A DNA stretch of 64,000 bases from a virus. Its lineage: Duplodnaviria; Caudoviricetes. The number at the start of each line of letters is the position of its first letter. Position 1 is the stretch's first letter. The stretch is taken from the IMG/VR virus record IMGVR_UViG_3300027672_001796; one strand, given 5' to 3'. The notes under the pieces are model-generated. The model had not been told where the DNA came from. It ran no database searches and worked only from the letters and a program-made list of their open reading frames with translations. Positions 1 through 64,000 of this stretch are shown here, piece after piece. The translations under genes were made by a program, and so were the position numbers.

Positions 1-1
1 C

Positions 2-1327
2 TGGAGTCAAGGCGCCTATGTTTCCTTAGGTGGAGATAGTGTAGGTGGCATTTATTGGGGCAACACTGAATCAGATTACACAACAGACTACACCGCATTA
101 CCTCCTGGGTATTATGAATATAATATTGCATTCGATATGCAGGCAACGGATGTTAATGCAGACGGCTTACTAGACTTAGTTATAGCAAACACAGACGGCG
201 AAAATTATTATCAAGGGCATGTGTTACAGTTCTTAACTAACAACGGCGACAGAACATTTGACCATGCGGCATTTAGGGCCGAAGAGTTAATAGAAGGAAT
301 TAACAACGGCGTGAACCACATTTATATACTAGACTTCAATCATGATGGCATTGACGATATACTAGTTACTTCACAAGACCGAGCGTATGCTATGATTAAC
401 AATGGCGATGGCACTTACACAGAAACTAGCCAGTTTGCTGTACCAGATAATAATCCTGTATTTAATATGTTATTCCCTGTTGAAGTAGATGGCAAATATG
501 ATTACGACTTTATTGGTGCAAATATTATGCAACCATCAGACACACAAACAATTACTAGTTTCTTTATTAGTTTAGATCCACCGTCGCAGTTACAAGAAAT
601 GAGATCAGAACTACTTAATAAGCCATTGCAGTACGCACAGACTATTGCTGATAATAAAACATTGTTCCATAATATTAAAAATGCAACACTTAGCGACAAT
701 GTGTTTATGGCAAGAAATAGTGTTACAGGTATTCAAGGTTACTCGCACAATTTTGATAACATAGGTGTTACAGTAGGCAACACATCTAACGGTGCATTAG
801 TATACTTGGACAAGCAAACAGGACAATTCCATTACGGTTTAGGTTATATGACAGACAAGATCGGTGCTAACAGTAACGGCAAATGGTATGGCAACGGTAC
901 TGCTGAATTAGATGTTTCTACACTAAATGCATTTGCAGAATATACTACTCCTATACTACCTAACCTACATGTTACAACGGGCCTAGCAATGTATAAGACG
1001 TCAGTACAAGGCTTTACAGAAGAAAACAGTCAGTACAACATCACAGTAAAAGACTTTACTTTAAACGATGCAGAATTATATGTAGATGTAACAGGTATGC
1101 ACACATCAGTGTACGGAAATACATACTTAACATTAGGTACTAGTATGCACCAGAGCTTGAGTAATACAAGCATTGTGTGGGACGGTGGATTGGTATCTGA
1201 ATTTAGTAACAATGATGTTGCATTTAGGACTACACTAATGCACACATATAAAATGTTCTATGCTAAAGCAACTACTAGTTCAGTTGATGGCGACACATTA
1301 GAAATAGGATTTAACTTACAGTTTTAA
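2..1327 (+). CDS. 5'-truncated FG-GAP/VCBS-repeat protein with C-terminal autotransporter-like outer-membrane beta-barrel
   Basis: Frame is open from nt 2 (WSQGAYVSLGG...). Ca-binding FG-GAP motifs DVNADGLLD and DFNHDGIDD, then a helical linker (PPSQLQEMRSELL...), then about 200 aa of alternating beta-strands ending LEIGFNLQF (terminal Phe, OMP signature). Confidence 0.65.
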   Translation, partial: WSQGAYVSLGGDSVGGIYWGNTESDYTTDYTALPPGYYEYNIAFDMQATDVNADGLLDLVIANTDGENYYQGHVLQFLTNNGDRTFDHAAFRAEELIEGINNGVNHIYILDFNHDGIDDILVTSQDRAYAMINNGDGTYTETSQFAVPDNNPVFNMLFPVEVDGKYDYDFIGANIMQPSDTQTITSFFISLDPPSQLQEMRSELLNKPLQYAQTIADNKTLFHNIKNATLSDNVFMARNSVTGIQGYSHNFDNIGVTVGNTSNGALVYLDKQTGQFHYGLGYMTDKIGANSNGKWYGNGTAELDVSTLNAFAEYTTPILPNLHVTTGLAMYKTSVQGFTEENSQYNITVKDFTLNDAELYVDVTGMHTSVYGNTYLTLGTSMHQSLSNTSIVWDGGLVSEFSNNDVAFRTTLMHTYKMFYAKATTSSVDGDTLEIGFNLQF

Positions 1328-1569
1328 TCCATCCAGTCTTGACTCTTGTCACCGCTCTTCATTTTGTTGTAGCGGTTTAAGGTCTTTATAAGTTCTTCAC
1401 GCTCAGATGGACTCAGGTGCCAACCCTCAGTATACGAAACGGCACCCTCACTAAAAATAGCCAGCTCGGCTACTTGTTTAGAAATTGCTTGACCTTCTTT
1501 CTCGAGTTTACCTAAGTAGGCTGAAATTTCTTCAGGCTCGGCTGACCCTAGGAACCCGTGAAAAAATTT
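1324..1569 (-). CDS. -1 frameshift extension (gp51 / lambda T-like domain) of the tail assembly chaperone
   Basis: 82-codon frame including stop, not in the ORF track: KFFHGFLGSAEPEEISAYLGKLEKEGQAISKQVAELAIFSEGAVSYTEGWHLSPSEREELIKTLNRYNKMKSGDKSQDWMD*. No usable start codon; entered via A-AAT-TTT / T-TTT-TTC at 1569-1560. Confidence 0.8.
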   Translation of the reverse strand, partial: KFFHGFLGSAEPEEISAYLGKLEKEGQAISKQVAELAIFSEGAVSYTEGWHLSPSEREELIKTLNRYNKMKSGDKSQDWMD

Positions 1570-2426
1570 ACAGGATCAAAGTTAATAGTAGAATTAAATG
1601 TGTTATCACATTCTTCATTGCTACATTCAACTTGCACCTCGTTATTAACACCCTTAGCATTAATGCTATTGATAAATGCTTCAATTTCTTTTCCAACGTT
1701 GTTATCAGTATTCTCTAAAAACTCTCTAATAACTTTTTTGTCTTTAATAACAGCATCTTCGCCCTTCTCATCTTGAAAACTAACACTATAAATAGCATCA
1801 ATCAATAACTCGAAGTTTAAGTCTGCTAGTTTAACAAAACTAGTATTAAATGCTTTTAGCCTTTCCATGTCGTCGTCTAATGCAGAAATACTTTGCATAC
1901 TTCTTGTACTTTGGAAACTGGCAACACCTGCCTTAATAGTGTTCTTATAACTAAATGGCATACCTGAAATAACAAGTCCGTTTGCAAGAGTAACTTCGTA
2001 GACATCGTCTAGTTCTTCCATTGTCTGCAAACTTTGTGCAACACTTACAGTTACGTCAGTAGTAGTTTCGCACTTTGGACACTTAGCGGCAACATCAACA
2101 TCATCACCACCACTTGCACCTCTAATTGCAATTAGTAATGCATCTACGTCAGCACTATATAAATCTCTTGCATTTTTAATTTCTGGTACACATGAATGGA
2201 TCAATGAAGCAACTGCCTCACCGTTTAATAAAGCATCTGGATTTTTTAATAACAACTCATCTTTAGTAGTCATTGGATAAATTGCTAATTCTTGGGTACT
2301 ATCATCATTGAATACGACAATACCTTCGTCATAAAATTTACCACCACTAGGGATTTTTGTGAATATCTTTGGTGCTCTGAAGTAGGCACTTAACGGATTC
2401 TGCGTTTTGTTCATATTTTTGCTCAT
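1548..2426 (-). CDS. gp26: T4 gp26-like baseplate hub / tail assembly chaperone
   Basis: NPLSAYFRAPKIFTKIPSGGKFY, IYPMTTKDELLLKNPDALLNG, DVDALLIAIRGAS, CPKC and C-terminal CxxxxC...FDPVNFF; Shine-Dalgarno (SD) CAGGAG upstream. Confidence 0.8.
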   Translation of the reverse strand: MSKNMNKTQNPLSAYFRAPKIFTKIPSGGKFYDEGIVVFNDDSTQELAIYPMTTKDELLLKNPDALLNGEAVASLIHSCVPEIKNARDLYSADVDALLIAIRGASGGDDVDVAAKCPKCETTTDVTVSVAQSLQTMEELDDVYEVTLANGLVISGMPFSYKNTIKAGVASFQSTRSMQSISALDDDMERLKAFNTSFVKLADLNFELLIDAIYSVSFQDEKGEDAVIKDKKVIREFLENTDNNVGKEIEAFINSINAKGVNNEVQVECSNEECDNTFNSTINFDPVNFFTGS

Positions 2427-2449
2427 TAAAACTCCTGTTAATTCTTTAA

Positions 2450-2457
2450 GATAAATA
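2450..2457 (+). promoter_or_regulatory. T4-type late promoter for the tape measure gene
   Basis: GATAAATA; an opposing copy on the minus strand at 2506-2499 serves gp26. Confidence 0.6.
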
Positions 2458-2538
2458 CGTTTGTAGTTAAATTTTTATCTAATGATTAACTTAGTACTTA
2501 TTTATCTACATTAAAACTAGTTTTAAAGGAAATACTGA

Positions 2539-5500
2539 GTGGCAGTTGAATTTAACATAGAAGGACAGAATTTTCGTTTCCCAGATTGGGCAACAGAATC
2601 CACCATGGAAGAAGTATCCAAAGTACTTCAAGAGATTGCAAAAAATAACGGTGTGTCAGACAAAGACCTTAAAGCACTAGTAGAGAACAATAAGAAGATG
2701 CATTTAGCAATAACTAACAATGCAAAAGACGAAAAAAGTTCTGACAAAGCTAGACAGGAAGAGGCTAAAGAAGCCGGCGGGTTCTTACAAGAAATGATTA
2801 GGGGCATCAAAGGTAACGAAGATGCTATCAGAGACGGCAATAAAGTAGACAAAAAGGAATATAAATCCTTTGCTACTAAAGTTATAGACGACTTTGAAAA
2901 CACAGGCGAACAACTTGTCGGAGCAGTAGGCTTTGTTGGCGGAGGCGTATTTAAAGCAGGTATGCTACTTGGCGGCGCGGCAGTAACAGGCGCAGGCTTT
3001 ATTAGTAAAGCAATGATGGGCGCCGGCAGTGCAATTAACGACCTTACTTCAGTTGGTATTGGGTTTAACAGTACTTACACTGATATGGGTAAAACTACTA
3101 CCCAAGCAATTGGACAACTGGGTGCATTGGGCGACGGTTTTGCAGGTGCGGCACAGAGAATGGCAAATTCTTCTAGTGTAATAGCAACTCAGGGCTTTGG
3201 TAGATTTACTGACACAATGAAATTTGCGGCAGACACGTCAGAGGAACTTGGTTTAAGTTTCCAGGACAGCATGGATCGTTTTGGACAAGCATTAGATAGA
3301 CGACAAGCAATGTTAAACTTGGGTAATGTTGACCAGGGAAGATTAAACCAACAAGTAGCAAGAACAACAAGATTACAACAAGCATACTCAACAGCAATTG
3401 GTGTGAGTACAGCAGAATTACAAAACTTTGTAAGTCAGCTATTAGACGAAGGTCAATTAACAGCAACACTTCTGCAATTTAACGATGCAGTACGAAGTGA
3501 TGTTATTGGCGGCATAGAAGTATTTGCTTCTGGCATGGCGGCTATGGGCGGAAAAGCAGGAGCCGATCTTGCAACAGCATTCCAGGAAGCGGCGAATACA
3601 AGTGCTATTGGAATGAGCCAAGCGGCTATTGGTATGGTAACAGCATTACCTAATCTTCAAGGCCCGATGAACGAATATATAACAGCAGTACAAAACGGCA
3701 CATTAAGCCAAGACCAAGCACAAGGAATGGTAGAAGGTCTAACGTCGACACTAGGCAATCTTAGCCACAGTGAAAAACAACGTATCAGAGCAATGGCTAA
3801 CATTGGCGACGAATCAGCAAAAACTATGGCAAACGCTATAGCACAGTTTGAACAGTCCGAAAGCAAAATGAAAGATATTAATAAATCATTAGGCACAGGC
3901 TTTCAAATGGACTTAGTACAAAAGGGTACTAACCAATTTAATAAAGTAATGGCACAGATATCAGGCGGAGCCCAGAATGCATTCTACAGTTTATTCTCAG
4001 ATCCAGAAGTAACAGGAGCAATATCAGACGGCTTCAAAGAAATACTAGACATCTTTGGCTTTGGCGTAGACGATATGAGTGGAGCCGCAATGAGTATGGG
4101 CGACAGAGTAGGCAAAATGGCGACAACTTTAGCTAAATGGATTAAAGTAGCGGCAGATCAATTAGCAGACTTTGCCCAATATATCAAAACAGCTTTCGAT
4201 AAAGACGGCTTCGCTGGAGTGATTCAGACACTGTTAGGAGACATAGGCTCAGCAATAACTTCTGGCCTATTAAAGTTGCTAGCCGCGGCAGTTCCTGTGA
4301 TAATTGCATTGTCGACGGCGAAAGCCCTTGCAGTTCAGGCAGTTACCGGAAAAGTACAAGCCGGAGTTGGTGGAGCACTTGCAGACACGATAAAGAATAG
4401 AGTATCAAGTAGCGGTGCCACATCAGTTGGAAGCGGCTTGGAAGCGGCAGGCAGTAAAGCCACTGATATCACCGAATCAGCATTATCCGGAGGCGGCAAA
4501 ACAGGCGGCTTCCTACAAAGAATAGCAGATGGCGTTAAGAAATTTGGCGACACTAAAGTACTTAAAGGCGCGGCGGCAATTGCATTATTAGGTGCATCAG
4601 TTGGATTAGCGGCTGTAGGACTTAAACAGTTCAATGATGTAGAGTGGACTTCAATTGTAAAAGGCACAATTGCACTAGGCGGATTGGCGGCACTAGCCAC
4701 GGTGCTAGGTAAAGCATCAGGATCGATGCTCACAGGAGCGGCGGCGATAGCACTATTAGGATTATCAATTCTTCCATTAGGCAAAGGACTCCAATTAATG
4801 AAAGATGTTGGTCTTAAAACAATTGGCGTGTTGGCGGCAGGACTTGTAGTATTAGGTATAGCGGCGGCAGGACTTAGTTTTATATCACCATTTATTATAA
4901 CAGGCGCAATAGCCATTGGAGCATTGGGTCTTGCATTAATACCATTAGGTCTTGCTATGCAGTTAATTAATGAGCCTCTTAAAAACTTCGGCCCTAGCTT
5001 ATCAGCACTGGCAGACGTTGACGGTGGTGGACTAATGAATACAGCAGGCGGATTATTGGCAGTAGGAGCCGCTATGACGCTAATGGCCCCTATGTTACCA
5101 TTTATGCTTATTGGCTCTATGGCAGGACCTGTTATGGAGAGACTAGCAGATTCATTATATGCATTTAACCGTGTGGATATGAAAAACTTGAGTATGGCTG
5201 GCGGCGCAATGAAGTCACTTGGTGGCGGCATGAGTGCTATGAGCGGCGGTACATTAATGAGCGGTATCAAAGACGGCATCGGAGCATTGTTTGGAGCAGA
5301 CAGTCCTATAGAAAAAATGAAAAAGTTTATCGACGGACTTGCTGGCATTAGTGTAAAGCCGTTATTAATTATAGCTAAAGGGTTTGTATTATTACAACAG
5401 GCAATAATAAAACTACCTGTAACATTACTTAACACAATGGCACGAATGAATGAAATGAGCGACATGTTCCTACTGTTAGCAGAAGAATCTAGATTCATAA

Positions 5501-6576
5501 TGATATTTGGAAGTAACATAACTAAGTTCGCTGTTAATATGAAACATGTTGGAGACTCGTTTGAGAAAATGGGCGACGACCCATTTGTTATATTCGACAA
5601 TTTAGAAAGCCAATCTAAACACATGGGAATGTTTGCCACAAGTACAGCACAACTTAATGAAGCATTAGGTAATTTCGACGGAGCCGGTATTGGTCAAGGG
5701 TTCTACATAATGGGCGATGGCATAGCCTATCTAGCACAGCAAATAGCCGATATAAACTTCGCAGATTTATTAAAAATAGCGGCATTAGGATTAATAGGCG
5801 GTAGTAGTTCAGCAGGAGCCAAGCAAGTAAACACAGACATGTCAAACGTTCCTACTAGTAAAGCAGGACAGAAAGCACTACAAAAAACTAGTGCGCCATT
5901 AGTAGAAAAAGGTATAACTAAAACACCAACAGTTATCGAAGATCTCTTGAGCGAAGATGACTGGGGTATTGCTAGTACATCGTTAAAAGAGTTAACAGAA
6001 AGACTACAAACAGCCACAGCCGCCCTCGAAAAAGGCCCCGACATTGATTCGATGGATTATATGGATGACGAACAAAGGCTTAAGAACGATGTGATGTGGG
6101 CAAAGATGGACATTAGAAGTAAGAAAGATCAGATGGCTGGCGGAACTGGCAGTTTTGCAGAGACAACAACAACGGGCATAGGAAGACCAGAAGCTTTGCC
6201 AATTGGTGAGACTTCGGACTATGATGATGAAGACATCTTCGACTCTGTGCCGATACCTACGGCAATAGATAGGTCACCGGCTGGCAGAGCCAAACGAAGA
6301 AGAGAACAGTTAGAGAAGAGAAAGGGTGGCGACTTAACTGGATTTAATGGCAACACTGGAACAGATGTTGACACAGCCGCACAATTCCCAGAAACTAAAA
6401 AGCAAAAAGATACCAAGCCCAAAGTAGATACTACTATGGACGACTTCAATTCAAAACCAACCTCAACAACCCCAACTCCTAACGAAGATAGGATAGGCGA
6501 ACTAATATCATTACAGACCGAAAATAACAAGCTATTAAAGGCTCAAATCAAAGCTACTAAAGTTCTAAACGACTAA
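2539..6576 (+). CDS. tail tape measure protein
   Basis: 1345 aa, GTG start, Ala/Gly-rich helical protein with internal repeats (GAAAIALLG...); adjacent to the chaperone frameshift gene and portal. Confidence 0.75.
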   Translation: MAVEFNIEGQNFRFPDWATESTMEEVSKVLQEIAKNNGVSDKDLKALVENNKKMHLAITNNAKDEKSSDKARQEEAKEAGGFLQEMIRGIKGNEDAIRDGNKVDKKEYKSFATKVIDDFENTGEQLVGAVGFVGGGVFKAGMLLGGAAVTGAGFISKAMMGAGSAINDLTSVGIGFNSTYTDMGKTTTQAIGQLGALGDGFAGAAQRMANSSSVIATQGFGRFTDTMKFAADTSEELGLSFQDSMDRFGQALDRRQAMLNLGNVDQGRLNQQVARTTRLQQAYSTAIGVSTAELQNFVSQLLDEGQLTATLLQFNDAVRSDVIGGIEVFASGMAAMGGKAGADLATAFQEAANTSAIGMSQAAIGMVTALPNLQGPMNEYITAVQNGTLSQDQAQGMVEGLTSTLGNLSHSEKQRIRAMANIGDESAKTMANAIAQFEQSESKMKDINKSLGTGFQMDLVQKGTNQFNKVMAQISGGAQNAFYSLFSDPEVTGAISDGFKEILDIFGFGVDDMSGAAMSMGDRVGKMATTLAKWIKVAADQLADFAQYIKTAFDKDGFAGVIQTLLGDIGSAITSGLLKLLAAAVPVIIALSTAKALAVQAVTGKVQAGVGGALADTIKNRVSSSGATSVGSGLEAAGSKATDITESALSGGGKTGGFLQRIADGVKKFGDTKVLKGAAAIALLGASVGLAAVGLKQFNDVEWTSIVKGTIALGGLAALATVLGKASGSMLTGAAAIALLGLSILPLGKGLQLMKDVGLKTIGVLAAGLVVLGIAAAGLSFISPFIITGAIAIGALGLALIPLGLAMQLINEPLKNFGPSLSALADVDGGGLMNTAGGLLAVGAAMTLMAPMLPFMLIGSMAGPVMERLADSLYAFNRVDMKNLSMAGGAMKSLGGGMSAMSGGTLMSGIKDGIGALFGADSPIEKMKKFIDGLAGISVKPLLIIAKGFVLLQQAIIKLPVTLLNTMARMNEMSDMFLLLAEESRFIMIFGSNITKFAVNMKHVGDSFEKMGDDPFVIFDNLESQSKHMGMFATSTAQLNEALGNFDGAGIGQGFYIMGDGIAYLAQQIADINFADLLKIAALGLIGGSSSAGAKQVNTDMSNVPTSKAGQKALQKTSAPLVEKGITKTPTVIEDLLSEDDWGIASTSLKELTERLQTATAALEKGPDIDSMDYMDDEQRLKNDVMWAKMDIRSKKDQMAGGTGSFAETTTTGIGRPEALPIGETSDYDDEDIFDSVPIPTAIDRSPAGRAKRRREQLEKRKGGDLTGFNGNTGTDVDTAAQFPETKKQKDTKPKVDTTMDDFNSKPTSTTPTPNEDRIGELISLQTENNKLLKAQIKATKVLND

Positions 6577-6638
6577 TTTCAAAAAGACTTGACATTATTT
6601 CATTAAAGTGATAAATATACGCATATAAAGGAACTTTT

Positions 6639-8333
6639 ATGGCAACTTGGCGAAAATATTTTAATGCAACATCATCAAACGGAGGAATGCCTTCGAACAT
6701 TGATGGGCAGTCAGCTGGACAATTTGGTGCGGCTCGGTTTAGCAGTTGGTTACCTGAAGTATATGCAGGCAGTCCTAACAGACTTATGCGTTATATTCAG
6801 TATGACCAAATGGACAACGACTTGGAGATCAATGCGGCACTAGATATTATTGCAGAATTTTGCTCACAAGATGACGAGTACACTAAACTACCATTCATAT
6901 TCGAGTTTACAGAAGATCCTAGCGAAACAGAAATGAAAATTCTTAGCAAAACACTTGATCAATGGTGTAACAACAACGAGCTAAGAAGACGAGCTTTTAA
7001 AATGGTAAGGAACACTCTTAAATACGGAGACCAGTTCTTTATTAGAGATCCAGAAACTTATAAACTATTTTGGGTTGACCCAGCAAACATTGAAAAGGTT
7101 GTTGTTAACGAAAGTGAAGGTAAGAAGATTGAAACTTACTTTATTAAAAACTTAGACGTTAACTTTGAACAAATGTCGGCAACAAGTGCCGCGGCATTAC
7201 ATGCCAGACCATATGGCGCAGGTGGCGGCATGATGGCAGGCGGCAATGTTGGAACTAGTGTTAGTAACTATTCGCCTATGGGCGGAGACCAAGGTGCTAC
7301 AACAGGTAGTCCAGTTGATGCACAGCATGTAGTACATATTAGTTTAACAGAAGGCATGGATCATTCATGGCCCTTTGGCATTAGCGTATTAGAGCCAGTA
7401 TTTAAAGTTTTTAAACAAAAAGAATTATTAGAAGATAGTATTATTATTTACAGAGTTCATAGAGCACCTGAAAGAAGAGTGTTTATGATTGACGTTGGTA
7501 ATATGCCTCCTCATAAAGCACAACAGTACTTAGAACGTGTTAAGTATGAAGTACAGCAAAAACGTGTACCTAACAAAAACAAAGACGGCAACAATGTTGC
7601 AGATGCGGCTTACAATCCAATGAGTATGTTAGAAGATTACTTCTTTGCTCAAACGGCAGACGGTCGTGGTAGTAAAGTTGATACATTGCCTGGCGGTGAG
7701 AACTTAGGTCAAATTGACGACTTAAAATACTTTAACAACAAACTGCTAAGAGGATTGAGAGTACCAAGTTCATATTTGCCTACTGGCCCAGATGATGGAA
7801 CAGCGGCAACAACTGACGGTAAAGTAGGCGTTGCATACATACAAGAATTTCAATTTGCTAAGTTTTGTCAAAGACTACAAAAGCAAATTATACGAACATT
7901 AGATAGAGAATTTAAAATGTTCTTAAACTATAAAGGCATTGAGCTTGATTCAAGTACATTTAAATTAGAATTAACAGTACCTCAAAACTTCAGTTCATAC
8001 AGAGACTTGGACATGAACCTTCAAAGAGCACAGCTATTCGGCAGTTTAGAAGCAGTACCGTATTTAAGTCAGCAATTTAAACTTAAGAAGTACTTAGGCT
8101 TAACGCAAGAAGAGATGAAGGATAACGAGCATTATTGGAAGATGGAGAATAAATACAATACAGACGGCGCAGAAGATGTAGGCTTACGAAATGTAGGCGT
8201 TAGACCTGGCCCAAGTGCTCCGTTAGACATAATGGCACCGGTAGAAGACATACCAGCACCAATGGATGATGTAATGAGTCCAGATGTTAGCGGAATGGAA
8301 CCTGGTTCAGAAATACCAGATGGAAACTTATAA
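6639..8333 (+). CDS. gp20: portal vertex protein (T4 gp20-like)
   Basis: LEDSIIIYRVHRAPERRVFMIDVGNMP, MSMLEDYFF, GRGSKVDTLPGGENLGQIDDLKYF, LRVPSSYL; late promoter GATAAATA at 6610-6617. Confidence 0.95.
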   Translation: MATWRKYFNATSSNGGMPSNIDGQSAGQFGAARFSSWLPEVYAGSPNRLMRYIQYDQMDNDLEINAALDIIAEFCSQDDEYTKLPFIFEFTEDPSETEMKILSKTLDQWCNNNELRRRAFKMVRNTLKYGDQFFIRDPETYKLFWVDPANIEKVVVNESEGKKIETYFIKNLDVNFEQMSATSAAALHARPYGAGGGMMAGGNVGTSVSNYSPMGGDQGATTGSPVDAQHVVHISLTEGMDHSWPFGISVLEPVFKVFKQKELLEDSIIIYRVHRAPERRVFMIDVGNMPPHKAQQYLERVKYEVQQKRVPNKNKDGNNVADAAYNPMSMLEDYFFAQTADGRGSKVDTLPGGENLGQIDDLKYFNNKLLRGLRVPSSYLPTGPDDGTAATTDGKVGVAYIQEFQFAKFCQRLQKQIIRTLDREFKMFLNYKGIELDSSTFKLELTVPQNFSSYRDLDMNLQRAQLFGSLEAVPYLSQQFKLKKYLGLTQEEMKDNEHYWKMENKYNTDGAEDVGLRNVGVRPGPSAPLDIMAPVEDIPAPMDDVMSPDVSGMEPGSEIPDGNL

Positions 8334-8536
8334 TGAGATTAACAGAATTTTACAATCCAGAAAATGACAGGTCAGTTGGCAGATCTCTTGACGATACTAG
8401 AAAAACTAAACTTACTTTAAAAACACTGAACAAGTTAAGAAAATATAGAGAAATTAAAAAGTCAGAGAATTTAGAACAGCGTGAATTTGCATCACTTATG
8501 TATGCCAAAGCCGCTGAAGCAACTCCGGAATTTTAA
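8333..8536 (+). CDS. small basic protein translationally coupled to portal
   Basis: 67 aa; TAATG overlap with the portal stop; DTRKTKLTLKTLNKLRK motif. Confidence 0.7.
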   Translation: MRLTEFYNPENDRSVGRSLDDTRKTKLTLKTLNKLRKYREIKKSENLEQREFASLMYAKAAEATPEF

Positions 8537-9364
8537 ATGAAGCTAGCCGTTTGCGGTTGCTCATGGTCCTCAGTAGATCCACAGCATAAAGGAATCGAAT
8601 TCGGTTCTTTAATATCCTCACACATAAATGCAGAATATTACAACTTAGCTAAACCTGGTTGTAGTAACTTTGGCATTGCACTACAAGTAGACTATGCATT
8701 AAAACACTACGATCCAGACGTGTTTATTATAAATGCTACAACAGTTACTAGAGAAGAAATCAAACTTAAAGACTCGCCACGTTACGATCCTGAAAAAGGC
8801 TGGGATAACGTAGATTTTAACCATGTGCTGATAGAGAAGTATAGGGACGAACATGCTCCCGGCTATGGCAAAGGATATGCTCCTACGATAATGATAGACA
8901 GTTACGGCAGTATCTTTAATGAAGATATAGATAAGACTTTAGCAGACAATAACATAGTACAACGATACGAAAGAGCATTTACTAACAATAGTTTTGAAGC
9001 ACTAAAAAAGCATTTTTTGTACATATATGATGCTGATGTACAGAGACACAAACAGCAAATGATATTAACCTATGCCTTACAAAAATTGCAATTAAAAGGC
9101 AAAAAAGTTATATTCTCACCCAACACATTTGACTGGGCAGAAGGATATGATATGGTGTCTAGGGATCCTTATGCTAAGGTATGCACTAAATGGGATATAC
9201 CCAATACCATGCTACAGCAGAAAGGCATAGCAGATTATTTGTCAGTGTGCGATGACTTATGGGGCGGATGGGAAAATAGTCCAGGCACACAATATGACCA
9301 CCACTTGCCGTTAGAAGCACACCAAGCCTATGTTGAAACACTAAAACCGTATTTAACAACGTAG
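8537..9364 (+). CDS. SGNH/GDSL-hydrolase-like accessory protein
   Basis: N-terminal LAVCGCSWS (block I G-x-S-like), NLAKPGCSNFGI (block II), C-terminal DHH...EAH. Confidence 0.5.
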   Translation: MKLAVCGCSWSSVDPQHKGIEFGSLISSHINAEYYNLAKPGCSNFGIALQVDYALKHYDPDVFIINATTVTREEIKLKDSPRYDPEKGWDNVDFNHVLIEKYRDEHAPGYGKGYAPTIMIDSYGSIFNEDIDKTLADNNIVQRYERAFTNNSFEALKKHFLYIYDADVQRHKQQMILTYALQKLQLKGKKVIFSPNTFDWAEGYDMVSRDPYAKVCTKWDIPNTMLQQKGIADYLSVCDDLWGGWENSPGTQYDHHLPLEAHQAYVETLKPYLTT

Positions 9365-9570
9365 TTTTCTTAAACGTAGCAAAGTATAAATATTCTTTAC
9401 ATATACACTATAATCACACATTTCATTCCAAATGGGCTTGTTTTAGCCTATAACTATTCAAAAACCCCACCACCGTATAAGTATTACACATATTAAGATG
9501 TAAATACAATTTTTGCTGTATAACAGCATAAAAAACATTCATTTTATACTATAATTATAGGAGCTCAATA

Positions 9571-10323
9571 ATGTCAGAACGCAATAAATTAGAACAAGTT
9601 CTCGAACTACTACTTGCAGAAGATAACGAGCGTGCCGAAGAGCTACTTCACGAATATGTCGTTGAAACTGCTCGAGCCGAGTACGAGCGTATCTTAGACG
9701 AAGATGAAGTAGTCGAAACTGAAGAAACTGAAGAAGAAGCAGTTGAAGAGTCTGAGGAATCAGAAGAAGAAGCAGTTGAAGAAGCTATTGATGATAGCGA
9801 TCCAGAAGCAGATTTTGTTAGCGATGTAGCAGATACAGACGCTGGAATTGATGACGATGAGATTGGCGGATTCGGAAGCGAAGAAGAAGCTGGTGAAGAA
9901 GAAGATTTAGAAGACAAAGTCGACAGTTTAGAAGACGAACTTGAAGATTTAAGAGCTGAATTTGAAAAATTACTTTCAGGCGAAGAAGAAGGCGAAGGCG
10001 AAGAATTGCCAGTAGACATGGACATGGAAATGGACATGGAACAGCCAGAAGAAGAGTCAATTGAATATGATTTAGACGAGGAAGTTGAAGAAGACGAAGA
10101 AGTAGTTGAAGAAGCTACTAAATTGTCTGACACTGTAGCGGCACCAAAAGGTGGCGAAGCAGACAGCAAAGAATCCCCTTTAACTAAAAAGCCAAAAGCA
10201 ACTGTAGTAACTGGAGCAGGAACACCTGTTAAAGCTAACGACGGCGGCGAAGGCAAAAAAGGCGAATCAGCTAAAGACCATACACCAACTGATAACATCA
10301 AGGTTTTGCCTAAAAAGGCATAA
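9571..10323 (+). CDS. acidic prohead core / scaffold-associated protein (gp67/68-like position)
   Basis: Very Glu/Asp-rich, located between portal and prohead protease; SD AGGAG. Confidence 0.6.
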   Translation: MSERNKLEQVLELLLAEDNERAEELLHEYVVETARAEYERILDEDEVVETEETEEEAVEESEESEEEAVEEAIDDSDPEADFVSDVADTDAGIDDDEIGGFGSEEEAGEEEDLEDKVDSLEDELEDLRAEFEKLLSGEEEGEGEELPVDMDMEMDMEQPEEESIEYDLDEEVEEDEEVVEEATKLSDTVAAPKGGEADSKESPLTKKPKATVVTGAGTPVKANDGGEGKKGESAKDHTPTDNIKVLPKKA

Positions 10324-10346
10324 CTGAACTTTAAGGTATATTAATA

Positions 10347-10973
10347 GTGCGTAAGTTATACGAATATATGAGTCCAGAAGCCAGTAAGATTCAATTACTT
10401 GAATCTAATGACGGAAAGGATTTATTTATGGCTGGTTTATTCATCCAAGGCGATGTTAAAAATCAGAATGGCAGGGTTTATCCAAAAGATGAAATCCAAC
10501 GTGCTGTTGAGAACGTTACAGCAAGATTATCAACTGGTGAGACTGTGATGGGTGAGTTAGATCACCCAGAAGAGTTACAAATTAACCTAGACAGAGTTAG
10601 TCATATCATTACAGAAATGCAATGTGATGGCAGTGATGGAATGGGTAAATTGAAAATTATCGATACACCGATGGGAAACATTGCAAGAGCTTTATTAAAA
10701 GCTGGTGCAAAGTTAGGAGTAAGTAGTAGAGGAAGTGGTAATGTTAATGAGTCAGGTCGTGTGTCTGATTTTGATATCATTACTGTTGATATTGTTGCTC
10801 AACCTTCGGCGCCCGATGCTTATCCAAAGACAATTTATGAGTCTTTGTTTAATATGGAAGGCGGTAGCATGTTACATGAGATCGCTAAAGACTATACACA
10901 CGGAAACATTGGTGCTGAGAAGCATCTAACTAAACAAATCATTAATTTTATTAATGAATTAAAATTGAGGTAG
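10347..10973 (+). CDS. gp21: prohead protease (T4 gp21-like)
   Basis: GLFIQGDVKNQNGRVYP, GELDHP, LGVSSRGSG, VDIVAQPSAPDAY. Confidence 0.95.
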   Translation: MRKLYEYMSPEASKIQLLESNDGKDLFMAGLFIQGDVKNQNGRVYPKDEIQRAVENVTARLSTGETVMGELDHPEELQINLDRVSHIITEMQCDGSDGMGKLKIIDTPMGNIARALLKAGAKLGVSSRGSGNVNESGRVSDFDIITVDIVAQPSAPDAYPKTIYESLFNMEGGSMLHEIAKDYTHGNIGAEKHLTKQIINFINELKLR

Positions 10974-10982
10974 GAGACTACT

Positions 10983-12092
10983 ATGGCAGTAAATTTTGAG
11001 GACCTGATCGAGTCTAGTGATATTAACGAAGAAGTTCGTACAAGTATCGTTGAGGCATGGGAAAGTCGTCTTGCCGAAGCCAAAGAACAACTTACAGCAG
11101 AATTAAGAGAAGAGTTTGCTCAGAGATATGAGCATGACAAAGGTCTTATTGTTGAAGCAGTTGACGGTTTTATTCATCAGCGTATCGAAGCAGAAGTTGC
11201 CGAGATTGCTGAAGATAAAAAAGCTGTTGCTGGTGAAAGAGTTGCTTATAAAAAGGCTATCAGTGAACATAGCACAAAGCTAAACAAGTTTGTGTCTGAA
11301 CAACTAGCAAAAGAGATTAAAGAGTTAAGAGCTGAACGTTCTAACGTTGCAGAACATGTAACTAAACTCGACGATTTTGTTGTTGAACAGCTGGCTGGAG
11401 AGCTTAAAGAATTCCATTCAGACAAGCAGGAACTAGTAGAGCAAAAAGTGAAAATGATGAGAGAAGGCAAAAAACAACTTGCTGAATCAAAATCAGACTT
11501 CATTAAACGTGCCGCTGATACAGTTGAAAAAACAGTAAACGCTATTGTAAAAGAGAACGTTTCCAGTTTTAAAGACGATATTACCGCCGCAAGAGAAAAC
11601 GATTTTGGTCGTAGAATATTTGAATCATTTGCAAATGAGTATCGTTCAAGTTACTTGAATGAAACCTCTGATGTAAAAGACTTACAGAAAGAAATCGCAG
11701 ACGTTAAGAAAACATTAGAAGAAACTAAAGCCCAAGCGGTAGCCACTGCTGAAGCAAAATCACTAGTTGAATCTAAGTTGAACGTAGCTAATGATTTAAT
11801 GAATCGTAAAGATGCATTAAGTGAGCTACTTAAACCTCTTAGCAAAAGCAAAAAAGAATTAATGGTAGATTTACTCGAAAGTGTAAAGACTGAGAACTTA
11901 GAGAAGCAATTCAATAAGTATCTCCCATCTGTTTTAGATGGAGAAGTTCCAGCAGTAGAGAGTAGGAAAGCAATTAATGAATCAGTTGTGTCAACACACA
12001 CTGGTAATAAAAACGTTCAGCCTTCATCGGAAGATGAACAGGACGTGGTTGAAATTAACCAAATCCGTAAATTAGCCGGACTTTCAAATTAG
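10983..12092 (+). CDS. gp22: prohead scaffold protein (T4 gp22-like)
   Basis: Long coiled coil between protease and MCP; FGRRIFESFANEY motif. Confidence 0.85.
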   Translation: MAVNFEDLIESSDINEEVRTSIVEAWESRLAEAKEQLTAELREEFAQRYEHDKGLIVEAVDGFIHQRIEAEVAEIAEDKKAVAGERVAYKKAISEHSTKLNKFVSEQLAKEIKELRAERSNVAEHVTKLDDFVVEQLAGELKEFHSDKQELVEQKVKMMREGKKQLAESKSDFIKRAADTVEKTVNAIVKENVSSFKDDITAARENDFGRRIFESFANEYRSSYLNETSDVKDLQKEIADVKKTLEETKAQAVATAEAKSLVESKLNVANDLMNRKDALSELLKPLSKSKKELMVDLLESVKTENLEKQFNKYLPSVLDGEVPAVESRKAINESVVSTHTGNKNVQPSSEDEQDVVEINQIRKLAGLSN

Positions 12093-12102
12093 GAGATAAG
12101 AA

Positions 12103-13242
12103 ATGGCAGAATTATTTGAGAGCAATTGGTCAGCTACCAAAGACGCACTTTTAGAAGGACTTAACGGTTCTAGAAAGAGTACTTTGGACGTAGTCCTGGA
12201 AAACACTAAAAGATATATTCAGGAATCAGCATCAAGTGGTGCTACACAGGCTGGCAACGTTGCTACATTAAACAAAGTAATGTTACCTCTAATCAGAAGG
12301 GTTATGCCTTCAGTTATAGCTAACGAACTTGTGGGCGTACAGCCTATGAGTGGCCCAGTTGGGCAAATCCACACACTAAGAACACGTTATGCCGAAGCGG
12401 CAACTGGCGTGAACCCAGGTGATGAGGCTCTTAGCCCATTTAAGATTGCTAACGCTTACTCAGGAAATCCAGACGCTACTGCAAGTAGTGAAGGAACTGC
12501 TGGTAAGAAATTAAGCATCCAAATCTTAAAACAAACAGTTGAAGCAAAAACAAGACGTCTATCTGCAAGATGGACATTTGAAGCGGCACAAGATGCTGAA
12601 TCAATGCATGGTCTTGATGTTGAAGCTGAAATTATGCAGGCATTGGCACAAGAAATCGTAGTAGAAATTGACCAAGAAATTATTGGTTCACTAAGATCTC
12701 TAGCTGGCGCAGGTACTACCCTAGACTTTAACGCAGTAACTGGCACACAGACTTACGTCGGTGACAGACATGCGGTATTGGCTATTGAGATCAATAGAGC
12801 GGCGAATAGAATCGCGGCTAGAACTAGACGTGGCGCTGGTAACTATATTGTTGTTTCACCTGAAGCACTTACAATATTACAATCAGCATCTACTTCAACG
12901 TTCGCAAGAACTACTGAAGGTTCATTCGAAGCACCTACTAACACTAAACTAGCTGGAGTCCTTAATGGCTCTATCAAAGTTTTTGTTGATAGTTATGCGG
13001 CTGATGGAACTAAAGTACTTGTTGGATACAAAGGTTCATCAGAAACTGATGCTCCTGCGTTCTATTGTCCTTACATCCCATTAATGTCAACAGGTCCAGT
13101 AATGGATCCAAGCACATTTGAACCAGTAGTTTCGTTCATGACCAGATATGGTTACATTGAACTTACTAACACTGCTTCATCTTTGGGTAACGCGGCAGAC
13201 TACGTTGACGCAATAACATTGTCAAACGTTGCATTCCAATAA
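12103..13242 (+). CDS. gp23: major capsid protein (T4 gp23-like)
   Basis: LIRRVMPSVIANELVGVQPMSGPVGQI, VEAKTRRLSARWTFEAAQD, EIDQEII, RGAGNYIV, AFYCPYIPL, FMTRYG. Confidence 0.97.
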   Translation: MAELFESNWSATKDALLEGLNGSRKSTLDVVLENTKRYIQESASSGATQAGNVATLNKVMLPLIRRVMPSVIANELVGVQPMSGPVGQIHTLRTRYAEAATGVNPGDEALSPFKIANAYSGNPDATASSEGTAGKKLSIQILKQTVEAKTRRLSARWTFEAAQDAESMHGLDVEAEIMQALAQEIVVEIDQEIIGSLRSLAGAGTTLDFNAVTGTQTYVGDRHAVLAIEINRAANRIAARTRRGAGNYIVVSPEALTILQSASTSTFARTTEGSFEAPTNTKLAGVLNGSIKVFVDSYAADGTKVLVGYKGSSETDAPAFYCPYIPLMSTGPVMDPSTFEPVVSFMTRYGYIELTNTASSLGNAADYVDAITLSNVAFQ

Positions 13243-13273
13243 GATTTATCTTAAAGGTCTAAAGAAACAAATT

Positions 13274-13301
13274 AAAAGCACACTTAGGTGTGCTTTTTTT
13301 T
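13274..13301 (+). terminator. intrinsic terminator after MCP
   Basis: AAAAGCACAC-TTAG-GTGTGCTTTT followed by a T run. Confidence 0.9.
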
Positions 13302-13375
13302 GACTTGAAAAAAATCCCGCAAGAAAGATAAATACAACTAAAGCAATTATTTAAATTTGTAGGATTTAGAATATA

Positions 13376-16300
13376 ATGACAAAACAATCGAATTTTAACC
13401 CAGAATCGGATCTGAAAGTAAAAGGTAGTTTATCCGTAGACACCCATTTGGCGGTCACAGGTAATACTGTAATAACAGGAACGTTACAAGTTACAGGCGA
13501 TACAACTTATCTTTCAGACACAGTAACACTTAACAATGCAAATGGTTATGTAATTAACGCTGACGCTGATTCAGGCACAGCATTCTTAGACATGCGTACT
13601 AACGTAGCAGACGCTAATGTGAGACTTGAATACGCTGGCGCAACTAACACCTTGCTAGTTAAAAATGATGATGGCACAGTTACTACACTGGGCGTAACAG
13701 GTGATGTCACAGCAAGTGCTACAATTACTGGTGCTACATTTACAGACGGCACAGCGACTATTACGGGCGGCGTAGGCACCGGTTTTACAAGTTTTACTTC
13801 AACAGAATTTGTTGGACACTTAACAGGACCAGTAACTGGTACAGCCACAATTGCAGACAAATTTACAAATGACAGAACATTAGCACTCACAGGTGATGTT
13901 GCAGGTAGTATTGCACTAGGACTTAATGCTACAAGTTCAGCACCAAGCATGAGTGTAACAATACAAGCAAATTCAGTTGCATTAGGAACAGATACAACGG
14001 GTAACTATGTTGCAACAATTACAGGCGGCACAGGTTTAACGTCTACTGTAGTTACAGGTGAAAGCGTAACTCCAACTATTAACTTAGATAACACGGCAGT
14101 TACTCCAGCAACTTACGGAACAGCAGGATCAACAGGAACATTTACAGTTGACCAACAAGGCAGAATAACAAGCGGTGTAACAACACCTATAGTAATTACA
14201 GCATCACAAGTTTCTGACTTTACAACAGCCGCAGAACTACTTTTAAGTATCAGTGATGCAGGCGGAGACGGAAGTTTAGCATACAACAATACAACAGGTG
14301 TATTTACATACACTGGCCCAAGTGCTTCAGAAGTAAGAGCACACTTAACAGCTGGAACAGGCTTAACAGTCACTAACGGTGAATTTGTACTAGATAATAC
14401 AGCAGTAACAGGTGCAAGTTATGGTAGTGCAACAGCAATACCTACATTCACTGTAGATGCACAAGGCAGACTAACAGCGGCGGCAGATTTAAACATTGCA
14501 GTACCAAGCTCACAGATTACAGATTTTGCAGAATCAGTTGACGACCAAGTTAATACACTATTAGTTGCGGGCACAAACTTAACCAAAGTTTACGATGATG
14601 CGGCAAATACATTAACGTTGGATACTGGATCAACAGTTATATTAACTACTGGTAACCAAAGTTTAGCAGGCACTAAGACATTTACAGGCTCTGTGGACTT
14701 AACAGGAGCAACTACAACGGTAGCAACACCTTCAGCTGATGCACATGTGTCAACGAAAAAATATGTAGATGACGAAATTGCAACTATTGTTGGTACAGCC
14801 GGAGCAACATTAGATACGCTAGGCGAAATTGCAACAGCATTAGGCAACGATGCCGCTCTTAATACAACATTAGTAAACTCTATAGCAACAAAACTTCCAT
14901 TAGCAGGCGGAACAATGTCCGGTGCTATTGCTATGAGTACAAATAAAATTACTGGATTAGGCACTCCTAGTGCAACAACAGATGCTACAACTAAGGCATA
15001 CGTTGATACTGCAAATACACAGATGGAAGCGTATGTATTGCTAAAACAATCAATAGAACGAGGCCATACTAATACTACTACGGCATTGAAAGTTAATAGA
15101 GCAATTAGAGTAGATTCTCCTTCCATGAATTGGAAAAACTTATCTGACGCATCATATACAGCAAATAACAATATTAATTTAGAAACAGAAGTTGACGGGT
15201 TAGATGGCGGCACACCAGGAGTAAGTTTTACACCAGTATTAAGTGGAACTGAACACGGTCTAATAACTATAGGCAAACAAGGCGGAATAACTCAGCAAAT
15301 ACAAGGTAACAAGGTCATATCAGGATCACTAAGGATTGCACCAGGTATAGATGTTAATAATGCCGCAAATGTCGATAACCAGGGTAGCGGTGTTTTAACA
15401 ATTAACGGCAATGTGGTTAACAGCAGTACAACACTTGTAACCGCAGGTAGCTTTGTAGTAGGCAACAAGTACACAATTGCAGTTGTAGGAACAACTAATT
15501 ATACATTAGTTGGTGCCGCAAATAACACTGTAGGCACAGTCTTTATTGCAACAGGTGTTGGTGCAGGCACAGGTAGAGCAACACATCATAACAATCAATG
15601 GCTAACAAACGTAAACCATTCATTCTTTAAGCACACAATCGCCGTCGGCGAAAGTGCGTTATCCATCTTAGGTGGTAACATTTATTACAGTACTAAATCA
15701 TCTGAAATTACACCTTACTTAGTAAGCGATACTAGTGGTGCAGGATCAATATCAACAGCTAGTGGCATCGACACTACTAAGAAACTTGGCGTTGACCAAG
15801 CACATTTCCAAACATTCGGTAACAGCACAATGTATATTGGTGATATTGGAAATGTAGCAACATATACAACAGTTCAATATGGTGGAAGTTCTTATACAAC
15901 TGGCAATAGACCATTAGAAAGATTAACAATTGACGGCGGTATAGTACTTGGAGCCAGACAAGCAGACGACTCTATTTTAGTTAACGGTACTGTTTTCTTT
16001 GACAATGACAGACTTAAAACTGTAGAAGGCGGTATTATTAAAAACGTAACAACAGCAACAGTTGATACGGTTAATTATACAACAGGCACAGGCAGAATAG
16101 CAATAAATGATTATCAAGGTGGTGAAAACTATCTTGCCGCTCTTGCACAAGGTACAGACATATCAATAACTAAAGTAAGTAATGTTGCGGCAAACGTTAT
16201 TACTATTAGTTCAAATACATCAAGCATTGTTAATACAGCAAAAAGTTCTTTGAGTGCCACAGGTGCTAACATTAGTTACGATGGAGCAGGAGCATTTACA

Positions 16301-18640
16301 AGTACTGTAGGCGCATTGACAACAACTAATGTTGCAGAAGGTTCAAATTTATACTTTACAGATGAAAGAGTAGATGACAGAGTTAGTTCTTTACTAGTTG
16401 GCGGAGCAAACGTAACTTTAACTTACAATGATGCCGCAGGCACATTAACAGTTGATGCAGATTTACTTGGCGATATTACAAGTGTAGTAGCTGGAGCAGG
16501 TATGACCGGCGGAGCAACTACAGGTGATGCAACACTAAACGTTATAGGCGGAAATGGTATTACTGTTTCAGCTGATGCAGTAATAACAGACGATACTTAC
16601 ATAAAAAACTTATTCAATGCATCTGGTTCTCAATTAAGTTACACTAACGGTATATTTACAAGTACCGCAGATAATTATAATGCTTGGAGTTTTACAACAG
16701 ATACAGCAGGCAACCAAGCAGTTAGTAGCGCCGGCGTAGTTAGTATACTAGGCGGAACAAACATGGATGTTACCCATAGTGGTAGCACAATTACAATTTC
16801 AACACTTGCAGATATAACAGGTATAATTGCTGGCTCAGGTATGACCGGAGGCGGAACAACTGGTTCTCCTACACTAAACGTTATAGGTGGAAAAGGCATT
16901 ACTGCTAGTGCAAATGAAATTGCATTAGACTTTACAGATTTTAATACAAGCAATATTACAGAAACTACAAACTTATATTACACAGATGCGAGAGCAGATG
17001 CAAGAATTACAGCATCAAGTACAAGTGCTTTAAGTGAAGGAACAAATTTATATTACACAAATGCTAGAGCAGATGCAAGAATTACAAATGCACTTATAGA
17101 TGAAGATACTATGGTAACTAATAGTGCTACTAAATTACCTTCACAGCAATCTGTTAAATCATACGTTGACACGAAAGTGGCGTCTATCATTGGCGGATCG
17201 TTAGATTTAAGTAGCAAAGATACAGATGATTTAAGCGAAGGTAGTTCAAATTTATATTATACAAATGCTAGAGCAGACGCTAGAGTAGACGCAGGTTTTA
17301 CTGCTAAGTCCACAACAAATTTAAGCGAAGGCACAAACTTATATTACACAGATGCGAGAGCAGATGCTAGAATTACAGCATCAAGTACAAGTGCTTTAAG
17401 TGAAGGCACTAACTTGTATTACACAAATGCAAGAGCAGATGCTAGAATTACAAATGCATTAGTTGACGAAGATAATATGGCATCAAATAGTGCTACTAAA
17501 CTTCCAAGTCAGCAAAGTGTTAAAGCATACGTTGATTCACAGGTAGCAAGTAAAGATAATACAGACGAAATAACAGAAGGTTCGACTAATTTATACTTTA
17601 CAAATGCAAGAGCAGACGCTAGAATAACAGCGGCTAGTACAAGTGATTTATCAGAAGGCACGAACCTTTACTTTACAAATGCTAGAGCAGACACAAGAGC
17701 AAATAGTGCTTTTGATACTAAATTTGCGGCACAAACCACAACTGGTTTATCAGAAGGAACAAATTTATATTACACGAATGCAAGAGCAGATGCAAGAATT
17801 ACTAACGCATTAGTTGACGAAGATAATATGGCATCAAATAGTGCTACTAAACTTCCAAGTCAGCAATCAGTAAAAGCATACGTTGATTCACAAGTAGCAA
17901 GTAAAGATAATACAGACGAAATAACAGAAGGTTCAACTAACTTATACTTTACAAATGCTAGAGCTGATGCAAGAATTACAGCGGCTAGTACAAGTGATTT
18001 ATCAGAAGGAACAAATTTATATTACACGAATGCAAGAGCAGATGCAAGAATTACCAAAGCGGCAATTGATGCTCTTAATGTAGATGCAGATACATTAGAT
18101 AGTATTAGTAGTGCAAGTTTCTTAAGAAGCGATGCGGCAGATACGCATAGTGCCGACATTACCCCTAGCACAAACAATACAATTAACTTAGGTTCTGCTT
18201 CTAATAAGTATGCAAATGTTTATGCAACGACATTTAATGGTGTTGCAACCACAGCCCAGTATGCGGATTTGGCAGAAAACTATCTAGCAGATGCAGACTA
18301 TCCACCAGGCACAGTATTAGTACTAGGCGGAGAACAAGAAGTAACAGTGACAACTGAATTCAATAATTCTAAAGTAGCAGGTGTTGTAAGTACAGACCCA
18401 GCACACTTAATGAATTCCGCACTTTCCGGGCAATTTGTTAAAGCAGTTGCACTTAGAGGACGAGTTCCTATAAGAGTAGTTGGTATAGTTAGCAAAGGTG
18501 ATGTGCTAATAACTAGTTCTACCCCAGGCGTGGCAATGGTCAGTTCCGATCCACACTTTGTAGGTGCGGCATGCATTATTGGTAAAGCAATATCCAATAA
18601 AGAACATGCTGGCGAAGGCATTGTAGAAGTACTAGTTTAA
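13376..18640 (+). CDS. long tail fibre / virion fibre protein 1
   Basis: 1754 aa, Thr/Gly/Ala-rich; ATKKYVD-type fibre motifs; 11 copies of E-G-x-NLY(Y/F)T-x-ARADAR; C-terminal YADLAE...LRGRVP...IIGKA domain; late promoter at 13327-13334. Confidence 0.85.
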   Translation: MTKQSNFNPESDLKVKGSLSVDTHLAVTGNTVITGTLQVTGDTTYLSDTVTLNNANGYVINADADSGTAFLDMRTNVADANVRLEYAGATNTLLVKNDDGTVTTLGVTGDVTASATITGATFTDGTATITGGVGTGFTSFTSTEFVGHLTGPVTGTATIADKFTNDRTLALTGDVAGSIALGLNATSSAPSMSVTIQANSVALGTDTTGNYVATITGGTGLTSTVVTGESVTPTINLDNTAVTPATYGTAGSTGTFTVDQQGRITSGVTTPIVITASQVSDFTTAAELLLSISDAGGDGSLAYNNTTGVFTYTGPSASEVRAHLTAGTGLTVTNGEFVLDNTAVTGASYGSATAIPTFTVDAQGRLTAAADLNIAVPSSQITDFAESVDDQVNTLLVAGTNLTKVYDDAANTLTLDTGSTVILTTGNQSLAGTKTFTGSVDLTGATTTVATPSADAHVSTKKYVDDEIATIVGTAGATLDTLGEIATALGNDAALNTTLVNSIATKLPLAGGTMSGAIAMSTNKITGLGTPSATTDATTKAYVDTANTQMEAYVLLKQSIERGHTNTTTALKVNRAIRVDSPSMNWKNLSDASYTANNNINLETEVDGLDGGTPGVSFTPVLSGTEHGLITIGKQGGITQQIQGNKVISGSLRIAPGIDVNNAANVDNQGSGVLTINGNVVNSSTTLVTAGSFVVGNKYTIAVVGTTNYTLVGAANNTVGTVFIATGVGAGTGRATHHNNQWLTNVNHSFFKHTIAVGESALSILGGNIYYSTKSSEITPYLVSDTSGAGSISTASGIDTTKKLGVDQAHFQTFGNSTMYIGDIGNVATYTTVQYGGSSYTTGNRPLERLTIDGGIVLGARQADDSILVNGTVFFDNDRLKTVEGGIIKNVTTATVDTVNYTTGTGRIAINDYQGGENYLAALAQGTDISITKVSNVAANVITISSNTSSIVNTAKSSLSATGANISYDGAGAFTSTVGALTTTNVAEGSNLYFTDERVDDRVSSLLVGGANVTLTYNDAAGTLTVDADLLGDITSVVAGAGMTGGATTGDATLNVIGGNGITVSADAVITDDTYIKNLFNASGSQLSYTNGIFTSTADNYNAWSFTTDTAGNQAVSSAGVVSILGGTNMDVTHSGSTITISTLADITGIIAGSGMTGGGTTGSPTLNVIGGKGITASANEIALDFTDFNTSNITETTNLYYTDARADARITASSTSALSEGTNLYYTNARADARITNALIDEDTMVTNSATKLPSQQSVKSYVDTKVASIIGGSLDLSSKDTDDLSEGSSNLYYTNARADARVDAGFTAKSTTNLSEGTNLYYTDARADARITASSTSALSEGTNLYYTNARADARITNALVDEDNMASNSATKLPSQQSVKAYVDSQVASKDNTDEITEGSTNLYFTNARADARITAASTSDLSEGTNLYFTNARADTRANSAFDTKFAAQTTTGLSEGTNLYYTNARADARITNALVDEDNMASNSATKLPSQQSVKAYVDSQVASKDNTDEITEGSTNLYFTNARADARITAASTSDLSEGTNLYYTNARADARITKAAIDALNVDADTLDSISSASFLRSDAADTHSADITPSTNNTINLGSASNKYANVYATTFNGVATTAQYADLAENYLADADYPPGTVLVLGGEQEVTVTTEFNNSKVAGVVSTDPAHLMNSALSGQFVKAVALRGRVPIRVVGIVSKGDVLITSSTPGVAMVSSDPHFVGAACIIGKAISNKEHAGEGIVEVLV
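16958..18056 (+). repeat. intragenic tandem repeats of fibre 1, including a ~351-nt duplication
   Basis: Ten NLY(Y/F)T-x-ARADAR units. The block SEGTNLYYTNARADARITNALVDEDNMASNSATKLPSQQSVKAYVDSQVASKDNTDEITEGSTNLYF... starts at 17399 and again at 17750. Confidence 0.9.
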
Positions 18641-18758
18641 TAACTCGTAAACCAGTCCAAACTCCAACAAAACGATAAATATGTGCAATAGGGAAAACCT
18701 TATTGACTGACTACGCGAGTCAGACTATATAACATATAGACAACATAGGAATAATAAA

Positions 18759-21700
18759 ATGGCCACAGCAATTCAATGGAGACGAGGCACCACTACCCAA
18801 CACAGTAGCTTTACTGGTTTGGCAGGTGAGATCACAGTCGATACAGATTTAAACACCGTTATAGTCCACGACGGAAGTACAGCAGGCGGACACAGAATAG
18901 CAAAATATACAGAAGTAACATCAGCGGCGGCAGGCGACATTAGTTCGGTTGTAGCTGGAGCAGGTTTAACTGGTGGAGCAACTACTGGTGATGCAACAAT
19001 TAATGTTATTGCTGGAGGCGGTATTACTGTTTCAGCTGATGCAGTATCACTTAATGCTTCTTCAGGAACATTTACAACAGGTGTGCAAACATTCTTAGCA
19101 GGTGGAACACTTGCAGGACACATTATACCATCAGCAGACGTTACTTACGATTTAGGTTCAAGCAGTAAGCAATGGCGTGATGTATATGTTGGTCCAGGAT
19201 CACTTTACATTAACGGACAACAAGTACTTCAAGACAATTCAGGTACAATCCAAATTAGTGCTGATGCAAACCAAAACGTTGGAATAGTAACATCAGGATC
19301 AGGTGACGTAGAACTTAACGCATCTGGAACAGGTGTAATTAATATCCAATCAGCAATTACAGTTGATGCAGGACAAACACTTACTGGTACTGGCGGCTTA
19401 ACAATGGCTTCCAACATTAACTTAAACAGTAATTCAGTTAACAACTTACCAGCTCCTGGACATGCAGGTGACGCCACTAACAAAACATACGTTGATGGTG
19501 CAACTTACTTAACAGGTGGAACTGGTATTACAAATAGTTCAGGAACCTTTGCAATTGATGCCACAGTAATTACAACTACTGGCACTCAAACAATCTCAGG
19601 CAACAAGACGTTCTCAGGAACAACTACCGTAAGCGGTACTTTGAACTCCTCAGGCGCTCAATTAAATATTGCTGATAACCTTATAACATTAAATTCAGAC
19701 GCAACTGGCACTCCAAGTGAAGATGTTGGTCTTATTGTTGAAAGGGGCGATTCAACTAACGTTCAGTTCAAATGGATTGAAGCGGCAGATGAGTGGTCAT
19801 TCACAAATGACGGTTCAGCTTACCAAGGTCTTGTTGGACATGCAGACTTTAGTGCTGTTACTAGCGGAGACGGAAGTCTTTCATATAACAGTTCAACAGG
19901 TGCGTATACATATACTGGCCCAACTGCGGCAAACGTTAGAGCACATTTAAGTGCTGGAACAGGCATGTCATTTAGTGGTGGAGCATTCGCTACAACAATT
20001 ACACAGTATACTGATGCACTAGCTAAAGCATCTATTACTGTTAATGATGCAGGCGGAGACGGAAGTTTAGCAATTAGCAACGGTGTAATTACTTATACTG
20101 GACCTAGTGCGGCTGAAGCCGAAGCACAAATTAATGCACATTTAAGTGGTGGAACAGGTATTACTTATACAGACGGTGCTATTAGTGTAGATGCTACAGT
20201 AGTATCAACAAGTGGTACTCAAACTGTTGCAGGTGCTAAGACATTCAGTGATAACATGATTATCAGTGGTAACTTAACAGTTAACGGTACACAGACTATT
20301 GTTAATACTGAAACATTAACTATTGATGATAACATGATTGTTCTTAACAATAATGAAGCTGGCACTCCAAGTGAAGATTCAGGTATTGAAATAGAACGTG
20401 GAACATCAACTAACGTTAAACTACAGTGGAAAGAAGCTAGTGACAGATGGGAAATGTTTGATGGTTCAAGCACTTATCCACTTGCTAGAACTACAGCAGA
20501 TTTAACAGAATCAGGTAACTTATACTACACAGATGCTAGAGCAAATGCTCGAGTGGCGGCGGCAACCGGTGCTAACTTAGATTTAAGTAGCAAAGATACT
20601 GGTGACTTATCAGAATCAGGTAACTTATACTATACAGATGCTAGAGCAGATGCCAGAATAGCGGCGGCTGACACTGGTGATTTATCAGAAGGTAGCAACG
20701 AATACTTTACTACTGCTAGAGCAAGAGCAAGTATTAGTGAAGGATCAACTGAATTAGCATATAACAGTACAACTGGTGTGTTAACATTTACACAGGGTAG
20801 TACTTCAGGTGTATCAGAAGGTTCCAACCTTTACTACACAGATGCTAGAGCAGATGCAAGAATTGCCAACGCAAGTACAAGTAATTTAAGTGAAGGCACA
20901 AACCTTTACCACACAACTGAAAGAGTACAAGATATTGCAGGCGCAATGTTTACTGCAAATACAGAAAGTGGAATTACAGTAACATATGATGATGCTGACG
21001 GTACAATTGACTTAACAACAAGTATTGCAGGATTTAGTACAAGTAATTTAAGCGAAGGTTCAAACCTTTACCACACAACTGCAAGAGCTAGAGCAAGTAT
21101 TAACGGTGGAACAGGTATTACTTATAATGCTTCTACTGGTGCTATTAGTTTAACAGACACTGGTTATGTAACAGGTGTTACAGCAGGAACTGGTTTAAGT
21201 GGAGGCGGTACTTCAGGCACTGTTACACTAAACGTTTCAGGCATCACAGTTGCAGAACTAGACGGCGGAGCAGTTCAGATAAGTTCAGAATCATTTGCTG
21301 ATAATAATACTACGTTGATGACATCAGCGGCAATTCAAGATAAAATTGAAGCATATGGATATTCAACAACAACAGGTGACATTACAGGTGTTACAGCAGG
21401 TGCAGGTTTAACTGGTGGCGCAACAAGCGGATCAGCTGACTTGGCTATTGGCGCAGGTACTGGTATTACTGTAAATGCAAATGATATTGCAGTTACATTA
21501 ACACCATTTAGTACAAGTAATTTAAGTGAAGGCACAAACCTTTACTATACAAGTGCTAGAGCAGATGCTAGAGTTAGTGCAGTAGTAACCAATGCGTTTG
21601 TTGATGCATTGAATGTTGATGCTGATACACTAGATGACTTAACTAGTTCTCAGTTCTTAAGAAGCGATGCTAATGATTCACACAGTGGAACAATTACTCC

Positions 21701-22160
21701 TTCTTCAAACAATGCATTAAACTTAGGATCAAGTGGACTTAAATATGCAAATGTTTACGCAACTACATTCCAAGGTAATGCAACTTCGGCGCAGTATGCG
21801 GATTTGGCTGAGAAATACGAAAGTGATGCAGAACTAGAAGCAGGCACAGTTGTTATGTTTGGTGGTGATAAAGAAGTTACAGCATGTGATAGTGAAAACT
21901 GTCATGCAGTAGCAGGTGTTATCAGTACTGATCCAGCTTATATGATGAACGCAGGAGCAGAAGGTCAATTTGTAGCATTAACAGGAAGAGTACCTACTAA
22001 GGTTACTGGTCCAGTTGCTAAAGGTGACTTAATGGTTTCCGCAGGTAACGGTATGGCTAAGGCTAATAACGATGCACAGGCAGGAAGAATGATTGGTAAA
22101 GCAGTTGGTTCTTCAGAAGGCGGAGAAGCTGTTATAGAAGTACTTGTTAACTTGATGTAA
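18759..22160 (+). CDS. fibre protein 2 with Mtd-N-like N-terminal domain
   Basis: N-terminal IQWRRGTTTQHSSFTGLAGEITVDTD, seven NLY/NEY repeat units, and the same C-terminal YADLAE domain as fibre 1; late promoter at 18674-18681. Confidence 0.85.
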   Translation: MATAIQWRRGTTTQHSSFTGLAGEITVDTDLNTVIVHDGSTAGGHRIAKYTEVTSAAAGDISSVVAGAGLTGGATTGDATINVIAGGGITVSADAVSLNASSGTFTTGVQTFLAGGTLAGHIIPSADVTYDLGSSSKQWRDVYVGPGSLYINGQQVLQDNSGTIQISADANQNVGIVTSGSGDVELNASGTGVINIQSAITVDAGQTLTGTGGLTMASNINLNSNSVNNLPAPGHAGDATNKTYVDGATYLTGGTGITNSSGTFAIDATVITTTGTQTISGNKTFSGTTTVSGTLNSSGAQLNIADNLITLNSDATGTPSEDVGLIVERGDSTNVQFKWIEAADEWSFTNDGSAYQGLVGHADFSAVTSGDGSLSYNSSTGAYTYTGPTAANVRAHLSAGTGMSFSGGAFATTITQYTDALAKASITVNDAGGDGSLAISNGVITYTGPSAAEAEAQINAHLSGGTGITYTDGAISVDATVVSTSGTQTVAGAKTFSDNMIISGNLTVNGTQTIVNTETLTIDDNMIVLNNNEAGTPSEDSGIEIERGTSTNVKLQWKEASDRWEMFDGSSTYPLARTTADLTESGNLYYTDARANARVAAATGANLDLSSKDTGDLSESGNLYYTDARADARIAAADTGDLSEGSNEYFTTARARASISEGSTELAYNSTTGVLTFTQGSTSGVSEGSNLYYTDARADARIANASTSNLSEGTNLYHTTERVQDIAGAMFTANTESGITVTYDDADGTIDLTTSIAGFSTSNLSEGSNLYHTTARARASINGGTGITYNASTGAISLTDTGYVTGVTAGTGLSGGGTSGTVTLNVSGITVAELDGGAVQISSESFADNNTTLMTSAAIQDKIEAYGYSTTTGDITGVTAGAGLTGGATSGSADLAIGAGTGITVNANDIAVTLTPFSTSNLSEGTNLYYTSARADARVSAVVTNAFVDALNVDADTLDDLTSSQFLRSDANDSHSGTITPSSNNALNLGSSGLKYANVYATTFQGNATSAQYADLAEKYESDAELEAGTVVMFGGDKEVTACDSENCHAVAGVISTDPAYMMNAGAEGQFVALTGRVPTKVTGPVAKGDLMVSAGNGMAKANNDAQAGRMIGKAVGSSEGGEAVIEVLVNLM

Positions 22161-22175
22161 GAGTTTACAAACAAT

Positions 22176-22206
22176 AAAAAAGGGAGTTTTTTAACTCCCT
22201 TTTTTT
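22176..22206. terminator. bidirectional intrinsic terminator
   Basis: A-run, AGGGAGTT-TTTT-AACTCCCT, T-run, between convergent genes. Confidence 0.9.
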
Positions 22207-22210
22207 GTGA

Positions 22211-22345
22211 TTAAAGCTTCTGACTTTGATTCATGACATGCCAGATATTTCCTGACTTCATGTATTTGTCAAATTCTTTAGAAAGATTGGTAACCGATGT
22301 TCCGAACTTGGATAACATGGCTACTATTCCTGTTGGATTCGCCAT
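22211..22345 (-). CDS. 44-aa microprotein (not in ORF track)
   Basis: MANPTGIVAMLSKFGTSVTNLSKEFDKYMKSGNIWHVMNQSQKL*; SD AGGAGA 5 nt upstream; ends at the bidirectional terminator. Confidence 0.65.
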   Translation of the reverse strand: MANPTGIVAMLSKFGTSVTNLSKEFDKYMKSGNIWHVMNQSQKL

Positions 22346-22412
22346 ACTTTTCTCCTAAAATGTGATAACAAACTTTAACTTACTTGTCGTAACTTCATCC
22401 TATAGTAGGAAC

Positions 22413-22452
22413 TGTTACAATCAATCTACAAGTATGTTACAATTGTGTTACA
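22413..22452. promoter_or_regulatory. 11-bp-periodic direct-repeat array, candidate OmpR/PhoB-family operator
   Basis: TGTTACA at 22413, 22435 and 22446, plus degenerate ATCTACA at 22424; a further TGTTACA at 22511. Confidence 0.5.
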
Positions 22453-22535
22453 GAATGTATTTATACAAACGAGTATTTTTACCAGGAAATATGTGATATT
22501 GCATAACAGTTGTTACATAGAAACTAAACCCAAAC

Positions 22536-22543
22536 GATAAATA
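22536..22543 (+). promoter_or_regulatory. late promoter of the curli-like operon
   Basis: GATAAATA upstream of 22606. Confidence 0.65.
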
Positions 22544-22605
22544 GTAACGAGTAGACAGTAACACACACACTTAAAGTAGCAACCCTTAAAAGGTGTGTAT
22601 ATAAT

Positions 22606-22902
22606 ATGGAAGAAATATTTGGATTGATCGCTGAAGTAGGAGCCCCCATCGCCGGAAGTCTAGTAATGGGATTCTTTATCTTTATGGTAATAAAACAAAT
22701 TCTCGAGGGTGTTGTAGACCAGGTCAAAACTTTGACTATGTTTTGCACATCACTAGAAGCGAGAGCAAGTACTATGAGTAACGAAATGTTAAAAATAGAC
22801 TTGCTAGTTAGCAGTGCCTTAGACCTCAGACCTGACATAGATCGAGTTTCGAGAGCAGATAATTTTGTCGAAGATGGCAAAGTGGATGCTAGGAGAGACT
22901 AA
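22606..22902 (+). CDS. small single-pass membrane protein with coiled coil (paralog 1)
   Basis: N-terminal TM segment (GAPIAGSLVMGFFIFMVI) then an amphipathic helix; TAATG-coupled to the next gene. Confidence 0.7.
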   Translation: MEEIFGLIAEVGAPIAGSLVMGFFIFMVIKQILEGVVDQVKTLTMFCTSLEARASTMSNEMLKIDLLVSSALDLRPDIDRVSRADNFVEDGKVDARRD

Positions 22903-23201
22903 TGGATATTGCACAGGCGATTAATGACTTTGGATTTCCAATCGTGTTATGCGTTGGACTCGGTTACTTTATATATTATATATGGTGGTTTATTGGAGAA
23001 AAGATAGATCCCGCTCTTGGCGACATGCATATAGCACTAATCAGAGTAATAGATAAAATGCGTAGATTAGACCAAGATTTAATTAGGCTACAACAGAAAG
23101 TTGATGTTGTGTTAGAATACAGAGCTAGACAACAAGTGCTAGACAATGCAGAACAAGAAACTGCATTAAAAACATTAAAACAAAAGCAAACAGGAAAGTA
23201 A
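22902..23201 (+). CDS. small single-pass membrane protein with coiled coil (paralog 2, YvrJ-like GFPI motif)
   Basis: INDFGFPIVLCVGLGYFIYYIWW then a coiled coil; same layout as the preceding gene. Confidence 0.7.
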   Translation: MDIAQAINDFGFPIVLCVGLGYFIYYIWWFIGEKIDPALGDMHIALIRVIDKMRRLDQDLIRLQQKVDVVLEYRARQQVLDNAEQETALKTLKQKQTGK

Positions 23202-23202
23202 A

Positions 23203-23718
23203 ATGAAAATTACAGGTACACACTTAGGTATGTTGGTTATGGTCGGATATTTTATAATGTCTTTGGCTAATAGTGACCTTTATGCCGATGAACTAAAGTT
23301 TAAGTTCAAGTCTCCGTCATTTTCTGGTAACGGGACAGGAGCACATTATTTAACAATTGAGAACCAGGAGAAGTCACGAAAAGATAAGATTAAAGAAGAC
23401 ATAGAATCTGCGTTAAAACGAGCAGAACGTGACAATGATAATTCGACAATTAATAAATTTATTAGAAATTTGGAGAGTAGAATTTATTCACAAATTTCTA
23501 AAGGATTAGTCGACAGCATGTTTTGTGATCCAGCAGTAGTTATTGCATGTACAAATTCAGATTCAGGTAGTTTTGAAATTGAAGGAAATACTGTTACATA
23601 CATTAAAACAGTTAATGAAGATGGGCTATCTATTATTAGAATGACTATTGTTGACCCTGACGGAACAATAACAACTATTGAGATTCCAATTGGAATCGGC
23701 AACATTGGCGGCGGTTAA
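23203..23718 (+). CDS. csgF: curli assembly component CsgF-like
   Basis: Signal peptide, mature ELKFKFKSPSFSG, FIRNLESRIYSQIS; immediately upstream of csgG. Confidence 0.85.
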   Translation: MKITGTHLGMLVMVGYFIMSLANSDLYADELKFKFKSPSFSGNGTGAHYLTIENQEKSRKDKIKEDIESALKRAERDNDNSTINKFIRNLESRIYSQISKGLVDSMFCDPAVVIACTNSDSGSFEIEGNTVTYIKTVNEDGLSIIRMTIVDPDGTITTIEIPIGIGNIGGG

Positions 23719-24728
23719 TGAAACTGTCTAATTACATACTGTTCTTTGTCGGCGCAATGTACTTAACTGGGTGTGCTAGTATATCTATACCCGGTGATAC
23801 AGCATGTAATACGGACTTTCTCGAATGCGTAGAAGAGCCGAAGCAAGTAGAATTACCCACATATCGAAAATTACGATATTTACCACCTAGCGAAACAATG
23901 CCAGTGGTAGCTGTTTATCAGTTTACTGACCAAACAGGACAAAGAAAAAGTCAAGATGGTGTCGCTAGTTTTAGTACAGCGGTCACACAGGATCCGAAGA
24001 GCATATTGATTGACGCCTTGAAGGCGGCAGGTGCTCACGAAAACCCAAAAGGAACATGGTTCCGGGTAGTTGAACGGGGTCTTGGCTTAGATAACTTAGT
24101 GAGGGAAAGGCAGATAGTTCGTAGTACACGCGAACAATATCAGACTGAAGAAAAACCTCAACAAGCAGTACAGCCATTGTTATTTGCTGGTATGATACTC
24201 GAAGGAGGTGTTGTAGGTTATGACACTAATGTAGAGACTGGCGGTAATGGTGCAAGGTACTTAGGTATTGGTACTACAAACCAATATAGAAGAGATAGTG
24301 TTACTATATCACTTAGAGCAGTAAGTACGCTCACCGGTGAAGTAATACTGAATGTACAGACATACAAAACTATCCTTAGTACAGGAATGGCAGGAGACGT
24401 ATTCAAATTTTTAGACATGGATACACGATTGCTTGAATTGGAAAGTGGCATGACACAGAACGAGAGCGTAACTTATGCAGTCCGGTCGGCGATTGAAGCC
24501 GCAGTATTGGCATTGATACAACAAGGTGATGAAAGAGGATATTGGAAAATTGTGTATCCGGAGAATTGGCAAGAAGAAGTAGATCAGCAAGAACGAGCTT
24601 ACTGGATGAAAGTCAATAATCAAGAAATTTTGGATACAAATGTAGACGAGAAGCCTACGTCATCACAGAATACTTTTTGGAAAAAAATATTACTAAAAAG
24701 TGAACCCATTAATGGAGAAGAAAAATGA
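23718..24728 (+). CDS. csgG: curli secretion channel CsgG lipoprotein
   Basis: Lipobox LTGC; VAVYQFTDQTGQRK, FSTAVTQ, WFRVVER...LDNLVRERQIVR, LEGGVVGYD, GARYLGIG, YRRDSVTISLRAVSTLTGEV. Confidence 0.95.
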   Translation: MKLSNYILFFVGAMYLTGCASISIPGDTACNTDFLECVEEPKQVELPTYRKLRYLPPSETMPVVAVYQFTDQTGQRKSQDGVASFSTAVTQDPKSILIDALKAAGAHENPKGTWFRVVERGLGLDNLVRERQIVRSTREQYQTEEKPQQAVQPLLFAGMILEGGVVGYDTNVETGGNGARYLGIGTTNQYRRDSVTISLRAVSTLTGEVILNVQTYKTILSTGMAGDVFKFLDMDTRLLELESGMTQNESVTYAVRSAIEAAVLALIQQGDERGYWKIVYPENWQEEVDQQERAYWMKVNNQEILDTNVDEKPTSSQNTFWKKILLKSEPINGEEK

Positions 24729-25555
24729 AGACAAACGTAATAAAGAAATTTACACTACAAGTCTTCGCTATAGTAAGTGTAATAATAGGAAGTCAGGCTC
24801 TAGGTGCAACGGATAACGAAGTACTACTAGACCAAGAAGGTGACAACTTAATATTAACAATATTACAAGCTGGTAACAGTAACAGAGTTTCTGGAGTGGC
24901 CTCAGGGTCAGGAGATTTAGTTGTAACTGGTAACAGTTTGATAATTGATATCATACAAGACGGTAACACAAATAAGTTTTTTGGAGACTTAATATTTGAT
25001 GGATCCGGAAGTTCAGTAATGGACTTTTATCAATTAGGTGATAGTAACGTCTGGGATTTACAGATCGGTGCTAACTCTAATAGTGCAGATAATACAGACA
25101 TGCTAGTAGACATTCAGGGCGACGGCAACACATTTGATGTTGGCATAGCTCACAGTGCCGCGGCGGAAAGCACTAACTTTGATTTAGATATACTTGGTTC
25201 TAGGAACAATTTTACTGCAAGTTTCAACAATACTACAGCTTGGGCATCAGCATCAGGCAATAACGCTGTTGGCGGAATTAAAAGTACTGGAACTGGCACA
25301 TCTGCTTTAGCAGGTATTACAATTGATACTAGTAACGTTGTATGGAATATGGAAATTATAGGAGACGACAACAAATTTGCTACTAAACAAAGTGGTAACG
25401 GTGGTCATTCCTTAACAGTAGTCTTAGACGGCAGTGATGGTGATTTTCAATTCATACAGGACATGACAGCAACATGTAGTCCAACGTGTGAAGGTATAAT
25501 TAACATAAATCTAAATAGCGAAAATGCATCAGTTCTTATTAAACAGACTGATTAA
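24725..25555 (+). CDS. curlin-repeat protein 1 (CsgA/CsgB-like)
   Basis: Signal peptide; repeated Q-x-G-x-x-N beta-arc units (ILQAGNSNRV, IIQDGNTNKF, FYQLGDSNVW, DIQGDGNTF). Confidence 0.75.
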   Translation: MKTNVIKKFTLQVFAIVSVIIGSQALGATDNEVLLDQEGDNLILTILQAGNSNRVSGVASGSGDLVVTGNSLIIDIIQDGNTNKFFGDLIFDGSGSSVMDFYQLGDSNVWDLQIGANSNSADNTDMLVDIQGDGNTFDVGIAHSAAAESTNFDLDILGSRNNFTASFNNTTAWASASGNNAVGGIKSTGTGTSALAGITIDTSNVVWNMEIIGDDNKFATKQSGNGGHSLTVVLDGSDGDFQFIQDMTATCSPTCEGIININLNSENASVLIKQTD

Positions 25556-26696
25556 CATAACAGCAGTATTAGTACTGTTGCTTACACCAAATCTGAGTGC
25601 CGCTGAGAGCATCGGCGGCATTATTGAACAAAGTGGAGCAACTGGAAGTATTGTAAGGTTGTCAGGCGAAGAACTGGCGGCTAATATTTTAGCCAATATT
25701 GTAAGTTATGATGAAGTAGAAACAACAAATGGGAGACTAAAAATTGAGTTTCTCGACAAAACCCAGGTTAGTCTAACAGAACACACTTACATGGAAATAG
25801 ACGAATATGTATTCGACCCAGATCCAAGTAAAAGCAAGATGGCATTAAATTTTGTACAAGGAACAGCTAGGTTTGCCACGGGCAGTTTAGGTCTCGTAGC
25901 AAAAGAAAATATAACAATCCTGACCCCTACCGCAAGTATAGGGATTAGAGGAACCGATTTTACTACCACAGTCGATGAACTGGGTAGGAGTCTAGTGATA
26001 TTATTACCGGACGAAGACTGTACTAATACAGTAGCATTAGAAGAAGGGTGTGCTCCAAGTGGTAGCATAACGGTAACAAATCAAGGCGGCACAGTAATAT
26101 TAGATGAAGCCTACCAGGCAGTAATGGTAAGCACATTTGAAACAAGCCCTACACAGCCTGTTGTGTTGGTTGATTTAGATTTAAATATGATAGATAATAT
26201 GTTTATTGTAGCAGAACCAAAACAGATTACAGAAGCAAAAGAAGAACAAGTACAAGAATTAAAAGGCGACAACGGATTATTAGACTTTGATGGCTTAGAT
26301 GCAAATGCAATTGAGCAAGATGTTTTAGCAGATACAACAGAAGATTTAGACTACACGGAATTGGATATAGATTTATTAAATGTAGACTTCCTAGTAGACT
26401 TATTAGACATTGTAGAAAAAACTACTAGTGGATTAGATGAAAAAGGCGGAGACTCAGGCAGTGGCGATAATAAATTAATAGGTGCTGTATACGGAACCAA
26501 TCCTGGAAATCAATTTAATATTATTCCAGACTTAGATGGCAAAGTATTTTTTCTCAGGCAAGTAAGCAATAAAATTAGTATTAAATTACGAAAAGGTTCT
26601 GTCGCACAGCTAGATATAAAAGACGGAGATTTAGGAGACACTATTATATGTTTAAGTAGTTGTGAAAACATATTAATAAGTATAACACAAGAATGA
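25524..26696 (+). CDS. secreted FecR-domain protein with acidic linker and curlin-like C-terminal tail
   Basis: Cleavable signal peptide; DEVETTNGRLKIEFLDKTQVSL, TPTASIGIRGTDF (FecR domain); ends IICLSSCENILISITQE. Confidence 0.8.
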   Translation: MHQFLLNRLINITAVLVLLLTPNLSAAESIGGIIEQSGATGSIVRLSGEELAANILANIVSYDEVETTNGRLKIEFLDKTQVSLTEHTYMEIDEYVFDPDPSKSKMALNFVQGTARFATGSLGLVAKENITILTPTASIGIRGTDFTTTVDELGRSLVILLPDEDCTNTVALEEGCAPSGSITVTNQGGTVILDEAYQAVMVSTFETSPTQPVVLVDLDLNMIDNMFIVAEPKQITEAKEEQVQELKGDNGLLDFDGLDANAIEQDVLADTTEDLDYTELDIDLLNVDFLVDLLDIVEKTTSGLDEKGGDSGSGDNKLIGAVYGTNPGNQFNIIPDLDGKVFFLRQVSNKISIKLRKGSVAQLDIKDGDLGDTIICLSSCENILISITQE

Positions 26697-27634
26697 ATAT
26701 AGAAAAAAAATTAAATGACATGAAGCCAAAAGATACTCCTCTGTTAGTATTAGGATATATCTTATTGGGTATGATGCTATTATTACCAGCAACAGCAAAA
26801 GCAGACAATGAAGTGGTGCTAGATCAGGAAGGTGATAATGTGGTTGTAGATATAATGCAAGCCGGCGCTATTAATAAAATAGATATAGTACTAGGATTGA
26901 ATAATAATACTAACAATACACTTAAAATAGGCCAAGGACACTCCGAGGGCGCCGAAAGTAACAACGTGTTTTTTAGTGTTGATGGCACCCACAACACTAT
27001 GCAAATAGAACAGCATGGCAGTAATAACGAAGTTGGCTGGACTAATGCCTGGGGCACTGGTATTGGGTTTGGCGGCGACTTAGACGGAAATAGTAATCAG
27101 ATATACTTCCATCAAAATTGTACTCGTGGCGCAAGTTGTGGCAAATCAGATATAGGATTTCATATCAAAGGAAATTCTAATACAGTTCGATATGGTCAAG
27201 GAGTTTGGTTTGGTTCTGGCGGCAGTATATCGAGTACCACATTTTACGATGATGGCGACGAGGGCGGAAACCATACAGCAACGTTAGACATTCACGGTAA
27301 CAATAATACTCTTGTTGGAATGCAAAGAAACGGTAGTCTTGATACTTATGATGGTCATACTGCAAATTTATACTTGTATGCAGATGACAACACACTTTAT
27401 GTCAATCAACAAACAGATGGAGCAAAGACATTAAATTATTCCTCTTACGTTGATGGTACCGTTGGTAGTATAACTCAACACAGTAATGGTGCTCACACAG
27501 CCACAATAGTGTTGAACGGAACACAACCTAGTAATCTGACGCTATTACAAAGCTCGAATTCAGCAAAGTCATACTCACTTACTCAGACGTGCCACACAGT
27601 TGGCGGCTGTTCTATAAGTGTAACCCAAGACTAA
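26693..27634 (+). CDS. curlin-repeat protein 2 (CsgA/CsgB-like)
   Basis: Signal peptide ending AKA; IMQAGAINKI, IEQHGSNNEV, HIKGNSNTV, DIHGNNNTL repeats; mature N-terminus nearly identical to curlin 1. Confidence 0.75.
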   Translation: MNIEKKLNDMKPKDTPLLVLGYILLGMMLLLPATAKADNEVVLDQEGDNVVVDIMQAGAINKIDIVLGLNNNTNNTLKIGQGHSEGAESNNVFFSVDGTHNTMQIEQHGSNNEVGWTNAWGTGIGFGGDLDGNSNQIYFHQNCTRGASCGKSDIGFHIKGNSNTVRYGQGVWFGSGGSISSTTFYDDGDEGGNHTATLDIHGNNNTLVGMQRNGSLDTYDGHTANLYLYADDNTLYVNQQTDGAKTLNYSSYVDGTVGSITQHSNGAHTATIVLNGTQPSNLTLLQSSNSAKSYSLTQTCHTVGGCSISVTQD

Positions 27635-27640
27635 TAAAGG

Positions 27641-27669
27641 TTGACAAGTCGTTAAATAATTGCTATAAT
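27641..27669 (+). promoter_or_regulatory. sigma70-type promoter
   Basis: TTGACA-17 nt-TATAAT with extended TG; ATG at 27677 lies 7 nt downstream. Confidence 0.85.
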
Positions 27670-27676
27670 TAACGCT

Positions 27677-27877
27677 ATGAGACACATGATCAAGTGGTTG
27701 AAGATATCAGCTGGTATAAACATATACCTTAGCTTCATACTAACATTAGTATTAGTAGCACTTATGGTGGATATCGGTTTAGATAGTTATTGGCATGGCG
27801 CAGACTTCAAAAACAGTATTATAGAAGAACTGCACAAAGCACAGAATAATCAACTAGATGAAAACCACACAGGCTAA
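27677..27877 (+). CDS. small membrane protein
   Basis: 66 aa with one TM segment (INIYLSFILTLVLVALMV). Confidence 0.55.
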   Translation: MRHMIKWLKISAGINIYLSFILTLVLVALMVDIGLDSYWHGADFKNSIIEELHKAQNNQLDENHTG

Positions 27878-28196
27878 ACTCGCCACTGCGATTTCTAAAT
27901 ATAAGAAATCTACACAGTTATTACTCACGATTGTAGCAATTCCACATTTAGTTATAATCTCTTTGATGTTCCCTATGCTAACAGTAACCATTATGGCAAC
28001 ATTTATGCTGACTGGATTAATGTATGCTTGGTGTGAACTGATATACCAAATAGAAAATTCCCAAAGAAGTCAATTAATGTTCCTCATACAAACAACCACA
28101 AACGAACACACTAGACAAATACTGCGTATGGAACTTTGGGAAATTGAAAAACACAACGGACTTTCAGGCACGTTTGACCCATACCACATCATTTAA
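27858..28196 (+). CDS. membrane protein, two TM segments
   Basis: 112 aa with a hydrophobic hairpin at aa 21-60. Confidence 0.55.
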   Translation: MKTTQAKLATAISKYKKSTQLLLTIVAIPHLVIISLMFPMLTVTIMATFMLTGLMYAWCELIYQIENSQRSQLMFLIQTTTNEHTRQILRMELWEIEKHNGLSGTFDPYHII

Positions 28197-28258
28197 TTAG
28201 ATAAATACTATATGTAATAATAGCAGATGGCTTTATTACCTTATATAAGGAGACGGAT

Positions 28259-28537
28259 ATGAATAATTTAGTATCTTTTTTCGGTTTAATTCTTTTATCA
28301 AGCATCGTAGGATGTGCCTCAGTTAGTGGCGCCTGGAATGCTGGTACAGAGATTGTCACAGGAACAGTTGACTCTGTTGTGGGCGGAGCCGCCACAATGG
28401 CAGTAGCGATTACTGATGATGTTCGAAACATTGCAGACGTAACTATTGACACAGCACAAGGTGTTGTTAAAACAGTTGCAGAAAATGTTGATAAACAAAC
28501 TGATGAATTACAAAAAGACAAAGAGCCGGGAAAGTAG
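28259..28537 (+). CDS. small lipoprotein (entericidin-like amphipathic), short form
   Basis: Lipobox IVG-C at aa 19; late promoter at 28200-28207; SD AAGGAG; ends in G-GGA-AAG-TAG. Confidence 0.8.
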   Translation: MNNLVSFFGLILLSSIVGCASVSGAWNAGTEIVTGTVDSVVGGAATMAVAITDDVRNIADVTIDTAQGVVKTVAENVDKQTDELQKDKEPGK

Positions 28538-28662
28538 GTAACTTTTCTCTTTTCAGAAAAGAAAAGGAAAAGCAACTCACAGCACAGGAATTAGTCTTAC
28601 TTTTCAAACAGAACCAAGAGAAGTTAGAAAAATACTGTACAACTAACCCAAAGGAATGTTAG
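28528..28662 (+). CDS. -1 frameshift extension of the lipoprotein (long form about 134 aa)
   Basis: GKVGNFSLFRKEKEKQLTAQELVLLFKQNQEKLEKYCTTNPKEC*; no ATG/GTG/TTG in frame; slippery GGGAAAG at 28528-28534 and a hairpin at 28542-28572. Confidence 0.65.
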   Translation, partial: GKVGNFSLFRKEKEKQLTAQELVLLFKQNQEKLEKYCTTNPKEC

Positions 28663-28707
28663 CAATAATCGATAGATAGACGATTAGATGCGATAAATGT
28701 TAGCACT

Positions 28708-28732
28708 AAAGCACTCGCAAGAGTGCTTTTTT
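28708..28732 (+). terminator. intrinsic terminator downstream of the frameshift extension
   Basis: AAAGCACTC-GCAA-GAGTGCTTT plus T run. Confidence 0.9.
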
Positions 28733-28840
28733 GTTTTTTAAACGATAAATACTTGTACATAATAACACAGGGTTTACTTATTACACAACACACCCACACA
28801 TAACTGTCCCACTAAAACACAGTACCCTAAAGGAGAAAAA

Positions 28841-30292
28841 ATGAAGATAAGAATCTTATCAGCATTAGCCTTGATTGGGTTAATGACGACAACTGGTACA
28901 GTACAGGCCCAGGCCACCGGCACATGTACAGCAGGTACCCAGTATTGTGAAGCAAGTACATCGGATACTACAAGTACAACCACAACTACTGCGAATAATA
29001 CGAATACTTCGACGAACACGAATACTTCGACGAACACGAATACCAACGCGAATACGAACACGAATACCAACGCGAACACAAACACGAATACTTCGACGAA
29101 TACGAATAATTCGACGAATACGAATAATTCGACAAATACAAACACCAACGCGAATACGAACACGAACACCAACGCGAATACGAACACCAACACGAACACC
29201 AACGCGAATACGAACACGAACACGAATACCAATACCAACAATAATACCAACAATAATACCAACGCGAATACGAACACGAATAATTCGACCAATACTAACA
29301 ATTCGACCAACAGCAACACCAATAATAATACGTCGACAAATAATAACACCAACGCGAACACGAACACGAATAATAATACATCGACTAGTACCAACAACAA
29401 TGTGTCGAGTGGTGGAACAAATAACACCAATGCTAATACGAATAATAATACCAACACCAACAATAGCACTTCGAACAATACCAACACCAATAATAACACT
29501 AGTGATAGCACGGTAAACAGTACTTCGAATAACACTAATACGAACAATAGTAATATTGATCAGAACGTGAATTCAAATAGTACTAGTAACAATACCAACA
29601 CCAATAATAACAATAACAACTCGACCAGTGATAATACTAATAACAATAATAATACATCGACTAGTGACAGTAATGTAACAACTGACAACACGTCAGAAAG
29701 TAACAATACCAACACCAATAATAATACTAATAAAAACGAAAACATCAACAAGACTGACCAGACTATTAAGCAAGAGATAACAACTAAGGCTCCACCTGCT
29801 AGTGCTATTGCACCAAGCATTGGTTCTAGTTACTCACAAGACTTATGTACAACTGGTATATCAGGTGCTTTCCAAGGACAAGTATTTGGACTAAGTGGCG
29901 GTAAATCAGTTAGAGATATGAACTGTGAACGTATAAAGTTAAGTAAAACTATATACGATATGGGCATGAAGGTTGCGGCAGTTAGTTTAATGTGTCAAGA
30001 CGAACGTGTATTTACAGCGATGGAAATGGCTGGAACACCTTGTCCTTACATGGGAGCAATTGGCGATGCGGCTACTAAGCAATGGGCAGAGAATAGCGAT
30101 GAACGAGCAGATGCTAAACGTGGATGGTTCGGCAGAAAGAAAAACACAAGGTCATCGGCTAAAGTAGACTCGAATGTACTTAACACAGGCGAAGACTTTG
30201 ATAAGTTCATGAAAAAATGTCGTAAGAAAACAGGCAAAGGCAAGAAGAAAAGTTCGGGCCAATGTGAGGCAGAATGGGAATCAAACGCTTAA
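28841..30292 (+). CDS. secreted Asn/Thr-repeat protein with Cys-containing C-terminal domain
   Basis: Signal peptide (..VQAQA), TCTAGTQYC, about 245 aa of (NT)n, then PPASAIAPSIG...DLC...MNCERIKLS...LMCQDERVF...GTPCP and a basic tail; late promoter at 28744-28751; SD AAGGAG. Confidence 0.85.
   Translation: MKIRILSALALIGLMTTTGTVQAQATGTCTAGTQYCEASTSDTTSTTTTTANNTNTSTNTNTSTNTNTNANTNTNTNANTNTNTSTNTNNSTNTNNSTNTNTNANTNTNTNANTNTNTNTNANTNTNTNTNTNNNTNNNTNANTNTNNSTNTNNSTNSNTNNNTSTNNNTNANTNTNNNTSTSTNNNVSSGGTNNTNANTNNNTNTNNSTSNNTNTNNNTSDSTVNSTSNNTNTNNSNIDQNVNSNSTSNNTNTNNNNNNSTSDNTNNNNNTSTSDSNVTTDNTSESNNTNTNNNTNKNENINKTDQTIKQEITTKAPPASAIAPSIGSSYSQDLCTTGISGAFQGQVFGLSGGKSVRDMNCERIKLSKTIYDMGMKVAAVSLMCQDERVFTAMEMAGTPCPYMGAIGDAATKQWAENSDERADAKRGWFGRKKNTRSSAKVDSNVLNTGEDFDKFMKKCRKKTGKGKKKSSGQCEAEWESNA
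28994..29733 (+). repeat. low-complexity Asn/Thr coding repeat
   Basis: Units such as ACGAATACTTCGACGAAC and ACCAACGCGAATACGAACACGAAT encode NTNTST / NTNTNA / NTNNST. Confidence 0.95.
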
Positions 30293-33200
30293 TAACAGCA
30301 CTTGCTGTAGGCGTACTAACTTTATTTCCTACAGTATCTGAAGCCGACGGAGGATACACGACTGATAATACTGGCTATCCTTTAGTAAATCTTGTTGGCG
30401 ACTATTATCAGGGTGGCAACAGCAACGGTTCAATACTATGTCAAGGCGCCGCAGATGAAACAGGTTGTAATATAGCATTTGCTATTGGCTTTGATTTTGA
30501 CTGGCATGGCGAAACATTCACTCACGGCTTAATGAGTACTAATGGTTGTTTAAAACTGTTGAAGTCAAGTGCGTTTAGCAGTAGTGATTACTGTAGTTAT
30601 GATGTAAAGCATCTAAGTGCCTCTTCAGGAATGAACGATACACTATTCCCTTTCTGGAGTGACTTAGACTTAGGCACAATATACGATACCCAAGCACCGG
30701 TTAATAGCACAATGCTCTTTAATAACTCGGGCAACTTTGCTACATTTGGCTGGTACTATATGCGTGAGTATGGCGTAACAGCAGATACGGATAAATTTGA
30801 TCCAATGTATCCAAACGCACATAATACGTTTGAGGTGGTGCTTTTAAATCAAAACTGTACAGATTGCCCAGGCAACACAGATGACGAAAACGATGACTAT
30901 GCTTACATATACGGTAACTTAGAAATTAGTCACAGTAATGTTTTAATTGGAGAAAAGAAAAACTCGAACTCCTTTACTGAAGCATACTTTTTTAGTGATA
31001 ATAGTTGGTGTGCAGATTGTATAAACCCAAATGACGGCACTCAAGGACGACACCTTTTTATATGGGACGACTATGACCAAGGAAACGTAGAAGGCGGAGC
31101 AATATACAAAGACGGTAATGGCGTACAGCCTGCAGAGTGTGAGAATAATCCTCTTTTTAGCACATCATGTAGTTTATATAGTATAAGTTTCTTAGCACAA
31201 CAATGCCTCTCCGATAGTTCATATAGTCCAGACTGTGACGGATACTTTGGTGACTTAGAAGACACATATTTAGAAGAAAATGCATGTTACGAAGATCCGA
31301 GCTTACCACAATGTGCCGGATTAGGTATTTTTGAAACTTTCAGTGATTATGATTATGCTACAGGAGAAGCGTATGACTTTAATTATAACCCACAAGAATT
31401 TGGCAACATGGACGGCTATGATCCTAACACAGGATTAGTTACGCAAAGTGATGGTTCGACAATTAGTATAGATGGCTCTTATTATTCCGATGGATATGAT
31501 CCTAATGTGGATTATGATAGCATGAATAATACGTCCGGCGATAACTTTTATTTGAATGAAGATGGCATATATGTTCCTGACCAATACGACCCAATGCAAG
31601 ATGACGATATAAAGTTTGAATATTTAAGTGAAGAACAACAGATGTTAGTTGGTCAAGGTTTAAGTATGCAGGAAGCCACACTAATTACAATGGGCCAAGG
31701 TGACCTACTAGCATTAGGACATGATCCTAACATACAATTTCAAGGTAACAACCCAGGCGACTTAGTTTATGAAATTATAGGACAAGACGATTACAACTAT
31801 GAAATGCATGACGAGTTTATGTTGAATGAAGCAGAAGAAAACGGCTGGGTAGATGGATATACAAGCAGTGATATATGGAGTACAGAAGAATACCAGCAAC
31901 AAGAAGATATGTGGGAAGCAGAGTTTGAAGCAGAGTTTGGACCAGACGCATACAGCTGGACATCAAAAGATTGGTATGAATACGATCTAAAAGAATTTGG
32001 ACAAGATCAAGTAGATGAGTGGTACGGCAAAGAAGTAGTATTTGACGAGAGTGGAGAGATGGATTGGGAATCATTTGACATGCTAATGGATGAAGAATAC
32101 GCTTATGAAGTGTATGAAGTTTATTCAGACGAAGAAGAACTGATGTACGAAGAAATGATAGCAAAGGATTTTGAAAAATGTCCTACATGTGAGCTTGAAG
32201 AATTTTTTGACTTATCGGAAGATGAACTAATAGCATTTGAAAACGAAAGAATGTATGAGGAAGAGGCATACTTTGACCTTGATCCAGAAGAGGCATTCGA
32301 AGCCTTTATCAAAGAAGAAGGATTGGAGGACATATTAAGTGCAGACGAATTAGACGACTTTAGAAATGAAGTGTATGCTGACATAGAACTGCATGAAGAA
32401 CAGCATGAAGAACAATTTCAAGAAGGCCCAGGCGATTATCAAGTAGCAGAATCTACTACACCCAAGGCACAAGAACAACGACAAGAACAACGACAAGAAC
32501 AACAAAAAACAGACACCCAGTTTCTTAGTAATGCTGGTTCAGGTGTAATGAGTGTTAGTGTAGCACAATTTAATTTAGACTTTAACAGTAGCGACGGTGG
32601 TAGTACACAGGAAGTTGTTGAAGAACTTATTGCTGATATTATTGATGACGGCTCAGGTAGTATTGATGACGGCTCAGGTAGTTTCGACGATGGATCAGGC
32701 AGTAGCAATAGCAGTGGTAATGACGGCAGTGGTAGTTATGCTCAAAGCAATGACGGTTCAAGCCAGTCACAAAATTCAAATGGTAGCCAGGACAGCGGAC
32801 AAGGAATGTTAGCACAAGAAGATACAAGTGGTGATAGTTTCTTCCAAGAACAAATAGAGCAAAGCATGGGACAAGAAAGTTTCAGTGCTACAACAAGTGT
32901 AACAGAATCATTTGATACTGGTGCATTTACAGTTGCTGAAAGTTCAGCTGATGCCCAAACAGTACAACAAGAAGAAACACTACAGTTTGTAGAAAACTTC
33001 GATGACGGTACAAGTGGCATAAGTGGAGCAGACATACAGTTTGAAGATGAACTAACCACAGCATTAAGTAGTGGCACAGGCTTAACAGAATTCCTAAGCC
33101 AAGCACCGGCAGATTACAGTAGGTTTGAAGTTGAAGCACCTACGTTCCAAGAGCAACGACAATCAGACGCAGTAGAAAGTTTAGCAGATACAATGGGAGC

Positions 33201-33498
33201 AACAGTTGCCGCCGCAAACTTACAAGCAGAATTAGACACAATACAAGCAGGTAATGAGGACTCCAATGAATATGGCGACCAAACTATTGCTGTTGCTTAT
33301 ATTGGTTATACAGCAGGCTTTAGTGAGTACACTAGCCAAATACAATTAGCAGACCAACAAGCATGGTATGGTAGTTCGCAAGTGTACAAAGGACAAAAGA
33401 ATGTTGATAACGTACAGAGTTTTTACATGATGGCTGGAAATACTCAAGAGAAACTAAAAGAAATGATATACAGCCAATATAAATTAAAAGAAAAATAG
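30274..33498 (+). CDS. large secreted protein: NIDO-like domain, Cys mini-repeats, very acidic and Ser/Gly/Gln-rich stalk
   Basis: Signal peptide; GFDFDWHGETFTHGLMSTNG and LFPFWSDLD (NIDO-like); CENNPLFSTSC, CLSDSSYSPDC, CYEDPSLPQC; DNA tandem repeats at 32470-32505 (QEQR) and 32641-32703 (IDDGSGS). Confidence 0.7.
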   Translation: MGIKRLITALAVGVLTLFPTVSEADGGYTTDNTGYPLVNLVGDYYQGGNSNGSILCQGAADETGCNIAFAIGFDFDWHGETFTHGLMSTNGCLKLLKSSAFSSSDYCSYDVKHLSASSGMNDTLFPFWSDLDLGTIYDTQAPVNSTMLFNNSGNFATFGWYYMREYGVTADTDKFDPMYPNAHNTFEVVLLNQNCTDCPGNTDDENDDYAYIYGNLEISHSNVLIGEKKNSNSFTEAYFFSDNSWCADCINPNDGTQGRHLFIWDDYDQGNVEGGAIYKDGNGVQPAECENNPLFSTSCSLYSISFLAQQCLSDSSYSPDCDGYFGDLEDTYLEENACYEDPSLPQCAGLGIFETFSDYDYATGEAYDFNYNPQEFGNMDGYDPNTGLVTQSDGSTISIDGSYYSDGYDPNVDYDSMNNTSGDNFYLNEDGIYVPDQYDPMQDDDIKFEYLSEEQQMLVGQGLSMQEATLITMGQGDLLALGHDPNIQFQGNNPGDLVYEIIGQDDYNYEMHDEFMLNEAEENGWVDGYTSSDIWSTEEYQQQEDMWEAEFEAEFGPDAYSWTSKDWYEYDLKEFGQDQVDEWYGKEVVFDESGEMDWESFDMLMDEEYAYEVYEVYSDEEELMYEEMIAKDFEKCPTCELEEFFDLSEDELIAFENERMYEEEAYFDLDPEEAFEAFIKEEGLEDILSADELDDFRNEVYADIELHEEQHEEQFQEGPGDYQVAESTTPKAQEQRQEQRQEQQKTDTQFLSNAGSGVMSVSVAQFNLDFNSSDGGSTQEVVEELIADIIDDGSGSIDDGSGSFDDGSGSSNSSGNDGSGSYAQSNDGSSQSQNSNGSQDSGQGMLAQEDTSGDSFFQEQIEQSMGQESFSATTSVTESFDTGAFTVAESSADAQTVQQEETLQFVENFDDGTSGISGADIQFEDELTTALSSGTGLTEFLSQAPADYSRFEVEAPTFQEQRQSDAVESLADTMGATVAAANLQAELDTIQAGNEDSNEYGDQTIAVAYIGYTAGFSEYTSQIQLADQQAWYGSSQVYKGQKNVDNVQSFYMMAGNTQEKLKEMIYSQYKLKEK

Positions 33499-33508
33499 GA
33501 GAAATAAA

Positions 33509-33961
33509 ATGGCAGAAGTAGAATATGCAGGTGTAAAAATGAGTGGTTCAAAACTTATGATTATGCTTCCTTTACTTGGTACTATAATCGGTGGACTATG
33601 GGGAGGCTTTGAACTCTACAGTAGACTACTTGAAGCAGAAGAAACATTAGCAAACTTACAACCAGAAGCAATTCAGACTGAACTAGTAAGACTAACTGAA
33701 CTTACTGAAGTTATTAAAACGGATTTGAGAGCAGATATTAATTCAGCTAGAGACGAAGTTAAAGTAGCAATGGACTTATCAAGGGAAACTGAAAAAACAT
33801 CAGCTGACACACAAAGAGAAATTAGAAATGATGTGTATGCTATGGAACGTGATATGAATACACGTTTTAAAGAGATGGATGCAGAAACTAGAGAGTTAAG
33901 AAAAGAGCTGGAAGACAAGATAATGACTATACTTGAAAATCCACTCAACGACACTGAATAA
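33509..33961 (+). CDS. single-pass membrane protein with long coiled coil
   Basis: TM segment LMIMLPLLGTIIGGLWGGF followed by about 110 aa of heptad-patterned helix; SD AGGAG. Confidence 0.75.
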   Translation: MAEVEYAGVKMSGSKLMIMLPLLGTIIGGLWGGFELYSRLLEAEETLANLQPEAIQTELVRLTELTEVIKTDLRADINSARDEVKVAMDLSRETEKTSADTQREIRNDVYAMERDMNTRFKEMDAETRELRKELEDKIMTILENPLNDTE

Positions 33962-33976
33962 CAGCTAAATACTGTT

Positions 33977-36073
33977 ATGAAATTTTTATATAGTGGTTAT
34001 GCAGTATTGATATCTATTGTGTTGCTACTTGCATTGCGAGTAGCAGATCCAACGGCACTACAGAGTGTTAGAGGGCAAACATTTGATGCATATCAACAGT
34101 TAGATGAAATTAAGCAAAGCCAGGATGTTGTACTATTAAACATCGGGGAAAAAAGTTTAGCAGTTAATGGTCAATACCCTTGGCCCAGACAATACTATGC
34201 ACAACTGGTGATAGATGTTGCAGGAGCCGGAGGCGGTGTGCTAGGCTGGACTATTATGTTTCCTGAAGCAGATAGATTCGCCGGAGATGAAATATTTGCT
34301 AATTACTTGATGGAAAATAAAGTTAATGTGCAAGGAGCAAGACGTAATCCTATTAACTTTAATGTATTAAGTCAAGCAACTAGTACAAGAGGCATTAAAA
34401 CATCAGGCCCACATATAGGAACAGGCACAATCGGTCCTGTGCCAGCAAAAAATTATTTACTAAAGTGGCCCAACTTAGTTACAAACATTCCGCTACTAGA
34501 AGCAGTAGCAAACGGCAAAGGCGTAACAGCGTCAGCGCCACAGCCAGATAATCAAACACGAACATACCCATTAGCAATTACAGTTGGCGATAGACTGTAT
34601 CCTAGTTTTGCTATTGAAATGCTAAGGGTAAGTAAAGGTCAAAAAAGTTATATAGTTAAAACTAGCGAATTAGGAATACAAGAAGTTACAGTTAAAGGAT
34701 ACGATCCAATTGTAACACAGTCAGACGGCACAGCATACATTCGCTTTAATAATACATTCGAGGAAATTGAATACTTAGGAGCCGAAACTCTGACCCATCT
34801 TGCAGGCAAAATGGTTATAGTAGGTGTTACAGCAGAAGGTATTGCAAATCCTGTGCCTACACCAAGAGGCAACTTGTATCCACAGCAAATACACGCTCAT
34901 ATGCTACAAAACTTTATAGATAGCAGTAACATTACCAGGAACGAGTTAAGTGCTGTGTACGAGCTTCTGTGTGCGTTACTGGGCATGATATTAATAGGTC
35001 TAGCAATATATAAATCGCACATTTGGGTAGGTTTAGTGACCACAGTTACTATTATAGGCGGAATTGTATATTATAGTATATATTCTTATACTGCAAACTT
35101 AGTATTATTTGATGCTACTTTTCCAGCAATAGCAAGTTTCTTAATATTTACACAGGCAAGTTTTAATAACTTCTGGATACAATTTAAACTAAGAGCTGAG
35201 ATACAAAAACAATTTGCCGGTTACGCCTCTCCTACAGTGGTTCGTATGTTGCAAGAAAACCCAGAACTAATTAAGCAGGGTATGAAGAAGGAAGTAAGTA
35301 TATGCTTCTCAGATTTACGTGGATTTACCCCATTAGGCGAGAGCTTTGGCGATGATGTTAAAGGGTTAACAGAAATAATGAACGGGTATATGGATGCAAT
35401 TACACAACCTATACTAGATGCAAACGGCATGGTGATTAAATATATCGGTGATGCCAGTATGCATATACATAATGCTCCAATGGATGATCCAGACCACCCT
35501 AAGAGTGCGGTGGAAACAGGCATATTAATGCTCAGGGCAGTAGAGAAATTCAATGATAAAATTGTTAAAGAAGGCAGACCACCCATTGGTATGGGTGCTG
35601 GTATTAATACTGGGCTCGGTTATATTGGGGAAATGGGCTCCACTGCCAGGCACAGTTACGACATACTCGGAGATGCAGTTAGTACCGCGGCAAGAATAGA
35701 AAGCAAATGTAAAGAGTACGGATGTTTACTCCTTGTGGGCGGTGATACATATAAACATACTAAGAATAATTTCTTTTATTTAAAAGTAGATGACTTGCAA
35801 GTAAAAGGTAAAAGCGTTGGCATAGAAATATATACTGCATTAGATATTAAGCTAACTAAGTATGTTAAAGGCAAACAACTACATGCACAAATGCATGAAC
35901 ATTATCGCAATCAAGATTTTGATAAAGCAATTAAATTATGTAAGCAATTATCTAAAACGTTTGACGGCAAAATGAAAGGCTACTATACTATGTGGATTGA
36001 ACGCTGTGAATTTCAAAAGACACAAGACTTGCCTAAGGATTGGAACGGAATTATGATAGCCACAGGCAAATAA
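33977..36073 (+). CDS. CHASE2-domain class III adenylate cyclase
   Basis: N-terminal TM, CHASE2 motifs (YPWPRQYYAQL, IMFPEADRFAGD, YPSFAIEML, IVGVTAEG, PTPRG), three TMs, then FSDLRGFT, IKYIGDA, GAGINTG, YDILGDAVSTAARIES. Confidence 0.9.
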   Translation: MKFLYSGYAVLISIVLLLALRVADPTALQSVRGQTFDAYQQLDEIKQSQDVVLLNIGEKSLAVNGQYPWPRQYYAQLVIDVAGAGGGVLGWTIMFPEADRFAGDEIFANYLMENKVNVQGARRNPINFNVLSQATSTRGIKTSGPHIGTGTIGPVPAKNYLLKWPNLVTNIPLLEAVANGKGVTASAPQPDNQTRTYPLAITVGDRLYPSFAIEMLRVSKGQKSYIVKTSELGIQEVTVKGYDPIVTQSDGTAYIRFNNTFEEIEYLGAETLTHLAGKMVIVGVTAEGIANPVPTPRGNLYPQQIHAHMLQNFIDSSNITRNELSAVYELLCALLGMILIGLAIYKSHIWVGLVTTVTIIGGIVYYSIYSYTANLVLFDATFPAIASFLIFTQASFNNFWIQFKLRAEIQKQFAGYASPTVVRMLQENPELIKQGMKKEVSICFSDLRGFTPLGESFGDDVKGLTEIMNGYMDAITQPILDANGMVIKYIGDASMHIHNAPMDDPDHPKSAVETGILMLRAVEKFNDKIVKEGRPPIGMGAGINTGLGYIGEMGSTARHSYDILGDAVSTAARIESKCKEYGCLLLVGGDTYKHTKNNFFYLKVDDLQVKGKSVGIEIYTALDIKLTKYVKGKQLHAQMHEHYRNQDFDKAIKLCKQLSKTFDGKMKGYYTMWIERCEFQKTQDLPKDWNGIMIATGK

Positions 36074-36700
36074 TTATTCGTCCGGAGTCCAGTTTCTAAA
36101 TTCCGTAAATAATTTTGCATACTCAAGTAAGTCTGTGCGTAACGTTTGCAAATGTTTTAATTCAAACGGAATATTTAATCCGGCAGTAATATAAGCAGGA
36201 TGATAAAAATTTAAAATTATATCTACACGTTCTCTGTCTTTAATTATATCTTGTATTACTCTATGATAAAAGTTTGGATCTGTTATTAAATCAGACAGCC
36301 ATTGGTGATGACTACTTGAAGCATTACCCACATACGCCATTTCTCGAACATCAAATGTTAACGCTCTTATAGGATTGATGTTATGTCGATACTTATTCAT
36401 CACCGGTGGATAGTACCATCGTTGATCTCGAGTAGTCTGAGTAGATAGAAACGCTTTATACTCGTTTACTAAACTTTTATACAAACCTTCACTACTAGAT
36501 TGAACAGATACTTTATACTGCTCGATTAAGTTATCAGCTATATTTTGGTGATAACTCTCTAACTCATCGTAAATCTTTAGTAAATGGGGTATTGTCCACG
36601 TACCGTTAAAAAACGATGTAGGTATAGATTTGTGTTTGTGGTATTTGTTCAGCTCGGTGGTCAGTCTAACTACATCAAAATTTATAATATCTTTTGACAT
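36074..36700 (-). CDS. hypothetical protein
   Basis: ORF-track frame; likely true start is ATG 36700, 5 nt after the late-promoter variant GATAAGTA. Confidence 0.65.
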   Translation of the reverse strand: MSKDIINFDVVRLTTELNKYHKHKSIPTSFFNGTWTIPHLLKIYDELESYHQNIADNLIEQYKVSVQSSSEGLYKSLVNEYKAFLSTQTTRDQRWYYPPVMNKYRHNINPIRALTFDVREMAYVGNASSSHHQWLSDLITDPNFYHRVIQDIIKDRERVDIILNFYHPAYITAGLNIPFELKHLQTLRTDLLEYAKLFTEFRNWTPDE

Positions 36701-36711
36701 ACTAGTACTTA

Positions 36712-37203
36712 TCACATATTGATTTTTAGGATGGTATGTAGTTTATCTGTGCCTTTATTTCTGCCAAGTGTAGACCTTGCACCGTCATGTAACGGCTTGG
36801 GCCACTTGCCGATATCAACCCAGGCATACCCGGCACTTTCATCGTTTAACGTAGGAATAAACTCACTCGGCACAACAGCAACGAAACTGTAATACATAAA
36901 GTTTTTGTTTCTACTTTGATAAACATCTATAGGATTTAATTTTTGTAGTTCTGGAACGAACCCAATTTCTTCTTCTAATTCACGTTGTATACATTCAAAT
37001 GGAGTCTCACCATTATCAATCATGCCACCCCAAAAACCCCAAGTATTCTTATGACGCTTATCACTATTCCTTAATTGGAATAAGCATCGTCCAGTGTCTT
37101 TAGCAAGAAACAAAACTCCTGCTCCAGCAATCCCTTCGAATGTTTTTACAGGTTCAGTTTCCAATATCCTGGGTTGTACTGACCTTCGTGTGTGCTTGTC
37201 CAT
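36712..37203 (-). CDS. NUDIX hydrolase
   Basis: Nudix box GMIDNGETPFECIQRELEEEIG; AGYAW and PKPLH motifs. Start position uncertain because it overlaps gp15. Confidence 0.9.
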   Translation of the reverse strand: MDKHTRRSVQPRILETEPVKTFEGIAGAGVLFLAKDTGRCLFQLRNSDKRHKNTWGFWGGMIDNGETPFECIQRELEEEIGFVPELQKLNPIDVYQSRNKNFMYYSFVAVVPSEFIPTLNDESAGYAWVDIGKWPKPLHDGARSTLGRNKGTDKLHTILKINM

Positions 37204-38582
37204 GAGGCGTTCTCGTATTTGTATTGTTTGTTTGTGTATAAGTTTTTAACGTATTGTACTGTAGTTTGAGCACTAGCATCAAGCGATACAATCCATTTAG
37301 CACCATCGTATTCTATAATATCGTGAACATCTGCATTAAAGATGCCCCAGTTGTCTCCAACAATTTCATTAGTAAGCAAGTATCGTTGTCCAGTTGCAAC
37401 TGCAACTAGTGTGCCGTCTCCTGGATAATTATTAAGCGGATTAACAATTCTTGTTACATCAGTTTGTGTTGTACTAGGCAATGTATCACTGTCTAATGTG
37501 AACACTAACTTAGCAGTATCTGTCACTGACCTGACAATAGTTCCTGTGATTAACGAGGCACTTTCAAGGTCATTATTGATATTTAATTGTAGTGTACTTC
37601 CAGCCGTTAACGGAATATCTGCAAGGTTTACAGCATTCGAGCCAGCAGATCCACTGCTAGTTTGAGGTGCTAACACTTCTAATAAGTCATTCCAATTTGC
37701 TTTCACGGTAGTTCCGTCATCGTAAACACTTTGAGCTGGAGTACCAGTTGGAGCACTTTTAAATAGTGTTGCTTCAGCACCATCTATACTTACCCAATAG
37801 TTATTTGGTGTAATAGTTTGAATTTCCATATCACCGTCTATGGTTCTAAAGAAGTCGTAAATATCTGAATCGTACCCTAAGTCGCCTGTGCTATCTGTCT
37901 TGTACACATTAGCAGTAATAGAGTTAATAATTTTTTGACGTTTAACTGCCGCCGGCGGACTTAGCCATATAGGCATAACAAATGTCAGCGTAGCAACATC
38001 GAGCGTTTCATCGACACCAGCTGGAATACTTCTATTACTCCACTGTATATCAGTTAATTCAACTTCGAATATATTAGCCCAATCCAACGGATTTGAGTTT
38101 TGTTGTAACTGCAAACTTGGATTGAATAATATTAAAATTTGTTCTAACAACTGTAGTTTCTGGTCAGTATTACTACTCCAAATATCTACTTGCATTGTTA
38201 AGTTGTAAGGTACAGGCATTATTCTGTCTGTACTATATAAGTTTCCTTTTCCAGTGCCGTACGTTGAAGTATTAGTATCGTATGCCCTTTCAGCCACTTG
38301 CACTTTGGAAACTAGTGTTGGATCTTGTGTCCTGTCTCTAGCAATTAATAAACTTTGTATACTACATGCAATAAATGGAGTGCTGTTAATCATGTTCTCG
38401 CCACCCTTAGTAAGGATGTGAGCAACCATTCGGCTCATGTCTGAATATCTAACAGGAGCTTTGTTATAATATGTAACACCGCCACGTTTACCTTCGGAAA
38501 CTTTAAATTCACCAAAGATCCGCATGAACTGTAGTAAGTATCTTCTTACCTGTGCGTCATAAAAATAATCCATATTTGCCAT
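37146..38582 (-). CDS. gp15: tail terminator / sheath stabilizer (T4 gp15-like) with C-terminal extension
   Basis: YFYDAQVRRYLLQF..IF, MPVPYNLTMQVDIW, QLLEQILILFNP. Confidence 0.85.
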   Translation of the reverse strand: MANMDYFYDAQVRRYLLQFMRIFGEFKVSEGKRGGVTYYNKAPVRYSDMSRMVAHILTKGGENMINSTPFIACSIQSLLIARDRTQDPTLVSKVQVAERAYDTNTSTYGTGKGNLYSTDRIMPVPYNLTMQVDIWSSNTDQKLQLLEQILILFNPSLQLQQNSNPLDWANIFEVELTDIQWSNRSIPAGVDETLDVATLTFVMPIWLSPPAAVKRQKIINSITANVYKTDSTGDLGYDSDIYDFFRTIDGDMEIQTITPNNYWVSIDGAEATLFKSAPTGTPAQSVYDDGTTVKANWNDLLEVLAPQTSSGSAGSNAVNLADIPLTAGSTLQLNINNDLESASLITGTIVRSVTDTAKLVFTLDSDTLPSTTQTDVTRIVNPLNNYPGDGTLVAVATGQRYLLTNEIVGDNWGIFNADVHDIIEYDGAKWIVSLDASAQTTVQYVKNLYTNKQYKYENASWTSTHEGQYNPGYWKLNL

Positions 38583-38583
38583 A

Positions 38584-39606
38584 CTAGTCTGCCTTCGGTT
38601 TCACTATTTTACTGAGATTAGTTTTAACTGAATCAGTTGTACCATCAGTATTAATTCTTTGGTCATCATTGTTAACAAACGAAGTAAGTATCTTGTTAGC
38701 CGCCGACCATGCCTGTGTCTTATCATCACTAACCCTACGCCAAACACTCAAGTTCTTTAAGAATAATCTGTGCGGTGAAAAGTCTGTTCTTAGGAAGTAA
38801 TCGCCTTCGTTTGCATCTGCCGGGAATGTTGCGCCACTGCCAACTATAACTGCTCCGTTTGGAGGAGTGCCATCGACATTAGGAAGATAAATTCCAGGTG
38901 CGTCACCTTCTACATACAAATGACCACCAGCTACATAGTCTGCATCATACGGTGTTTCAGCCGCCGCCAATGCTTGAACTTTATCTGATATAGCAATTTC
39001 TGTGCTGTAAGTACTTAATATATTTCGTAAATCGTCAGCACTTTCACCAGTGCCAAGTATATCTCTGTACTCTGGACTGTCTGTTATGTTAGTTAGTTTC
39101 ACTCTCCACAAGTGGGGCCACCATCTTGCATCGTAGCCTTCTGCTGGTCTGCCTGCATCACTAACAACAAAATATCTATTAACGGCTTCACCGCCACCAA
39201 GTAATAAGTCATCTCGTAAATGAGGTAGCTCAACAACATCACCTGCCATTAAACGTCTGCCTAATAAACTAGCTAAGGTATTCATATGGAAAGTCATAAA
39301 CAATGAGTCATTGTTAACAAACAGTCCAAACTGTGTTAAGTCAAACTCTGGATCACCGGGAGTATAACTGCCACGTAATTCGTAGATATCAGTATCATAC
39401 TTCCTGTCTCTGTTTTCTAAAAACAGTACATCTTGTATATACAAGTCTCCTGTTCCGGTACTTGCAGTGGTGTCATCAGTGTATGTTCCTATGTATTTGT
39501 GTACATAGACTCCTGTTCCACCCGCGTTGATATTCTCGGCAATAATTCTATCTTGAAAATCATAGTCGTTTGTTTTGTTCTTGTTCCATAAACTTAATCT
39601 AGGCAT
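38584..39606 (-). CDS. gp14: neck / head-completion protein (T4 gp14-like)
   Basis: MPRLSLW, IQDVLFLENRDRKYD, FDLTQFGLF, GDVVELPHL; start moved to ATG 39606, 5 nt after GATAAATA. Confidence 0.75.
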   Translation of the reverse strand: MPRLSLWNKNKTNDYDFQDRIIAENINAGGTGVYVHKYIGTYTDDTTASTGTGDLYIQDVLFLENRDRKYDTDIYELRGSYTPGDPEFDLTQFGLFVNNDSLFMTFHMNTLASLLGRRLMAGDVVELPHLRDDLLLGGGEAVNRYFVVSDAGRPAEGYDARWWPHLWRVKLTNITDSPEYRDILGTGESADDLRNILSTYSTEIAISDKVQALAAAETPYDADYVAGGHLYVEGDAPGIYLPNVDGTPPNGAVIVGSGATFPADANEGDYFLRTDFSPHRLFLKNLSVWRRVSDDKTQAWSAANKILTSFVNNDDQRINTDGTTDSVKTNLSKIVKPKAD

Positions 39607-39633
39607 AGCAGTATTTATCACTTTCTAAAGTTC

Positions 39634-39662
39634 TTGACACAAGACGTGATAACTACTATAAT
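39634..39662 (+). promoter_or_regulatory. sigma70-type promoter for tRNA-Ser
   Basis: TTGACA-17 nt-TATAAT. Confidence 0.85.
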
Positions 39663-39672
39663 GTCTACATAC

Positions 39673-39762
39673 GGAGAGTTGGCTGAGTGGTCGAAAGCGC
39701 CTCCCTGCTAAGGAGGTATATGGGTAACTGTATCGAGGGTTCGAATCCCTCACTCTCCGCCA
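39673..39762 (+). tRNA. tRNA-Ser(GCT)
   Basis: Acceptor GGAGAGT/ACTCTCC, anticodon arm CCTCC-CTGCTAA-GGAGG, long variable arm, GGTTCGAATCC, encoded CCA. Confidence 0.97.
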
Positions 39763-39767
39763 CTTAC

Positions 39768-40241
39768 TTAACTAGCTGATGTAATTAAACTAGCCATAAA
39801 GCCTATTATACCACCACATGCTGTTATGCCCACAGCAATAGCACCCATATCAAACCAGAACCTTCTAGACTCTGCCTTGAGCGTTGCCGCCCGCATTCTA
39901 GCTTGTTGGATTGCTCTGCGTTCTTTCATCATATCTTCATAGAACCCAGCTTGTCCTGAATATATTAAAAACTCTCTGAGTTCCTTCTCAAGATTTGCCA
40001 TTTTATGTTTGGCGGCTGTTATTTCTAGTGCCTGTGCTTCTACACTACTGCCACTGAATAACTTTTTAATCATTGGTTGATTTTGACCGTATTGGCTAGC
40101 ACCTATTATCTGATCCTTAGCATCAAAGAACTTACCAAAATATCCAGCAACATCTTCTATTTCTCGACCCGCCGCGACTGCTCGTTGAATGCCCTTGAAG
40201 GCGGCATTTGCCAGGCTAATTGCCCCTGCTATCTCTATCAT
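39768..40241 (-). CDS. hypothetical protein with C-terminal TM segment
   Basis: 157 aa; SD AGGAG; GATAAGTA upstream at 40283-40276. Confidence 0.75.
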   Translation of the reverse strand: MIEIAGAISLANAAFKGIQRAVAAGREIEDVAGYFGKFFDAKDQIIGASQYGQNQPMIKKLFSGSSVEAQALEITAAKHKMANLEKELREFLIYSGQAGFYEDMMKERRAIQQARMRAATLKAESRRFWFDMGAIAVGITACGGIIGFMASLITSAS

Positions 40242-40310
40242 GTGCGTCTCCTACGACCCGTATGACCTACAATAGTACTTATCTAAACCACAAATACCGG
40301 TAAAAAACGG

Positions 40311-40338
40311 TTGACTTACCAGCAAAATACTGTATAAT
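40311..40338 (+). promoter_or_regulatory. sigma70-type early promoter
   Basis: TTGACT-16 nt-TATAAT with an A-rich UP element. Confidence 0.7.
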
Positions 40339-40372
40339 AGTATACATATTAACGCAAAGAGGCAGTAGTTAC

Positions 40373-40651
40373 ATGGCATATTACACTCATACAGCAGATC
40401 CAATAGGCGTTTTCACTGAAAAAGAATACGGAAATTACTTTGAATTTAGTAATAATCCAGATAATTTTGCATTTTGCGAAGACCACCCACATGTTGTATG
40501 GGTAGGATCTCATGGAGTTGGGGGAGATAGCGGACGCCGTTATGCTACTGTTAAGAAGACAGTTGCTTATGTGGTAGTTGGTGAAGACGAGTTTGGACTT
40601 CCTGTTGTTGAGAAGTGGAATATCAAACAGCGTAAAGATTATTTCGTATAA
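40373..40651 (+). CDS. hypothetical early protein
   Basis: 92 aa downstream of the promoter; GAGG SD. Confidence 0.7.
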   Translation: MAYYTHTADPIGVFTEKEYGNYFEFSNNPDNFAFCEDHPHVVWVGSHGVGGDSGRRYATVKKTVAYVVVGEDEFGLPVVEKWNIKQRKDYFV

Positions 40652-40654
40652 CAG

Positions 40655-40820
40655 ACAAGCACATTAACTCTGTGCTAGTAGTAAGTTGTTCCTTCTATGA
40701 TAGAACTTAGGGTAGTTCCTAAGAATTGGAACACGATGACAGTAGTCCGTACACTTGGGTACGATAGTTTGAAGCGGTGGAGAACTGAAGATCTCGGTTC
40801 CGGGAAGCTGTTAAAACACC
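40655..40820 (+). ncRNA. candidate structured RNA upstream of tRNA-Trp
   Basis: Stacked hairpins AGCACA/TGTGCT; three-way junction TGTTCC[TTCTA/TAGAA][CTTAGG/CCTAAG]GGAACA; CGTAC/GTACG; GGTG...CACC enclosing GAGA/TCTC. Confidence 0.4.
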
Positions 40821-40833
40821 AATACTTATTTAT

Positions 40834-40908
40834 GAGTTAGTGGTCTAATGGTAAGATGCAGGTCTCCAAAACCTTGCGATTGGGGTTCGAATCCTTACTA
40901 GCTCGCCA
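40834..40908 (+). tRNA. tRNA-Trp(CCA)
   Basis: Acceptor GAGTTAG/CTAGCTC, anticodon loop CTCCAAA, GGTTCGAATCC, encoded CCA; several G-U pairs. Confidence 0.9.
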
Positions 40909-40929
40909 AATTGAAATAGGATAGATGTA

Positions 40930-41325
40930 ATGACAGATACAGATTATCGTATGATACGCAATGCAATGAGAACCCCAGACGGCACATTATTGCAAAGCCG
41001 ACACCGGCATGATTATGTTACTCACAAGGATAAGAACGGCAACGAGTACATGGTTGATGGTGGATTAAGTTATATTCGTTCCAGTGCTAACGGTGACGAA
41101 GAATTGTTGACCGTTACACTTGCAGATTCTCATGAACAGGTTAGAGAGTCATGTGATTGGGGAACATATGGCATTGCCGGCGATCAACCGCTGTCATATA
41201 TTACTTTGTGTGACATGACCACTGACCACATTGAAGCAGTCATTAAGAATGTGCCGTCAATCAATCCAGCAATTAAAATTGCTATGCAGAACGAGTTGGA
41301 GTATCGCAATGACAATGCCAAATGA
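40930..41325 (+). CDS. hypothetical phage protein
   Basis: IRNAMRTPDGTLLQSRHRHDYVTH...VDGGLSYIR...WGTYG. Confidence 0.75.
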   Translation: MTDTDYRMIRNAMRTPDGTLLQSRHRHDYVTHKDKNGNEYMVDGGLSYIRSSANGDEELLTVTLADSHEQVRESCDWGTYGIAGDQPLSYITLCDMTTDHIEAVIKNVPSINPAIKIAMQNELEYRNDNAK

Positions 41326-41518
41326 AAGGTGTAATGCTGTAAATAACACAAGGCAGTTCCTTGTAGACTTAATGGATCCCAAGAAAACTCCACGAGTACC
41401 GAGTGCTGTACGAAAAGAAGCATATCGTTGCCTAAAGCATTACCCTGGTGAATATCATATGGAAGAGGCGGAAAAACAAGCACCTAAAATATTTGGGGAT
41501 TGGAATAGTGGATTATAA
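41309..41518 (+). CDS. small hypothetical phage protein
   Basis: MTMPNER...FLVDL..PKKTPRVP..VR.EA.RCLKHYP; start moved downstream from the ORF-track call. Confidence 0.7.
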   Translation: MTMPNERCNAVNNTRQFLVDLMDPKKTPRVPSAVRKEAYRCLKHYPGEYHMEEAEKQAPKIFGDWNSGL

Positions 41519-41834
41519 TCCCGACAACTGGGTAATATTAAAGATCAAAGAAGGCAAAGGTACATTCCCCTTCTACAAAGTTCTAGCAGGATGGAGTGGT
41601 GGTTACTTAGATGGTGACAGTTGGCGAATGAACAGTGGTATTACTCTTGTGTTTGATCGTGAAGATGAAATTCATTTTCATGGTGAAAGCGGATCACTCT
41701 ACAGATGCCACAAAGAAGGTTATGGTTTGCGTATGAATAACGCAGGTGTTTATAATCAGTTAATAGAGCAACAACAATTCAAAGGTCAAGTACAAATGAT
41801 GCCAGAAGATACTGATTGGATGAAGTTAGTATGA
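41508..41834 (+). CDS. hypothetical phage protein
   Basis: PDNWVILKI...YKVLAGWSGGYLDGDSWRMNSGI; likely GTG start at 41508. Confidence 0.7.
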   Translation: MDYNPDNWVILKIKEGKGTFPFYKVLAGWSGGYLDGDSWRMNSGITLVFDREDEIHFHGESGSLYRCHKEGYGLRMNNAGVYNQLIEQQQFKGQVQMMPEDTDWMKLV

Positions 41835-42181
41835 TTAGTTATAGCACAAACTGGATGGGTCCAGTAATGAATCGTTGGTACGAAGAACGAGGCATACCTT
41901 TCGAGTTGCGAAAGACTTCTGGTAAGATACTACCAGTAATGGAGTACAAACAATTTCTTGAATCCTATTCATGTGGACGTATTGATATCTATGGACTTGA
42001 TGAAGACGCATATTGGTGTGGTAAATCCGAATATAGTGTTGCTCCTATGCGTACAGAAGATTGGAATGCATTAAGTGAATGGTTATATGGCTTTGAGTCT
42101 AAAGAGCTTGTATCAAAAGACTCTCTCATAGAACAATTTGAAAATGATTATGGTAAAAAGATAAGGTGGTGGAAGAACTAA
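41831..42181 (+). CDS. hypothetical phage protein
   Basis: MISYSTNWMGPV..., coupled by overlap to both neighbours. Confidence 0.65.
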   Translation: MISYSTNWMGPVMNRWYEERGIPFELRKTSGKILPVMEYKQFLESYSCGRIDIYGLDEDAYWCGKSEYSVAPMRTEDWNALSEWLYGFESKELVSKDSLIEQFENDYGKKIRWWKN

Positions 42182-42660
42182 TGAAAATTAAAATAGGAAA
42201 GTATCCGACACATCGTTGGTATCATAACTTTCTATACGAAAAGTTTGGTATTGGTAATGAGCCTAAAGTATCTGTGCATATAGATGACTTCGACACTTGG
42301 AGTATGGATCATACCCTTTCATATATCATTGAGCCAATGCTCAAGCAACTCAAATTAACCAAGCATGGTGCTCCTTATGTGTACCCTGAAGATGTCCCGG
42401 CAGAGTTGCGTCCTACTAAAAAAGAACTAACAGCATACACTAAAAATGGTGAGACTGATAACAAGTTCTTTGAGCGTTGGGATTGGGTAATGGATGAAAT
42501 GATCTTCGCCTTTGAGAGCAAACATAACGATTGGGAAAATCAATTCCAAATTGATGAGATTGTCGCCCTTTGGGATTGGGAAGGACGTACTGCATACCAA
42601 GAACGTATTAGTAACGGCTTTAAACTATTCGGCAAGTACTACGAAAATTTATGGGATTAA
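42181..42660 (+). CDS. hypothetical phage protein
   Basis: VHIDDFDTWSMDHTL..II.PML.QLK..KHGAP...W.W..DEMIFAF...GFKLFGKYY..LWD. Confidence 0.75.
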   Translation: MKIKIGKYPTHRWYHNFLYEKFGIGNEPKVSVHIDDFDTWSMDHTLSYIIEPMLKQLKLTKHGAPYVYPEDVPAELRPTKKELTAYTKNGETDNKFFERWDWVMDEMIFAFESKHNDWENQFQIDEIVALWDWEGRTAYQERISNGFKLFGKYYENLWD

Positions 42661-42661
42661 T

Positions 42662-42742
42662 ATGATAGAAATTTTCGTGTATGCGTTCGGGTGTGTTGTG
42701 TTCATAGTCTGGATCATAATCAAAGGAGAAGAGGACGAGTAG
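42662..42742 (+). CDS. 26-aa single-TM microprotein
   Basis: MIEIFVYAFGCVVFIVWIIIKGEEDE*, starting 1 nt after the previous stop. Confidence 0.4.
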   Translation: MIEIFVYAFGCVVFIVWIIIKGEEDE

Positions 42743-42824
42743 GGTATAAATACATGTGCTGTAATACAAACTATATATCGGTAATGATATATTACACATA
42801 CACATGTATTGCACGGAGATAGAA

Positions 42825-43064
42825 ATGGTAAAAGCAAAAAAAGTTGCAAAAAAAGTCGAGTCAATTAATAAATTCGGTCCGCAAAAAGATTCAAAAGGAC
42901 ACTATTGGTTCGAATACGTTGGTAAAAACGTACAAGCAAATGCAGAACAAATTAGTAAAAACATTAGAAAAAATTCTGAACAAATAGGTAAAAACATAAC
43001 TGCTAACGCTAACTCAGTTGGCGATAGAATGAAAGCATACTTAAATAGAAAAATATCTAAGTAA
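42825..43064 (+). CDS. small basic protein with 11-residue repeats
   Basis: SD GGAG; VGKNVQANAEQ / ISKNIRKNSEQ / IGKNITANANS; late promoter TATAAATA near 42745. Confidence 0.6.
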   Translation: MVKAKKVAKKVESINKFGPQKDSKGHYWFEYVGKNVQANAEQISKNIRKNSEQIGKNITANANSVGDRMKAYLNRKISK

Positions 43065-43077
43065 CAACATATTTACT

Positions 43078-43102
43078 AAGAGCTCATTGTATGGGCTCTT
43101 TT
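43078..43102 (+). terminator. intrinsic terminator
   Basis: AAGAGCTCA-TTGTA-TGGGCTCTT plus TT. Confidence 0.7.
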
Positions 43103-43109
43103 AATTTCT

Positions 43110-43185
43110 GGGGATGTAGCTCAGTTGGGAGAGCGGTTCCCTTGCACGGAACAGGTCGTAGGTTCGATCCCTATCATCTCCACCA
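43110..43185 (+). tRNA. tRNA-Ala(TGC)
   Basis: Acceptor GGGGATG/CATCTCC with G3-U70, anticodon arm GTTCC-CTTGCAC-GGAAC, GGTTCGATCC, encoded CCA. Confidence 0.97.
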
Positions 43186-43207
43186 GGTATTAAGACAAGG
43201 ATAAACA

Positions 43208-43933
43208 TTGAACATAGAAACTGTAACATGGGTCCATCATTGGACAGACAAGACTTTTAGTTTTAAGACCACACGAAGCCAAACTTTTCGTTTTATAAAT
43301 GGCGAGTTTGCTATGATTGGATTAAAAGGAGAAGAGGAAGGATCACGTCCTTTAATTAGAGCATACAGTATTGCAAGTGCAAACTATGAAGACGAGTTAG
43401 AGTTCCTTAGTATTAAGGTACCGGACGGACCTCTTACAAGCCGTCTACAGCATTTAAAAGTTGGAGACGAAATAGTAGTAATGCCTAAGACAACCGGCAC
43501 ACTAACGATTGATAACATAACTAAAGCAAAGAATTTAATTTTACTTTCAACTGGAACAGGAATTGCACCCTTCCTAAGTATAATCAGAGACCCTGATACA
43601 TACGATAAGTTTGAAAATGTTACATTGGTACACACCACACGAACACACGCAGAGCATACTTACACTGACTTAATGGCAGAATTAGCAGAAACATTTCCAC
43701 TTAAATATTACGACACTTGTACCCAAGAAGATTATGTACGTTCAGGACGCTTCTGGGAACATGTAAATAATTTTACAGATGGAGGCTTTAATAAAGATAC
43801 AGATCGAGTTATGGTGTGCGGAGGCCCAGAGATGAATTACGAGTGTAGAGATTTTCTCGAAGAGCATAATTTTCAAGAAGGAAATTTAGGTGAGCCGGGC
43901 GACTTTGTGTTAGAACGTGCATTCGTAGACTGA
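43208..43933 (+). CDS. fpr: ferredoxin(flavodoxin)-NADP+ reductase
   Basis: VHHWTDKTFSFKTTR, GEFAMIGL, RAYSIAS, KVPDGPLTSRL, STGTGIAPFLS, MVCGGP; TTG start. Confidence 0.95.
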   Translation: MNIETVTWVHHWTDKTFSFKTTRSQTFRFINGEFAMIGLKGEEEGSRPLIRAYSIASANYEDELEFLSIKVPDGPLTSRLQHLKVGDEIVVMPKTTGTLTIDNITKAKNLILLSTGTGIAPFLSIIRDPDTYDKFENVTLVHTTRTHAEHTYTDLMAELAETFPLKYYDTCTQEDYVRSGRFWEHVNNFTDGGFNKDTDRVMVCGGPEMNYECRDFLEEHNFQEGNLGEPGDFVLERAFVD

Positions 43934-43944
43934 TAAATATACAT

Positions 43945-45876
43945 ATGACAGAAGCAACAAAACATGTACCGGATCTAACGTATACAGATTTTACCTTAGA
44001 GTTGTATAAGCAATTCCATAACCAGCCTGGTTTAATTAATCCTTTTAAAAACATCGAAGTAACACATACACCTGTACAGGTTTTATTGTTCACAGACTCA
44101 CCTGGCTGGGGGAACCTGCATCCATTACAATCTATGAGCGAAACTACTATCGACCATCACGGTATAAAACGTGATGGATTAACTCGTACAACAGGTGTAA
44201 ATGATGTAGACAAATGGAAAGACGGTAGGTATGACAGATCAAATTTTAATACAAGTAGAGCAATGGGTGTGTATAAACTAGCACACGAATGCAGAGAGCA
44301 TGGCTTTACAGTTCAAGTTATAGATAACATGTTTCATTTAGACATCGAAACAACAAAACGAGTTATAGACAAGTTTGTAGGTAAAGAAACTTTAATGTTA
44401 GGAGTTAGTAGCACATTTAGAAGTTTTCAATTACTATCACAACGACCATCCATATCAAACTTTGATCCGTTTGAAGGGTTTGACCGAGAAGAAAAAGACG
44501 AATGGATAAAAGACTTAACAGTTACTCGTAAACATTTCTTTTCAACTGGTGCAAAAGGCGACAAGATACTAGGCAAATATATACATGATATAAATCCTAA
44601 TGTAAAATATATTATTGGCGGAGCAAACGTTACTGCACAATATTCGCATCCAGATCCTAACGAAAAAGGTTTAATGGACTATGTGAATTTAGGATTTGGC
44701 GATGTAACAATGCCACAAATATTACAACACCTTAAAGATGGCGGCAAAGCAGACCATTTACCCACAAATAAAAATAAGGTAATGGTAACTGCTGATGGCG
44801 AAAGTAAGTTAGACATAAAACATTCAACCCAAGTGTGGCAATCAGAAGATTTAGTCCAACGTGGCGAAATATTACCCTTGGAAGTTGCTCGAGGATGTAT
44901 ATTTAGATGCAGTTTTTGTTCTTTCCCACTGAACGGCAAAGCTAAAGGCGAAGCAGTAAGAGATTTCAGTTATATCAGAGAAGAACTAATAGAGAATTAC
45001 GAAAAGTATGGTATAGAAGATTATTGGTTAACAGATGACACGTTTAATGATGACCATCAAAAAATGATTGACTGGCATGCAATGACACAGACGCTTCCAT
45101 TTAAATTAAAGTGGAGTTCGTACATTAGATTAGATTTAGTATACATGAATCGTAAACATAATCCACCACAAGCACAGTTAATTGCAGAAAGTGGTTGCAG
45201 ACTGACAAACTTGGGTATTGAAACAACTGATCCTGAATGTGCTAAAGATATTGGCAAAGGATTAAACCCAAATATACAATTTGCATATTTGAGAGAGTTA
45301 GCAGACGGCTATTGGAAGGGCATGACATTTATGAGCGGTATGATAGCCGGTCTACCCAGTGATACTAGGAAAACTCTTAACAAGATGAGTAAGTTTTTAC
45401 TTTCAAAAGACAATCCTTTACATACTATTAACATGAATCCGTTGTATATTAGAAAAACTGATGATGATGCTCACTATTTTACTGAACTTAGTATAAGTGA
45501 ATTTAGTGCTAACTGGAAAGAGCATGGATATGAGTTCACAGAGTTTGATAAAAACGGTGAAGAAATACCAATGGATGCTAGAGGCACGTTAATGAAAAGT
45601 ACGCTGAGTTGGAAAAATAGAAATGGGCTAACATTTTACGACATAGTAAAGTATGCCATGAAGTTTAACAATAGATTAACTTCAGCAAACAAACATGTAT
45701 CAAGTCCATTATTTGTTGCACACGGATTACCGTACCACGATGAAAGATTAGCCGCTCCAGGCGAGCTATACGATGAACAAAACAACTTTTATTTCAATTA
45801 TAAAGAATATTGTAAAGTAAACGATTACTTTTACAAATTATTTACGGAAAATCACACCCACTACTACAGGAAATAG
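43945..45876 (+). CDS. cobalamin-binding-type radical SAM enzyme
   Basis: EVARGCIFRCSFCSFP (CxxxCxxC), LTDDTFN, LGIET, MIAGLP; N-terminal B12-binding-like domain (GVSSTF, IIGGA). Confidence 0.85.
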   Translation: MTEATKHVPDLTYTDFTLELYKQFHNQPGLINPFKNIEVTHTPVQVLLFTDSPGWGNLHPLQSMSETTIDHHGIKRDGLTRTTGVNDVDKWKDGRYDRSNFNTSRAMGVYKLAHECREHGFTVQVIDNMFHLDIETTKRVIDKFVGKETLMLGVSSTFRSFQLLSQRPSISNFDPFEGFDREEKDEWIKDLTVTRKHFFSTGAKGDKILGKYIHDINPNVKYIIGGANVTAQYSHPDPNEKGLMDYVNLGFGDVTMPQILQHLKDGGKADHLPTNKNKVMVTADGESKLDIKHSTQVWQSEDLVQRGEILPLEVARGCIFRCSFCSFPLNGKAKGEAVRDFSYIREELIENYEKYGIEDYWLTDDTFNDDHQKMIDWHAMTQTLPFKLKWSSYIRLDLVYMNRKHNPPQAQLIAESGCRLTNLGIETTDPECAKDIGKGLNPNIQFAYLRELADGYWKGMTFMSGMIAGLPSDTRKTLNKMSKFLLSKDNPLHTINMNPLYIRKTDDDAHYFTELSISEFSANWKEHGYEFTEFDKNGEEIPMDARGTLMKSTLSWKNRNGLTFYDIVKYAMKFNNRLTSANKHVSSPLFVAHGLPYHDERLAAPGELYDEQNNFYFNYKEYCKVNDYFYKLFTENHTHYYRK

Positions 45877-45888
45877 TTAAATACTGGT

Positions 45889-46311
45889 ATGGAACTACCG
45901 CACAGACACCCAATTGCATTAATAGACTCGCATAATATATTAGATGACGAGAATGTTGTTGCAACATATACTATCCAAGCAGACCATCCAGTCCTAGAAG
46001 GACACTTCCCACACATTAAAATATGGCCCGGGGTGTATCTCATCGAAGGTATGAATCAGTGTGCTGGATTACATGCATTACATTTAGCAAAAGACAAAAT
46101 TAGCGAAGTTGGACATAGTGGATATGTTACTTTTGTTACCAGTGTAGATAGAGCAAAATTTAGAACTCCAGTATTCCCCGGAGACCAATTAACACTCACA
46201 GCCAAACTTATTAAACGTAGAAGAGACCACATTTTTTACTCTTGTGAGGTCTGGAAAAACGATAAAGTGTGTGCAAGTGCTACAATCGGACTCACAGCCA
46301 AGCAACTTTAG
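45889..46311 (+). CDS. fabZ: 3-hydroxyacyl-ACP dehydratase (FabZ-like hot-dog fold)
   Basis: LPHRHPIALID, GHFP, PGVYLIEGMNQ (His/Glu dyad), AKFRTPVFPGDQL. Confidence 0.88.
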   Translation: MELPHRHPIALIDSHNILDDENVVATYTIQADHPVLEGHFPHIKIWPGVYLIEGMNQCAGLHALHLAKDKISEVGHSGYVTFVTSVDRAKFRTPVFPGDQLTLTAKLIKRRRDHIFYSCEVWKNDKVCASATIGLTAKQL

Positions 46312-46333
46312 TAAATGACGTCAAAATAACCTA

Positions 46334-46362
46334 TTGACATTCCTTTTTTGTGGTGCTATACT
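46334..46362 (+). promoter_or_regulatory. sigma70-type promoter
   Basis: TTGACA-17 nt-TATACT with extended TG. Confidence 0.8.
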
Positions 46363-46388
46363 AACTACCAATTAAGAAGGAGATAAAA

Positions 46389-46622
46389 ATGTCATCAGAA
46401 ATAATGATTATAATAGGCTTGTTTATAATAGCAAATTCATATTTTAGTTACAAAGCAGGATTTAGAGAAGGTCAATTCGTAGGGATTGCCGGACTTGCAC
46501 TTACACTAAAGATTCACAATATTCTAAAAGACAAATCTACTATACATAACTATGAACTGTTACCGACAGCTATTAAGCAAGTGTTGGAAAATCCAGAAGC
46601 AGTATTAACAGAGAGTAAATAA
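46389..46622 (+). CDS. small membrane protein
   Basis: 77 aa with an N-terminal TM segment; SD AAGGAG. Confidence 0.7.
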   Translation: MSSEIMIIIGLFIIANSYFSYKAGFREGQFVGIAGLALTLKIHNILKDKSTIHNYELLPTAIKQVLENPEAVLTESK

Positions 46623-46624
46623 TT

Positions 46625-47788
46625 TTGGCAAAGCGAAAAGCAAAGAACGTATACTTTACACCAGAACCCGAATGGAAGAAATACGCCGACATAGTCGATC
46701 CTGAAAAACAATTAAAAAGTTTTCGAGACTGCGAGTATTTTGCTAGGACTGAAATCGCAGACAAGAAGAAAGTAGAGCTAACTCGAATTTGGATTAAAGA
46801 ACAATCCAATTGGGACGAAGCAGATATTAAAGCAATCCTTAAAAACCCAGATTGGGTATTTGGAGCTTCAGCAACTAACTTTTATATTGCTCATAAGATA
46901 GGGTTTATGCCAGAAGCGGTATTAGTGCATATTAATACGAGACGGGCTGACTGGATAGAGGCAGGCAACAAGATTATTGAAGAGAAAAAAGAAGCAACTG
47001 CTGAAGCAAAACTAAAACCTGTTATCTCTATACAACAACGAATGCGAGAGCAAGTAGAAAACTTACAAGGTGATTGGGAAGGTAAACTAGATGACTTTAT
47101 AGCCGGCACACAAACACTACCAGACTTCGACCCTTATCAAGATATGCTAGTGTATGCTGGAGGAGTAGTTAAGCCGGCCCATGCAAAAATTATTAGAGAT
47201 AGTGTTGAGCCCCAAATAGCTGAAGCACATGAAATTATTGCTTGGGATTGTGACCAAATTAAAGAAGGCTATTCATTTATGACACCCAAGTTTCGTAAAG
47301 AATATCTTAAATGGTTTCAAAAGATTCAAACAGCATGTGATACATTAATTGAAACAGGTAAAACAACTCGCAAGCCTAGAAAGAAACGTTCAGTAAGCAA
47401 AGAAAAAATGGTTACTAAACTAAAGTTTCAGGTAAACGAAAGCACATTAGGAATTGCAAGTATATCTGCAGAAGAAGTAGTGTATGCCAATGAAGTTTGG
47501 GTATATAATACTAAGTCTAGAAAGATAGGGGTATACAAAGCAAGTCATCCGGATCCTAAAAACATGAAAAGAGAAGGTGCTGGCTTAAAAGTTAAAGGTA
47601 CTACTATCATTGACTTCGATGCAAAGACTAGTGTACAAAAAACATTACGCAAACCAGCAGACCAAATGCCTGTATTTAAATCAAGTGCTAAGACTAAATG
47701 TCAAAAGTTCTTTGAAGAAATTAAAGCAGTAGAAACATCACTCACCGGACGCCTAAACGATACTACAATCATTCTTAAAGCCTTTTAA
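46625..47788 (+). CDS. conserved hypothetical T4-like phage protein
   Basis: 387 aa, TTG start; C-terminal VWVYNTKSRKIGVY...VKGTTI...QKTLRKP...GRLN..TIILKAF. Confidence 0.75.
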   Translation: MAKRKAKNVYFTPEPEWKKYADIVDPEKQLKSFRDCEYFARTEIADKKKVELTRIWIKEQSNWDEADIKAILKNPDWVFGASATNFYIAHKIGFMPEAVLVHINTRRADWIEAGNKIIEEKKEATAEAKLKPVISIQQRMREQVENLQGDWEGKLDDFIAGTQTLPDFDPYQDMLVYAGGVVKPAHAKIIRDSVEPQIAEAHEIIAWDCDQIKEGYSFMTPKFRKEYLKWFQKIQTACDTLIETGKTTRKPRKKRSVSKEKMVTKLKFQVNESTLGIASISAEEVVYANEVWVYNTKSRKIGVYKASHPDPKNMKREGAGLKVKGTTIIDFDAKTSVQKTLRKPADQMPVFKSSAKTKCQKFFEEIKAVETSLTGRLNDTTIILKAF

Positions 47789-47812
47789 TAGCAAAAAGTG
47801 ATAAATAGTTGT

Positions 47813-48580
47813 ATGGCAACTAGAATCGATCAAATAGGTTACAACGACAGACAAGAAATTATTGAAGAGATATCTTTAAGACTTGCTGACGGCATGGTGG
47901 ACGTTGAGTTAGACAGAGCCCATTACGACATAGCAATTAACAAAGCACTTCAAAAATATCGTCAACTGAGCAGTGGTAGTGTAGAAGAAGCAGTTATTTT
48001 TATACAAACTACAGCAGGTGTAGTAGAATACACCCTTCCAGATGAAGTAATTGACGTCAAACGATTATACAGACGTGGTATAGGTACAAACAGCGGCGGC
48101 GGAACAAACTTTGATCCGTTTGATGTTGCGTTTAATAACATGTACATGCTACAAGCAGGGCAAATAGGCGGACTAGCAGTATTTGATGCTTTTGCACAGT
48201 ATAAAGAAACAATTGGTCGAATCTTTGGTAGCGAATACAACTTTACCTTTAATAGAAATAGTAAGCAACTTACTATATTACGAAATGTTAACCATGCAGA
48301 AGATATTGCAGTAGGTGTAAACAATTTTATACCTGAAAGTGTATTGATTAAAGATGTGTATGCAAGTGACTGGTTAAGTAACTATGCACTAGCACAATCT
48401 AAACTAATGTTAGGTGAAGCAAGAAGTAAGTTTACAGGTGGACTACCAGGCCCAGGTGGAGCAATACAGTTAAATGGTGATGCTCTTAAAAATGAAGCAC
48501 TCTCAGAACTAGAGCAATTAGTAGCCGGCATCCATAATATGGAAGAAGGAAATTCCCCTCTAGGTTTTGTGATGGGATAA
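47813..48580 (+). CDS. gp13: neck protein (T4 gp13-like)
   Basis: ISLRLADGMVDVEL, YALAQSKLMLGEARSKF..LPGPGG..QLNG..LK.EA..ELEQL; start moved to ATG 47813. Confidence 0.88.
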   Translation: MATRIDQIGYNDRQEIIEEISLRLADGMVDVELDRAHYDIAINKALQKYRQLSSGSVEEAVIFIQTTAGVVEYTLPDEVIDVKRLYRRGIGTNSGGGTNFDPFDVAFNNMYMLQAGQIGGLAVFDAFAQYKETIGRIFGSEYNFTFNRNSKQLTILRNVNHAEDIAVGVNNFIPESVLIKDVYASDWLSNYALAQSKLMLGEARSKFTGGLPGPGGAIQLNGDALKNEALSELEQLVAGIHNMEEGNSPLGFVMG

Positions 48581-48585
48581 AGATT

Positions 48586-49464
48586 TTGTATACTCCGAAC
48601 GGATGTTACATTGATTTAGATTTACCCTTACCCATTACAGCAGATGAATTATTCGATGAAGTCGATTTTGAGTTCATTAATTGCAAACACCCAGAACAAC
48701 ACAATTTATTTTTCGAAGCATTCAGTACAACAAACATTTTTTGGAATCTTCCTCAAGGTGGCCCAACTCCAGACGGCACACTTGGGTATATAACCAATCC
48801 AGAAATAGTTCAAAGACTCACAGAATACTACCACTTACATTTTGCTATTGATATATTAAATTGGCACCCAGCTTCAAATGTCCCAACTATATCACCGTTT
48901 TCTGTAGTAAAATTCTCCGAGTCATCGCAGTATCATAAAGAAGGAGCGAGTGCCAATCGCCATCACATAGACTCCGACGAATATAAATCTACCTTCTTCG
49001 CCAGATTCCCCTATTGTGTCAACTTTAAACTAATTGGAAATGTTGAAGACTCGTCAGTACATTTTGGCGAGCCATCAGACGATTTGGTCCAAGAAGAAAA
49101 GTTTTTAGAAAAAAAGTTGTTAAATAACACTAAGCGAAGATTAGAAACACACCAGCATCCAGAAAACTATATCGGCGGTGCCCGAAGACGCCAGGCAAAG
49201 TCAAAAAAATATGACTTTGGTGTATTTTATGGCAGGACAGGATTCCATTCTGATATAGAAGAACAAGAATTATTAACAACAAAAGTTGAACGTAAAGGAA
49301 ACTACCAACCATTCATAATAAATGTAGAAGAATGGCACAAAGTTTTATTACATACGCAAGACGAGGCACGAGTAACATTAAGATTCATGGGATCCGAACG
49401 TTATAAGTTTAATGAATTAGAAGAACTACAAAAAAATAAAAAATTATTGGCAAAGACAAAATGA
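48586..49464 (+). CDS. 2OG-Fe(II) oxygenase / cupin-like protein 1
   Basis: YHKEG (H-x-E), VNFKL, distal EWHKV, ARVTLRF: a double-stranded beta-helix (DSBH)-type motif set. Confidence 0.5.
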   Translation: MYTPNGCYIDLDLPLPITADELFDEVDFEFINCKHPEQHNLFFEAFSTTNIFWNLPQGGPTPDGTLGYITNPEIVQRLTEYYHLHFAIDILNWHPASNVPTISPFSVVKFSESSQYHKEGASANRHHIDSDEYKSTFFARFPYCVNFKLIGNVEDSSVHFGEPSDDLVQEEKFLEKKLLNNTKRRLETHQHPENYIGGARRRQAKSKKYDFGVFYGRTGFHSDIEEQELLTTKVERKGNYQPFIINVEEWHKVLLHTQDEARVTLRFMGSERYKFNELEELQKNKKLLAKTK

Positions 49465-50300
49465 GCGACAACCACTTTCAATTACCATCCTCGGAGCTAG
49501 ATCCAATTTTTACTTTTGCTAAAGATTGTTTTACTCGTAGCTACGAACGTTTCACTGGAGATGTAAATGAATTTAATCGAAACGGTAACAATGATTTCTT
49601 TATAACCGAACATGCGATGGGCTACATATACCTGTGGAAAACAGGTGTAATAAACAAGTTAGTTAAAGACCTCCAAAATAAGTTGACAATTCCGGTACAT
49701 GACGTTATAATTTTACATACACCGGCCTACGGTTCATACCAATGGCATAATGAAGGAATGGAATATACTGACAATGCACCAGAGCAATACAGAAAAGCCG
49801 TTAGAGCAACAAGACGCTCAGTTGCACTTAACTATCCAGTTTCGGAGTCAGACTTGTCTAACAGTAAAGTTGAATGGGCCCAAGCCAGTGATAGGGTAAG
49901 CGAATTGTTAATAGAAGGATACAGTAACATAATGGATAGCGTTGGACTAAATCCTCCACAAGCAATGATAGAAAGCCATATAAGATTACGTTCTGCTACA
50001 ATGCCAGATTCAGATATAACTGACATGGCTGAAATGCTATATATCACACATGATAGTGGCGAAGGTGTAAGAATTAAATCAGGGCACAGTATTGTGTATG
50101 ATAATCATGATGAGTTACTTACTAAAGTAGATGAGTATTACGGAATGCCAGTACCTACATTAATAAGAACGAATCAGTGGCACAGGATAGATAACACTCA
50201 GGTCGAGGAAGATAGAAATATGGGATCAATAAGTTTTGATCCAGATTATTCATACTTCGATATTAAGAAGTTAATTATGGATAACGAGTTTATAAAATGA
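49461..50300 (+). CDS. 2OG-Fe(II) oxygenase / cupin-like protein 2
   Basis: WHNEG (H-x-E), ALNYPV, PTLIRTNQWHRI, DRNMGSISF; ATGA-coupled. Confidence 0.5.
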   Translation: MSDNHFQLPSSELDPIFTFAKDCFTRSYERFTGDVNEFNRNGNNDFFITEHAMGYIYLWKTGVINKLVKDLQNKLTIPVHDVIILHTPAYGSYQWHNEGMEYTDNAPEQYRKAVRATRRSVALNYPVSESDLSNSKVEWAQASDRVSELLIEGYSNIMDSVGLNPPQAMIESHIRLRSATMPDSDITDMAEMLYITHDSGEGVRIKSGHSIVYDNHDELLTKVDEYYGMPVPTLIRTNQWHRIDNTQVEEDRNMGSISFDPDYSYFDIKKLIMDNEFIK

Positions 50301-50953
50301 TAATAGGAATAACTGGACTAATAGGATCGGGCAAAGATACTGTTGCAAACTTTTTTGTTAATAGAGGATGCCTGCAGGATAGTTTTGCTTCACCACTTAA
50401 AGATGTGTGTGCTTCTATATTTGGCTGGAATAGAACAGACTTAGAAGGCGACACAACCGATAGTAGAGATTTTAGAGAAACTCCGGATATGTTTTGGACA
50501 CGCAAATTAGGTATAGACAATTTTACTCCCAGACTAGCATTACAACTTATGGGTACTGAAGTAATGCGTAACCACTTTCATAAAGATATATGGATTGACA
50601 GTTTAGAATATAGAATGCGTAGAGCAGAACAAGACCACCCATGTGTTGTTATTAGTGATACTAGATTTACAAACGAGCTAGATTTAATTAAACGTTTAGG
50701 TGGAGTTGTGATTAATGTTGAACGTGGCGAAAAGCCTGAGTGGTATAAAACGGCTACTAACGCCAATACTGGGCATGTACCATCACAACACATGATGCAC
50801 ACCCGATATAAAGATGTGCATTTAAGTGAATGGAATTGGATCGGCTATGACTTTGACCACATAATTACAAACGACGACACGTTAGACATGTTACAAACTG
50901 ATGTAGACTTTTTACATGAACTTATTACAGCAAACGATAACGAAAACACATGA
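50297..50953 (+). CDS. deoxynucleoside monophosphate kinase (T4 gp1-like)
   Basis: MIIGITGLIGSGKDT P-loop, SFASPLKD, TPRLALQLMGTE..R, VVISDTRF.NE, H.SE. Confidence 0.92.
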   Translation: MIIGITGLIGSGKDTVANFFVNRGCLQDSFASPLKDVCASIFGWNRTDLEGDTTDSRDFRETPDMFWTRKLGIDNFTPRLALQLMGTEVMRNHFHKDIWIDSLEYRMRRAEQDHPCVVISDTRFTNELDLIKRLGGVVINVERGEKPEWYKTATNANTGHVPSQHMMHTRYKDVHLSEWNWIGYDFDHIITNDDTLDMLQTDVDFLHELITANDNENT

Positions 50954-51834
50954 ACGACACTGATCCCGATTGGCTGTTAAGATATTCGCATATTGCGAAA
51001 AACGTAGATGAATTCATTAATCATCCGCTTATGCAACAGCCAAAGATAAAAGAATACATAGAAAAAAATGATATATTATTCCTAGACGATTCCGAGTTCG
51101 GCGCCAACGAAATAGCGGACATAAACAACATAGACTATATTCAAGATATTAAGCACATGTATGATGTAGTTAAAGACAAATCAGTACTAGAAATAGCATG
51201 TGGTAATGTTCGTTTTATAAAAGGGATATACAATGCATATGGTATTAAATCGTTTACAGGAGTAGAACCGTATGAACAATGGTGTAACGGAGGCTCAGTA
51301 CAACTTACAAAATCTGCTAACTTCAAATGGGATATGGTACATAGTAGGTATGAGGATTATGTAGTAACAGAAGTGCCAGATGTAGTTGTTTGTTGTGGAT
51401 TATTATATCATTTAAGTAGTCCATTTCATTTGTTGGAATGGCTAGCTAATACCAATGCTGAATATATAATACTTGAAACAACTGGAACTGTAGAACACAC
51501 CTCTGGTAAAGGCACTACTCAAAATACTATGGAAAGAGTTAATGCTCAAATAAGTGAAGCAGGTGGACTTAAAGAGTGGATACAAGGCACCGATTTCCGC
51601 AATACAATTTATAGGCTTGGCTATGAGAAAACAGATGCGCCTGGTAATTCTTTCCATAATACATTACGGAGTGTCCCATTCATGTTGCACGGAGTAGGAA
51701 ATGACGTGATAGTATTATCATTCTCAGAAATGGGGTATGACCTAGACGCATCACATGAACGTTATGATAGTCTTGAATTCAGCAAAATGACTACTACTAC
51801 ATATCGCTTTAAACGTAACGATACAACAAAATAA
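50950..51834 (+). CDS. class I SAM-dependent methyltransferase
   Basis: VLEIACG motif I, TGVEP, DVVVCCGLLYHLSSP. Confidence 0.85.
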   Translation: MNDTDPDWLLRYSHIAKNVDEFINHPLMQQPKIKEYIEKNDILFLDDSEFGANEIADINNIDYIQDIKHMYDVVKDKSVLEIACGNVRFIKGIYNAYGIKSFTGVEPYEQWCNGGSVQLTKSANFKWDMVHSRYEDYVVTEVPDVVVCCGLLYHLSSPFHLLEWLANTNAEYIILETTGTVEHTSGKGTTQNTMERVNAQISEAGGLKEWIQGTDFRNTIYRLGYEKTDAPGNSFHNTLRSVPFMLHGVGNDVIVLSFSEMGYDLDASHERYDSLEFSKMTTTTYRFKRNDTTK

Positions 51835-51951
51835 ATCGTATTTATCAAAACCTTCCAAATTTCTTGTACCCCGCCTTGTAATAATACCTTTTCTACGCTT
51901 TTTTGATAAATATTCGTATAATTAGATTCATATACCAAAGGAGAATATAAT

Positions 51952-54732
51952 ATGGCTACATTAGTATCACCAGGTGTTTCCATTAGTGTATCAGACGAAT
52001 CGTTCTATGCCGCGGCAGGAACAGGATCAGTACCGTTAATAATTATAGCGACTGCACAGGACAAGAAAACTCCTGACGGTTTAAGTACTGCGTCAAATAC
52101 AACTAAGTTAGGAGCTGGAAAATTAAAACTTATTACTAGTCAACGAGAATTGCTACAAACATATGGTAACCCATTGTTTCATAAAAGTGGTTCAGTTGCA
52201 CTAAACGGATATGATCTCAACGAATACGGGTTATTAGCCGCACACAGTTTCTTAGGACTTGCCAACAGAGCATACGTTTTAAGAGCTGACATTGACTTAG
52301 GCGACCTTAAAGCAGACAGCAAGGCACCAACTGGCGCAATCGCAGACGGTACTTACTGGCTTGACACTACAAGTTCTTTATTAGGACTTAGAGAATGGTC
52401 AGGTACAGCTTGGACTAAAAAATCAGTATCAGTTGTAGATTCAACACAAATAGATTCCGGAACAGCAGGACCTAAAAGGTCATTTGGATTAAATGGCGAC
52501 TATGCCGTTGTAGCCAATACAGCCGCTGGCGGAACAGCAACACAAGTAAAATATTACGAAAAATACAGTAATGACTGGTACCAAGTTGGTACTGCAAGTT
52601 GGGTTAGTGCTACTAGTAGCGACTTCCAATTTAAAACTCATTTAGCTGTGCCTACATTACAGTCAGACGGAGTTACATCTCTTTCTACAGGTGATGTTTT
52701 CATTCAAACTACTACACCAAACACTGGTGCAAGTTTAAGTGTTAAGAGCTACAGCTTATCAAAGAAAACTTTCAGTACAGTAAGTACTCCATTATACGCT
52801 ACAACAGACTTGGCATATACCGATATTGGTATGGCTAACGTTGCTGTTGGAAGTCTTGTAGGAATTACAGGCGGAACTGAAGCAGAAGTTGATTTAAAAA
52901 GACATAACGGAACTAAAACTGTTATCGCAACGAGCACAGCTATTTCTAGCTTAGACGTTTCAGGTAACTCTAGCTTTGATATTGTTTATAACGGCACAAC
53001 TGTTGTTGTAACATTAGCTGGTACTATATCAGGAACTCCTGCAACTTCAACAGCCGATGATGCTATTTTTGACATCAACGCGGCATTGGCGGCGGCAAGT
53101 GTTACTGAAGTAATAGCAAGTTCAGGTACAGTAACTAATACAGTTGTACTAACTTCAAGCACTGGTAGAGATATTAAATTGCAAAGCAACCACGCAGACT
53201 TTGGTCCAAGTTCAGTAGGATTTGGCGCACAGGCAGTGGCGGCTAGCATTACATATACTAACTTTGCGGCACTAAGCTATCAAGCAAGTAAAACTACATT
53301 AACTGGTACATTAGCACAAGGTACATATTGGTACAATGCTACTGTTTCTAACACTTCAATTGATATGTTAGAGCATAACGGCTCAACTTGGGTAACTTTA
53401 ACAAAAGACTTCCAAGCTAAAGCAACTGCTCCAACATTACAATCAGACGCAACAGCACTAGTGGCTGGTGATGTATGGTTAGATTCAGACGATACTGAAA
53501 ACTTCCCTTCCCTGAACAAATGGTCAGGAACAGCTTGGGTGGCAGTAGTTGGATCAGATCAAGTAACAGCAGACGGTGTTGTATTTGGTGACTTCAGACA
53601 GTCAACTGCAGGTTCTTTAGATGCTGACGCTCCGGCGGCTAGCAAATACCCAAGTGGAATTTTAGCTTGGAACAAAAGAGCTTCAGCTGGTAACGTAAAA
53701 GAGTACAAACTCAATTACACACCTGCTTCAACAAACATTGGTAATGTTTGGGTTGATGCTTCTGGAAACAAAGCAGACGGTAACATGTTTGGACTAAGAA
53801 AAGCAGTACATAACTTAGTTAAAACTAAAATGCAAGGCGCAATAGCATCTAATGATGACATTAGATCAGAAGTTAATGCGTTTAATATTATAGCGGCTCC
53901 AGGTTTTCCTGAAATGCTAGACGAGATGATTACACTAAGCACAGACAGAAGAAATACTGCCTTTGTAATTGGTGACAGTCCTTTCAGACTTAAAGCAGAC
54001 GCAACTAGTACTACTGCATGGGCAACCAACAGTGGTAAAGCAAGTGAAAACGGCGAAGACGGACTTGTTTCAAGTTCACCTTACGCGGCTATTTACTACC
54101 CTAGTGCATTAACAACTAACCTAGACGGAACTAACGTAGTTGTTCCTTCAAGTCATGTTGCTTTAAGAACTATTGCATATAACGATAACGTTTCTTATCC
54201 TTGGTTTGCACCAGCTGGCTTCCAAAGAGGACTAGTAAATAACGCAACTAGCGTTGGTTATGTAGATCCTACTTCAGGCGAGTATGTTAGTGTAACACTT
54301 AATGAAGGACAAAGAGATACTTTATATCAAAACAAAATTAACCCTATTGCTTCTTTCCCAGGAAGAGGACTTGCAGTATTTGGTCAGAAAACTCTGAACC
54401 CAAGTGCTAGTGCATTAGATAGAGTTAACGTTGCTAGACTTATGGTTTACATCAGAGAAAGACTTGATGATATCGTTAAACCTTTCTTGTTTGAACCGAA
54501 TGATTCAGTTGTAAGAGCAAATGCTAAAAATACTGTTGATAGACTATTATCACAGTTAATCACACAGCGTGGTTTAGTTGACTTTATCACAGTTTGTGAT
54601 AGCTCAAACAATACAGCGGCTAGAATAGACAGAAACGAACTTTACATTGACATTGCAGTACAGCCAATGAAAGCAGTTGAGTTTATTTACATTCCGATTA
54701 GAATCCAGAACACTTTGGGCTCTACAGCGTAA
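51952..54732 (+). CDS. gp18: tail sheath protein (T4 gp18-like)
   Basis: LVSPGVSISVSDES, LNEYGL, YPWFAPAG..RG, RDTLYQNKINPI..FPGRG..VFGQKTL, DRVNVARL, IDRNELYIDIAVQP.KAVEFIYI; late promoter at 51905-51912. Confidence 0.97.
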   Translation: MATLVSPGVSISVSDESFYAAAGTGSVPLIIIATAQDKKTPDGLSTASNTTKLGAGKLKLITSQRELLQTYGNPLFHKSGSVALNGYDLNEYGLLAAHSFLGLANRAYVLRADIDLGDLKADSKAPTGAIADGTYWLDTTSSLLGLREWSGTAWTKKSVSVVDSTQIDSGTAGPKRSFGLNGDYAVVANTAAGGTATQVKYYEKYSNDWYQVGTASWVSATSSDFQFKTHLAVPTLQSDGVTSLSTGDVFIQTTTPNTGASLSVKSYSLSKKTFSTVSTPLYATTDLAYTDIGMANVAVGSLVGITGGTEAEVDLKRHNGTKTVIATSTAISSLDVSGNSSFDIVYNGTTVVVTLAGTISGTPATSTADDAIFDINAALAAASVTEVIASSGTVTNTVVLTSSTGRDIKLQSNHADFGPSSVGFGAQAVAASITYTNFAALSYQASKTTLTGTLAQGTYWYNATVSNTSIDMLEHNGSTWVTLTKDFQAKATAPTLQSDATALVAGDVWLDSDDTENFPSLNKWSGTAWVAVVGSDQVTADGVVFGDFRQSTAGSLDADAPAASKYPSGILAWNKRASAGNVKEYKLNYTPASTNIGNVWVDASGNKADGNMFGLRKAVHNLVKTKMQGAIASNDDIRSEVNAFNIIAAPGFPEMLDEMITLSTDRRNTAFVIGDSPFRLKADATSTTAWATNSGKASENGEDGLVSSSPYAAIYYPSALTTNLDGTNVVVPSSHVALRTIAYNDNVSYPWFAPAGFQRGLVNNATSVGYVDPTSGEYVSVTLNEGQRDTLYQNKINPIASFPGRGLAVFGQKTLNPSASALDRVNVARLMVYIRERLDDIVKPFLFEPNDSVVRANAKNTVDRLLSQLITQRGLVDFITVCDSSNNTAARIDRNELYIDIAVQPMKAVEFIYIPIRIQNTLGSTA

Positions 54733-54747
54733 GACAGTAGTAATACT

Positions 54748-54777
54748 AAAGAAAGGGCTTAATTGCCCTTTCTTTTT
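54748..54777 (+). terminator. intrinsic terminator after sheath
   Basis: AAAGAAAGGGC-TTAATT-GCCCTTTCTTT plus TT. Confidence 0.9.
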
Positions 54778-54885
54778 GGGTCTATTAAACTACTGTTTAA
54801 TATTTTTGCAACGAATATGATAAATAAGTATTAACAATAATCCTATAAATTATATTTAGGATATATGGTTTAGGAGAATAAACAA

Positions 54886-55527
54886 ATGGCAATAGATAAC
54901 AAAACACTAGATAAATTTGGTGTACCAACAACTGGAGCAACCGGCACCGGCATTTTGATGCCTAAACTCAAGTTTAGATTTAGGGTGATGTTCTATGCAG
55001 GATTTGGTAATGGCGCTGAAACATTAGCAATTACACAAAATGTGCAAAACGTTACTAGACCTAAAGTTGCGTATGAAGAAGTAATGATCGATAGTTACAA
55101 TTCAAAAGTATACGTTCAAGGCAAACATGCTTGGGAACCTATTACGGTTGTAATCAGAGACGACATCAGAAATACAGTAGCTAAGGCAGTTGGCGAGCAG
55201 AACAACAGACAGTTAAATCACTTTAATCAAGCGGCGGCGGTTTCCGGTGCAGATTACAAATTTGATATGGCTATTGAAGTTCTAGACGGACAGTCAGCTG
55301 ATGCAACAGAATCTTGGGCACTAGAAGGATGTTTCATTACTCAAACAGATTACAGTGATTCAGACTACTCAACTAATGAGCCAGTACAGATTACTATGAC
55401 AATCAGATTTGATAATGCGATACATCAAGATGGTTCAAAAAATACTATTACTGATAACACCCAAGGAATTGGCGGTTTAAGTAGTGATACAACGAAATAC
55501 ACAACTGGCGGATCAACTGGTACCTAA
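54886..55527 (+). CDS. gp19: tail tube protein (T4 gp19-like)
   Basis: MPKLKFRFRV, VTRPKV, GKHAWEPITV..RDD, W.LEGCFI....YSDSDYS.NEPVQITMTIRFDNA; late promoter at 54819-54826. Confidence 0.92.
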   Translation: MAIDNKTLDKFGVPTTGATGTGILMPKLKFRFRVMFYAGFGNGAETLAITQNVQNVTRPKVAYEEVMIDSYNSKVYVQGKHAWEPITVVIRDDIRNTVAKAVGEQNNRQLNHFNQAAAVSGADYKFDMAIEVLDGQSADATESWALEGCFITQTDYSDSDYSTNEPVQITMTIRFDNAIHQDGSKNTITDNTQGIGGLSSDTTKYTTGGSTGT

Positions 55528-55599
55528 AATATTTAATTTTGTGAGGTTAGACAACTAGCCTCACATATTATTTAAATACTAGACCCACAAGAGGATTTC

Positions 55600-56664
55600 A
55601 TGGGAACTATTAATGATATCATATATGACGCGGCCGGTAACATACTTACCGATGCTGTACGCGACTCTCTCGGCATGAGGGGAATGTTCAATGGGTATGC
55701 AGGATTCAAAGGGTATGATAGAGACGACTCTCATCCATCACAATACTTTTTAAAAGCACCACAAGAAGCTGACCAATTTAAACCGTCAAACAATCCAGTA
55801 AGACAAAAGTTTAATGGTTATGTTAACTTTGTTTTTAACTCAGCTCTATACCCCAATTCAGAACACATGAATCCCTCTGCAGAATTTACAAATAAATTAA
55901 GTAGTTTAGTAAGAACAGCTACTATGCCTTCGGCAGAATTTGCCACAGCAGTACAAAATCAATATAATAGAAAACGTATAACAGTTTCATCTGTTGACTA
56001 TAAGCCTGTACAAATTGCTGTGTTTGACACAGTAGATAGTGTATGGGTTGCTATGTTAATGAGAATGTATGCACATTTATTCACTAACCCTACTAATTTG
56101 TATCCCGGCAGTGGTGAAACAAATAAATCTGTTATTGAAAATGATATTGTTCCAGAAATAGTTGCTTCAGGTGATGGTAACGGAACATCGGGTAGTTTTA
56201 ATAGACCATTTAACAGTAACTCCGCAGGCTTAAATTTACAGCCAGCACAAGAACGTAACTTTATTACTAGTATAGACATTGTACAGTATCATGGAGGACG
56301 AGCAATTAAGTATACATTATTTAATCCTATGATAACATCATTTGAAATCGACGGAATAGATTATAGCGATTCATCTGCTAACCAGATTAATTTAAATATT
56401 GAATATGAAAATTTTACTATAGATCCTGATATAAATGCATTTATTGAAGAAGACGACTTAAAAAGATTTTCAGACTTTAATAAGAAAGAATGGGAAGTAG
56501 CACAAAAAGGAAACGCTCAGTCTCTGCCGACAGTTGGTAATAACTATGTGTACCCATTAGATTTACACGAACGAAAAGTAGAATTTTTAAATGGAGTATC
56601 TAGAAGAGAGCAAGTAGATTTTTTATCTTCGTTCGCAAGTAGCAATGATCAAGGCGATCTGTAA
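55600..56664 (+). CDS. tube-like baseplate / tail tube initiator (gp48/gp54-like)
   Basis: PVRQKF..YVNF, LVRTATMP, NQYNRKRI....VDY.PV.I..FD, L.NP.ITSF....DYS. Confidence 0.7.
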   Translation: MGTINDIIYDAAGNILTDAVRDSLGMRGMFNGYAGFKGYDRDDSHPSQYFLKAPQEADQFKPSNNPVRQKFNGYVNFVFNSALYPNSEHMNPSAEFTNKLSSLVRTATMPSAEFATAVQNQYNRKRITVSSVDYKPVQIAVFDTVDSVWVAMLMRMYAHLFTNPTNLYPGSGETNKSVIENDIVPEIVASGDGNGTSGSFNRPFNSNSAGLNLQPAQERNFITSIDIVQYHGGRAIKYTLFNPMITSFEIDGIDYSDSSANQINLNIEYENFTIDPDINAFIEEDDLKRFSDFNKKEWEVAQKGNAQSLPTVGNNYVYPLDLHERKVEFLNGVSRREQVDFLSSFASSNDQGDL

Positions 56665-57098
56665 TGTCTACTAGTTTATATGAAACATTCGGTAACGAAG
56701 TAAGTTACGAAGTTCGCAAAGACAAACTTGTTAAGTTTTTAGAAAACTCTACTATAGCATTTCCAATACCAGAAGCAAGTGTCGAGATACTAACAACAAT
56801 GTTAGGAAAACAAAACGCTGGAATGAATGGCGATGAAATCGACTTAATATATAACAGACTTACTAGTATTGGCTTTAACAACGCAACAGGTAAAACACTT
56901 GCAGTTGCACTAATACAAATTGCTAAACAGCAAGGTGTACATCCTATGGAGTACTTTGAAATAAACGAATCTTCTATTAAGTTAGCAGAATCTACATACA
57001 AATCCATAAATAAAATTAGACCAAAAGGCAATCTTATTGGTTTAACAGTTTCCAAATCAAATAGGCAGAGCAAACTAGCAAACGTAATCAGGCCTTAA
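56664..57098 (+). CDS. hypothetical tail-module protein
   Basis: 144 aa, TAATG-coupled. Confidence 0.7.
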   Translation: MSTSLYETFGNEVSYEVRKDKLVKFLENSTIAFPIPEASVEILTTMLGKQNAGMNGDEIDLIYNRLTSIGFNNATGKTLAVALIQIAKQQGVHPMEYFEINESSIKLAESTYKSINKIRPKGNLIGLTVSKSNRQSKLANVIRP

Positions 57099-57100
57099 CA

Positions 57101-57568
57101 ATGACATCTCGTTATTCCCAAGGGCTATACACGCCTCAGAATCCAGAAAAATACATAGGACCTAAAAAGCCTTTTGCACGAAGTAGTTGGGAAACTGCTT
57201 TTATGAGATTTTGTGATGGACATCCTAACATATTAAAATGGGCAAGTGAGAATGTAAAAATTCCTTACAGACATCCTTTAACAGGAAAGATAACAAACTA
57301 TGTACCCGACTTTATGGTACAGTATCAAGACAAGAACGGAAAAACATTAGTAGAACTTATAGAAATTAAACCTAAAAGCCAAACAGTAATTGAAAATGCT
57401 AAAGGTAGGGGCGATAAAATGGCAACTATAGTAAATGCCGCCAAGTGGACAGCCGCACAGCAATGGTCAGAAGCAAAAGGTATACGATTTAAAGTAATAA
57501 CAGAAGATCAGATATTTAGAAACAATTCTAAGAAAAGAACAAAACCAAGAAAAACAAAACGTAAATGA
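57101..57568 (+). CDS. gp4: head completion nuclease (T4 gp4-like, TnsA-N fold)
   Basis: QG.Y.P.NPEKY.G, RSSWE..FM.FCD, WASE...IPY, Y.PDF, EIKP, N.AKW.AA. Confidence 0.92.
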   Translation: MTSRYSQGLYTPQNPEKYIGPKKPFARSSWETAFMRFCDGHPNILKWASENVKIPYRHPLTGKITNYVPDFMVQYQDKNGKTLVELIEIKPKSQTVIENAKGRGDKMATIVNAAKWTAAQQWSEAKGIRFKVITEDQIFRNNSKKRTKPRKTKRK

Positions 57569-58158
57569 TACAAAGCAAATATCTTAGTGAAGTATTGGAT
57601 TGCAATCACAATACTCCGAAACATTTTTCTCATCAATACGGACAATTCAAGCCATTTTTTATAAAAAACAAACTTTTTTGTTTTATAAATATACCAAAAT
57701 GTGCCTCACAAGACACTGAACATGCTATTGCAGAACATCCAGAAGTTAAACTATTTGATACCCAAGCCGAGGTCTCTACCTTAGAGAGAATTATTTTTCA
57801 CACTGGCACTACCCCTTCGGCAATCAATGGCCGAGACCAATTTTTTACACCTAAGCATATTCAACAAGCAACATGGTTTTGTAATACACGTGATATAAAT
57901 CAAAGATTAGCATCAGGATATGATCCTAGTTGGTTAAATTTTGCACAAAGAACTAATAGACAAATTTTACCATTACATGAATTATTAAAAGTACCCACAG
58001 AGTGGGACGAACATATTCAACCACAAGAATCCTTTTTACAAATTTTTAATGATTCGCATATACAATATACAAAATTAAAAATAGACAGTACAAACCCGCA
58101 ACAATTAAGTAATTCGTTATCAAATTTTTTAGATATAGATATAAAAGTAGGTAAATAG
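57565..58158 (+). CDS. sulfotransferase-like protein (Sulfotransfer_2 type)
   Basis: FINIPKCAS (5'-phosphosulfate loop), RDINQRLAS (3'-phosphate motif), HIQPQ. Confidence 0.6.
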   Translation: MIQSKYLSEVLDCNHNTPKHFSHQYGQFKPFFIKNKLFCFINIPKCASQDTEHAIAEHPEVKLFDTQAEVSTLERIIFHTGTTPSAINGRDQFFTPKHIQQATWFCNTRDINQRLASGYDPSWLNFAQRTNRQILPLHELLKVPTEWDEHIQPQESFLQIFNDSHIQYTKLKIDSTNPQQLSNSLSNFLDIDIKVGK

Positions 58159-58162
58159 TGTT

Positions 58163-58681
58163 ATGACAAAGAAACTAGAAGAAGAATTTAACTTACCACC
58201 AATTGTAGACACCTACGAATCAATACCAGAGTCTGTACCCCAAAAAGAAATAAATGACAAGCAAGTAACAGAATTTGAGACTATTGATGTGGAAGATATT
58301 CAAACAGCATTAACTACCGCAGAAAAAATTGATAACGCTCTACAGAATGTAAAGGGTCTTGAAGAGCATGATTTAGAAATGGATAGCATTGCTCAACAGG
58401 CAGTTGACAGTTACACGCAGTTAATGAACTTGGGTATGAATGTTGGAGATAGAGAAGCTGGCAGTATATTTGATAGTGCCGCAAAAATGTTAAAGACTGC
58501 CTTAGAAGCAAAAGACAGCAAAGTTAATTCAAAACTAAAACAAATTGATATGATGATTAAGAAAGCAAGACTTGATAGTAATGCTGGTAATTATGATGAT
58601 GGATCACCGGCGACCGCTGTAATGGATCGTAACGAACTGTTGAAAATAATTAATACTAAGGTAGATGACGTTACTGACTAG
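58163..58681 (+). CDS. putative terminase small subunit (gp16-like)
   Basis: MTKKLEEEFNLPP, LMNLGMNV, A..ML..AL.AK..K...KLK.ID, DRNELLK; located upstream of the large terminase. Confidence 0.6.
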   Translation: MTKKLEEEFNLPPIVDTYESIPESVPQKEINDKQVTEFETIDVEDIQTALTTAEKIDNALQNVKGLEEHDLEMDSIAQQAVDSYTQLMNLGMNVGDREAGSIFDSAAKMLKTALEAKDSKVNSKLKQIDMMIKKARLDSNAGNYDDGSPATAVMDRNELLKIINTKVDDVTD

Positions 58682-58784
58682 GAATAGTCCATTCACCATC
58701 TTTAAAAACTACTACAGTTCCATCGTTCGCCAATGAATATTCGCCGTCAGTTGGATTTTGAGGTTCTTTAACTTTAATGGTCAT
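58671..58784 (-). CDS. 37-aa microprotein (not in ORF track)
   Basis: MTIKVKEPQNPTDGEYSLANDGTVVVFKDGEWTIPSQ*; ATG lies exactly 5 nt after TATAAATA (58797-58790). Confidence 0.6.
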   Translation of the reverse strand: MTIKVKEPQNPTDGEYSLANDGTVVVFKDGEWTIPSQ

Positions 58785-58844
58785 GCTTATATTTATAAAA
58801 AATTGATAAATATGATAAATAAGTGTAACAGGAGTTTATAATAA

Positions 58845-59546
58845 ATGAAAAACTTAAAAGAACTAATTAACGAATCTTTTAGCAAAGAGTACGGCTATAG
58901 AATTAAGTTAGCGAGAGATTGTAGCCCAGATGACCTATCTAAGCTGGAAGGCGTCCTTGCAAAGTATAACTTAGTTAGTGCTACTCCTTGGAAAAGATTA
59001 CCAATTCAAGAAAATCCAATGGAATTTCAAAGACTAAAAGGTGTAAACGTTACATCAGAAGTATGTAGTACAGATGTTGTACTTAAATACCCAGTCAATC
59101 AAAGAATACTAGAAGTATTAATTTGTGTTGAAATGAATATGGATCACGACCATGTATTATGTTACGGTGTTAACGATCCAAGAAAAGTAGAATCAGAACA
59201 GGCAGAGCAAAGACTTGCTGATGACCTAGACAGAAGTGTTGAGACTCCAGAAGCACAACTAGAAGAAGTTGATTCAACTGAAGAACAAGAACATTACACT
59301 GCACAGAACGAAGATTTAGACTTAGCCGTATTTGGTGAAGAGTATAACAGCAAGTTCTTAGCAGAGTTAGAAAGAATTAAAGCAGAGAAAGGTGCAGATT
59401 ACTTTAAGAATTACCCAACAAAAGATGAACTAATGGGCGACAACTTAAGAGCAATGCACGATTCCATAACTGGATTAGCACATGGCGGACTAGCACCTGA
59501 ATCTAAGGTAGCTGACGTTATATCACAAAGCTCGAGAAGAAACTAA
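58845..59546 (+). CDS. hypothetical virion-module protein
   Basis: 233 aa; tandem GATAAATA at 58805 and 58814; SD AGGAG; Y.YRIK.A, PIQENP..F. Confidence 0.75.
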   Translation: MKNLKELINESFSKEYGYRIKLARDCSPDDLSKLEGVLAKYNLVSATPWKRLPIQENPMEFQRLKGVNVTSEVCSTDVVLKYPVNQRILEVLICVEMNMDHDHVLCYGVNDPRKVESEQAEQRLADDLDRSVETPEAQLEEVDSTEEQEHYTAQNEDLDLAVFGEEYNSKFLAELERIKAEKGADYFKNYPTKDELMGDNLRAMHDSITGLAHGGLAPESKVADVISQSSRRN

Positions 59547-59547
59547 A

Positions 59548-60105
59548 ATGATAAATGACCACGACCTAAACAAAAGATTAATGGAACTGTTTGCAGAAAC
59601 AGAAGAAGTAAACGAAGAACCTAAGAATTGTGGGTGTGGTAAAAGAGTATGTGAAACAACAGGTTTTGTTGACGAAACAATTGAAGAAGAAGGCGCCGAA
59701 GCAGTACAAGAAGAACCAATTGTTATAGAACCAGAAACAGACGAAGCACCATGTGGAATGGAACCAGAACTTGAACTTGCTCCAGAACAAACTGGTGGCT
59801 CAGTTACATTTAGACAAGAAAAGAACACTGATAAAGGTTCAGTAAGTATAGAAGCAAGTGCTGATGATATGCAAGAACTAGCAAAAGTATTAAAACTTGC
59901 AGGAATAACACTTCCGCAAGACATAAACCCAGAACAACCAGAACAACCAGAAGCAGAAGTTGAAGTAGATGCTGATGACGGCAGTCACCCAACTATGGAC
60001 TTTCCACAAACAGACGTTAATCCTAATATGTCCACAGACAAAGCAGTATTAACTAGCGTTATTAGAGATAAACTTAGAGATTATCTTAAAAACAGCCGTT
60101 CCTAG
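59548..60105 (+). CDS. acidic hypothetical protein
   Basis: 185 aa, Glu/Pro-rich, with a CGCG motif. Confidence 0.7.
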   Translation: MINDHDLNKRLMELFAETEEVNEEPKNCGCGKRVCETTGFVDETIEEEGAEAVQEEPIVIEPETDEAPCGMEPELELAPEQTGGSVTFRQEKNTDKGSVSIEASADDMQELAKVLKLAGITLPQDINPEQPEQPEAEVEVDADDGSHPTMDFPQTDVNPNMSTDKAVLTSVIRDKLRDYLKNSRS

Positions 60106-60140
60106 TAAACAATCCCTCAAAACTCACATAAATACTTACT

Positions 60141-61736
60141 ATGCCTAAAGGAACAGTAAATACCGAGCTGGTTAAACCAGCCTATCAGAAGATACAATAT
60201 GATCAAGACATGCTTAGAGAGTTTCAGGCGTGTTGTGACCCGGTTGACGGGGCATTGTACTTCATGGAAAACTTTGTTAAGATCCAACATCCTACTAAAG
60301 GCGGCATTGACTTTGTTCCCTTTGATTATCAGAAAGACTTAATATCAAACTACAACGAATTTAGATATAGTATTAACATGCTGGGCAGACAGATGGGTAA
60401 AACTACTGTTGCGGCGGCATACTTGTTATGGTTTGCTATGTTTAAGCCAGACAGTACAATACTTGTAGCGGCTCATAAAGCGGCTGGCTCACAAGAAATT
60501 ATGCAACGTATTAGATATGCATACGAAATGATTCCAGATCATATCAGAGCAGGCGTTTCAGAATATAATAAGACTAGTTTAACATTTGACAACGGATCAC
60601 GTATAGTAAGTAGTACAACTACTGAAAACACTGGACGTGGTATGTCGTTAACATTAGTTTACTTGGATGAGTTTGCGTTTGTACCCCCACGTATCGCCGC
60701 AGAATTTTGGACAGCGTTGTCTCCTACATTAAGTACAGGCGGCAAGTGTATTATGACCTCAACACCTAACAGTGATGAAGACACCTTCGCTAGTATTTGG
60801 AACCAAGCAACTAAAACTGTCGACGAGTACGGTAATCCAAGTGTTGTCGGTGTTAACGGATTTAAAGGTTACATGGCAAAGTGGAATCAACATCCGGATA
60901 GAACGGCAGAGTGGGCAGATGAAGAACGTAGTAGAATTGGTGAAGAGAGATTTAGACGAGAACATGAATGTGAATTCATTATTTACAATGAAACACTTAT
61001 AGATCCTTTAAAACTTGCCACTATGACAGCCATAGATGCCCTATACAAGATGGGGCAAGTACGTTGGTATAAGAGGCCCAGTACAGATAAGATGTATGTA
61101 GTGAGTTTAGACCCAAGTGCAGGCACCGGTGGAGATAATGCCGCAATACAAGTAATAGAACTACCCAGTATGAATCAAGTTGCAGAATGGTGCCATAATA
61201 AAACTCCTATTGAGGGGCAAGTTAGGACTATGATGGAAATTCTAGAAGAAATACAAAACTATGGTGCTAAAGAAATTTATTGGACGGTTGAGAATAACAG
61301 TATCGGTGAAGCGGCACTAGTTGTAATCAGAGATACCGGTGAAGAAGCGTTTCCAGGAACGTTCTTACATGATCCTGTTAAAGTACAAGGACGTAAAGGA
61401 CGTAAAGGATTCCATACTAGTAGTAAAACAAAAATAGAAGGCTGTATTCAAATTAAGCGATACATAGAACAAGATAAGTTAGGTATATGTAGTAAAGCAT
61501 TAATTGGAGAGCTAAAAACATTTGTAGCAAGAGGCAATAGCTTTGCCGGGCAACCAGGTGAGAGTGATGATTTGGTTATGGCTATGGTTGTTGCTTGTAG
61601 AATGGTTTCATATATTGCTACATTTGAAGATGATGTTTTTTCAGTAGTAAATTCTACAATCGGAATAGAAAAATCAGATAGAGATACTGGCCCGTATGAC
61701 GAATATGACGAGCCTATGCCAATCGGATTCTTGTAA
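60141..61736 (+). CDS. gp17: terminase large subunit (T4 gp17-like)
   Basis: Walker A GRQMGKTT, TGRG, Walker B YLDEFAF, TSTPN, RFRREHEC.F, nuclease DPSAG.GGD, DDLVMA. Confidence 0.97.
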   Translation: MPKGTVNTELVKPAYQKIQYDQDMLREFQACCDPVDGALYFMENFVKIQHPTKGGIDFVPFDYQKDLISNYNEFRYSINMLGRQMGKTTVAAAYLLWFAMFKPDSTILVAAHKAAGSQEIMQRIRYAYEMIPDHIRAGVSEYNKTSLTFDNGSRIVSSTTTENTGRGMSLTLVYLDEFAFVPPRIAAEFWTALSPTLSTGGKCIMTSTPNSDEDTFASIWNQATKTVDEYGNPSVVGVNGFKGYMAKWNQHPDRTAEWADEERSRIGEERFRREHECEFIIYNETLIDPLKLATMTAIDALYKMGQVRWYKRPSTDKMYVVSLDPSAGTGGDNAAIQVIELPSMNQVAEWCHNKTPIEGQVRTMMEILEEIQNYGAKEIYWTVENNSIGEAALVVIRDTGEEAFPGTFLHDPVKVQGRKGRKGFHTSSKTKIEGCIQIKRYIEQDKLGICSKALIGELKTFVARGNSFAGQPGESDDLVMAMVVACRMVSYIATFEDDVFSVVNSTIGIEKSDRDTGPYDEYDEPMPIGFL

Positions 61737-62512
61737 TGTCCACGGAACTACTGTTGTGTGTTGGTCCAGCCCGAACAGGCACCACATGGCTTTGGGAAAA
61801 CTTAAAAAATAACTATAACTCGTACGATTTAAAAGAAACATACATATGGTGTGAAAAACCATTCCCCGATTTTCCATTACTATATAAAGGCAAGCCTTTT
61901 GAAAAATCATTAAGTGAATACTACACTACTATAGAACAATCTGAAAAACCTTGGATGGACTTTTCGTTGGGGTGGTATCAACCACAGCGAAGTATAAGTG
62001 TAATTAAAGAATTAGACGAACGTTTTGATTTAACTGTTTATTTATGGATTAGAGATCCATACGAAACTTGGATTAGTACGATTAATCATACTAGTTGGTG
62101 GACACATGCCAAGACCCAAATGGGTAATGTATTTGATAGAGAAGCAGAATACTTTAATACACCAGAAGGTGTTGATATACTTAAACGTAAAGTACAGCAA
62201 CATGCAACTAGAAAAATAGAAACACCTGATAAATTAATGTATGCACAGAACAAATACAGTGATATAATACCAAGTTGGGAAGACACTGGTGTTAACTTAG
62301 TACTACTAGACTTTAACAAAATAGGTGATTCAGAGTACTTTAATCGTAAATTAGGAATAGATCATGCATGGGATCATGAAACACGATACTCTATGGAAAG
62401 AAATGTTATAGTTACAGATGAAACAATAGATCCTGGTGTTAGAGACATGATTAAAGAAATTTATAAAAACGATTATCAATACTTAAACTCGATAAAAGAT
62501 AAATACAAGTAG
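61736..62512 (+). CDS. sulfotransferase-like P-loop protein
   Basis: CVGPARTGTTWLW and IRDPYETWIS motifs; TAATG-coupled to terminase. Confidence 0.7.
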   Translation: MSTELLLCVGPARTGTTWLWENLKNNYNSYDLKETYIWCEKPFPDFPLLYKGKPFEKSLSEYYTTIEQSEKPWMDFSLGWYQPQRSISVIKELDERFDLTVYLWIRDPYETWISTINHTSWWTHAKTQMGNVFDREAEYFNTPEGVDILKRKVQQHATRKIETPDKLMYAQNKYSDIIPSWEDTGVNLVLLDFNKIGDSEYFNRKLGIDHAWDHETRYSMERNVIVTDETIDPGVRDMIKEIYKNDYQYLNSIKDKYK

Positions 62513-62524
62513 GAGATATATTAA

Positions 62525-63808
62525 ATGGCGATTTCAGTTAAAACAGTAGCAGACAAAGTATTCAACTTATTAAAAGGATATGGTTTTGCTGTTGACACTT
62601 ACGATAAAGAAGGCGTTACAGTAGGCGATCCTGCAGATGCAGTACGTTTTTACGTTGAAGATCCAGACTTACTAGTTACACTTAATGTACCTCAAGAAGA
62701 AATTAAGTTTAGTGTTAGTGCAAATACAGAAGAAACTGACATTTTACGAAAGCAACTAAAACAGTTAGCCCAAAGTTACTTAATGAATTTAGACTTCAGA
62801 GTATTTGGGAAAACACTTAAACCAATAAGCGATGCAATAAGTGTTGCAAAAGCATCCAAAGAGACAGGTATGGAATCAGTAACAGAAGCAAATTTAGGAC
62901 CGGTTAGCGGTTCAGTGAAAACTAGTTATCAACCACTAGACAACGTTAAGATTATTGTTAAGCACAGTAAAGACGTTAATGAAGAAGTACGTGGTTCGAG
63001 AAGCAGAAACATTAATAAGATTTTTATCCAAGCGAACGAAGAACGTCATTTGTTCCCAAGTAAAAACTTACATGGTGCAAGAGCAATGGCTAGGCATATA
63101 CACAATGGTGGTACAATGCACGATACAGTCGCTGAAAGCATTATTGGAATGTGTAAAGACTTTGGCTCTATTAAAGAGTTTGTTGGCTATGTTACAAAGA
63201 AAGGGTTGGTTAACGAAACCAATGGCGAGTATGTCTCACTTGCTAAAGAACATATTGAAAACATTAGAACTACATTTAAGAAACTTAGCGGTGTAAAAAC
63301 TTATGCAAATGCTGTTGAAAGTTTAGCAGAATTTAATAACGTTGAAATAGTTAATGAAGTAAACTTAGAAGACCACTTCACTGAAACACATTTTGACGAA
63401 AAAGTAGGAAATGCACATCACACATTAAGCAGATTAGTTAATAAGCAGTCCGCTTTTGAAAGTTACATAATGGATACTATCCAAACAGAATCATTTAAGA
63501 ATGCTAAAACACTTATGCAAGAAAGTGAAGTAATGCAGTTTGATACACCTAATGCACAATTAGGATATAGAGTATCACAACTAGGGCAATCTGCAAGTAG
63601 CGAGAAGTTAGGCGGATATTTAAATGGTATAGGTAGCAAGTTATCTGGAGGAGGCAATATGTCTCAGTTTGAATACAGAGCAGTTAAGGCATCATTGCTT
63701 TCAGCACAGAATTCAACACCAGTTATGGCAGAAAGTACAGACGATTTAGGCAAATATGAATCCTTCCTAGACACGTTTACTAATACTGATAAGCCTTTTG
63801 CTCAATAA
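62525..63808 (+). CDS. hypothetical protein preceding the SSB gene
   Basis: 427 aa; late promoter at 62498-62505; SD AGGAG; RSRNI..IFI, L.GARAMARH motifs. Confidence 0.75.
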   Translation: MAISVKTVADKVFNLLKGYGFAVDTYDKEGVTVGDPADAVRFYVEDPDLLVTLNVPQEEIKFSVSANTEETDILRKQLKQLAQSYLMNLDFRVFGKTLKPISDAISVAKASKETGMESVTEANLGPVSGSVKTSYQPLDNVKIIVKHSKDVNEEVRGSRSRNINKIFIQANEERHLFPSKNLHGARAMARHIHNGGTMHDTVAESIIGMCKDFGSIKEFVGYVTKKGLVNETNGEYVSLAKEHIENIRTTFKKLSGVKTYANAVESLAEFNNVEIVNEVNLEDHFTETHFDEKVGNAHHTLSRLVNKQSAFESYIMDTIQTESFKNAKTLMQESEVMQFDTPNAQLGYRVSQLGQSASSEKLGGYLNGIGSKLSGGGNMSQFEYRAVKASLLSAQNSTPVMAESTDDLGKYESFLDTFTNTDKPFAQ

Positions 63809-63886
63809 AAACCTGGTTTAAAGTGCCGTAAGGCATAAATACTATTACAATAAAGACAACGATTGCTATCACGTGATAGAAAAAGG

Positions 63887-63915
63887 TTGACAACATGGCA
63901 AAGATATATTATAAT
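63887..63915 (+). promoter_or_regulatory. sigma70-type promoter, in tandem with late promoter CATAAATA at 63834-63841
   Basis: TTGACA-17 nt-TATAAT. Confidence 0.85.
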
Positions 63916-63976
63916 AACCCAAGTTAGGACACAAACACAGAAGTCCTGACACACATGGCACATATGGAGAAATAAC

Positions 63977-64000
63977 ATGGCATCTTTACAAGAAATAAGG
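63977..64000 (+). CDS. 5' end of a gene, probably single-stranded DNA-binding protein (gp32-like)
   Basis: SD GGAG, then MASLQEIR, truncated by the window edge; identity inferred from the N-terminus and dual promoters only. Confidence 0.45.

Follow-up and report, generated by a model that had tools for sequence, protein, structure and literature searches.

The closest described relative of the locus analysed here is the viral type VIII secretion (T8SS) module of pelagiphages, in which the genes run in the order 'HK'-CsgF-CsgG-CsgA/B-FecR-(CsgA/B)-adenylate cyclase (Wittmers et al. 2022, PMC9599517; Zaragoza-Solas et al. 2020, PMC7029224). The full set in SAR11 phages, with FecR and the cyclase as members, appeared in print in 2022 (Wittmers 2022, PMC9599517), and a preliminary description of our locus was correct that phage curli genes had already been reported. 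The module is annotated in Pelagibacter phage HTVC008M and Methylophilales phage Melnitz, where the cyclase directly follows curlin 2. Parts of the locus also resemble the curli system of E. coli and Salmonella (csgBAC-csgDEFG), the FecR/PupR anti-sigma regulators (PDB 6ovk/6ovm) and bacterial pairs of FecR-domain and CHASE2 proteins. A Burkholderia operon pairs a LysM-FecR protein with a CHASE2 histidine kinase, plus RR (PMC5192318); in Sinorhizobium meliloti, which has CHASE2 cyclases such as CyaD1, the FecR-domain protein SMc02177 is a Clr target (PMC5498481).

We analysed a 64,000-nucleotide stretch of viral DNA (the window), which holds at 22606-36073 an island of 14 plus-strand ORFs, all co-oriented (Table 1). 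All 14 products carry an N-terminal hydrophobic segment by signal and membrane-segment prediction, which bears out the description of a co-oriented set of envelope genes; Pfam recognises CsgF, CsgG, FecR and a CHASE2 class III cyclase among them. We consider it likely that these 13.5 kb are a mosaic of three things within the late structural region of an uncultured marine jumbo myophage, and not one new system, because an unrelated cassette found there travels alone among ocean phages. The first part is a conserved viral T8SS (curli-type) core (22606-27634) together with the cyclase, the second a set of clade-specific small envelope genes (the 66-aa and 112-aa membrane proteins and the 92-aa lipoprotein), and the third a cassette of three genes for exported proteins, which moves independently (28841-33961).

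Table 1. Genes and regulatory signals of the island, in order of position in the window.
Feature	Position	Strand	Evidence or remark
Late-type box GATAAATA	22536..22543	+	70 nt upstream of first core-operon gene
TMa, small bitopic membrane protein, 98 aa	22606..22902	+	phrog_18771, E 3e-23
TMb, small bitopic membrane protein, 99 aa	22902..23201	+	phrog_18771, E 8e-21
CsgF homologue with signal peptide	23203..23718	+	PF10614, E 3e-11; phrog_35372, E 1e-41
CsgG outer-membrane channel lipoprotein	23718..24728	+	PF03783, E 3e-48; lipobox LTGC
Curlin-like secreted beta-solenoid protein 1	24725..25555	+	Curlin_rpt E 0.0034, below threshold
Periplasmic FecR-domain protein	25524..26696	+	PF04773, E 1e-9
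Curlin-like secreted protein 2	26693..27634	+	Curlin_rpt E 0.58; at least 4 GxxN rungs
Sigma-70 consensus promoter (TTGACA, 17 nt, TATAAT, with TG)	27641..27669	+	precedes 66-aa gene
Two small membrane proteins, 66 aa and 112 aa	27677..28196	+	predicted membrane segments
Late box and 92-aa lipoprotein, lipobox IVGC	28200..28537	+	homologues in 22 loci
Intrinsic terminator	28708..28740	+	9-bp stem, 4 GC pairs, then T run
Late-type box GATAAATA	28744..28751	+	in front of cassette
Cassette gene 1	28841..30292	+	phrog_20531, E 2e-16
Cassette gene 2, 1074-aa secreted acidic protein	30274..33498	+	predicted signal peptide
Cassette gene 3, 150-aa bitopic membrane protein with coiled coil	33509..33961	+	membrane segment 16-34
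Variant late box CTAAATA	33965..33971	+	12 nt before cyclase ATG
Receptor-type class III nucleotide cyclase	33977..36073	+	CHASE2 PF05226, E 5e-33; Guanylate_cyc PF00211, E 3e-15

The secretion core and its phage relatives

The core is the already published viral T8SS module of SAR11 and OM43 phages. It has the same eight gene families in the same order as in HTVC008M and Melnitz, likewise without CsgE, and is likewise located at the edge of the structural genes. On the other hand, its proteins are only 33–50% identical to those of HTVC008M and Melnitz, and ~6.3 kb of other genes lie between curlin 2 and the cyclase. The carrier also differs: the pelagiphage modules belong to 140–150 kb Kyanoviridae pelagimyophages or to podophages, whereas the window comes from a jumbo myophage lineage of ~340–390 kb with a PA5oct/Atu_ph07-type portal, and not from a pelagimyophage. 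Its portal shares 52% identity with the portal of Pseudomonas phage PA5oct, 77–81% with those of two records, one of 340 kb (91% complete) and one of 110 kb (28% complete), and only 34% with that of a complete 149-kb record (csgG clade nearest HTVC008M).

For 56 related viral loci, the sequence extended 6 kb or more beyond csgG; in these, FecR was present downstream in all 56, a curlin in 55 and the cyclase in 52, with the distance from the FecR end to the cyclase varying from 0.3 to 5.5 kb and its content changing. Upstream, CsgF was present in all 69 csgG loci having enough DNA on that side, and TMa and TMb each in 68 of these. The data support one conserved phage linkage group of CsgF, CsgG, two curlin-repeat proteins, the FecR-domain protein and the CHASE2 cyclase, and this portion of the preliminary claim holds.

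TMb is a distant paralogue of TMa, which has an N-terminal membrane segment, a helical tail and a conserved terminal DGKxDARRD. We see no support for the published 'histidine kinase' label of the two proteins: TMb contains no histidine-kinase domain, and no Pfam or NCBIfam domain of any kind was found in TMa.

As in the curli of E. coli and Salmonella, the core encodes a CsgG lipoprotein channel, CsgF, and secreted subunits with QxGxxN rungs and a predicted beta-solenoid. CsgG matches E. coli CsgG in the PDB (3x2r) with an E value of 5e-45. The Phe of the constriction loop, presumably F56 in E. coli numbering, is kept in the alignment, whereas the neighbouring Asn and Tyr of the E. coli protein do not appear, on our reading, to be kept. 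The window also differs from the E. coli and Salmonella systems in its subunits, which are 276–313 aa long with irregular rungs and a C-terminal Cys pair, and in the addition of FecR, the cyclase and two small membrane proteins. Furthermore, family profile searches of the island returned no CsgE-, CsgC- or CsgD-type match, as had been stated before, and neither CsgE nor CsgC was found in any of five records from related phages, of which two are at least 91% complete.

The Curlin_rpt matches of both curlin-like proteins fall below the Pfam threshold. Curlin 1 has at least five QxGxxN-type rungs, and its predicted model is all-beta (pTM 0.74). Of 48,161 PDB representatives, the best match to this model was the curli subunit CsgA (8c50_A, Z 16.7, 20% identity; VIA-align), nearly tied with generic beta-helices (Z 14.6–16.1; VIA-align); Foldseek gave no significant match to the PDB. 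The two proteins share an N-terminal DNEVxLDQxGD rung, the C-terminal Cys pair and a VTQD ending, and the counterpart of curlin 2 in Melnitz is annotated 'curlin associated repeat protein'.

Could CsgG and CsgF form a pore and serve no fibre? They would then be a gated outer-membrane channel (pinholin-/secretin-like, or an uptake pore) that times lysis or passes solutes, with the curlin-like proteins as plugs or regulators and not as polymerising subunits (Buchholz 2022, PMC9004378; Zaragoza-Solas 2020, PMC7029224). The altered constriction residues, the missing CsgE and the location of the module in late regions are consistent with this idea, as are the structural arguments of Buchholz et al. 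and their finding of no clumping in cultures of Melnitz-infected cells (PMC9004378). We nevertheless regard it as improbable, since two curlin-repeat proteins with signal peptides are conserved beside the pore gene in 55 of the 56 loci, the model of curlin 1 is a solenoid with CsgA as its closest match, and a pore-only role leaves the curlin-repeat proteins and CsgF unexplained. The only known function of CsgF is fibre anchoring and nucleation.

Transcription units and the PPASAIAP cassette

By PHROG matches, the island is flanked by tail-fibre genes on one side and by tail-sheath or virion genes on the other. The upstream ORFs (13376-18640 and 18759-22160) are indeed tail-fibre PHROGs, but the island does not follow them directly, as had been proposed: a terminator (22176-22205), a small divergent ORF and a spacer of ~260 nt intervene. 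The first seven genes are joined, in order, by a 1-nt overlap, a 1-nt gap, a 1-nt overlap, a 4-nt overlap, a 32-nt overlap and a 4-nt overlap. Five of the six junctions thus agree with the tight chain described earlier; the exception, the 32-nt overlap between curlin 1 and FecR, is conserved in relatives.

Late promoters had also been claimed for the island. The canonical late motif TATAAATA is not enriched in the window (6 found versus 8.2 expected), whereas GATAAATA is (17 found versus 4.7 ± 2.3 expected, a count reached by 0 of 100 shuffles). The latter sits immediately upstream of the portal and fibre genes and occurs within the island at 22536, 28200 and 28744. Of 55 distinct relatives, 22 have an ATAAATA box no more than 45 nt from the TMa start. 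For the cyclase start, 25 of 44 have an NTAAATA box within the same distance, usually as GATAAATA 5–6 nt before the ATG; the cyclase retains this late box whatever stands upstream. A second promoter class, sigma-70, is present before the 66-aa gene, with hexamers that match the consensus at 12 of 12 positions and are kept in 10 of 12 distinct relatives, and the terminator at 28708..28740 divides the upstream units from the cassette. Because the late-type boxes, the one sigma-70 promoter and the one internal terminator delimit separate units, the island is predicted to comprise at least four transcription units with two promoter classes.

The 66-aa and 112-aa proteins have homologues in 13 and 11 related loci, respectively, and are accessories of the jumbo-phage clade that are probably expressed early. 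The 92-aa lipoprotein gene, whose late box is conserved in relatives, is a common accessory between curlin 2 and the cyclase in the window's clade; in other relatives, this junction carries other cargo.

The cassette probably landed in the same variable junction. Its first gene encodes a signal peptide, ~245 aa of Asn/Thr low complexity, a four-Cys domain beginning APPASAIAP, and a basic tail; no Pfam or PDB match was found for the protein, whose four-Cys C-terminal domain is 67–83% identical across diverse loci. The second, which follows gene 1 in all the other phage loci compared, has a NIDO-like N-terminal domain (sub-threshold in 6 of 15 homologues, best E 0.0025; protein-atlas lead at 0.91), Cys repeats, a long acidic stalk and a conserved C-terminal domain. 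The third accompanies the other two whether or not a locus carries the cyclase.

Three studies yielded RNA-library contigs, which can carry DNA, with segments identical to the window (0–1 mismatch). Together these segments span TMa-CsgF, CsgG, the two curlins and the first two cassette genes, and none covers the cyclase; for the pelagiphage module, expression in ocean metatranscriptomes has been published.

Do the 14 genes cooperate as one system, whose curli-type channel would take the cassette proteins as additional cargo or accessories and whose cyclase would read out how these assemble? Every product is envelope-directed, several sub-lineages of this lineage (L003, L008/L009, L086, L098/L099) carry the cassette in the interval from curlin 2 to the cyclase, and cassette and cyclase are probably on one transcript, given the late box at 28744 and the lack of a terminator from there to 33977. 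However, viral contigs carry cassette relatives at 577 places, most of which have no csgG, and among the best 80 of these loci, csgG, FecR and the cyclase are present only in a few window-like ones. Both dissociations are seen in cultured phages: Mosig and HTVC115P, for example, have cassette genes (gene 3 included in HTVC115P) without csgG, and the csgG-bearing HTVC008M and Melnitz lack the cassette. Moreover, the same junction carries different cargo in other relatives, the cyclase keeps its own late box irrespective of upstream content, and a terminator stands between the curli operon and the cassette. We therefore find a single cooperating system quite unlikely and abandon the preliminary view of the whole island as one. 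FecR and the cyclase are linked to csgG, as that view had it, but the cassette assorts independently of csgG. Under the mosaic reading, it is most likely a separate late module for envelope remodelling.

It is least likely of all, and hardly credible, that these late, fibre-adjacent genes, wholly or in part, encode virion decorations or appendages and not host-envelope factors: the position between tail-fibre and tail-sheath or virion genes, the late-type promoters and the HTVC115P cassette, which adjoins genes annotated 'putative structural protein', would fit, but Sec signal peptides, lipoboxes and a polytopic cyclase are envelope features, not those of cytoplasmically assembled virions, and CsgG belongs to an outer-membrane lipoprotein family.

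The FecR-domain protein and the CHASE2 cyclase

A FecR gene followed by a CHASE2 protein gene is a bacterial gene pair. Among the 78 bacterial FecR loci surveyed, 35 had a CHASE2 protein encoded downstream within ~1 kb and 31 also held a class III cyclase domain, with csgG or csgF in none of the 78; the pairing in bacteria asserted earlier is borne out, and the literature agrees (PMC5192318, PMC5498481). As in Burkholderia (PMC5192318), the phage gene for a secreted FecR-domain protein lies upstream of one for a membrane protein with a periplasmic CHASE2 domain. Unlike the bacterial pair, the phage pair is split by a curlin gene (in the window also by the 6.3 kb of inserts) and joined to a secretion channel.

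The FecR protein is modelled with a FecR/PupR-type beta domain (29-225), an acidic disordered linker (225-315) and a small C-terminal beta domain (331-389); the linker and the extra domain distinguish it from the Burkholderia protein, which has LysM. The periplasmic signalling domain of PupR binds the periplasmic domain of an outer-membrane protein. The modelled N-terminal domain has the fold of this C-terminal signalling domain (PupR 6ovm_R, Z 14.7, rmsd 2.7 over 135 residues; 4m0h, Z 13.6). Unlike the FecR/PupR regulators, the phage protein has no transmembrane helix or cytoplasmic anti-sigma domain and is predicted to be soluble and periplasmic, with a cleavable signal peptide.

The cyclase is predicted to have a membrane segment, a periplasmic CHASE2 domain, three membrane segments and a cytoplasmic catalytic domain. 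Across 47 viral homologues there is no variation at either metal-binding Asp, the Lys or the Arg. Unlike the pelagiphage modules, the window's clade has Ser at the transition-state Asn position usual for class III enzymes. Two related phage genomes, both nearly complete, encode no cNMP-binding protein; therefore, any read-out must come from the host.

Possible roles of the module

Late in infection, the Sec pathway would export the CsgG lipoprotein and CsgF to form an outer-membrane channel, through which the two curlin-repeat proteins would pass and stack as a beta-solenoid fibre or layer on the infected cell. By analogy with the bacterial FecR-then-CHASE2 pair, the FecR-domain protein may be the periplasmic partner of the CHASE2 domain and would modulate cytoplasmic cyclic-nucleotide synthesis and, in turn, host effectors. 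Points against this scheme are the sub-threshold Curlin_rpt matches, the absence of CsgE and CsgC, the altered CsgG constriction, the Ser in place of the transition-state Asn, the lack of a phage-encoded cNMP-binding protein in the two genomes and the finding that Melnitz-infected cells did not clump.

Candidate pay-offs for the phage are aggregation, the exclusion of other phages and lysis timing; the tuning of lysis timing or aggregation by cAMP is speculative, as are the comparable proposals already in print. The novelty is modest: a jumbo lineage joins the carriers of the viral T8SS module, and the 'histidine kinase' label of its two small membrane proteins is unsupported.

The core module and its carrier

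The core of the island is already published. The genes csgF and csgG were described in pelagimyophages by Zaragoza-Solas 2020 (PMC7029224), a pinholin- or secretin-like role was suggested by Buchholz 2022 (PMC9004378), and Wittmers 2022 (PMC9599517) reported the full gene set, to which FecR and the adenylate cyclase belong, in podo- and myo-pelagiphages, together with ocean-wide counts and metatranscriptome evidence. The cultured hosts, SAR11 and OM43, are reported to have no curli genes of their own (PMC7029224, PMC9004378, PMC9599517). In the literature beyond Wittmers 2022, we found no paper that connects CsgG with FecR and a cyclase in phages, nor one that names jumbo phages in this context. 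What is new here is the jumbo-phage carrier, an insertion hot spot, a promoter mosaic and the finding that the label 'HK' (histidine kinase) for two small membrane proteins is unsupported.

We found the arrangement by which Wittmers 2022 defined the module: csgF and csgG are adjacent and followed by a curlin-repeat gene, FecR comes after curlin 1, then curlin 2 and the cyclase, the latter displaced by 6.3 kb, and small genes lie upstream. These small genes encode the bitopic membrane proteins TMa and TMb, which have homologues in the two cultured csgG carriers, Pelagibacter phage HTVC008M and Methylophilales phage Melnitz. In both phages, the order is two small membrane proteins, CsgF, CsgG, curlin, FecR, curlin and cyclase, with the cyclase immediately 3' of curlin 2, and most of these genes are annotated in GenBank. 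Because megablast of the island against cultured phages gave no match, protein searches were required; the identities to HTVC008M and Melnitz were 48% and 44% for CsgG, 50% and 46% for TMa, and 33% and 50% for the cyclase. PHROG families were matched by each gene of the module.

The linkage of these genes was surveyed in 80 viral loci found with CsgG, which were counted if they extended at least 6 kb downstream (56 loci) or at least 2.5 kb upstream (69 loci). Downstream, FecR was present in all 56, a curlin in 55 and the cyclase in 52; upstream, CsgF was present in all 69, and TMa and TMb in 68 each. One clade has the TMa/TMb pair on the opposite strand beyond the cyclase, and the linkage is kept. 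The cyclase therefore belongs to the module and does not assort independently of csgG, in agreement with the preliminary description, which had placed it in one system with the curli-type genes.

The carrier was assessed from the portal gene, upstream of the island. The nearest portals come from jumbo phages, led by PA5oct (52%) and followed by Phosso, Atu_ph07 and Vibrio phage 2.275.O. The window portal shares 77–81% identity with the portals of two viral records that carry the same module, one of 340 kb (91% complete) and one of 110 kb (28% complete), but only 34% with that of a complete 149-kb record from the csgG clade closest to HTVC008M. These identities and related records indicate that the carrier is an uncultured marine jumbo myophage of roughly 340–390 kb and not a Kyanoviridae pelagimyophage of the original description. 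Marine metagenomes of at least nine studies contain the stretch almost unaltered. Elsewhere in the window, a 643-aa protein combines a radical SAM domain (E 8e-12) with a weak match for B12 binding and has no PHROG match at E 1e-5 or better.

Features of the window and relatives of the cassette
Feature	Position	Strand	Remark
Island upstream flank			Two large tail-fibre-like genes and portal gene
Small divergent ORF	about 22212-22345	-	In region 22212-22563
Late box GATAAATA	22536		Before first island gene
Sigma-70 promoter	27641-27669		12/12 hexamer matches, TG; about 7 nt 5' of 66-aa gene ATG
Unit of 66-aa then 112-aa membrane proteins	to 28196		Behind sigma-70 promoter
Late box GATAAATA	28200		Before lipoprotein gene
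RNA-library contig of a relative	28210-28651
Hairpin and ORF-free stretch	28538-28700		12-bp hairpin; about 160 ORF-free nt up to terminator
Intrinsic terminator	28708-28740		Ends lipoprotein unit
Late box GATAAATA	28744		Before cassette
Asn/Thr repeats of cassette gene 1	29105-29591
Island downstream flank		other strand	NUDIX hydrolase, tail sheath, virion protein
tRNA Ser-GCT	39673-39762	+
tRNA Trp-CCA	40834-40908	+
tRNA Ala-TGC	43110-43185	+
643-aa radical SAM protein	43945-45876
Cassette relatives	L100-L173 (surveyed loci); HTVC115P gp54-gp49 (L174); Mosig 00202-00199 (L175)

Gene products and transcription signals

Positions 22606-36073 are filled by 14 plus-strand ORFs, and an N-terminal hydrophobic segment is present in all 14 products, with lipoboxes in CsgG and a 92-aa protein. 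CsgF matches PF10614 (E 3e-11, 43.9 bits against a Pfam cut-off of 25.8 bits), CsgG matches PF03783 (E 3e-48) and aligns to the solved E. coli CsgG 3x2r (E 5e-45), the Pfam FecR domain is recognized at E 1e-9, and the cyclase protein contains CHASE2 (E 5e-33) and the class III domain PF00211 (E 3e-15). With the ORFs, the Pfam families and the hydrophobic segments confirmed, the island of co-oriented envelope genes is real. The chaining of its first seven genes by TAATG/ATGA-type junctions holds for five of the six junctions (1–4 nt overlaps or a 1-nt gap) but not for curlin 1/FecR, where the overlap is 32 nt and is present in relatives too. Compared with bacterial curli, the window has a CsgG lipoprotein channel with a lipobox and an above-threshold CsgF, but its curlin-repeat matches are sub-threshold and CsgE, CsgC and CsgD are missing. 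As noted previously, domain searches of the island gave no match to the CsgE gate, the CsgC chaperone or the CsgD regulator; CsgE and CsgC were not found in nearly complete relatives either, and these genomes encode no cAMP receptor or cNMP-binding protein (PF00027).

Both curlin-like proteins fall below the Pfam cut-off (curlin 1 scores 17.7 bits against Curlin_rpt, cut-off 20.7 bits). Curlin 1 has five QxGxxN-type rungs and curlin 2 has four, and both proteins start with DNEVxLDQxGD right after the signal peptide and carry a Cys pair and an (I/V)xQxD ending. The predicted structure of curlin 1 is all-beta with 18 strands (pTM 0.74). Foldseek with this model gave no significant match; exhaustive alignment to 48,161 PDB representatives placed Pontibacter CsgA (8c50) first (Z 16.7, 20% identity), with generic beta-helices close behind.

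Three parts make up the FecR model. The first is of PupR/FecR type (Z 14.7 to 6ovm), an acidic, disordered linker follows, and the third is a small C-terminal domain of six strands, for which no convincing structural match was obtained (Z about 3.3). FecR has more than 4,500 relatives in the protein collection. A Foldseek match to the MpIBP 'cell surface anchoring domain' (5ix9) was set aside, as it covers residues 27-123 and not the C-terminal domain. Could the C-terminal domain be a curlin repeat? FecR proteins end in an hxhxQ strand motif in 72 of 74 cases and curlins in 70 of 111, compared with 18 of 718 other ORFs. Profile–profile comparison of the two families showed no homology (probability 9%), and Smith–Waterman alignment of the C-termini was marginal, its score being reached by 29 of 2000 shuffles. 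Therefore, the curlin-repeat assignment was dropped, and only the shared terminal motif is claimed for FecR and the curlins.

The 'histidine kinase' reading of TMa and TMb finds no support either. The proteins are 98–99 aa long, His is missing from TMa altogether, no H-box is conserved in the TMb family, and the HisKA/DHp H-box and HATPase_c are absent, with no Pfam or NCBIfam match even at E 10. The cyclase has the expected layout of one membrane segment, a periplasmic CHASE2 domain, three membrane segments and a catalytic domain. Its metal Asp residues D446 and D492, as well as K488 and R573, are invariant among 47 viral homologues, and D562 is present. The position of the transition-state Asn is Ser in the window protein, as in 24 of the 47 homologues, and this clade has Ser there.

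The window shows no enrichment of TATAAATA, the canonical late promoter of T4. Instead, GATAAATA is enriched (17 observed, 4.7 expected) and precedes structural genes and three genes of the island. A variant late box lies 12 nt 5' of the cyclase ATG, and an NTAAATA box is found just 5' of the cyclase start in 25 of 44 relatives, mostly as GATAAATA at 5–6 nt from the ATG. The cyclase is thus autonomous from the content upstream of it. A CTAAATA box located 13 nt 5' of the FecR start was considered as a partner of the cyclase box and attributed to chance (conserved in 2 of 53). GTTACA-type repeats with 11-nt spacing lie between the small divergent ORF and the late box of the curli operon.

The sigma-70 promoter is kept by 10 of 12 relatives, which suggests early expression by the host polymerase. 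The 66-aa/112-aa unit behind it looks like an early, possibly leaderless, set among late operons, perhaps with an immunity-type function. Taken together, the boxes, the sigma-70 promoter and the terminator define at least four transcription units with two promoter classes in the island. In the lipoprotein unit, a hairpin lies immediately 3' of the stop codon, and an RNA-library contig of a relative covers part of this unit's span. RNA-library contigs from three studies, with 0–1 mismatch to the window, cover TMa–CsgF, CsgG, both curlins, the 112-aa gene and cassette genes 1 and 2; as DNA carry-over in such libraries is possible, they may or may not reflect expression, though they are suggestive of it. 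The Asn/Thr repeats of cassette gene 1 reach a depth above 1000 in one RNA run (X20), mostly at 90–95% identity, and this coverage most likely reflects cross-mapped low-complexity repeats from many phages and not the level of expression.

The three-gene cassette

Three genes between curlin 2 and the cyclase form a cassette at 28841-33961. Gene 1 encodes a signal peptide, an Asn/Thr spacer and a four-Cys 'APPASAIAP' domain that is 67–83% identical across the diverse viral contigs aligned and has no Pfam or PDB sequence match. In the gene 2 product, a signal peptide is followed by a NIDO-like domain and an acidic stalk, and the C-terminal domain is conserved. The NIDO assignment (PF06119) comes from sub-threshold matches in 6 of 15 gene 2 homologues (best E 0.0025) and a protein-atlas feature lead (0.91); the window product of 1074 aa gave no match in the NIDO search, and its N-terminal domain has no PDB sequence match. 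Gene 3 encodes a bitopic membrane protein with a coiled coil, unrelated to TMa/TMb by BLAST. A spanin or lysis role for gene 3 and the 92-aa lipoprotein was considered and left as unsupported speculation.

Relatives of the four-Cys domain occur at 577 places in viral contigs. Among the best 80 of these, genes 1, 2 and 3 follow one another in that order, and CsgG, FecR and the cyclase are found only in a few window-like loci; the position between curlin 2 and the cyclase is confined to close relatives of the window. The domain or the whole cassette is present without a csgG match in Mosig, HTVC115P, HTVC023P, HTVC202P, HTVC033P, Baldr and two roseophages, and HTVC008M and Melnitz have csgG without the cassette. 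Thus, the cassette assorts independently of csgG, with dissociation in both directions in cultured phages. The preliminary description had read the whole island as one system; the observation is real, and this single-island reading is wrong. The distribution of its homologues indicates that the cassette is independently mobile. Its role, at a guess, may be envelope remodelling late in infection.

Among the surveyed csgG loci, between 0.3 and 5.5 kb separate the end of FecR from the start of the cyclase, and the content of this interval varies as well. In many jumbo-clade relatives (loci L006, L017, L018, L020, L022-L024, L026, L029 and L031), a protein of 160–180 aa with an N-terminal hydrophobic segment and a CxKIR-like C-terminus is encoded directly 5' of the cyclase; the window has none. 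One sub-clade (L020-L023 and L025) has an extra ORF of 491–498 aa between FecR and curlin 2, a second variable junction of the module.

FecR and the cyclase

Among 78 bacterial loci found by the FecR profile, 35 encode a CHASE2 protein about 1 kb downstream, 31 of the 78 also have a cyclase catalytic domain, and none contains csgG or csgF. A Burkholderia operon agrees with this pairing (PMC5192318), and the S. meliloti FecR-domain protein SMc02177 is a Clr target (PMC5498481). Beyond the 78 loci, two 'MAG' contigs hold a complete phage-type module and are probably phage DNA. A complete phage-type module or phage-clade FecR is present in L176 (MAG 'Planctomycetaceae TMED10', 11 kb contig) and L177 (MAG 'Pelagibacter TMED203', 19 kb contig), and P0023 and P0073 have a phage-clade FecR or the module on MAG-binned contigs, with 179-kb and 287-kb examples labelled Hellea sp. 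and 'bacterium'. The bacterial labels on these look-alike contigs (Hellea, Planctomycetaceae, Pelagibacter) probably denote mis-binned phage genomes.

Could FecR act as a physical coupler through which the cyclase senses the state of the curli-type channel or fibre? The PupR-like N-terminal domain of FecR would dock on a periplasmic partner, CHASE2 or CsgG, and the C-terminal end, with its acidic linker, small beta domain and curlin-like hxhxQ ending, would engage the channel or the growing fibre, so that secretion or assembly would be converted into a cyclic-nucleotide signal inside the infected cell. We consider this unlikely; were it true, FecR and the cyclase would amount to a second-messenger sensor coupled to secretion, for which bacterial curli systems offer no described parallel. 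FecR and the cyclase probably form a sensor pair of the bacterial type. Both genes are present and strictly co-inherited, but they are 7.3 kb apart in the window, and a curlin gene lies between them even in the compact HTVC008M and Melnitz versions.

The cassette is a widespread marine phage module without annotation anywhere, and cultured podophages and a myophage carry relatives of it. It may offer the better target in future and merits its own study. The core module is common in ocean viromes, and the window adds, besides the putative sensor pair, that it is also present in a jumbo-phage lineage and that other envelope cassettes land at the junction ahead of the cyclase. As predicted from its genes, the module would equip infected cells with a secretion channel in the outer membrane, with fibre subunits and with a receptor cyclase.

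What the first reader, a model, noticed from the sequence alone, without database searches (positions are those of the whole stretch)
28259..28662. Hidden -1 programmed frameshift (GGGAAAG + hairpin) in a lipoprotein gene, outside the tail-chaperone context
Seen: the 92-aa lipoprotein ends CCG-GGA-AAG-TAG, placing G-GGA-AAG (28528-28534) in the correct phase just before the stop. After a 7-nt spacer there is a 12-bp stem, CTTTTC-T-CTTTTC (28542-28554) pairing with GAAAAG-GAAAAG (28561-28572). The -1 frame runs 42 further codons with no start codon of its own and ends YCTTNPKEC*. The terminator (28708) lies beyond this extension. Established: GGGAAAG is the lambda G/GT slippery site, and heptamer + 5-9 nt spacer + stem-loop is the canonical -1 architecture. 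Inference: two lipoprotein isoforms (92 and about 134 aa) are made at a fixed ratio, the long one carrying a disulfide-capped helix. I know of no such case in a phage envelope lipoprotein.
Basis: partly seen in the sequence, partly recalled or inferred. Interest (0 to 1): 0.8.

Follow-up and report, generated by a model that had tools for sequence, protein, structure and literature searches.

The report
Conserved -1 frameshift in phage lipoprotein
A small lipoprotein gene of an uncultured marine T4-like phage ends in a textbook ribosome slip site kept in every relative examined, so it very probably makes a short protein and a 42-residue-longer one with a small cysteine-looped end domain.

Summary
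The 92-aa lipoprotein ORF (28259-28537) ends CCG GGA AAG TAG. G GGA AAG (28528-28534) is in phase, a bulged 12-bp hairpin (28542-28572) starts 7 nt later, and the -1 frame runs 42 more codons to TAG at 28660-28662.

In this single sequence the signal is only suggestive: 31% of ORF ends in the window have a -1 frame open for 36 codons or more. The comparative evidence is what decides it.
- All 78 metagenome homologues (51-100% identity) whose gene end is on the contig carry an in-phase GGGAAAG or AAAAAAG (CCCAAAA in two) 7 or 10 nt before the stop.
- The heptamer type switched several times on the tree.
- All 76 complete -1 frames are open for 36-61 codons, have no conserved start codon, and encode a conserved peptide ending YCxxNPxEC.
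- pN/pS is 0.4 in the -1 frame, against 0.8 and 1.9 in the other two frames.
- The hairpin covaries and is far more stable than synonymous recodings.
- Metatranscriptome contigs cover the gene plus extension with no indel at the heptamer.

The mechanism is classical. The gene family, a conserved member of a phage curli-like/CHASE2-cyclase envelope island, appears undescribed in the papers searched. No protein-level evidence exists and the function is unknown. This scan has already noted the same family on other DNA.

The parts
28259..28537 (+). 0-frame lipoprotein ORF, 92 aa (short isoform; mature form Cys19-Lys92)
   Evidence: 89 homologues of 92-128 aa in marine metagenomes; ESM Atlas clusters are 100% viral
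28259..28315 (+). Signal peptide ending in the lipobox I-V-G-C (Cys19 codon at 28313-28315), followed by Ala-Ser
   Evidence: read from the sequence; Cys19 is nearly invariant in alignment A1. No signal-peptide predictor was run.
28528..28534 (+). Slippery heptamer G GGA AAG in X XXY YYZ phase
   Evidence: replaced only by A AAA AAG or C CCA AAA in homologues
28535..28537 (+). 0-frame stop TAG directly abutting the heptamer
   Evidence: the stop lies 0 or 1 codon after the heptamer in all loci
28542..28572 (+). Stimulatory hairpin: 12 bp, one bulged U, 6-nt loop, 7 nt after the heptamer
   Evidence: fold; real -12.6 against -3.7 kcal/mol for synonymous recodings, 0.3% as stable; covariation in relatives
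28534..28662 (+). -1 frame extension: 42 codons (VGNFSLFR...YCTTNPKEC) plus TAG. The long isoform is 134 aa, junction ...EPGK|VGNF
28633..28659 (+). YCTTNPKEC: invariant Cys-x6-Cys loop at the C-terminus of the long isoform, end of a confident two-helix mini-domain
   Evidence: C37, P41, E43 and C44 invariant; pLDDT 88-94 over the last 24 residues; the same motif repeated in secreted bacterial proteins
28708..28739 (+). Intrinsic terminator (9-bp stem, GCAA loop, T-run) after the extension
28210..28692 (+). Span covered by metatranscriptome contigs: the gene plus extension as one unit, no indel at the heptamer
   Evidence: X16 28230-28640 and X15 28493-28692 with 0 differences; X17 28210-28651, a variant

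Best explanation
This is a programmed -1 ribosomal frameshift. Most ribosomes decode GGA-AAG and terminate at TAG, giving the 92-aa lipoprotein. A fraction pause over the hairpin 7 nt downstream while tRNA-Gly and tRNA-Lys sit on G GGA AAG, re-pair on GGG AAA, and continue in the -1 frame for 42 codons. The result is a 134-aa isoform with the same lipid-anchored N-terminal part, a charged linker, and a small two-helix domain closed by a Cys-x6-Cys loop. Shown by comparison: the heptamer, hairpin and -1-frame protein are all under selection. Inferred: that slippage occurs, that the two forms are made at a set ratio, and that the extra domain binds a partner in the cell envelope. The gene is a fixed member of the phage's curli-like / FecR / CHASE2-cyclase island.
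For: (1) Heptamer: 80 loci were retrieved through an N-terminal peptide pattern, so selection was blind to the 3' end. All 78 with the gene end present have an in-phase GGGAAAG or AAAAAAG (CCCAAAA in two loci) 7 or 10 nt before the stop, although the 0-frame tail varies (PGK, EGK, AKK, VKK, EKK, PKKD). The heptamer class changed about 8 times on the tree, at least 2-3 times per class on well-supported branches, always to another slippery heptamer. (2) Shift window: in 16 of 55 distinct sequences a -1-frame stop lies immediately 5' of the heptamer. (3) -1 frame: it is open for 36-61 codons in 76 of 76 loci. It has no conserved start codon, and none at all in the window. Codon-position entropy is 0.87/0.58/1.27. 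pN/pS is 0.37-0.42, against 0.8 and 1.9 in the other frames. C, P, E and C are invariant. AlphaFold gives pLDDT above 90 for 24 of 44 residues. The motif recurs as tandem repeats in signal-peptide-bearing bacterial proteins P0099 and P0101. (4) Hairpin: a stem starts mostly 6-7 nt after the heptamer, with mean MFE -10.4 kcal/mol. Synonymous recodings of the same peptide average -4.5, and 34 of 55 sequences fall below the 5% tail. In the covariation test 91% of cells are paired against 60-71% in slid controls, 4 pairs carry compensatory changes, and 0 of 500 shuffles reach the score. Other subfamilies use quite different stem sequences. (5) RNA: metatranscriptome contigs from three runs in two studies span the gene plus extension with genomic sequence at the heptamer.
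Against: There is no protein-level evidence (no junction peptide, no reporter assay). The window's own hairpin is A-U rich, and its single-sequence z-score against dinucleotide shuffles is only -1.84. The hairpin is weak (-6.8 to -8.3 kcal/mol) and not significant in the recoding test for about 20 sequences of the AAAAAAG+10 clade. The RNA data are assembled contigs from RNA libraries: they cannot exclude DNA carry-over or rare slipped transcripts. The host and its tRNA-Lys set are unknown, so efficiency cannot be guessed. The pN/pS alignment was built on the -1 frame peptide, which slightly favours that frame.
Confidence: 0.88

Rival explanations
1. Transcriptional slippage: RNA polymerase adds or drops a base in the A-run, and ordinary translation of the edited mRNA gives the long form.
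For: 35 of 55 distinct sequences have AAAAAAG with six A's. A-runs are known sites of transcriptional realignment (PMC3711429).
Against: 19 of 55 sequences, this window included, have GGGAAAG, whose runs of three are far below the 8-9 A/T reported for realignment. The lineages interchange the two heptamers, which argues for one shared mechanism. A conserved, covarying hairpin 6-7 nt downstream is a ribosomal stimulator, not a polymerase one. RNA contigs show no indel at the site, but they give the consensus only.
Confidence: 0.04
2. Two separate genes: the downstream frame is a small independent ORF, started at a non-canonical codon or by termination-reinitiation. The heptamer is incidental.
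For: Gene callers have sometimes called fragments of it as 29-42-aa proteins (P0093-P0098). An open -1 frame after a stop is common in this genome (31% of ORF ends).
Against: The window's -1 frame has no ATG, GTG or TTG, nor CTG, ATT, ATC or ATA. Where starts occur in relatives they lie 7-33 codons into the frame and at varying positions. Peptide conservation begins right at the heptamer. This model explains neither the strict retention of a slippery heptamer through changes of the 0-frame tail, nor the -1 stop that abuts it in 16 lineages.
Confidence: 0.04
3. No recoding: the region after the stop is an untranslated 3' region. Its hairpin acts in mRNA stability or processing, and the apparent coding signal is a by-product.
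For: The hairpin is conserved in its own right. The short 92-106-aa form is what every database annotates. Distant relatives P0088 and P0089 function with no extension at all.
Against: Third-position variability and pN/pS of 0.4 hold for the distal 30 codons, outside the hairpin. The Cys/Pro/Glu/Cys residues are invariant. The fold prediction is confident. The motif is shared with secreted bacterial repeat proteins. The frame is open in 76 of 76 loci.
Confidence: 0.03
4. Artefact: a sequencing or assembly indel, or a pseudogene of an originally single-frame 134-aa gene.
For: Homopolymer-rich sites are prone to indels.
Against: The same frame arrangement occurs in 76 independent contigs from many studies, and in 14 DNA runs that hold the stretch at 99-100% of words. 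No in-frame fused homologue was found among 89 family proteins, or in 1.84 billion representatives searched with the extension profile. The one apparent fusion (P0097/L088) is homologous only from base 133 of a 1-kb contig and may be chimeric.
Confidence: 0.01

Closest known systems
Phage lambda G/GT tail assembly chaperone frameshift (G GGA AAG)
   Same: Identical heptamer. The -1 shift falls in the last codons of a small phage late gene. It yields a minor C-terminally extended isoform whose extra domain is thought to bind a partner (my own knowledge of the lambda system).
   Different: There is no sequence relationship, and the gene does not lie between tail tube and tape-measure genes. The product is an exported lipoprotein in an envelope/curli-like island. 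Here a covarying hairpin follows the site.
E. coli dnaX tau/gamma and IS3/IS911 orfAB -1 frameshift cassettes (A AAA AAG plus downstream stem-loop)
   Same: Most relatives use A AAA AAG with a hairpin 6-7 nt downstream. The architecture is as described for dnaX in PMC3711429.
   Different: In dnaX the shift truncates the protein, whereas here it extends it. No consistent upstream Shine-Dalgarno-like stimulator was seen, from inspection of the tails and not tested formally. The 0-frame stop abuts the heptamer.
T7 gene 10A/10B capsid frameshift
   Same: A -1 shift near the 3' end of a phage late gene gives a minor isoform about 50 residues longer (my own knowledge).
   Different: T7 10A/10B is a structural capsid protein with a different slippery site; this is an exported lipoprotein.
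Phage curli (type VIII secretion) module of pelagimyophages and Methylophilales phage Melnitz
   Same: The window has csgF, csgG and curlin-repeat genes of the kind reported in PMC7029224 and PMC9004378.
   Different: Those papers mention no lipoprotein, frameshift, FecR or cyclase. tblastn of the lipoprotein finds nothing in 50,697 deposited phage genomes.
CP12 C-terminal disulfide loop (PF02672)
   Same: The helix followed by YCxxNPxxEC resembles the end of the extension. Pfam gives a weak hit at residues 27-42.
   Different: The hit is sub-threshold (E 0.09, 14 bits against a cut-off of 22.7). The Cys spacing is x6 here, whereas from memory it is x8 in CP12. CP12 is cytoplasmic or stromal, and this protein is exported. 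It is a lead only.

Membership tests
Canonical bacterial/phage -1 programmed ribosomal frameshift cassette | X XXY YYZ heptamer in phase with the upstream ORF | tested here: met
   G GGA AAG at 28528-28534; 78 of 78 homologous gene ends
Canonical bacterial/phage -1 programmed ribosomal frameshift cassette | Overlapping -1 frame open downstream, without its own initiation signal | tested here: met
   42 codons with no start codon; open in 76 of 76 loci; -1 stop abuts the heptamer in 16 of 55
Canonical bacterial/phage -1 programmed ribosomal frameshift cassette | Stimulatory RNA structure 5-9 nt downstream, supported by covariation | tested here: met
   Weak in the AAAAAAG+10 clade (-6.8 to -8.3 kcal/mol).
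Canonical bacterial/phage -1 programmed ribosomal frameshift cassette | Purifying selection on the trans-frame peptide | tested here: met
   pN/pS 0.37-0.42 against 0.8 and 1.9; codon-position entropy
Canonical bacterial/phage -1 programmed ribosomal frameshift cassette | Trans-frame protein detected; efficiency dependent on the heptamer and the structure | not testable with these tools
   Needs a reporter assay, western blot or mass spectrometry.
Bacterial lipoprotein (Lgt/LspA substrate) | N-terminal signal peptide ending in a lipobox [LVI][ASTVI][GAS]C | tested here: met
   MNNLVSFFGLILLSSIVG-C19; Cys nearly invariant. By inspection only; no predictor was run and lipidation is untested.
Lambda G/GT-type tail assembly chaperone | Homology to gpG/gpGT and position between tail tube and tape-measure genes | tested here: not met
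   No Pfam or PHROG family. The neighbours are tm66, tm112, a FecR protein, curlins and a CHASE2 cyclase.
CP12 (PF02672) | Score above the Pfam gathering threshold | tested here: not met
   14 bits against 22.7, E 0.09

The most novel reading that the evidence does not exclude
The frameshift may be a tuned stoichiometry device for a phage-built envelope machine. The lipid-anchored short form would oligomerise, and a fixed minority of subunits would carry the disulfide-looped (CP12-like, possibly redox-sensitive) end domain. That domain would dock onto the phage's CsgG/CsgF-type channel, or onto the periplasmic CHASE2 sensor of the adjacent cyclase, coupling envelope state to cAMP signalling late in infection. 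The weaker heptamer GGGAAAG pairs with stronger hairpins (-12.5 against -9.2 kcal/mol), which would fit selection on a set ratio.
Probability: 0.12. Interest if true: 0.8.

Novelty: new member of a known kind. Interest (0 to 1): 0.62.

Why it matters
Conserved -1 frameshifts outside tail chaperones, transposases and dnaX are few. This case is supported by unusually complete comparative evidence: heptamer turnover, a covarying hairpin and a selected trans-frame domain. It also sits in an abundant group of uncultured marine phages. Three things follow.
- It corrects the annotation of a whole gene family, because every database entry lists only the short form.
- It gives a natural series of heptamer and hairpin variants for studying how frameshift efficiency is tuned.
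- It marks this lipoprotein, a fixed neighbour of the phage CHASE2 cyclase and curli-like genes, as a two-form component worth testing when the unexplained function of phage curli modules is studied.

Tried and rejected
- A genome-contig scan for relatives found none, and the window's own assembly is not held. The nearest virus record lacks the locus.
- tblastn against deposited phages gave no match.
- Pfam and PHROGs give no family for the lipoprotein or the extension.
- RNAalifold on the plain MAFFT alignment of 54 sites predicted no pairs, because loop lengths differ. I replaced it with per-sequence folds, a covariance-model alignment and a synonymous-recoding control.
- The first CM alignment (A4) mixed in minus-strand and spurious matches, so I discarded it.
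- AlphaFold of the 92-aa form gave one long low-confidence helix (pLDDT 51), which is not interpretable.
- Foldseek of the extension model against the PDB gave no match.
- P0097, an apparent in-frame fusion of a signal peptide to the extension, looks like a chimeric or recombinant 1-kb contig, so I did not count it.
- The fused 134-aa product was not submitted to the folding or search tools, because it is not a letter-for-letter translation of the DNA.
- The T4 late-promoter consensus TATAAATA is not enriched in the window and is absent upstream of the gene, so I make no promoter claim.

Full report
**Observation.**
- ORF 28259-28537 encodes 92 aa. It begins with a signal peptide and the lipobox IVGC, and it ends CCG GGA AAG TAG.
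- G GGA AAG (28528-28534) is in X XXY YYZ phase.
- Seven nt later, CTTTTC-U-CTTTTC pairs with GAAAAGGAAAAG (28542-28572). This is the MFE fold (-14.2 kcal/mol, z -1.84).
- The -1 frame gives GK-VGNFSLFR...YCTTNPKEC and stops at 28660-28662.
- An intrinsic terminator follows at 28708.

On its own this is suggestive rather than compelling. XXXAAAG heptamers in phase are rare: 2 in 19,884 codons. Against that, 31% of ORF ends in this window have a -1 frame open for 36 codons or more.

**Context.** The window is a marine T4-like phage, carrying a gp20 portal, gp23 capsid, sheath, baseplate and terminase. It holds an island of exported proteins in this order: CsgF, CsgG, two curlin-repeat proteins, a FecR-domain protein, two small membrane proteins (tm66, tm112), the lipoprotein, three large secreted proteins and a CHASE2 adenylate cyclase. 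The order tm66 - tm112 - lipoprotein - (optional genes) - cyclase holds in nearly all related contigs. Phage curli modules have been published (PMC7029224, PMC9004378). Those papers mention no lipoprotein, frameshift or cyclase, and no deposited phage genome has a tblastn match.

**Comparative test.** The family has 89 database proteins of 92-128 aa, all from marine metagenomes, with variable C-terminal tails. I retrieved 80 loci through an N-terminal peptide pattern, so retrieval was blind to the 3' end.
- Every one of the 78 loci whose gene end is on the contig has an in-phase slippery heptamer 7 or 10 nt before the stop. It is GGGAAAG or AAAAAAG, or CCCAAAA in the two most divergent loci.
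- All 76 complete -1 frames are open for 36-61 codons.
- There are 55 distinct sequences.
- The 0-frame tail changes (PGK, EGK, AKK, VKK, EKK, PKKD) while slipperiness is kept. The heptamer class changed about 8 times on the protein tree.
- In 16 of the 55 sequences a -1 stop (cTGA GGG AAA G) directly precedes the heptamer, so the frame can only be entered there.
- No start codon is conserved in the -1 frame, and the window has none at all.

**Coding signal in the -1 frame.** The extension peptides align almost without gaps. The pattern is F/L-S/T-L/F-F, then a charged linker, ELIxLF, and YCxxNPxEC, with C, P, E and C invariant.
- Variability is highest at the third position of -1 frame codons (entropy 0.87/0.58/1.27).
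- pN/pS is 0.37-0.42 in the -1 frame, against 0.8 and 1.9 in the other frames. This also holds for the distal 30 codons beyond the hairpin.
- AlphaFold predicts the last 24 or so residues as two short helices plus a turn, with pLDDT of about 90.
- A profile of the extension, searched against 1.84 billion proteins, found only small ORF calls of the extension itself. It also found two signal-peptide-bearing bacterial proteins with tandem repeats of the same helix-YCxxNPxEC unit. The unit is therefore a real exported-protein module.
- No in-frame fusion with the lipoprotein exists in these searches.

**Hairpin.** In nearly every sequence a stem starts 6-7 nt after the heptamer, with a mean of -10.4 kcal/mol.
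- Recoding the same -1 peptide with synonymous codons gives a mean of -4.5. 34 of 55 real sequences lie in the lowest 5%.
- In a covariance-model alignment of 20 distinct sequences, 91% of cells pair, against 60-71% for slid partners. Four pairs show compensatory changes (C-G/U-A/A-U, G-C/C-G), and no shuffle out of 500 reaches the score.
- Other clades have unrelated stem sequences, such as CCUGUUAUCU/AGAUAAGCAGG and CCUUCUUA/UAAGAAGG.
- The hairpin is weak in part of the AAAAAAG+10 clade.

**RNA.** Metatranscriptome contigs cover 28210-28692 and little of the flanks in the same runs. They carry genomic sequence at the heptamer. This fits one mRNA that holds both frames, and it argues against bulk transcript editing. 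Because these are contigs, rare slipped transcripts and DNA carry-over cannot be excluded.

**Outgroup.** Distant relatives (35-40% identity, P0088 and P0089) sit in another phage context. They end ...ACA AAT AAA TAG with no heptamer, and a separate start-codon-bearing membrane-protein gene follows. The frameshift therefore belongs to the island subfamily and not to the whole superfamily.

**Conclusion.** The best explanation is a conserved -1 programmed ribosomal frameshift (confidence 0.88). It would give a 92-aa and a 134-aa lipoprotein that differ by a linker and a Cys-looped helical mini-domain.
- Rivals are each unlikely at 4% or less: transcriptional slippage, independent translation, an untranslated 3' structure, and artefact.
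- The mechanism is classical, as in lambda G/GT, dnaX, IS3 and T7 10A/10B. What is new is the gene family and its setting.
- The function is unknown. I infer an envelope-anchored assembly in which a fixed fraction of subunits carries a partner-binding end domain.
- Earlier notes of this scan report the same family and the same reading on other genomes. My tests here were run independently of them.

Noticed in passing
L081:2647-3117 (also L082-L087): Distant homologues of the lipoprotein (P0088 and P0089, 35-40% identity) lie in a different phage context (DUF7483, SNase). They have no slippery heptamer and no extension. A run of small membrane-protein genes (58, 66 and 60 aa) follows. This is a natural frameshift-free outgroup.
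   Followed up: partly
P0099, P0101: Signal-peptide-bearing bacterial proteins built of tandem repeats of helix-(Y/F/W)CxxNPxxC. This is the same unit as the end of the extension, and it appears to be an uncharacterised exported disulfide-loop repeat with sub-threshold likeness to the CP12 C-terminus.
   Followed up: partly
55 distinct homologous sites: Loci with GGGAAAG have more stable hairpins than loci with AAAAAAG (mean -12.5 against -9.2 kcal/mol). This may compensate for a less slippery heptamer. It is not corrected for phylogeny.
   Followed up: no
window 27641-27669 (+): A perfect sigma-70 consensus (TTGACA, 17 nt, TG-TATAAT; 12 of 12 matches) lies just upstream of the tm66 gene (27677). 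That is unusual inside a phage late-gene region.
   Followed up: no
window 1548-2426 (-): The T4-baseplate-family gene has in-phase AAATTTT and TTTTTTC 16-19 nt before its stop, and a -1 frame open for 74 codons beyond it. The extension lies antisense to the FG-GAP gene, so it may be chance.
   Followed up: no
L088:1-196: A 1-kb contig encodes a 52-aa ORF that joins an unrelated signal peptide to the last 20 residues of the extension. Homology to the family starts only at base 133, so it is either an assembly chimera or a recombinant.
   Followed up: partly
window 39673-43185: Three phage tRNA genes are present (Ser-GCT, Trp-CCA, Ala-TGC). There is no tRNA-Lys or tRNA-Gly, so slippage would rely on host tRNAs.
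   Followed up: no
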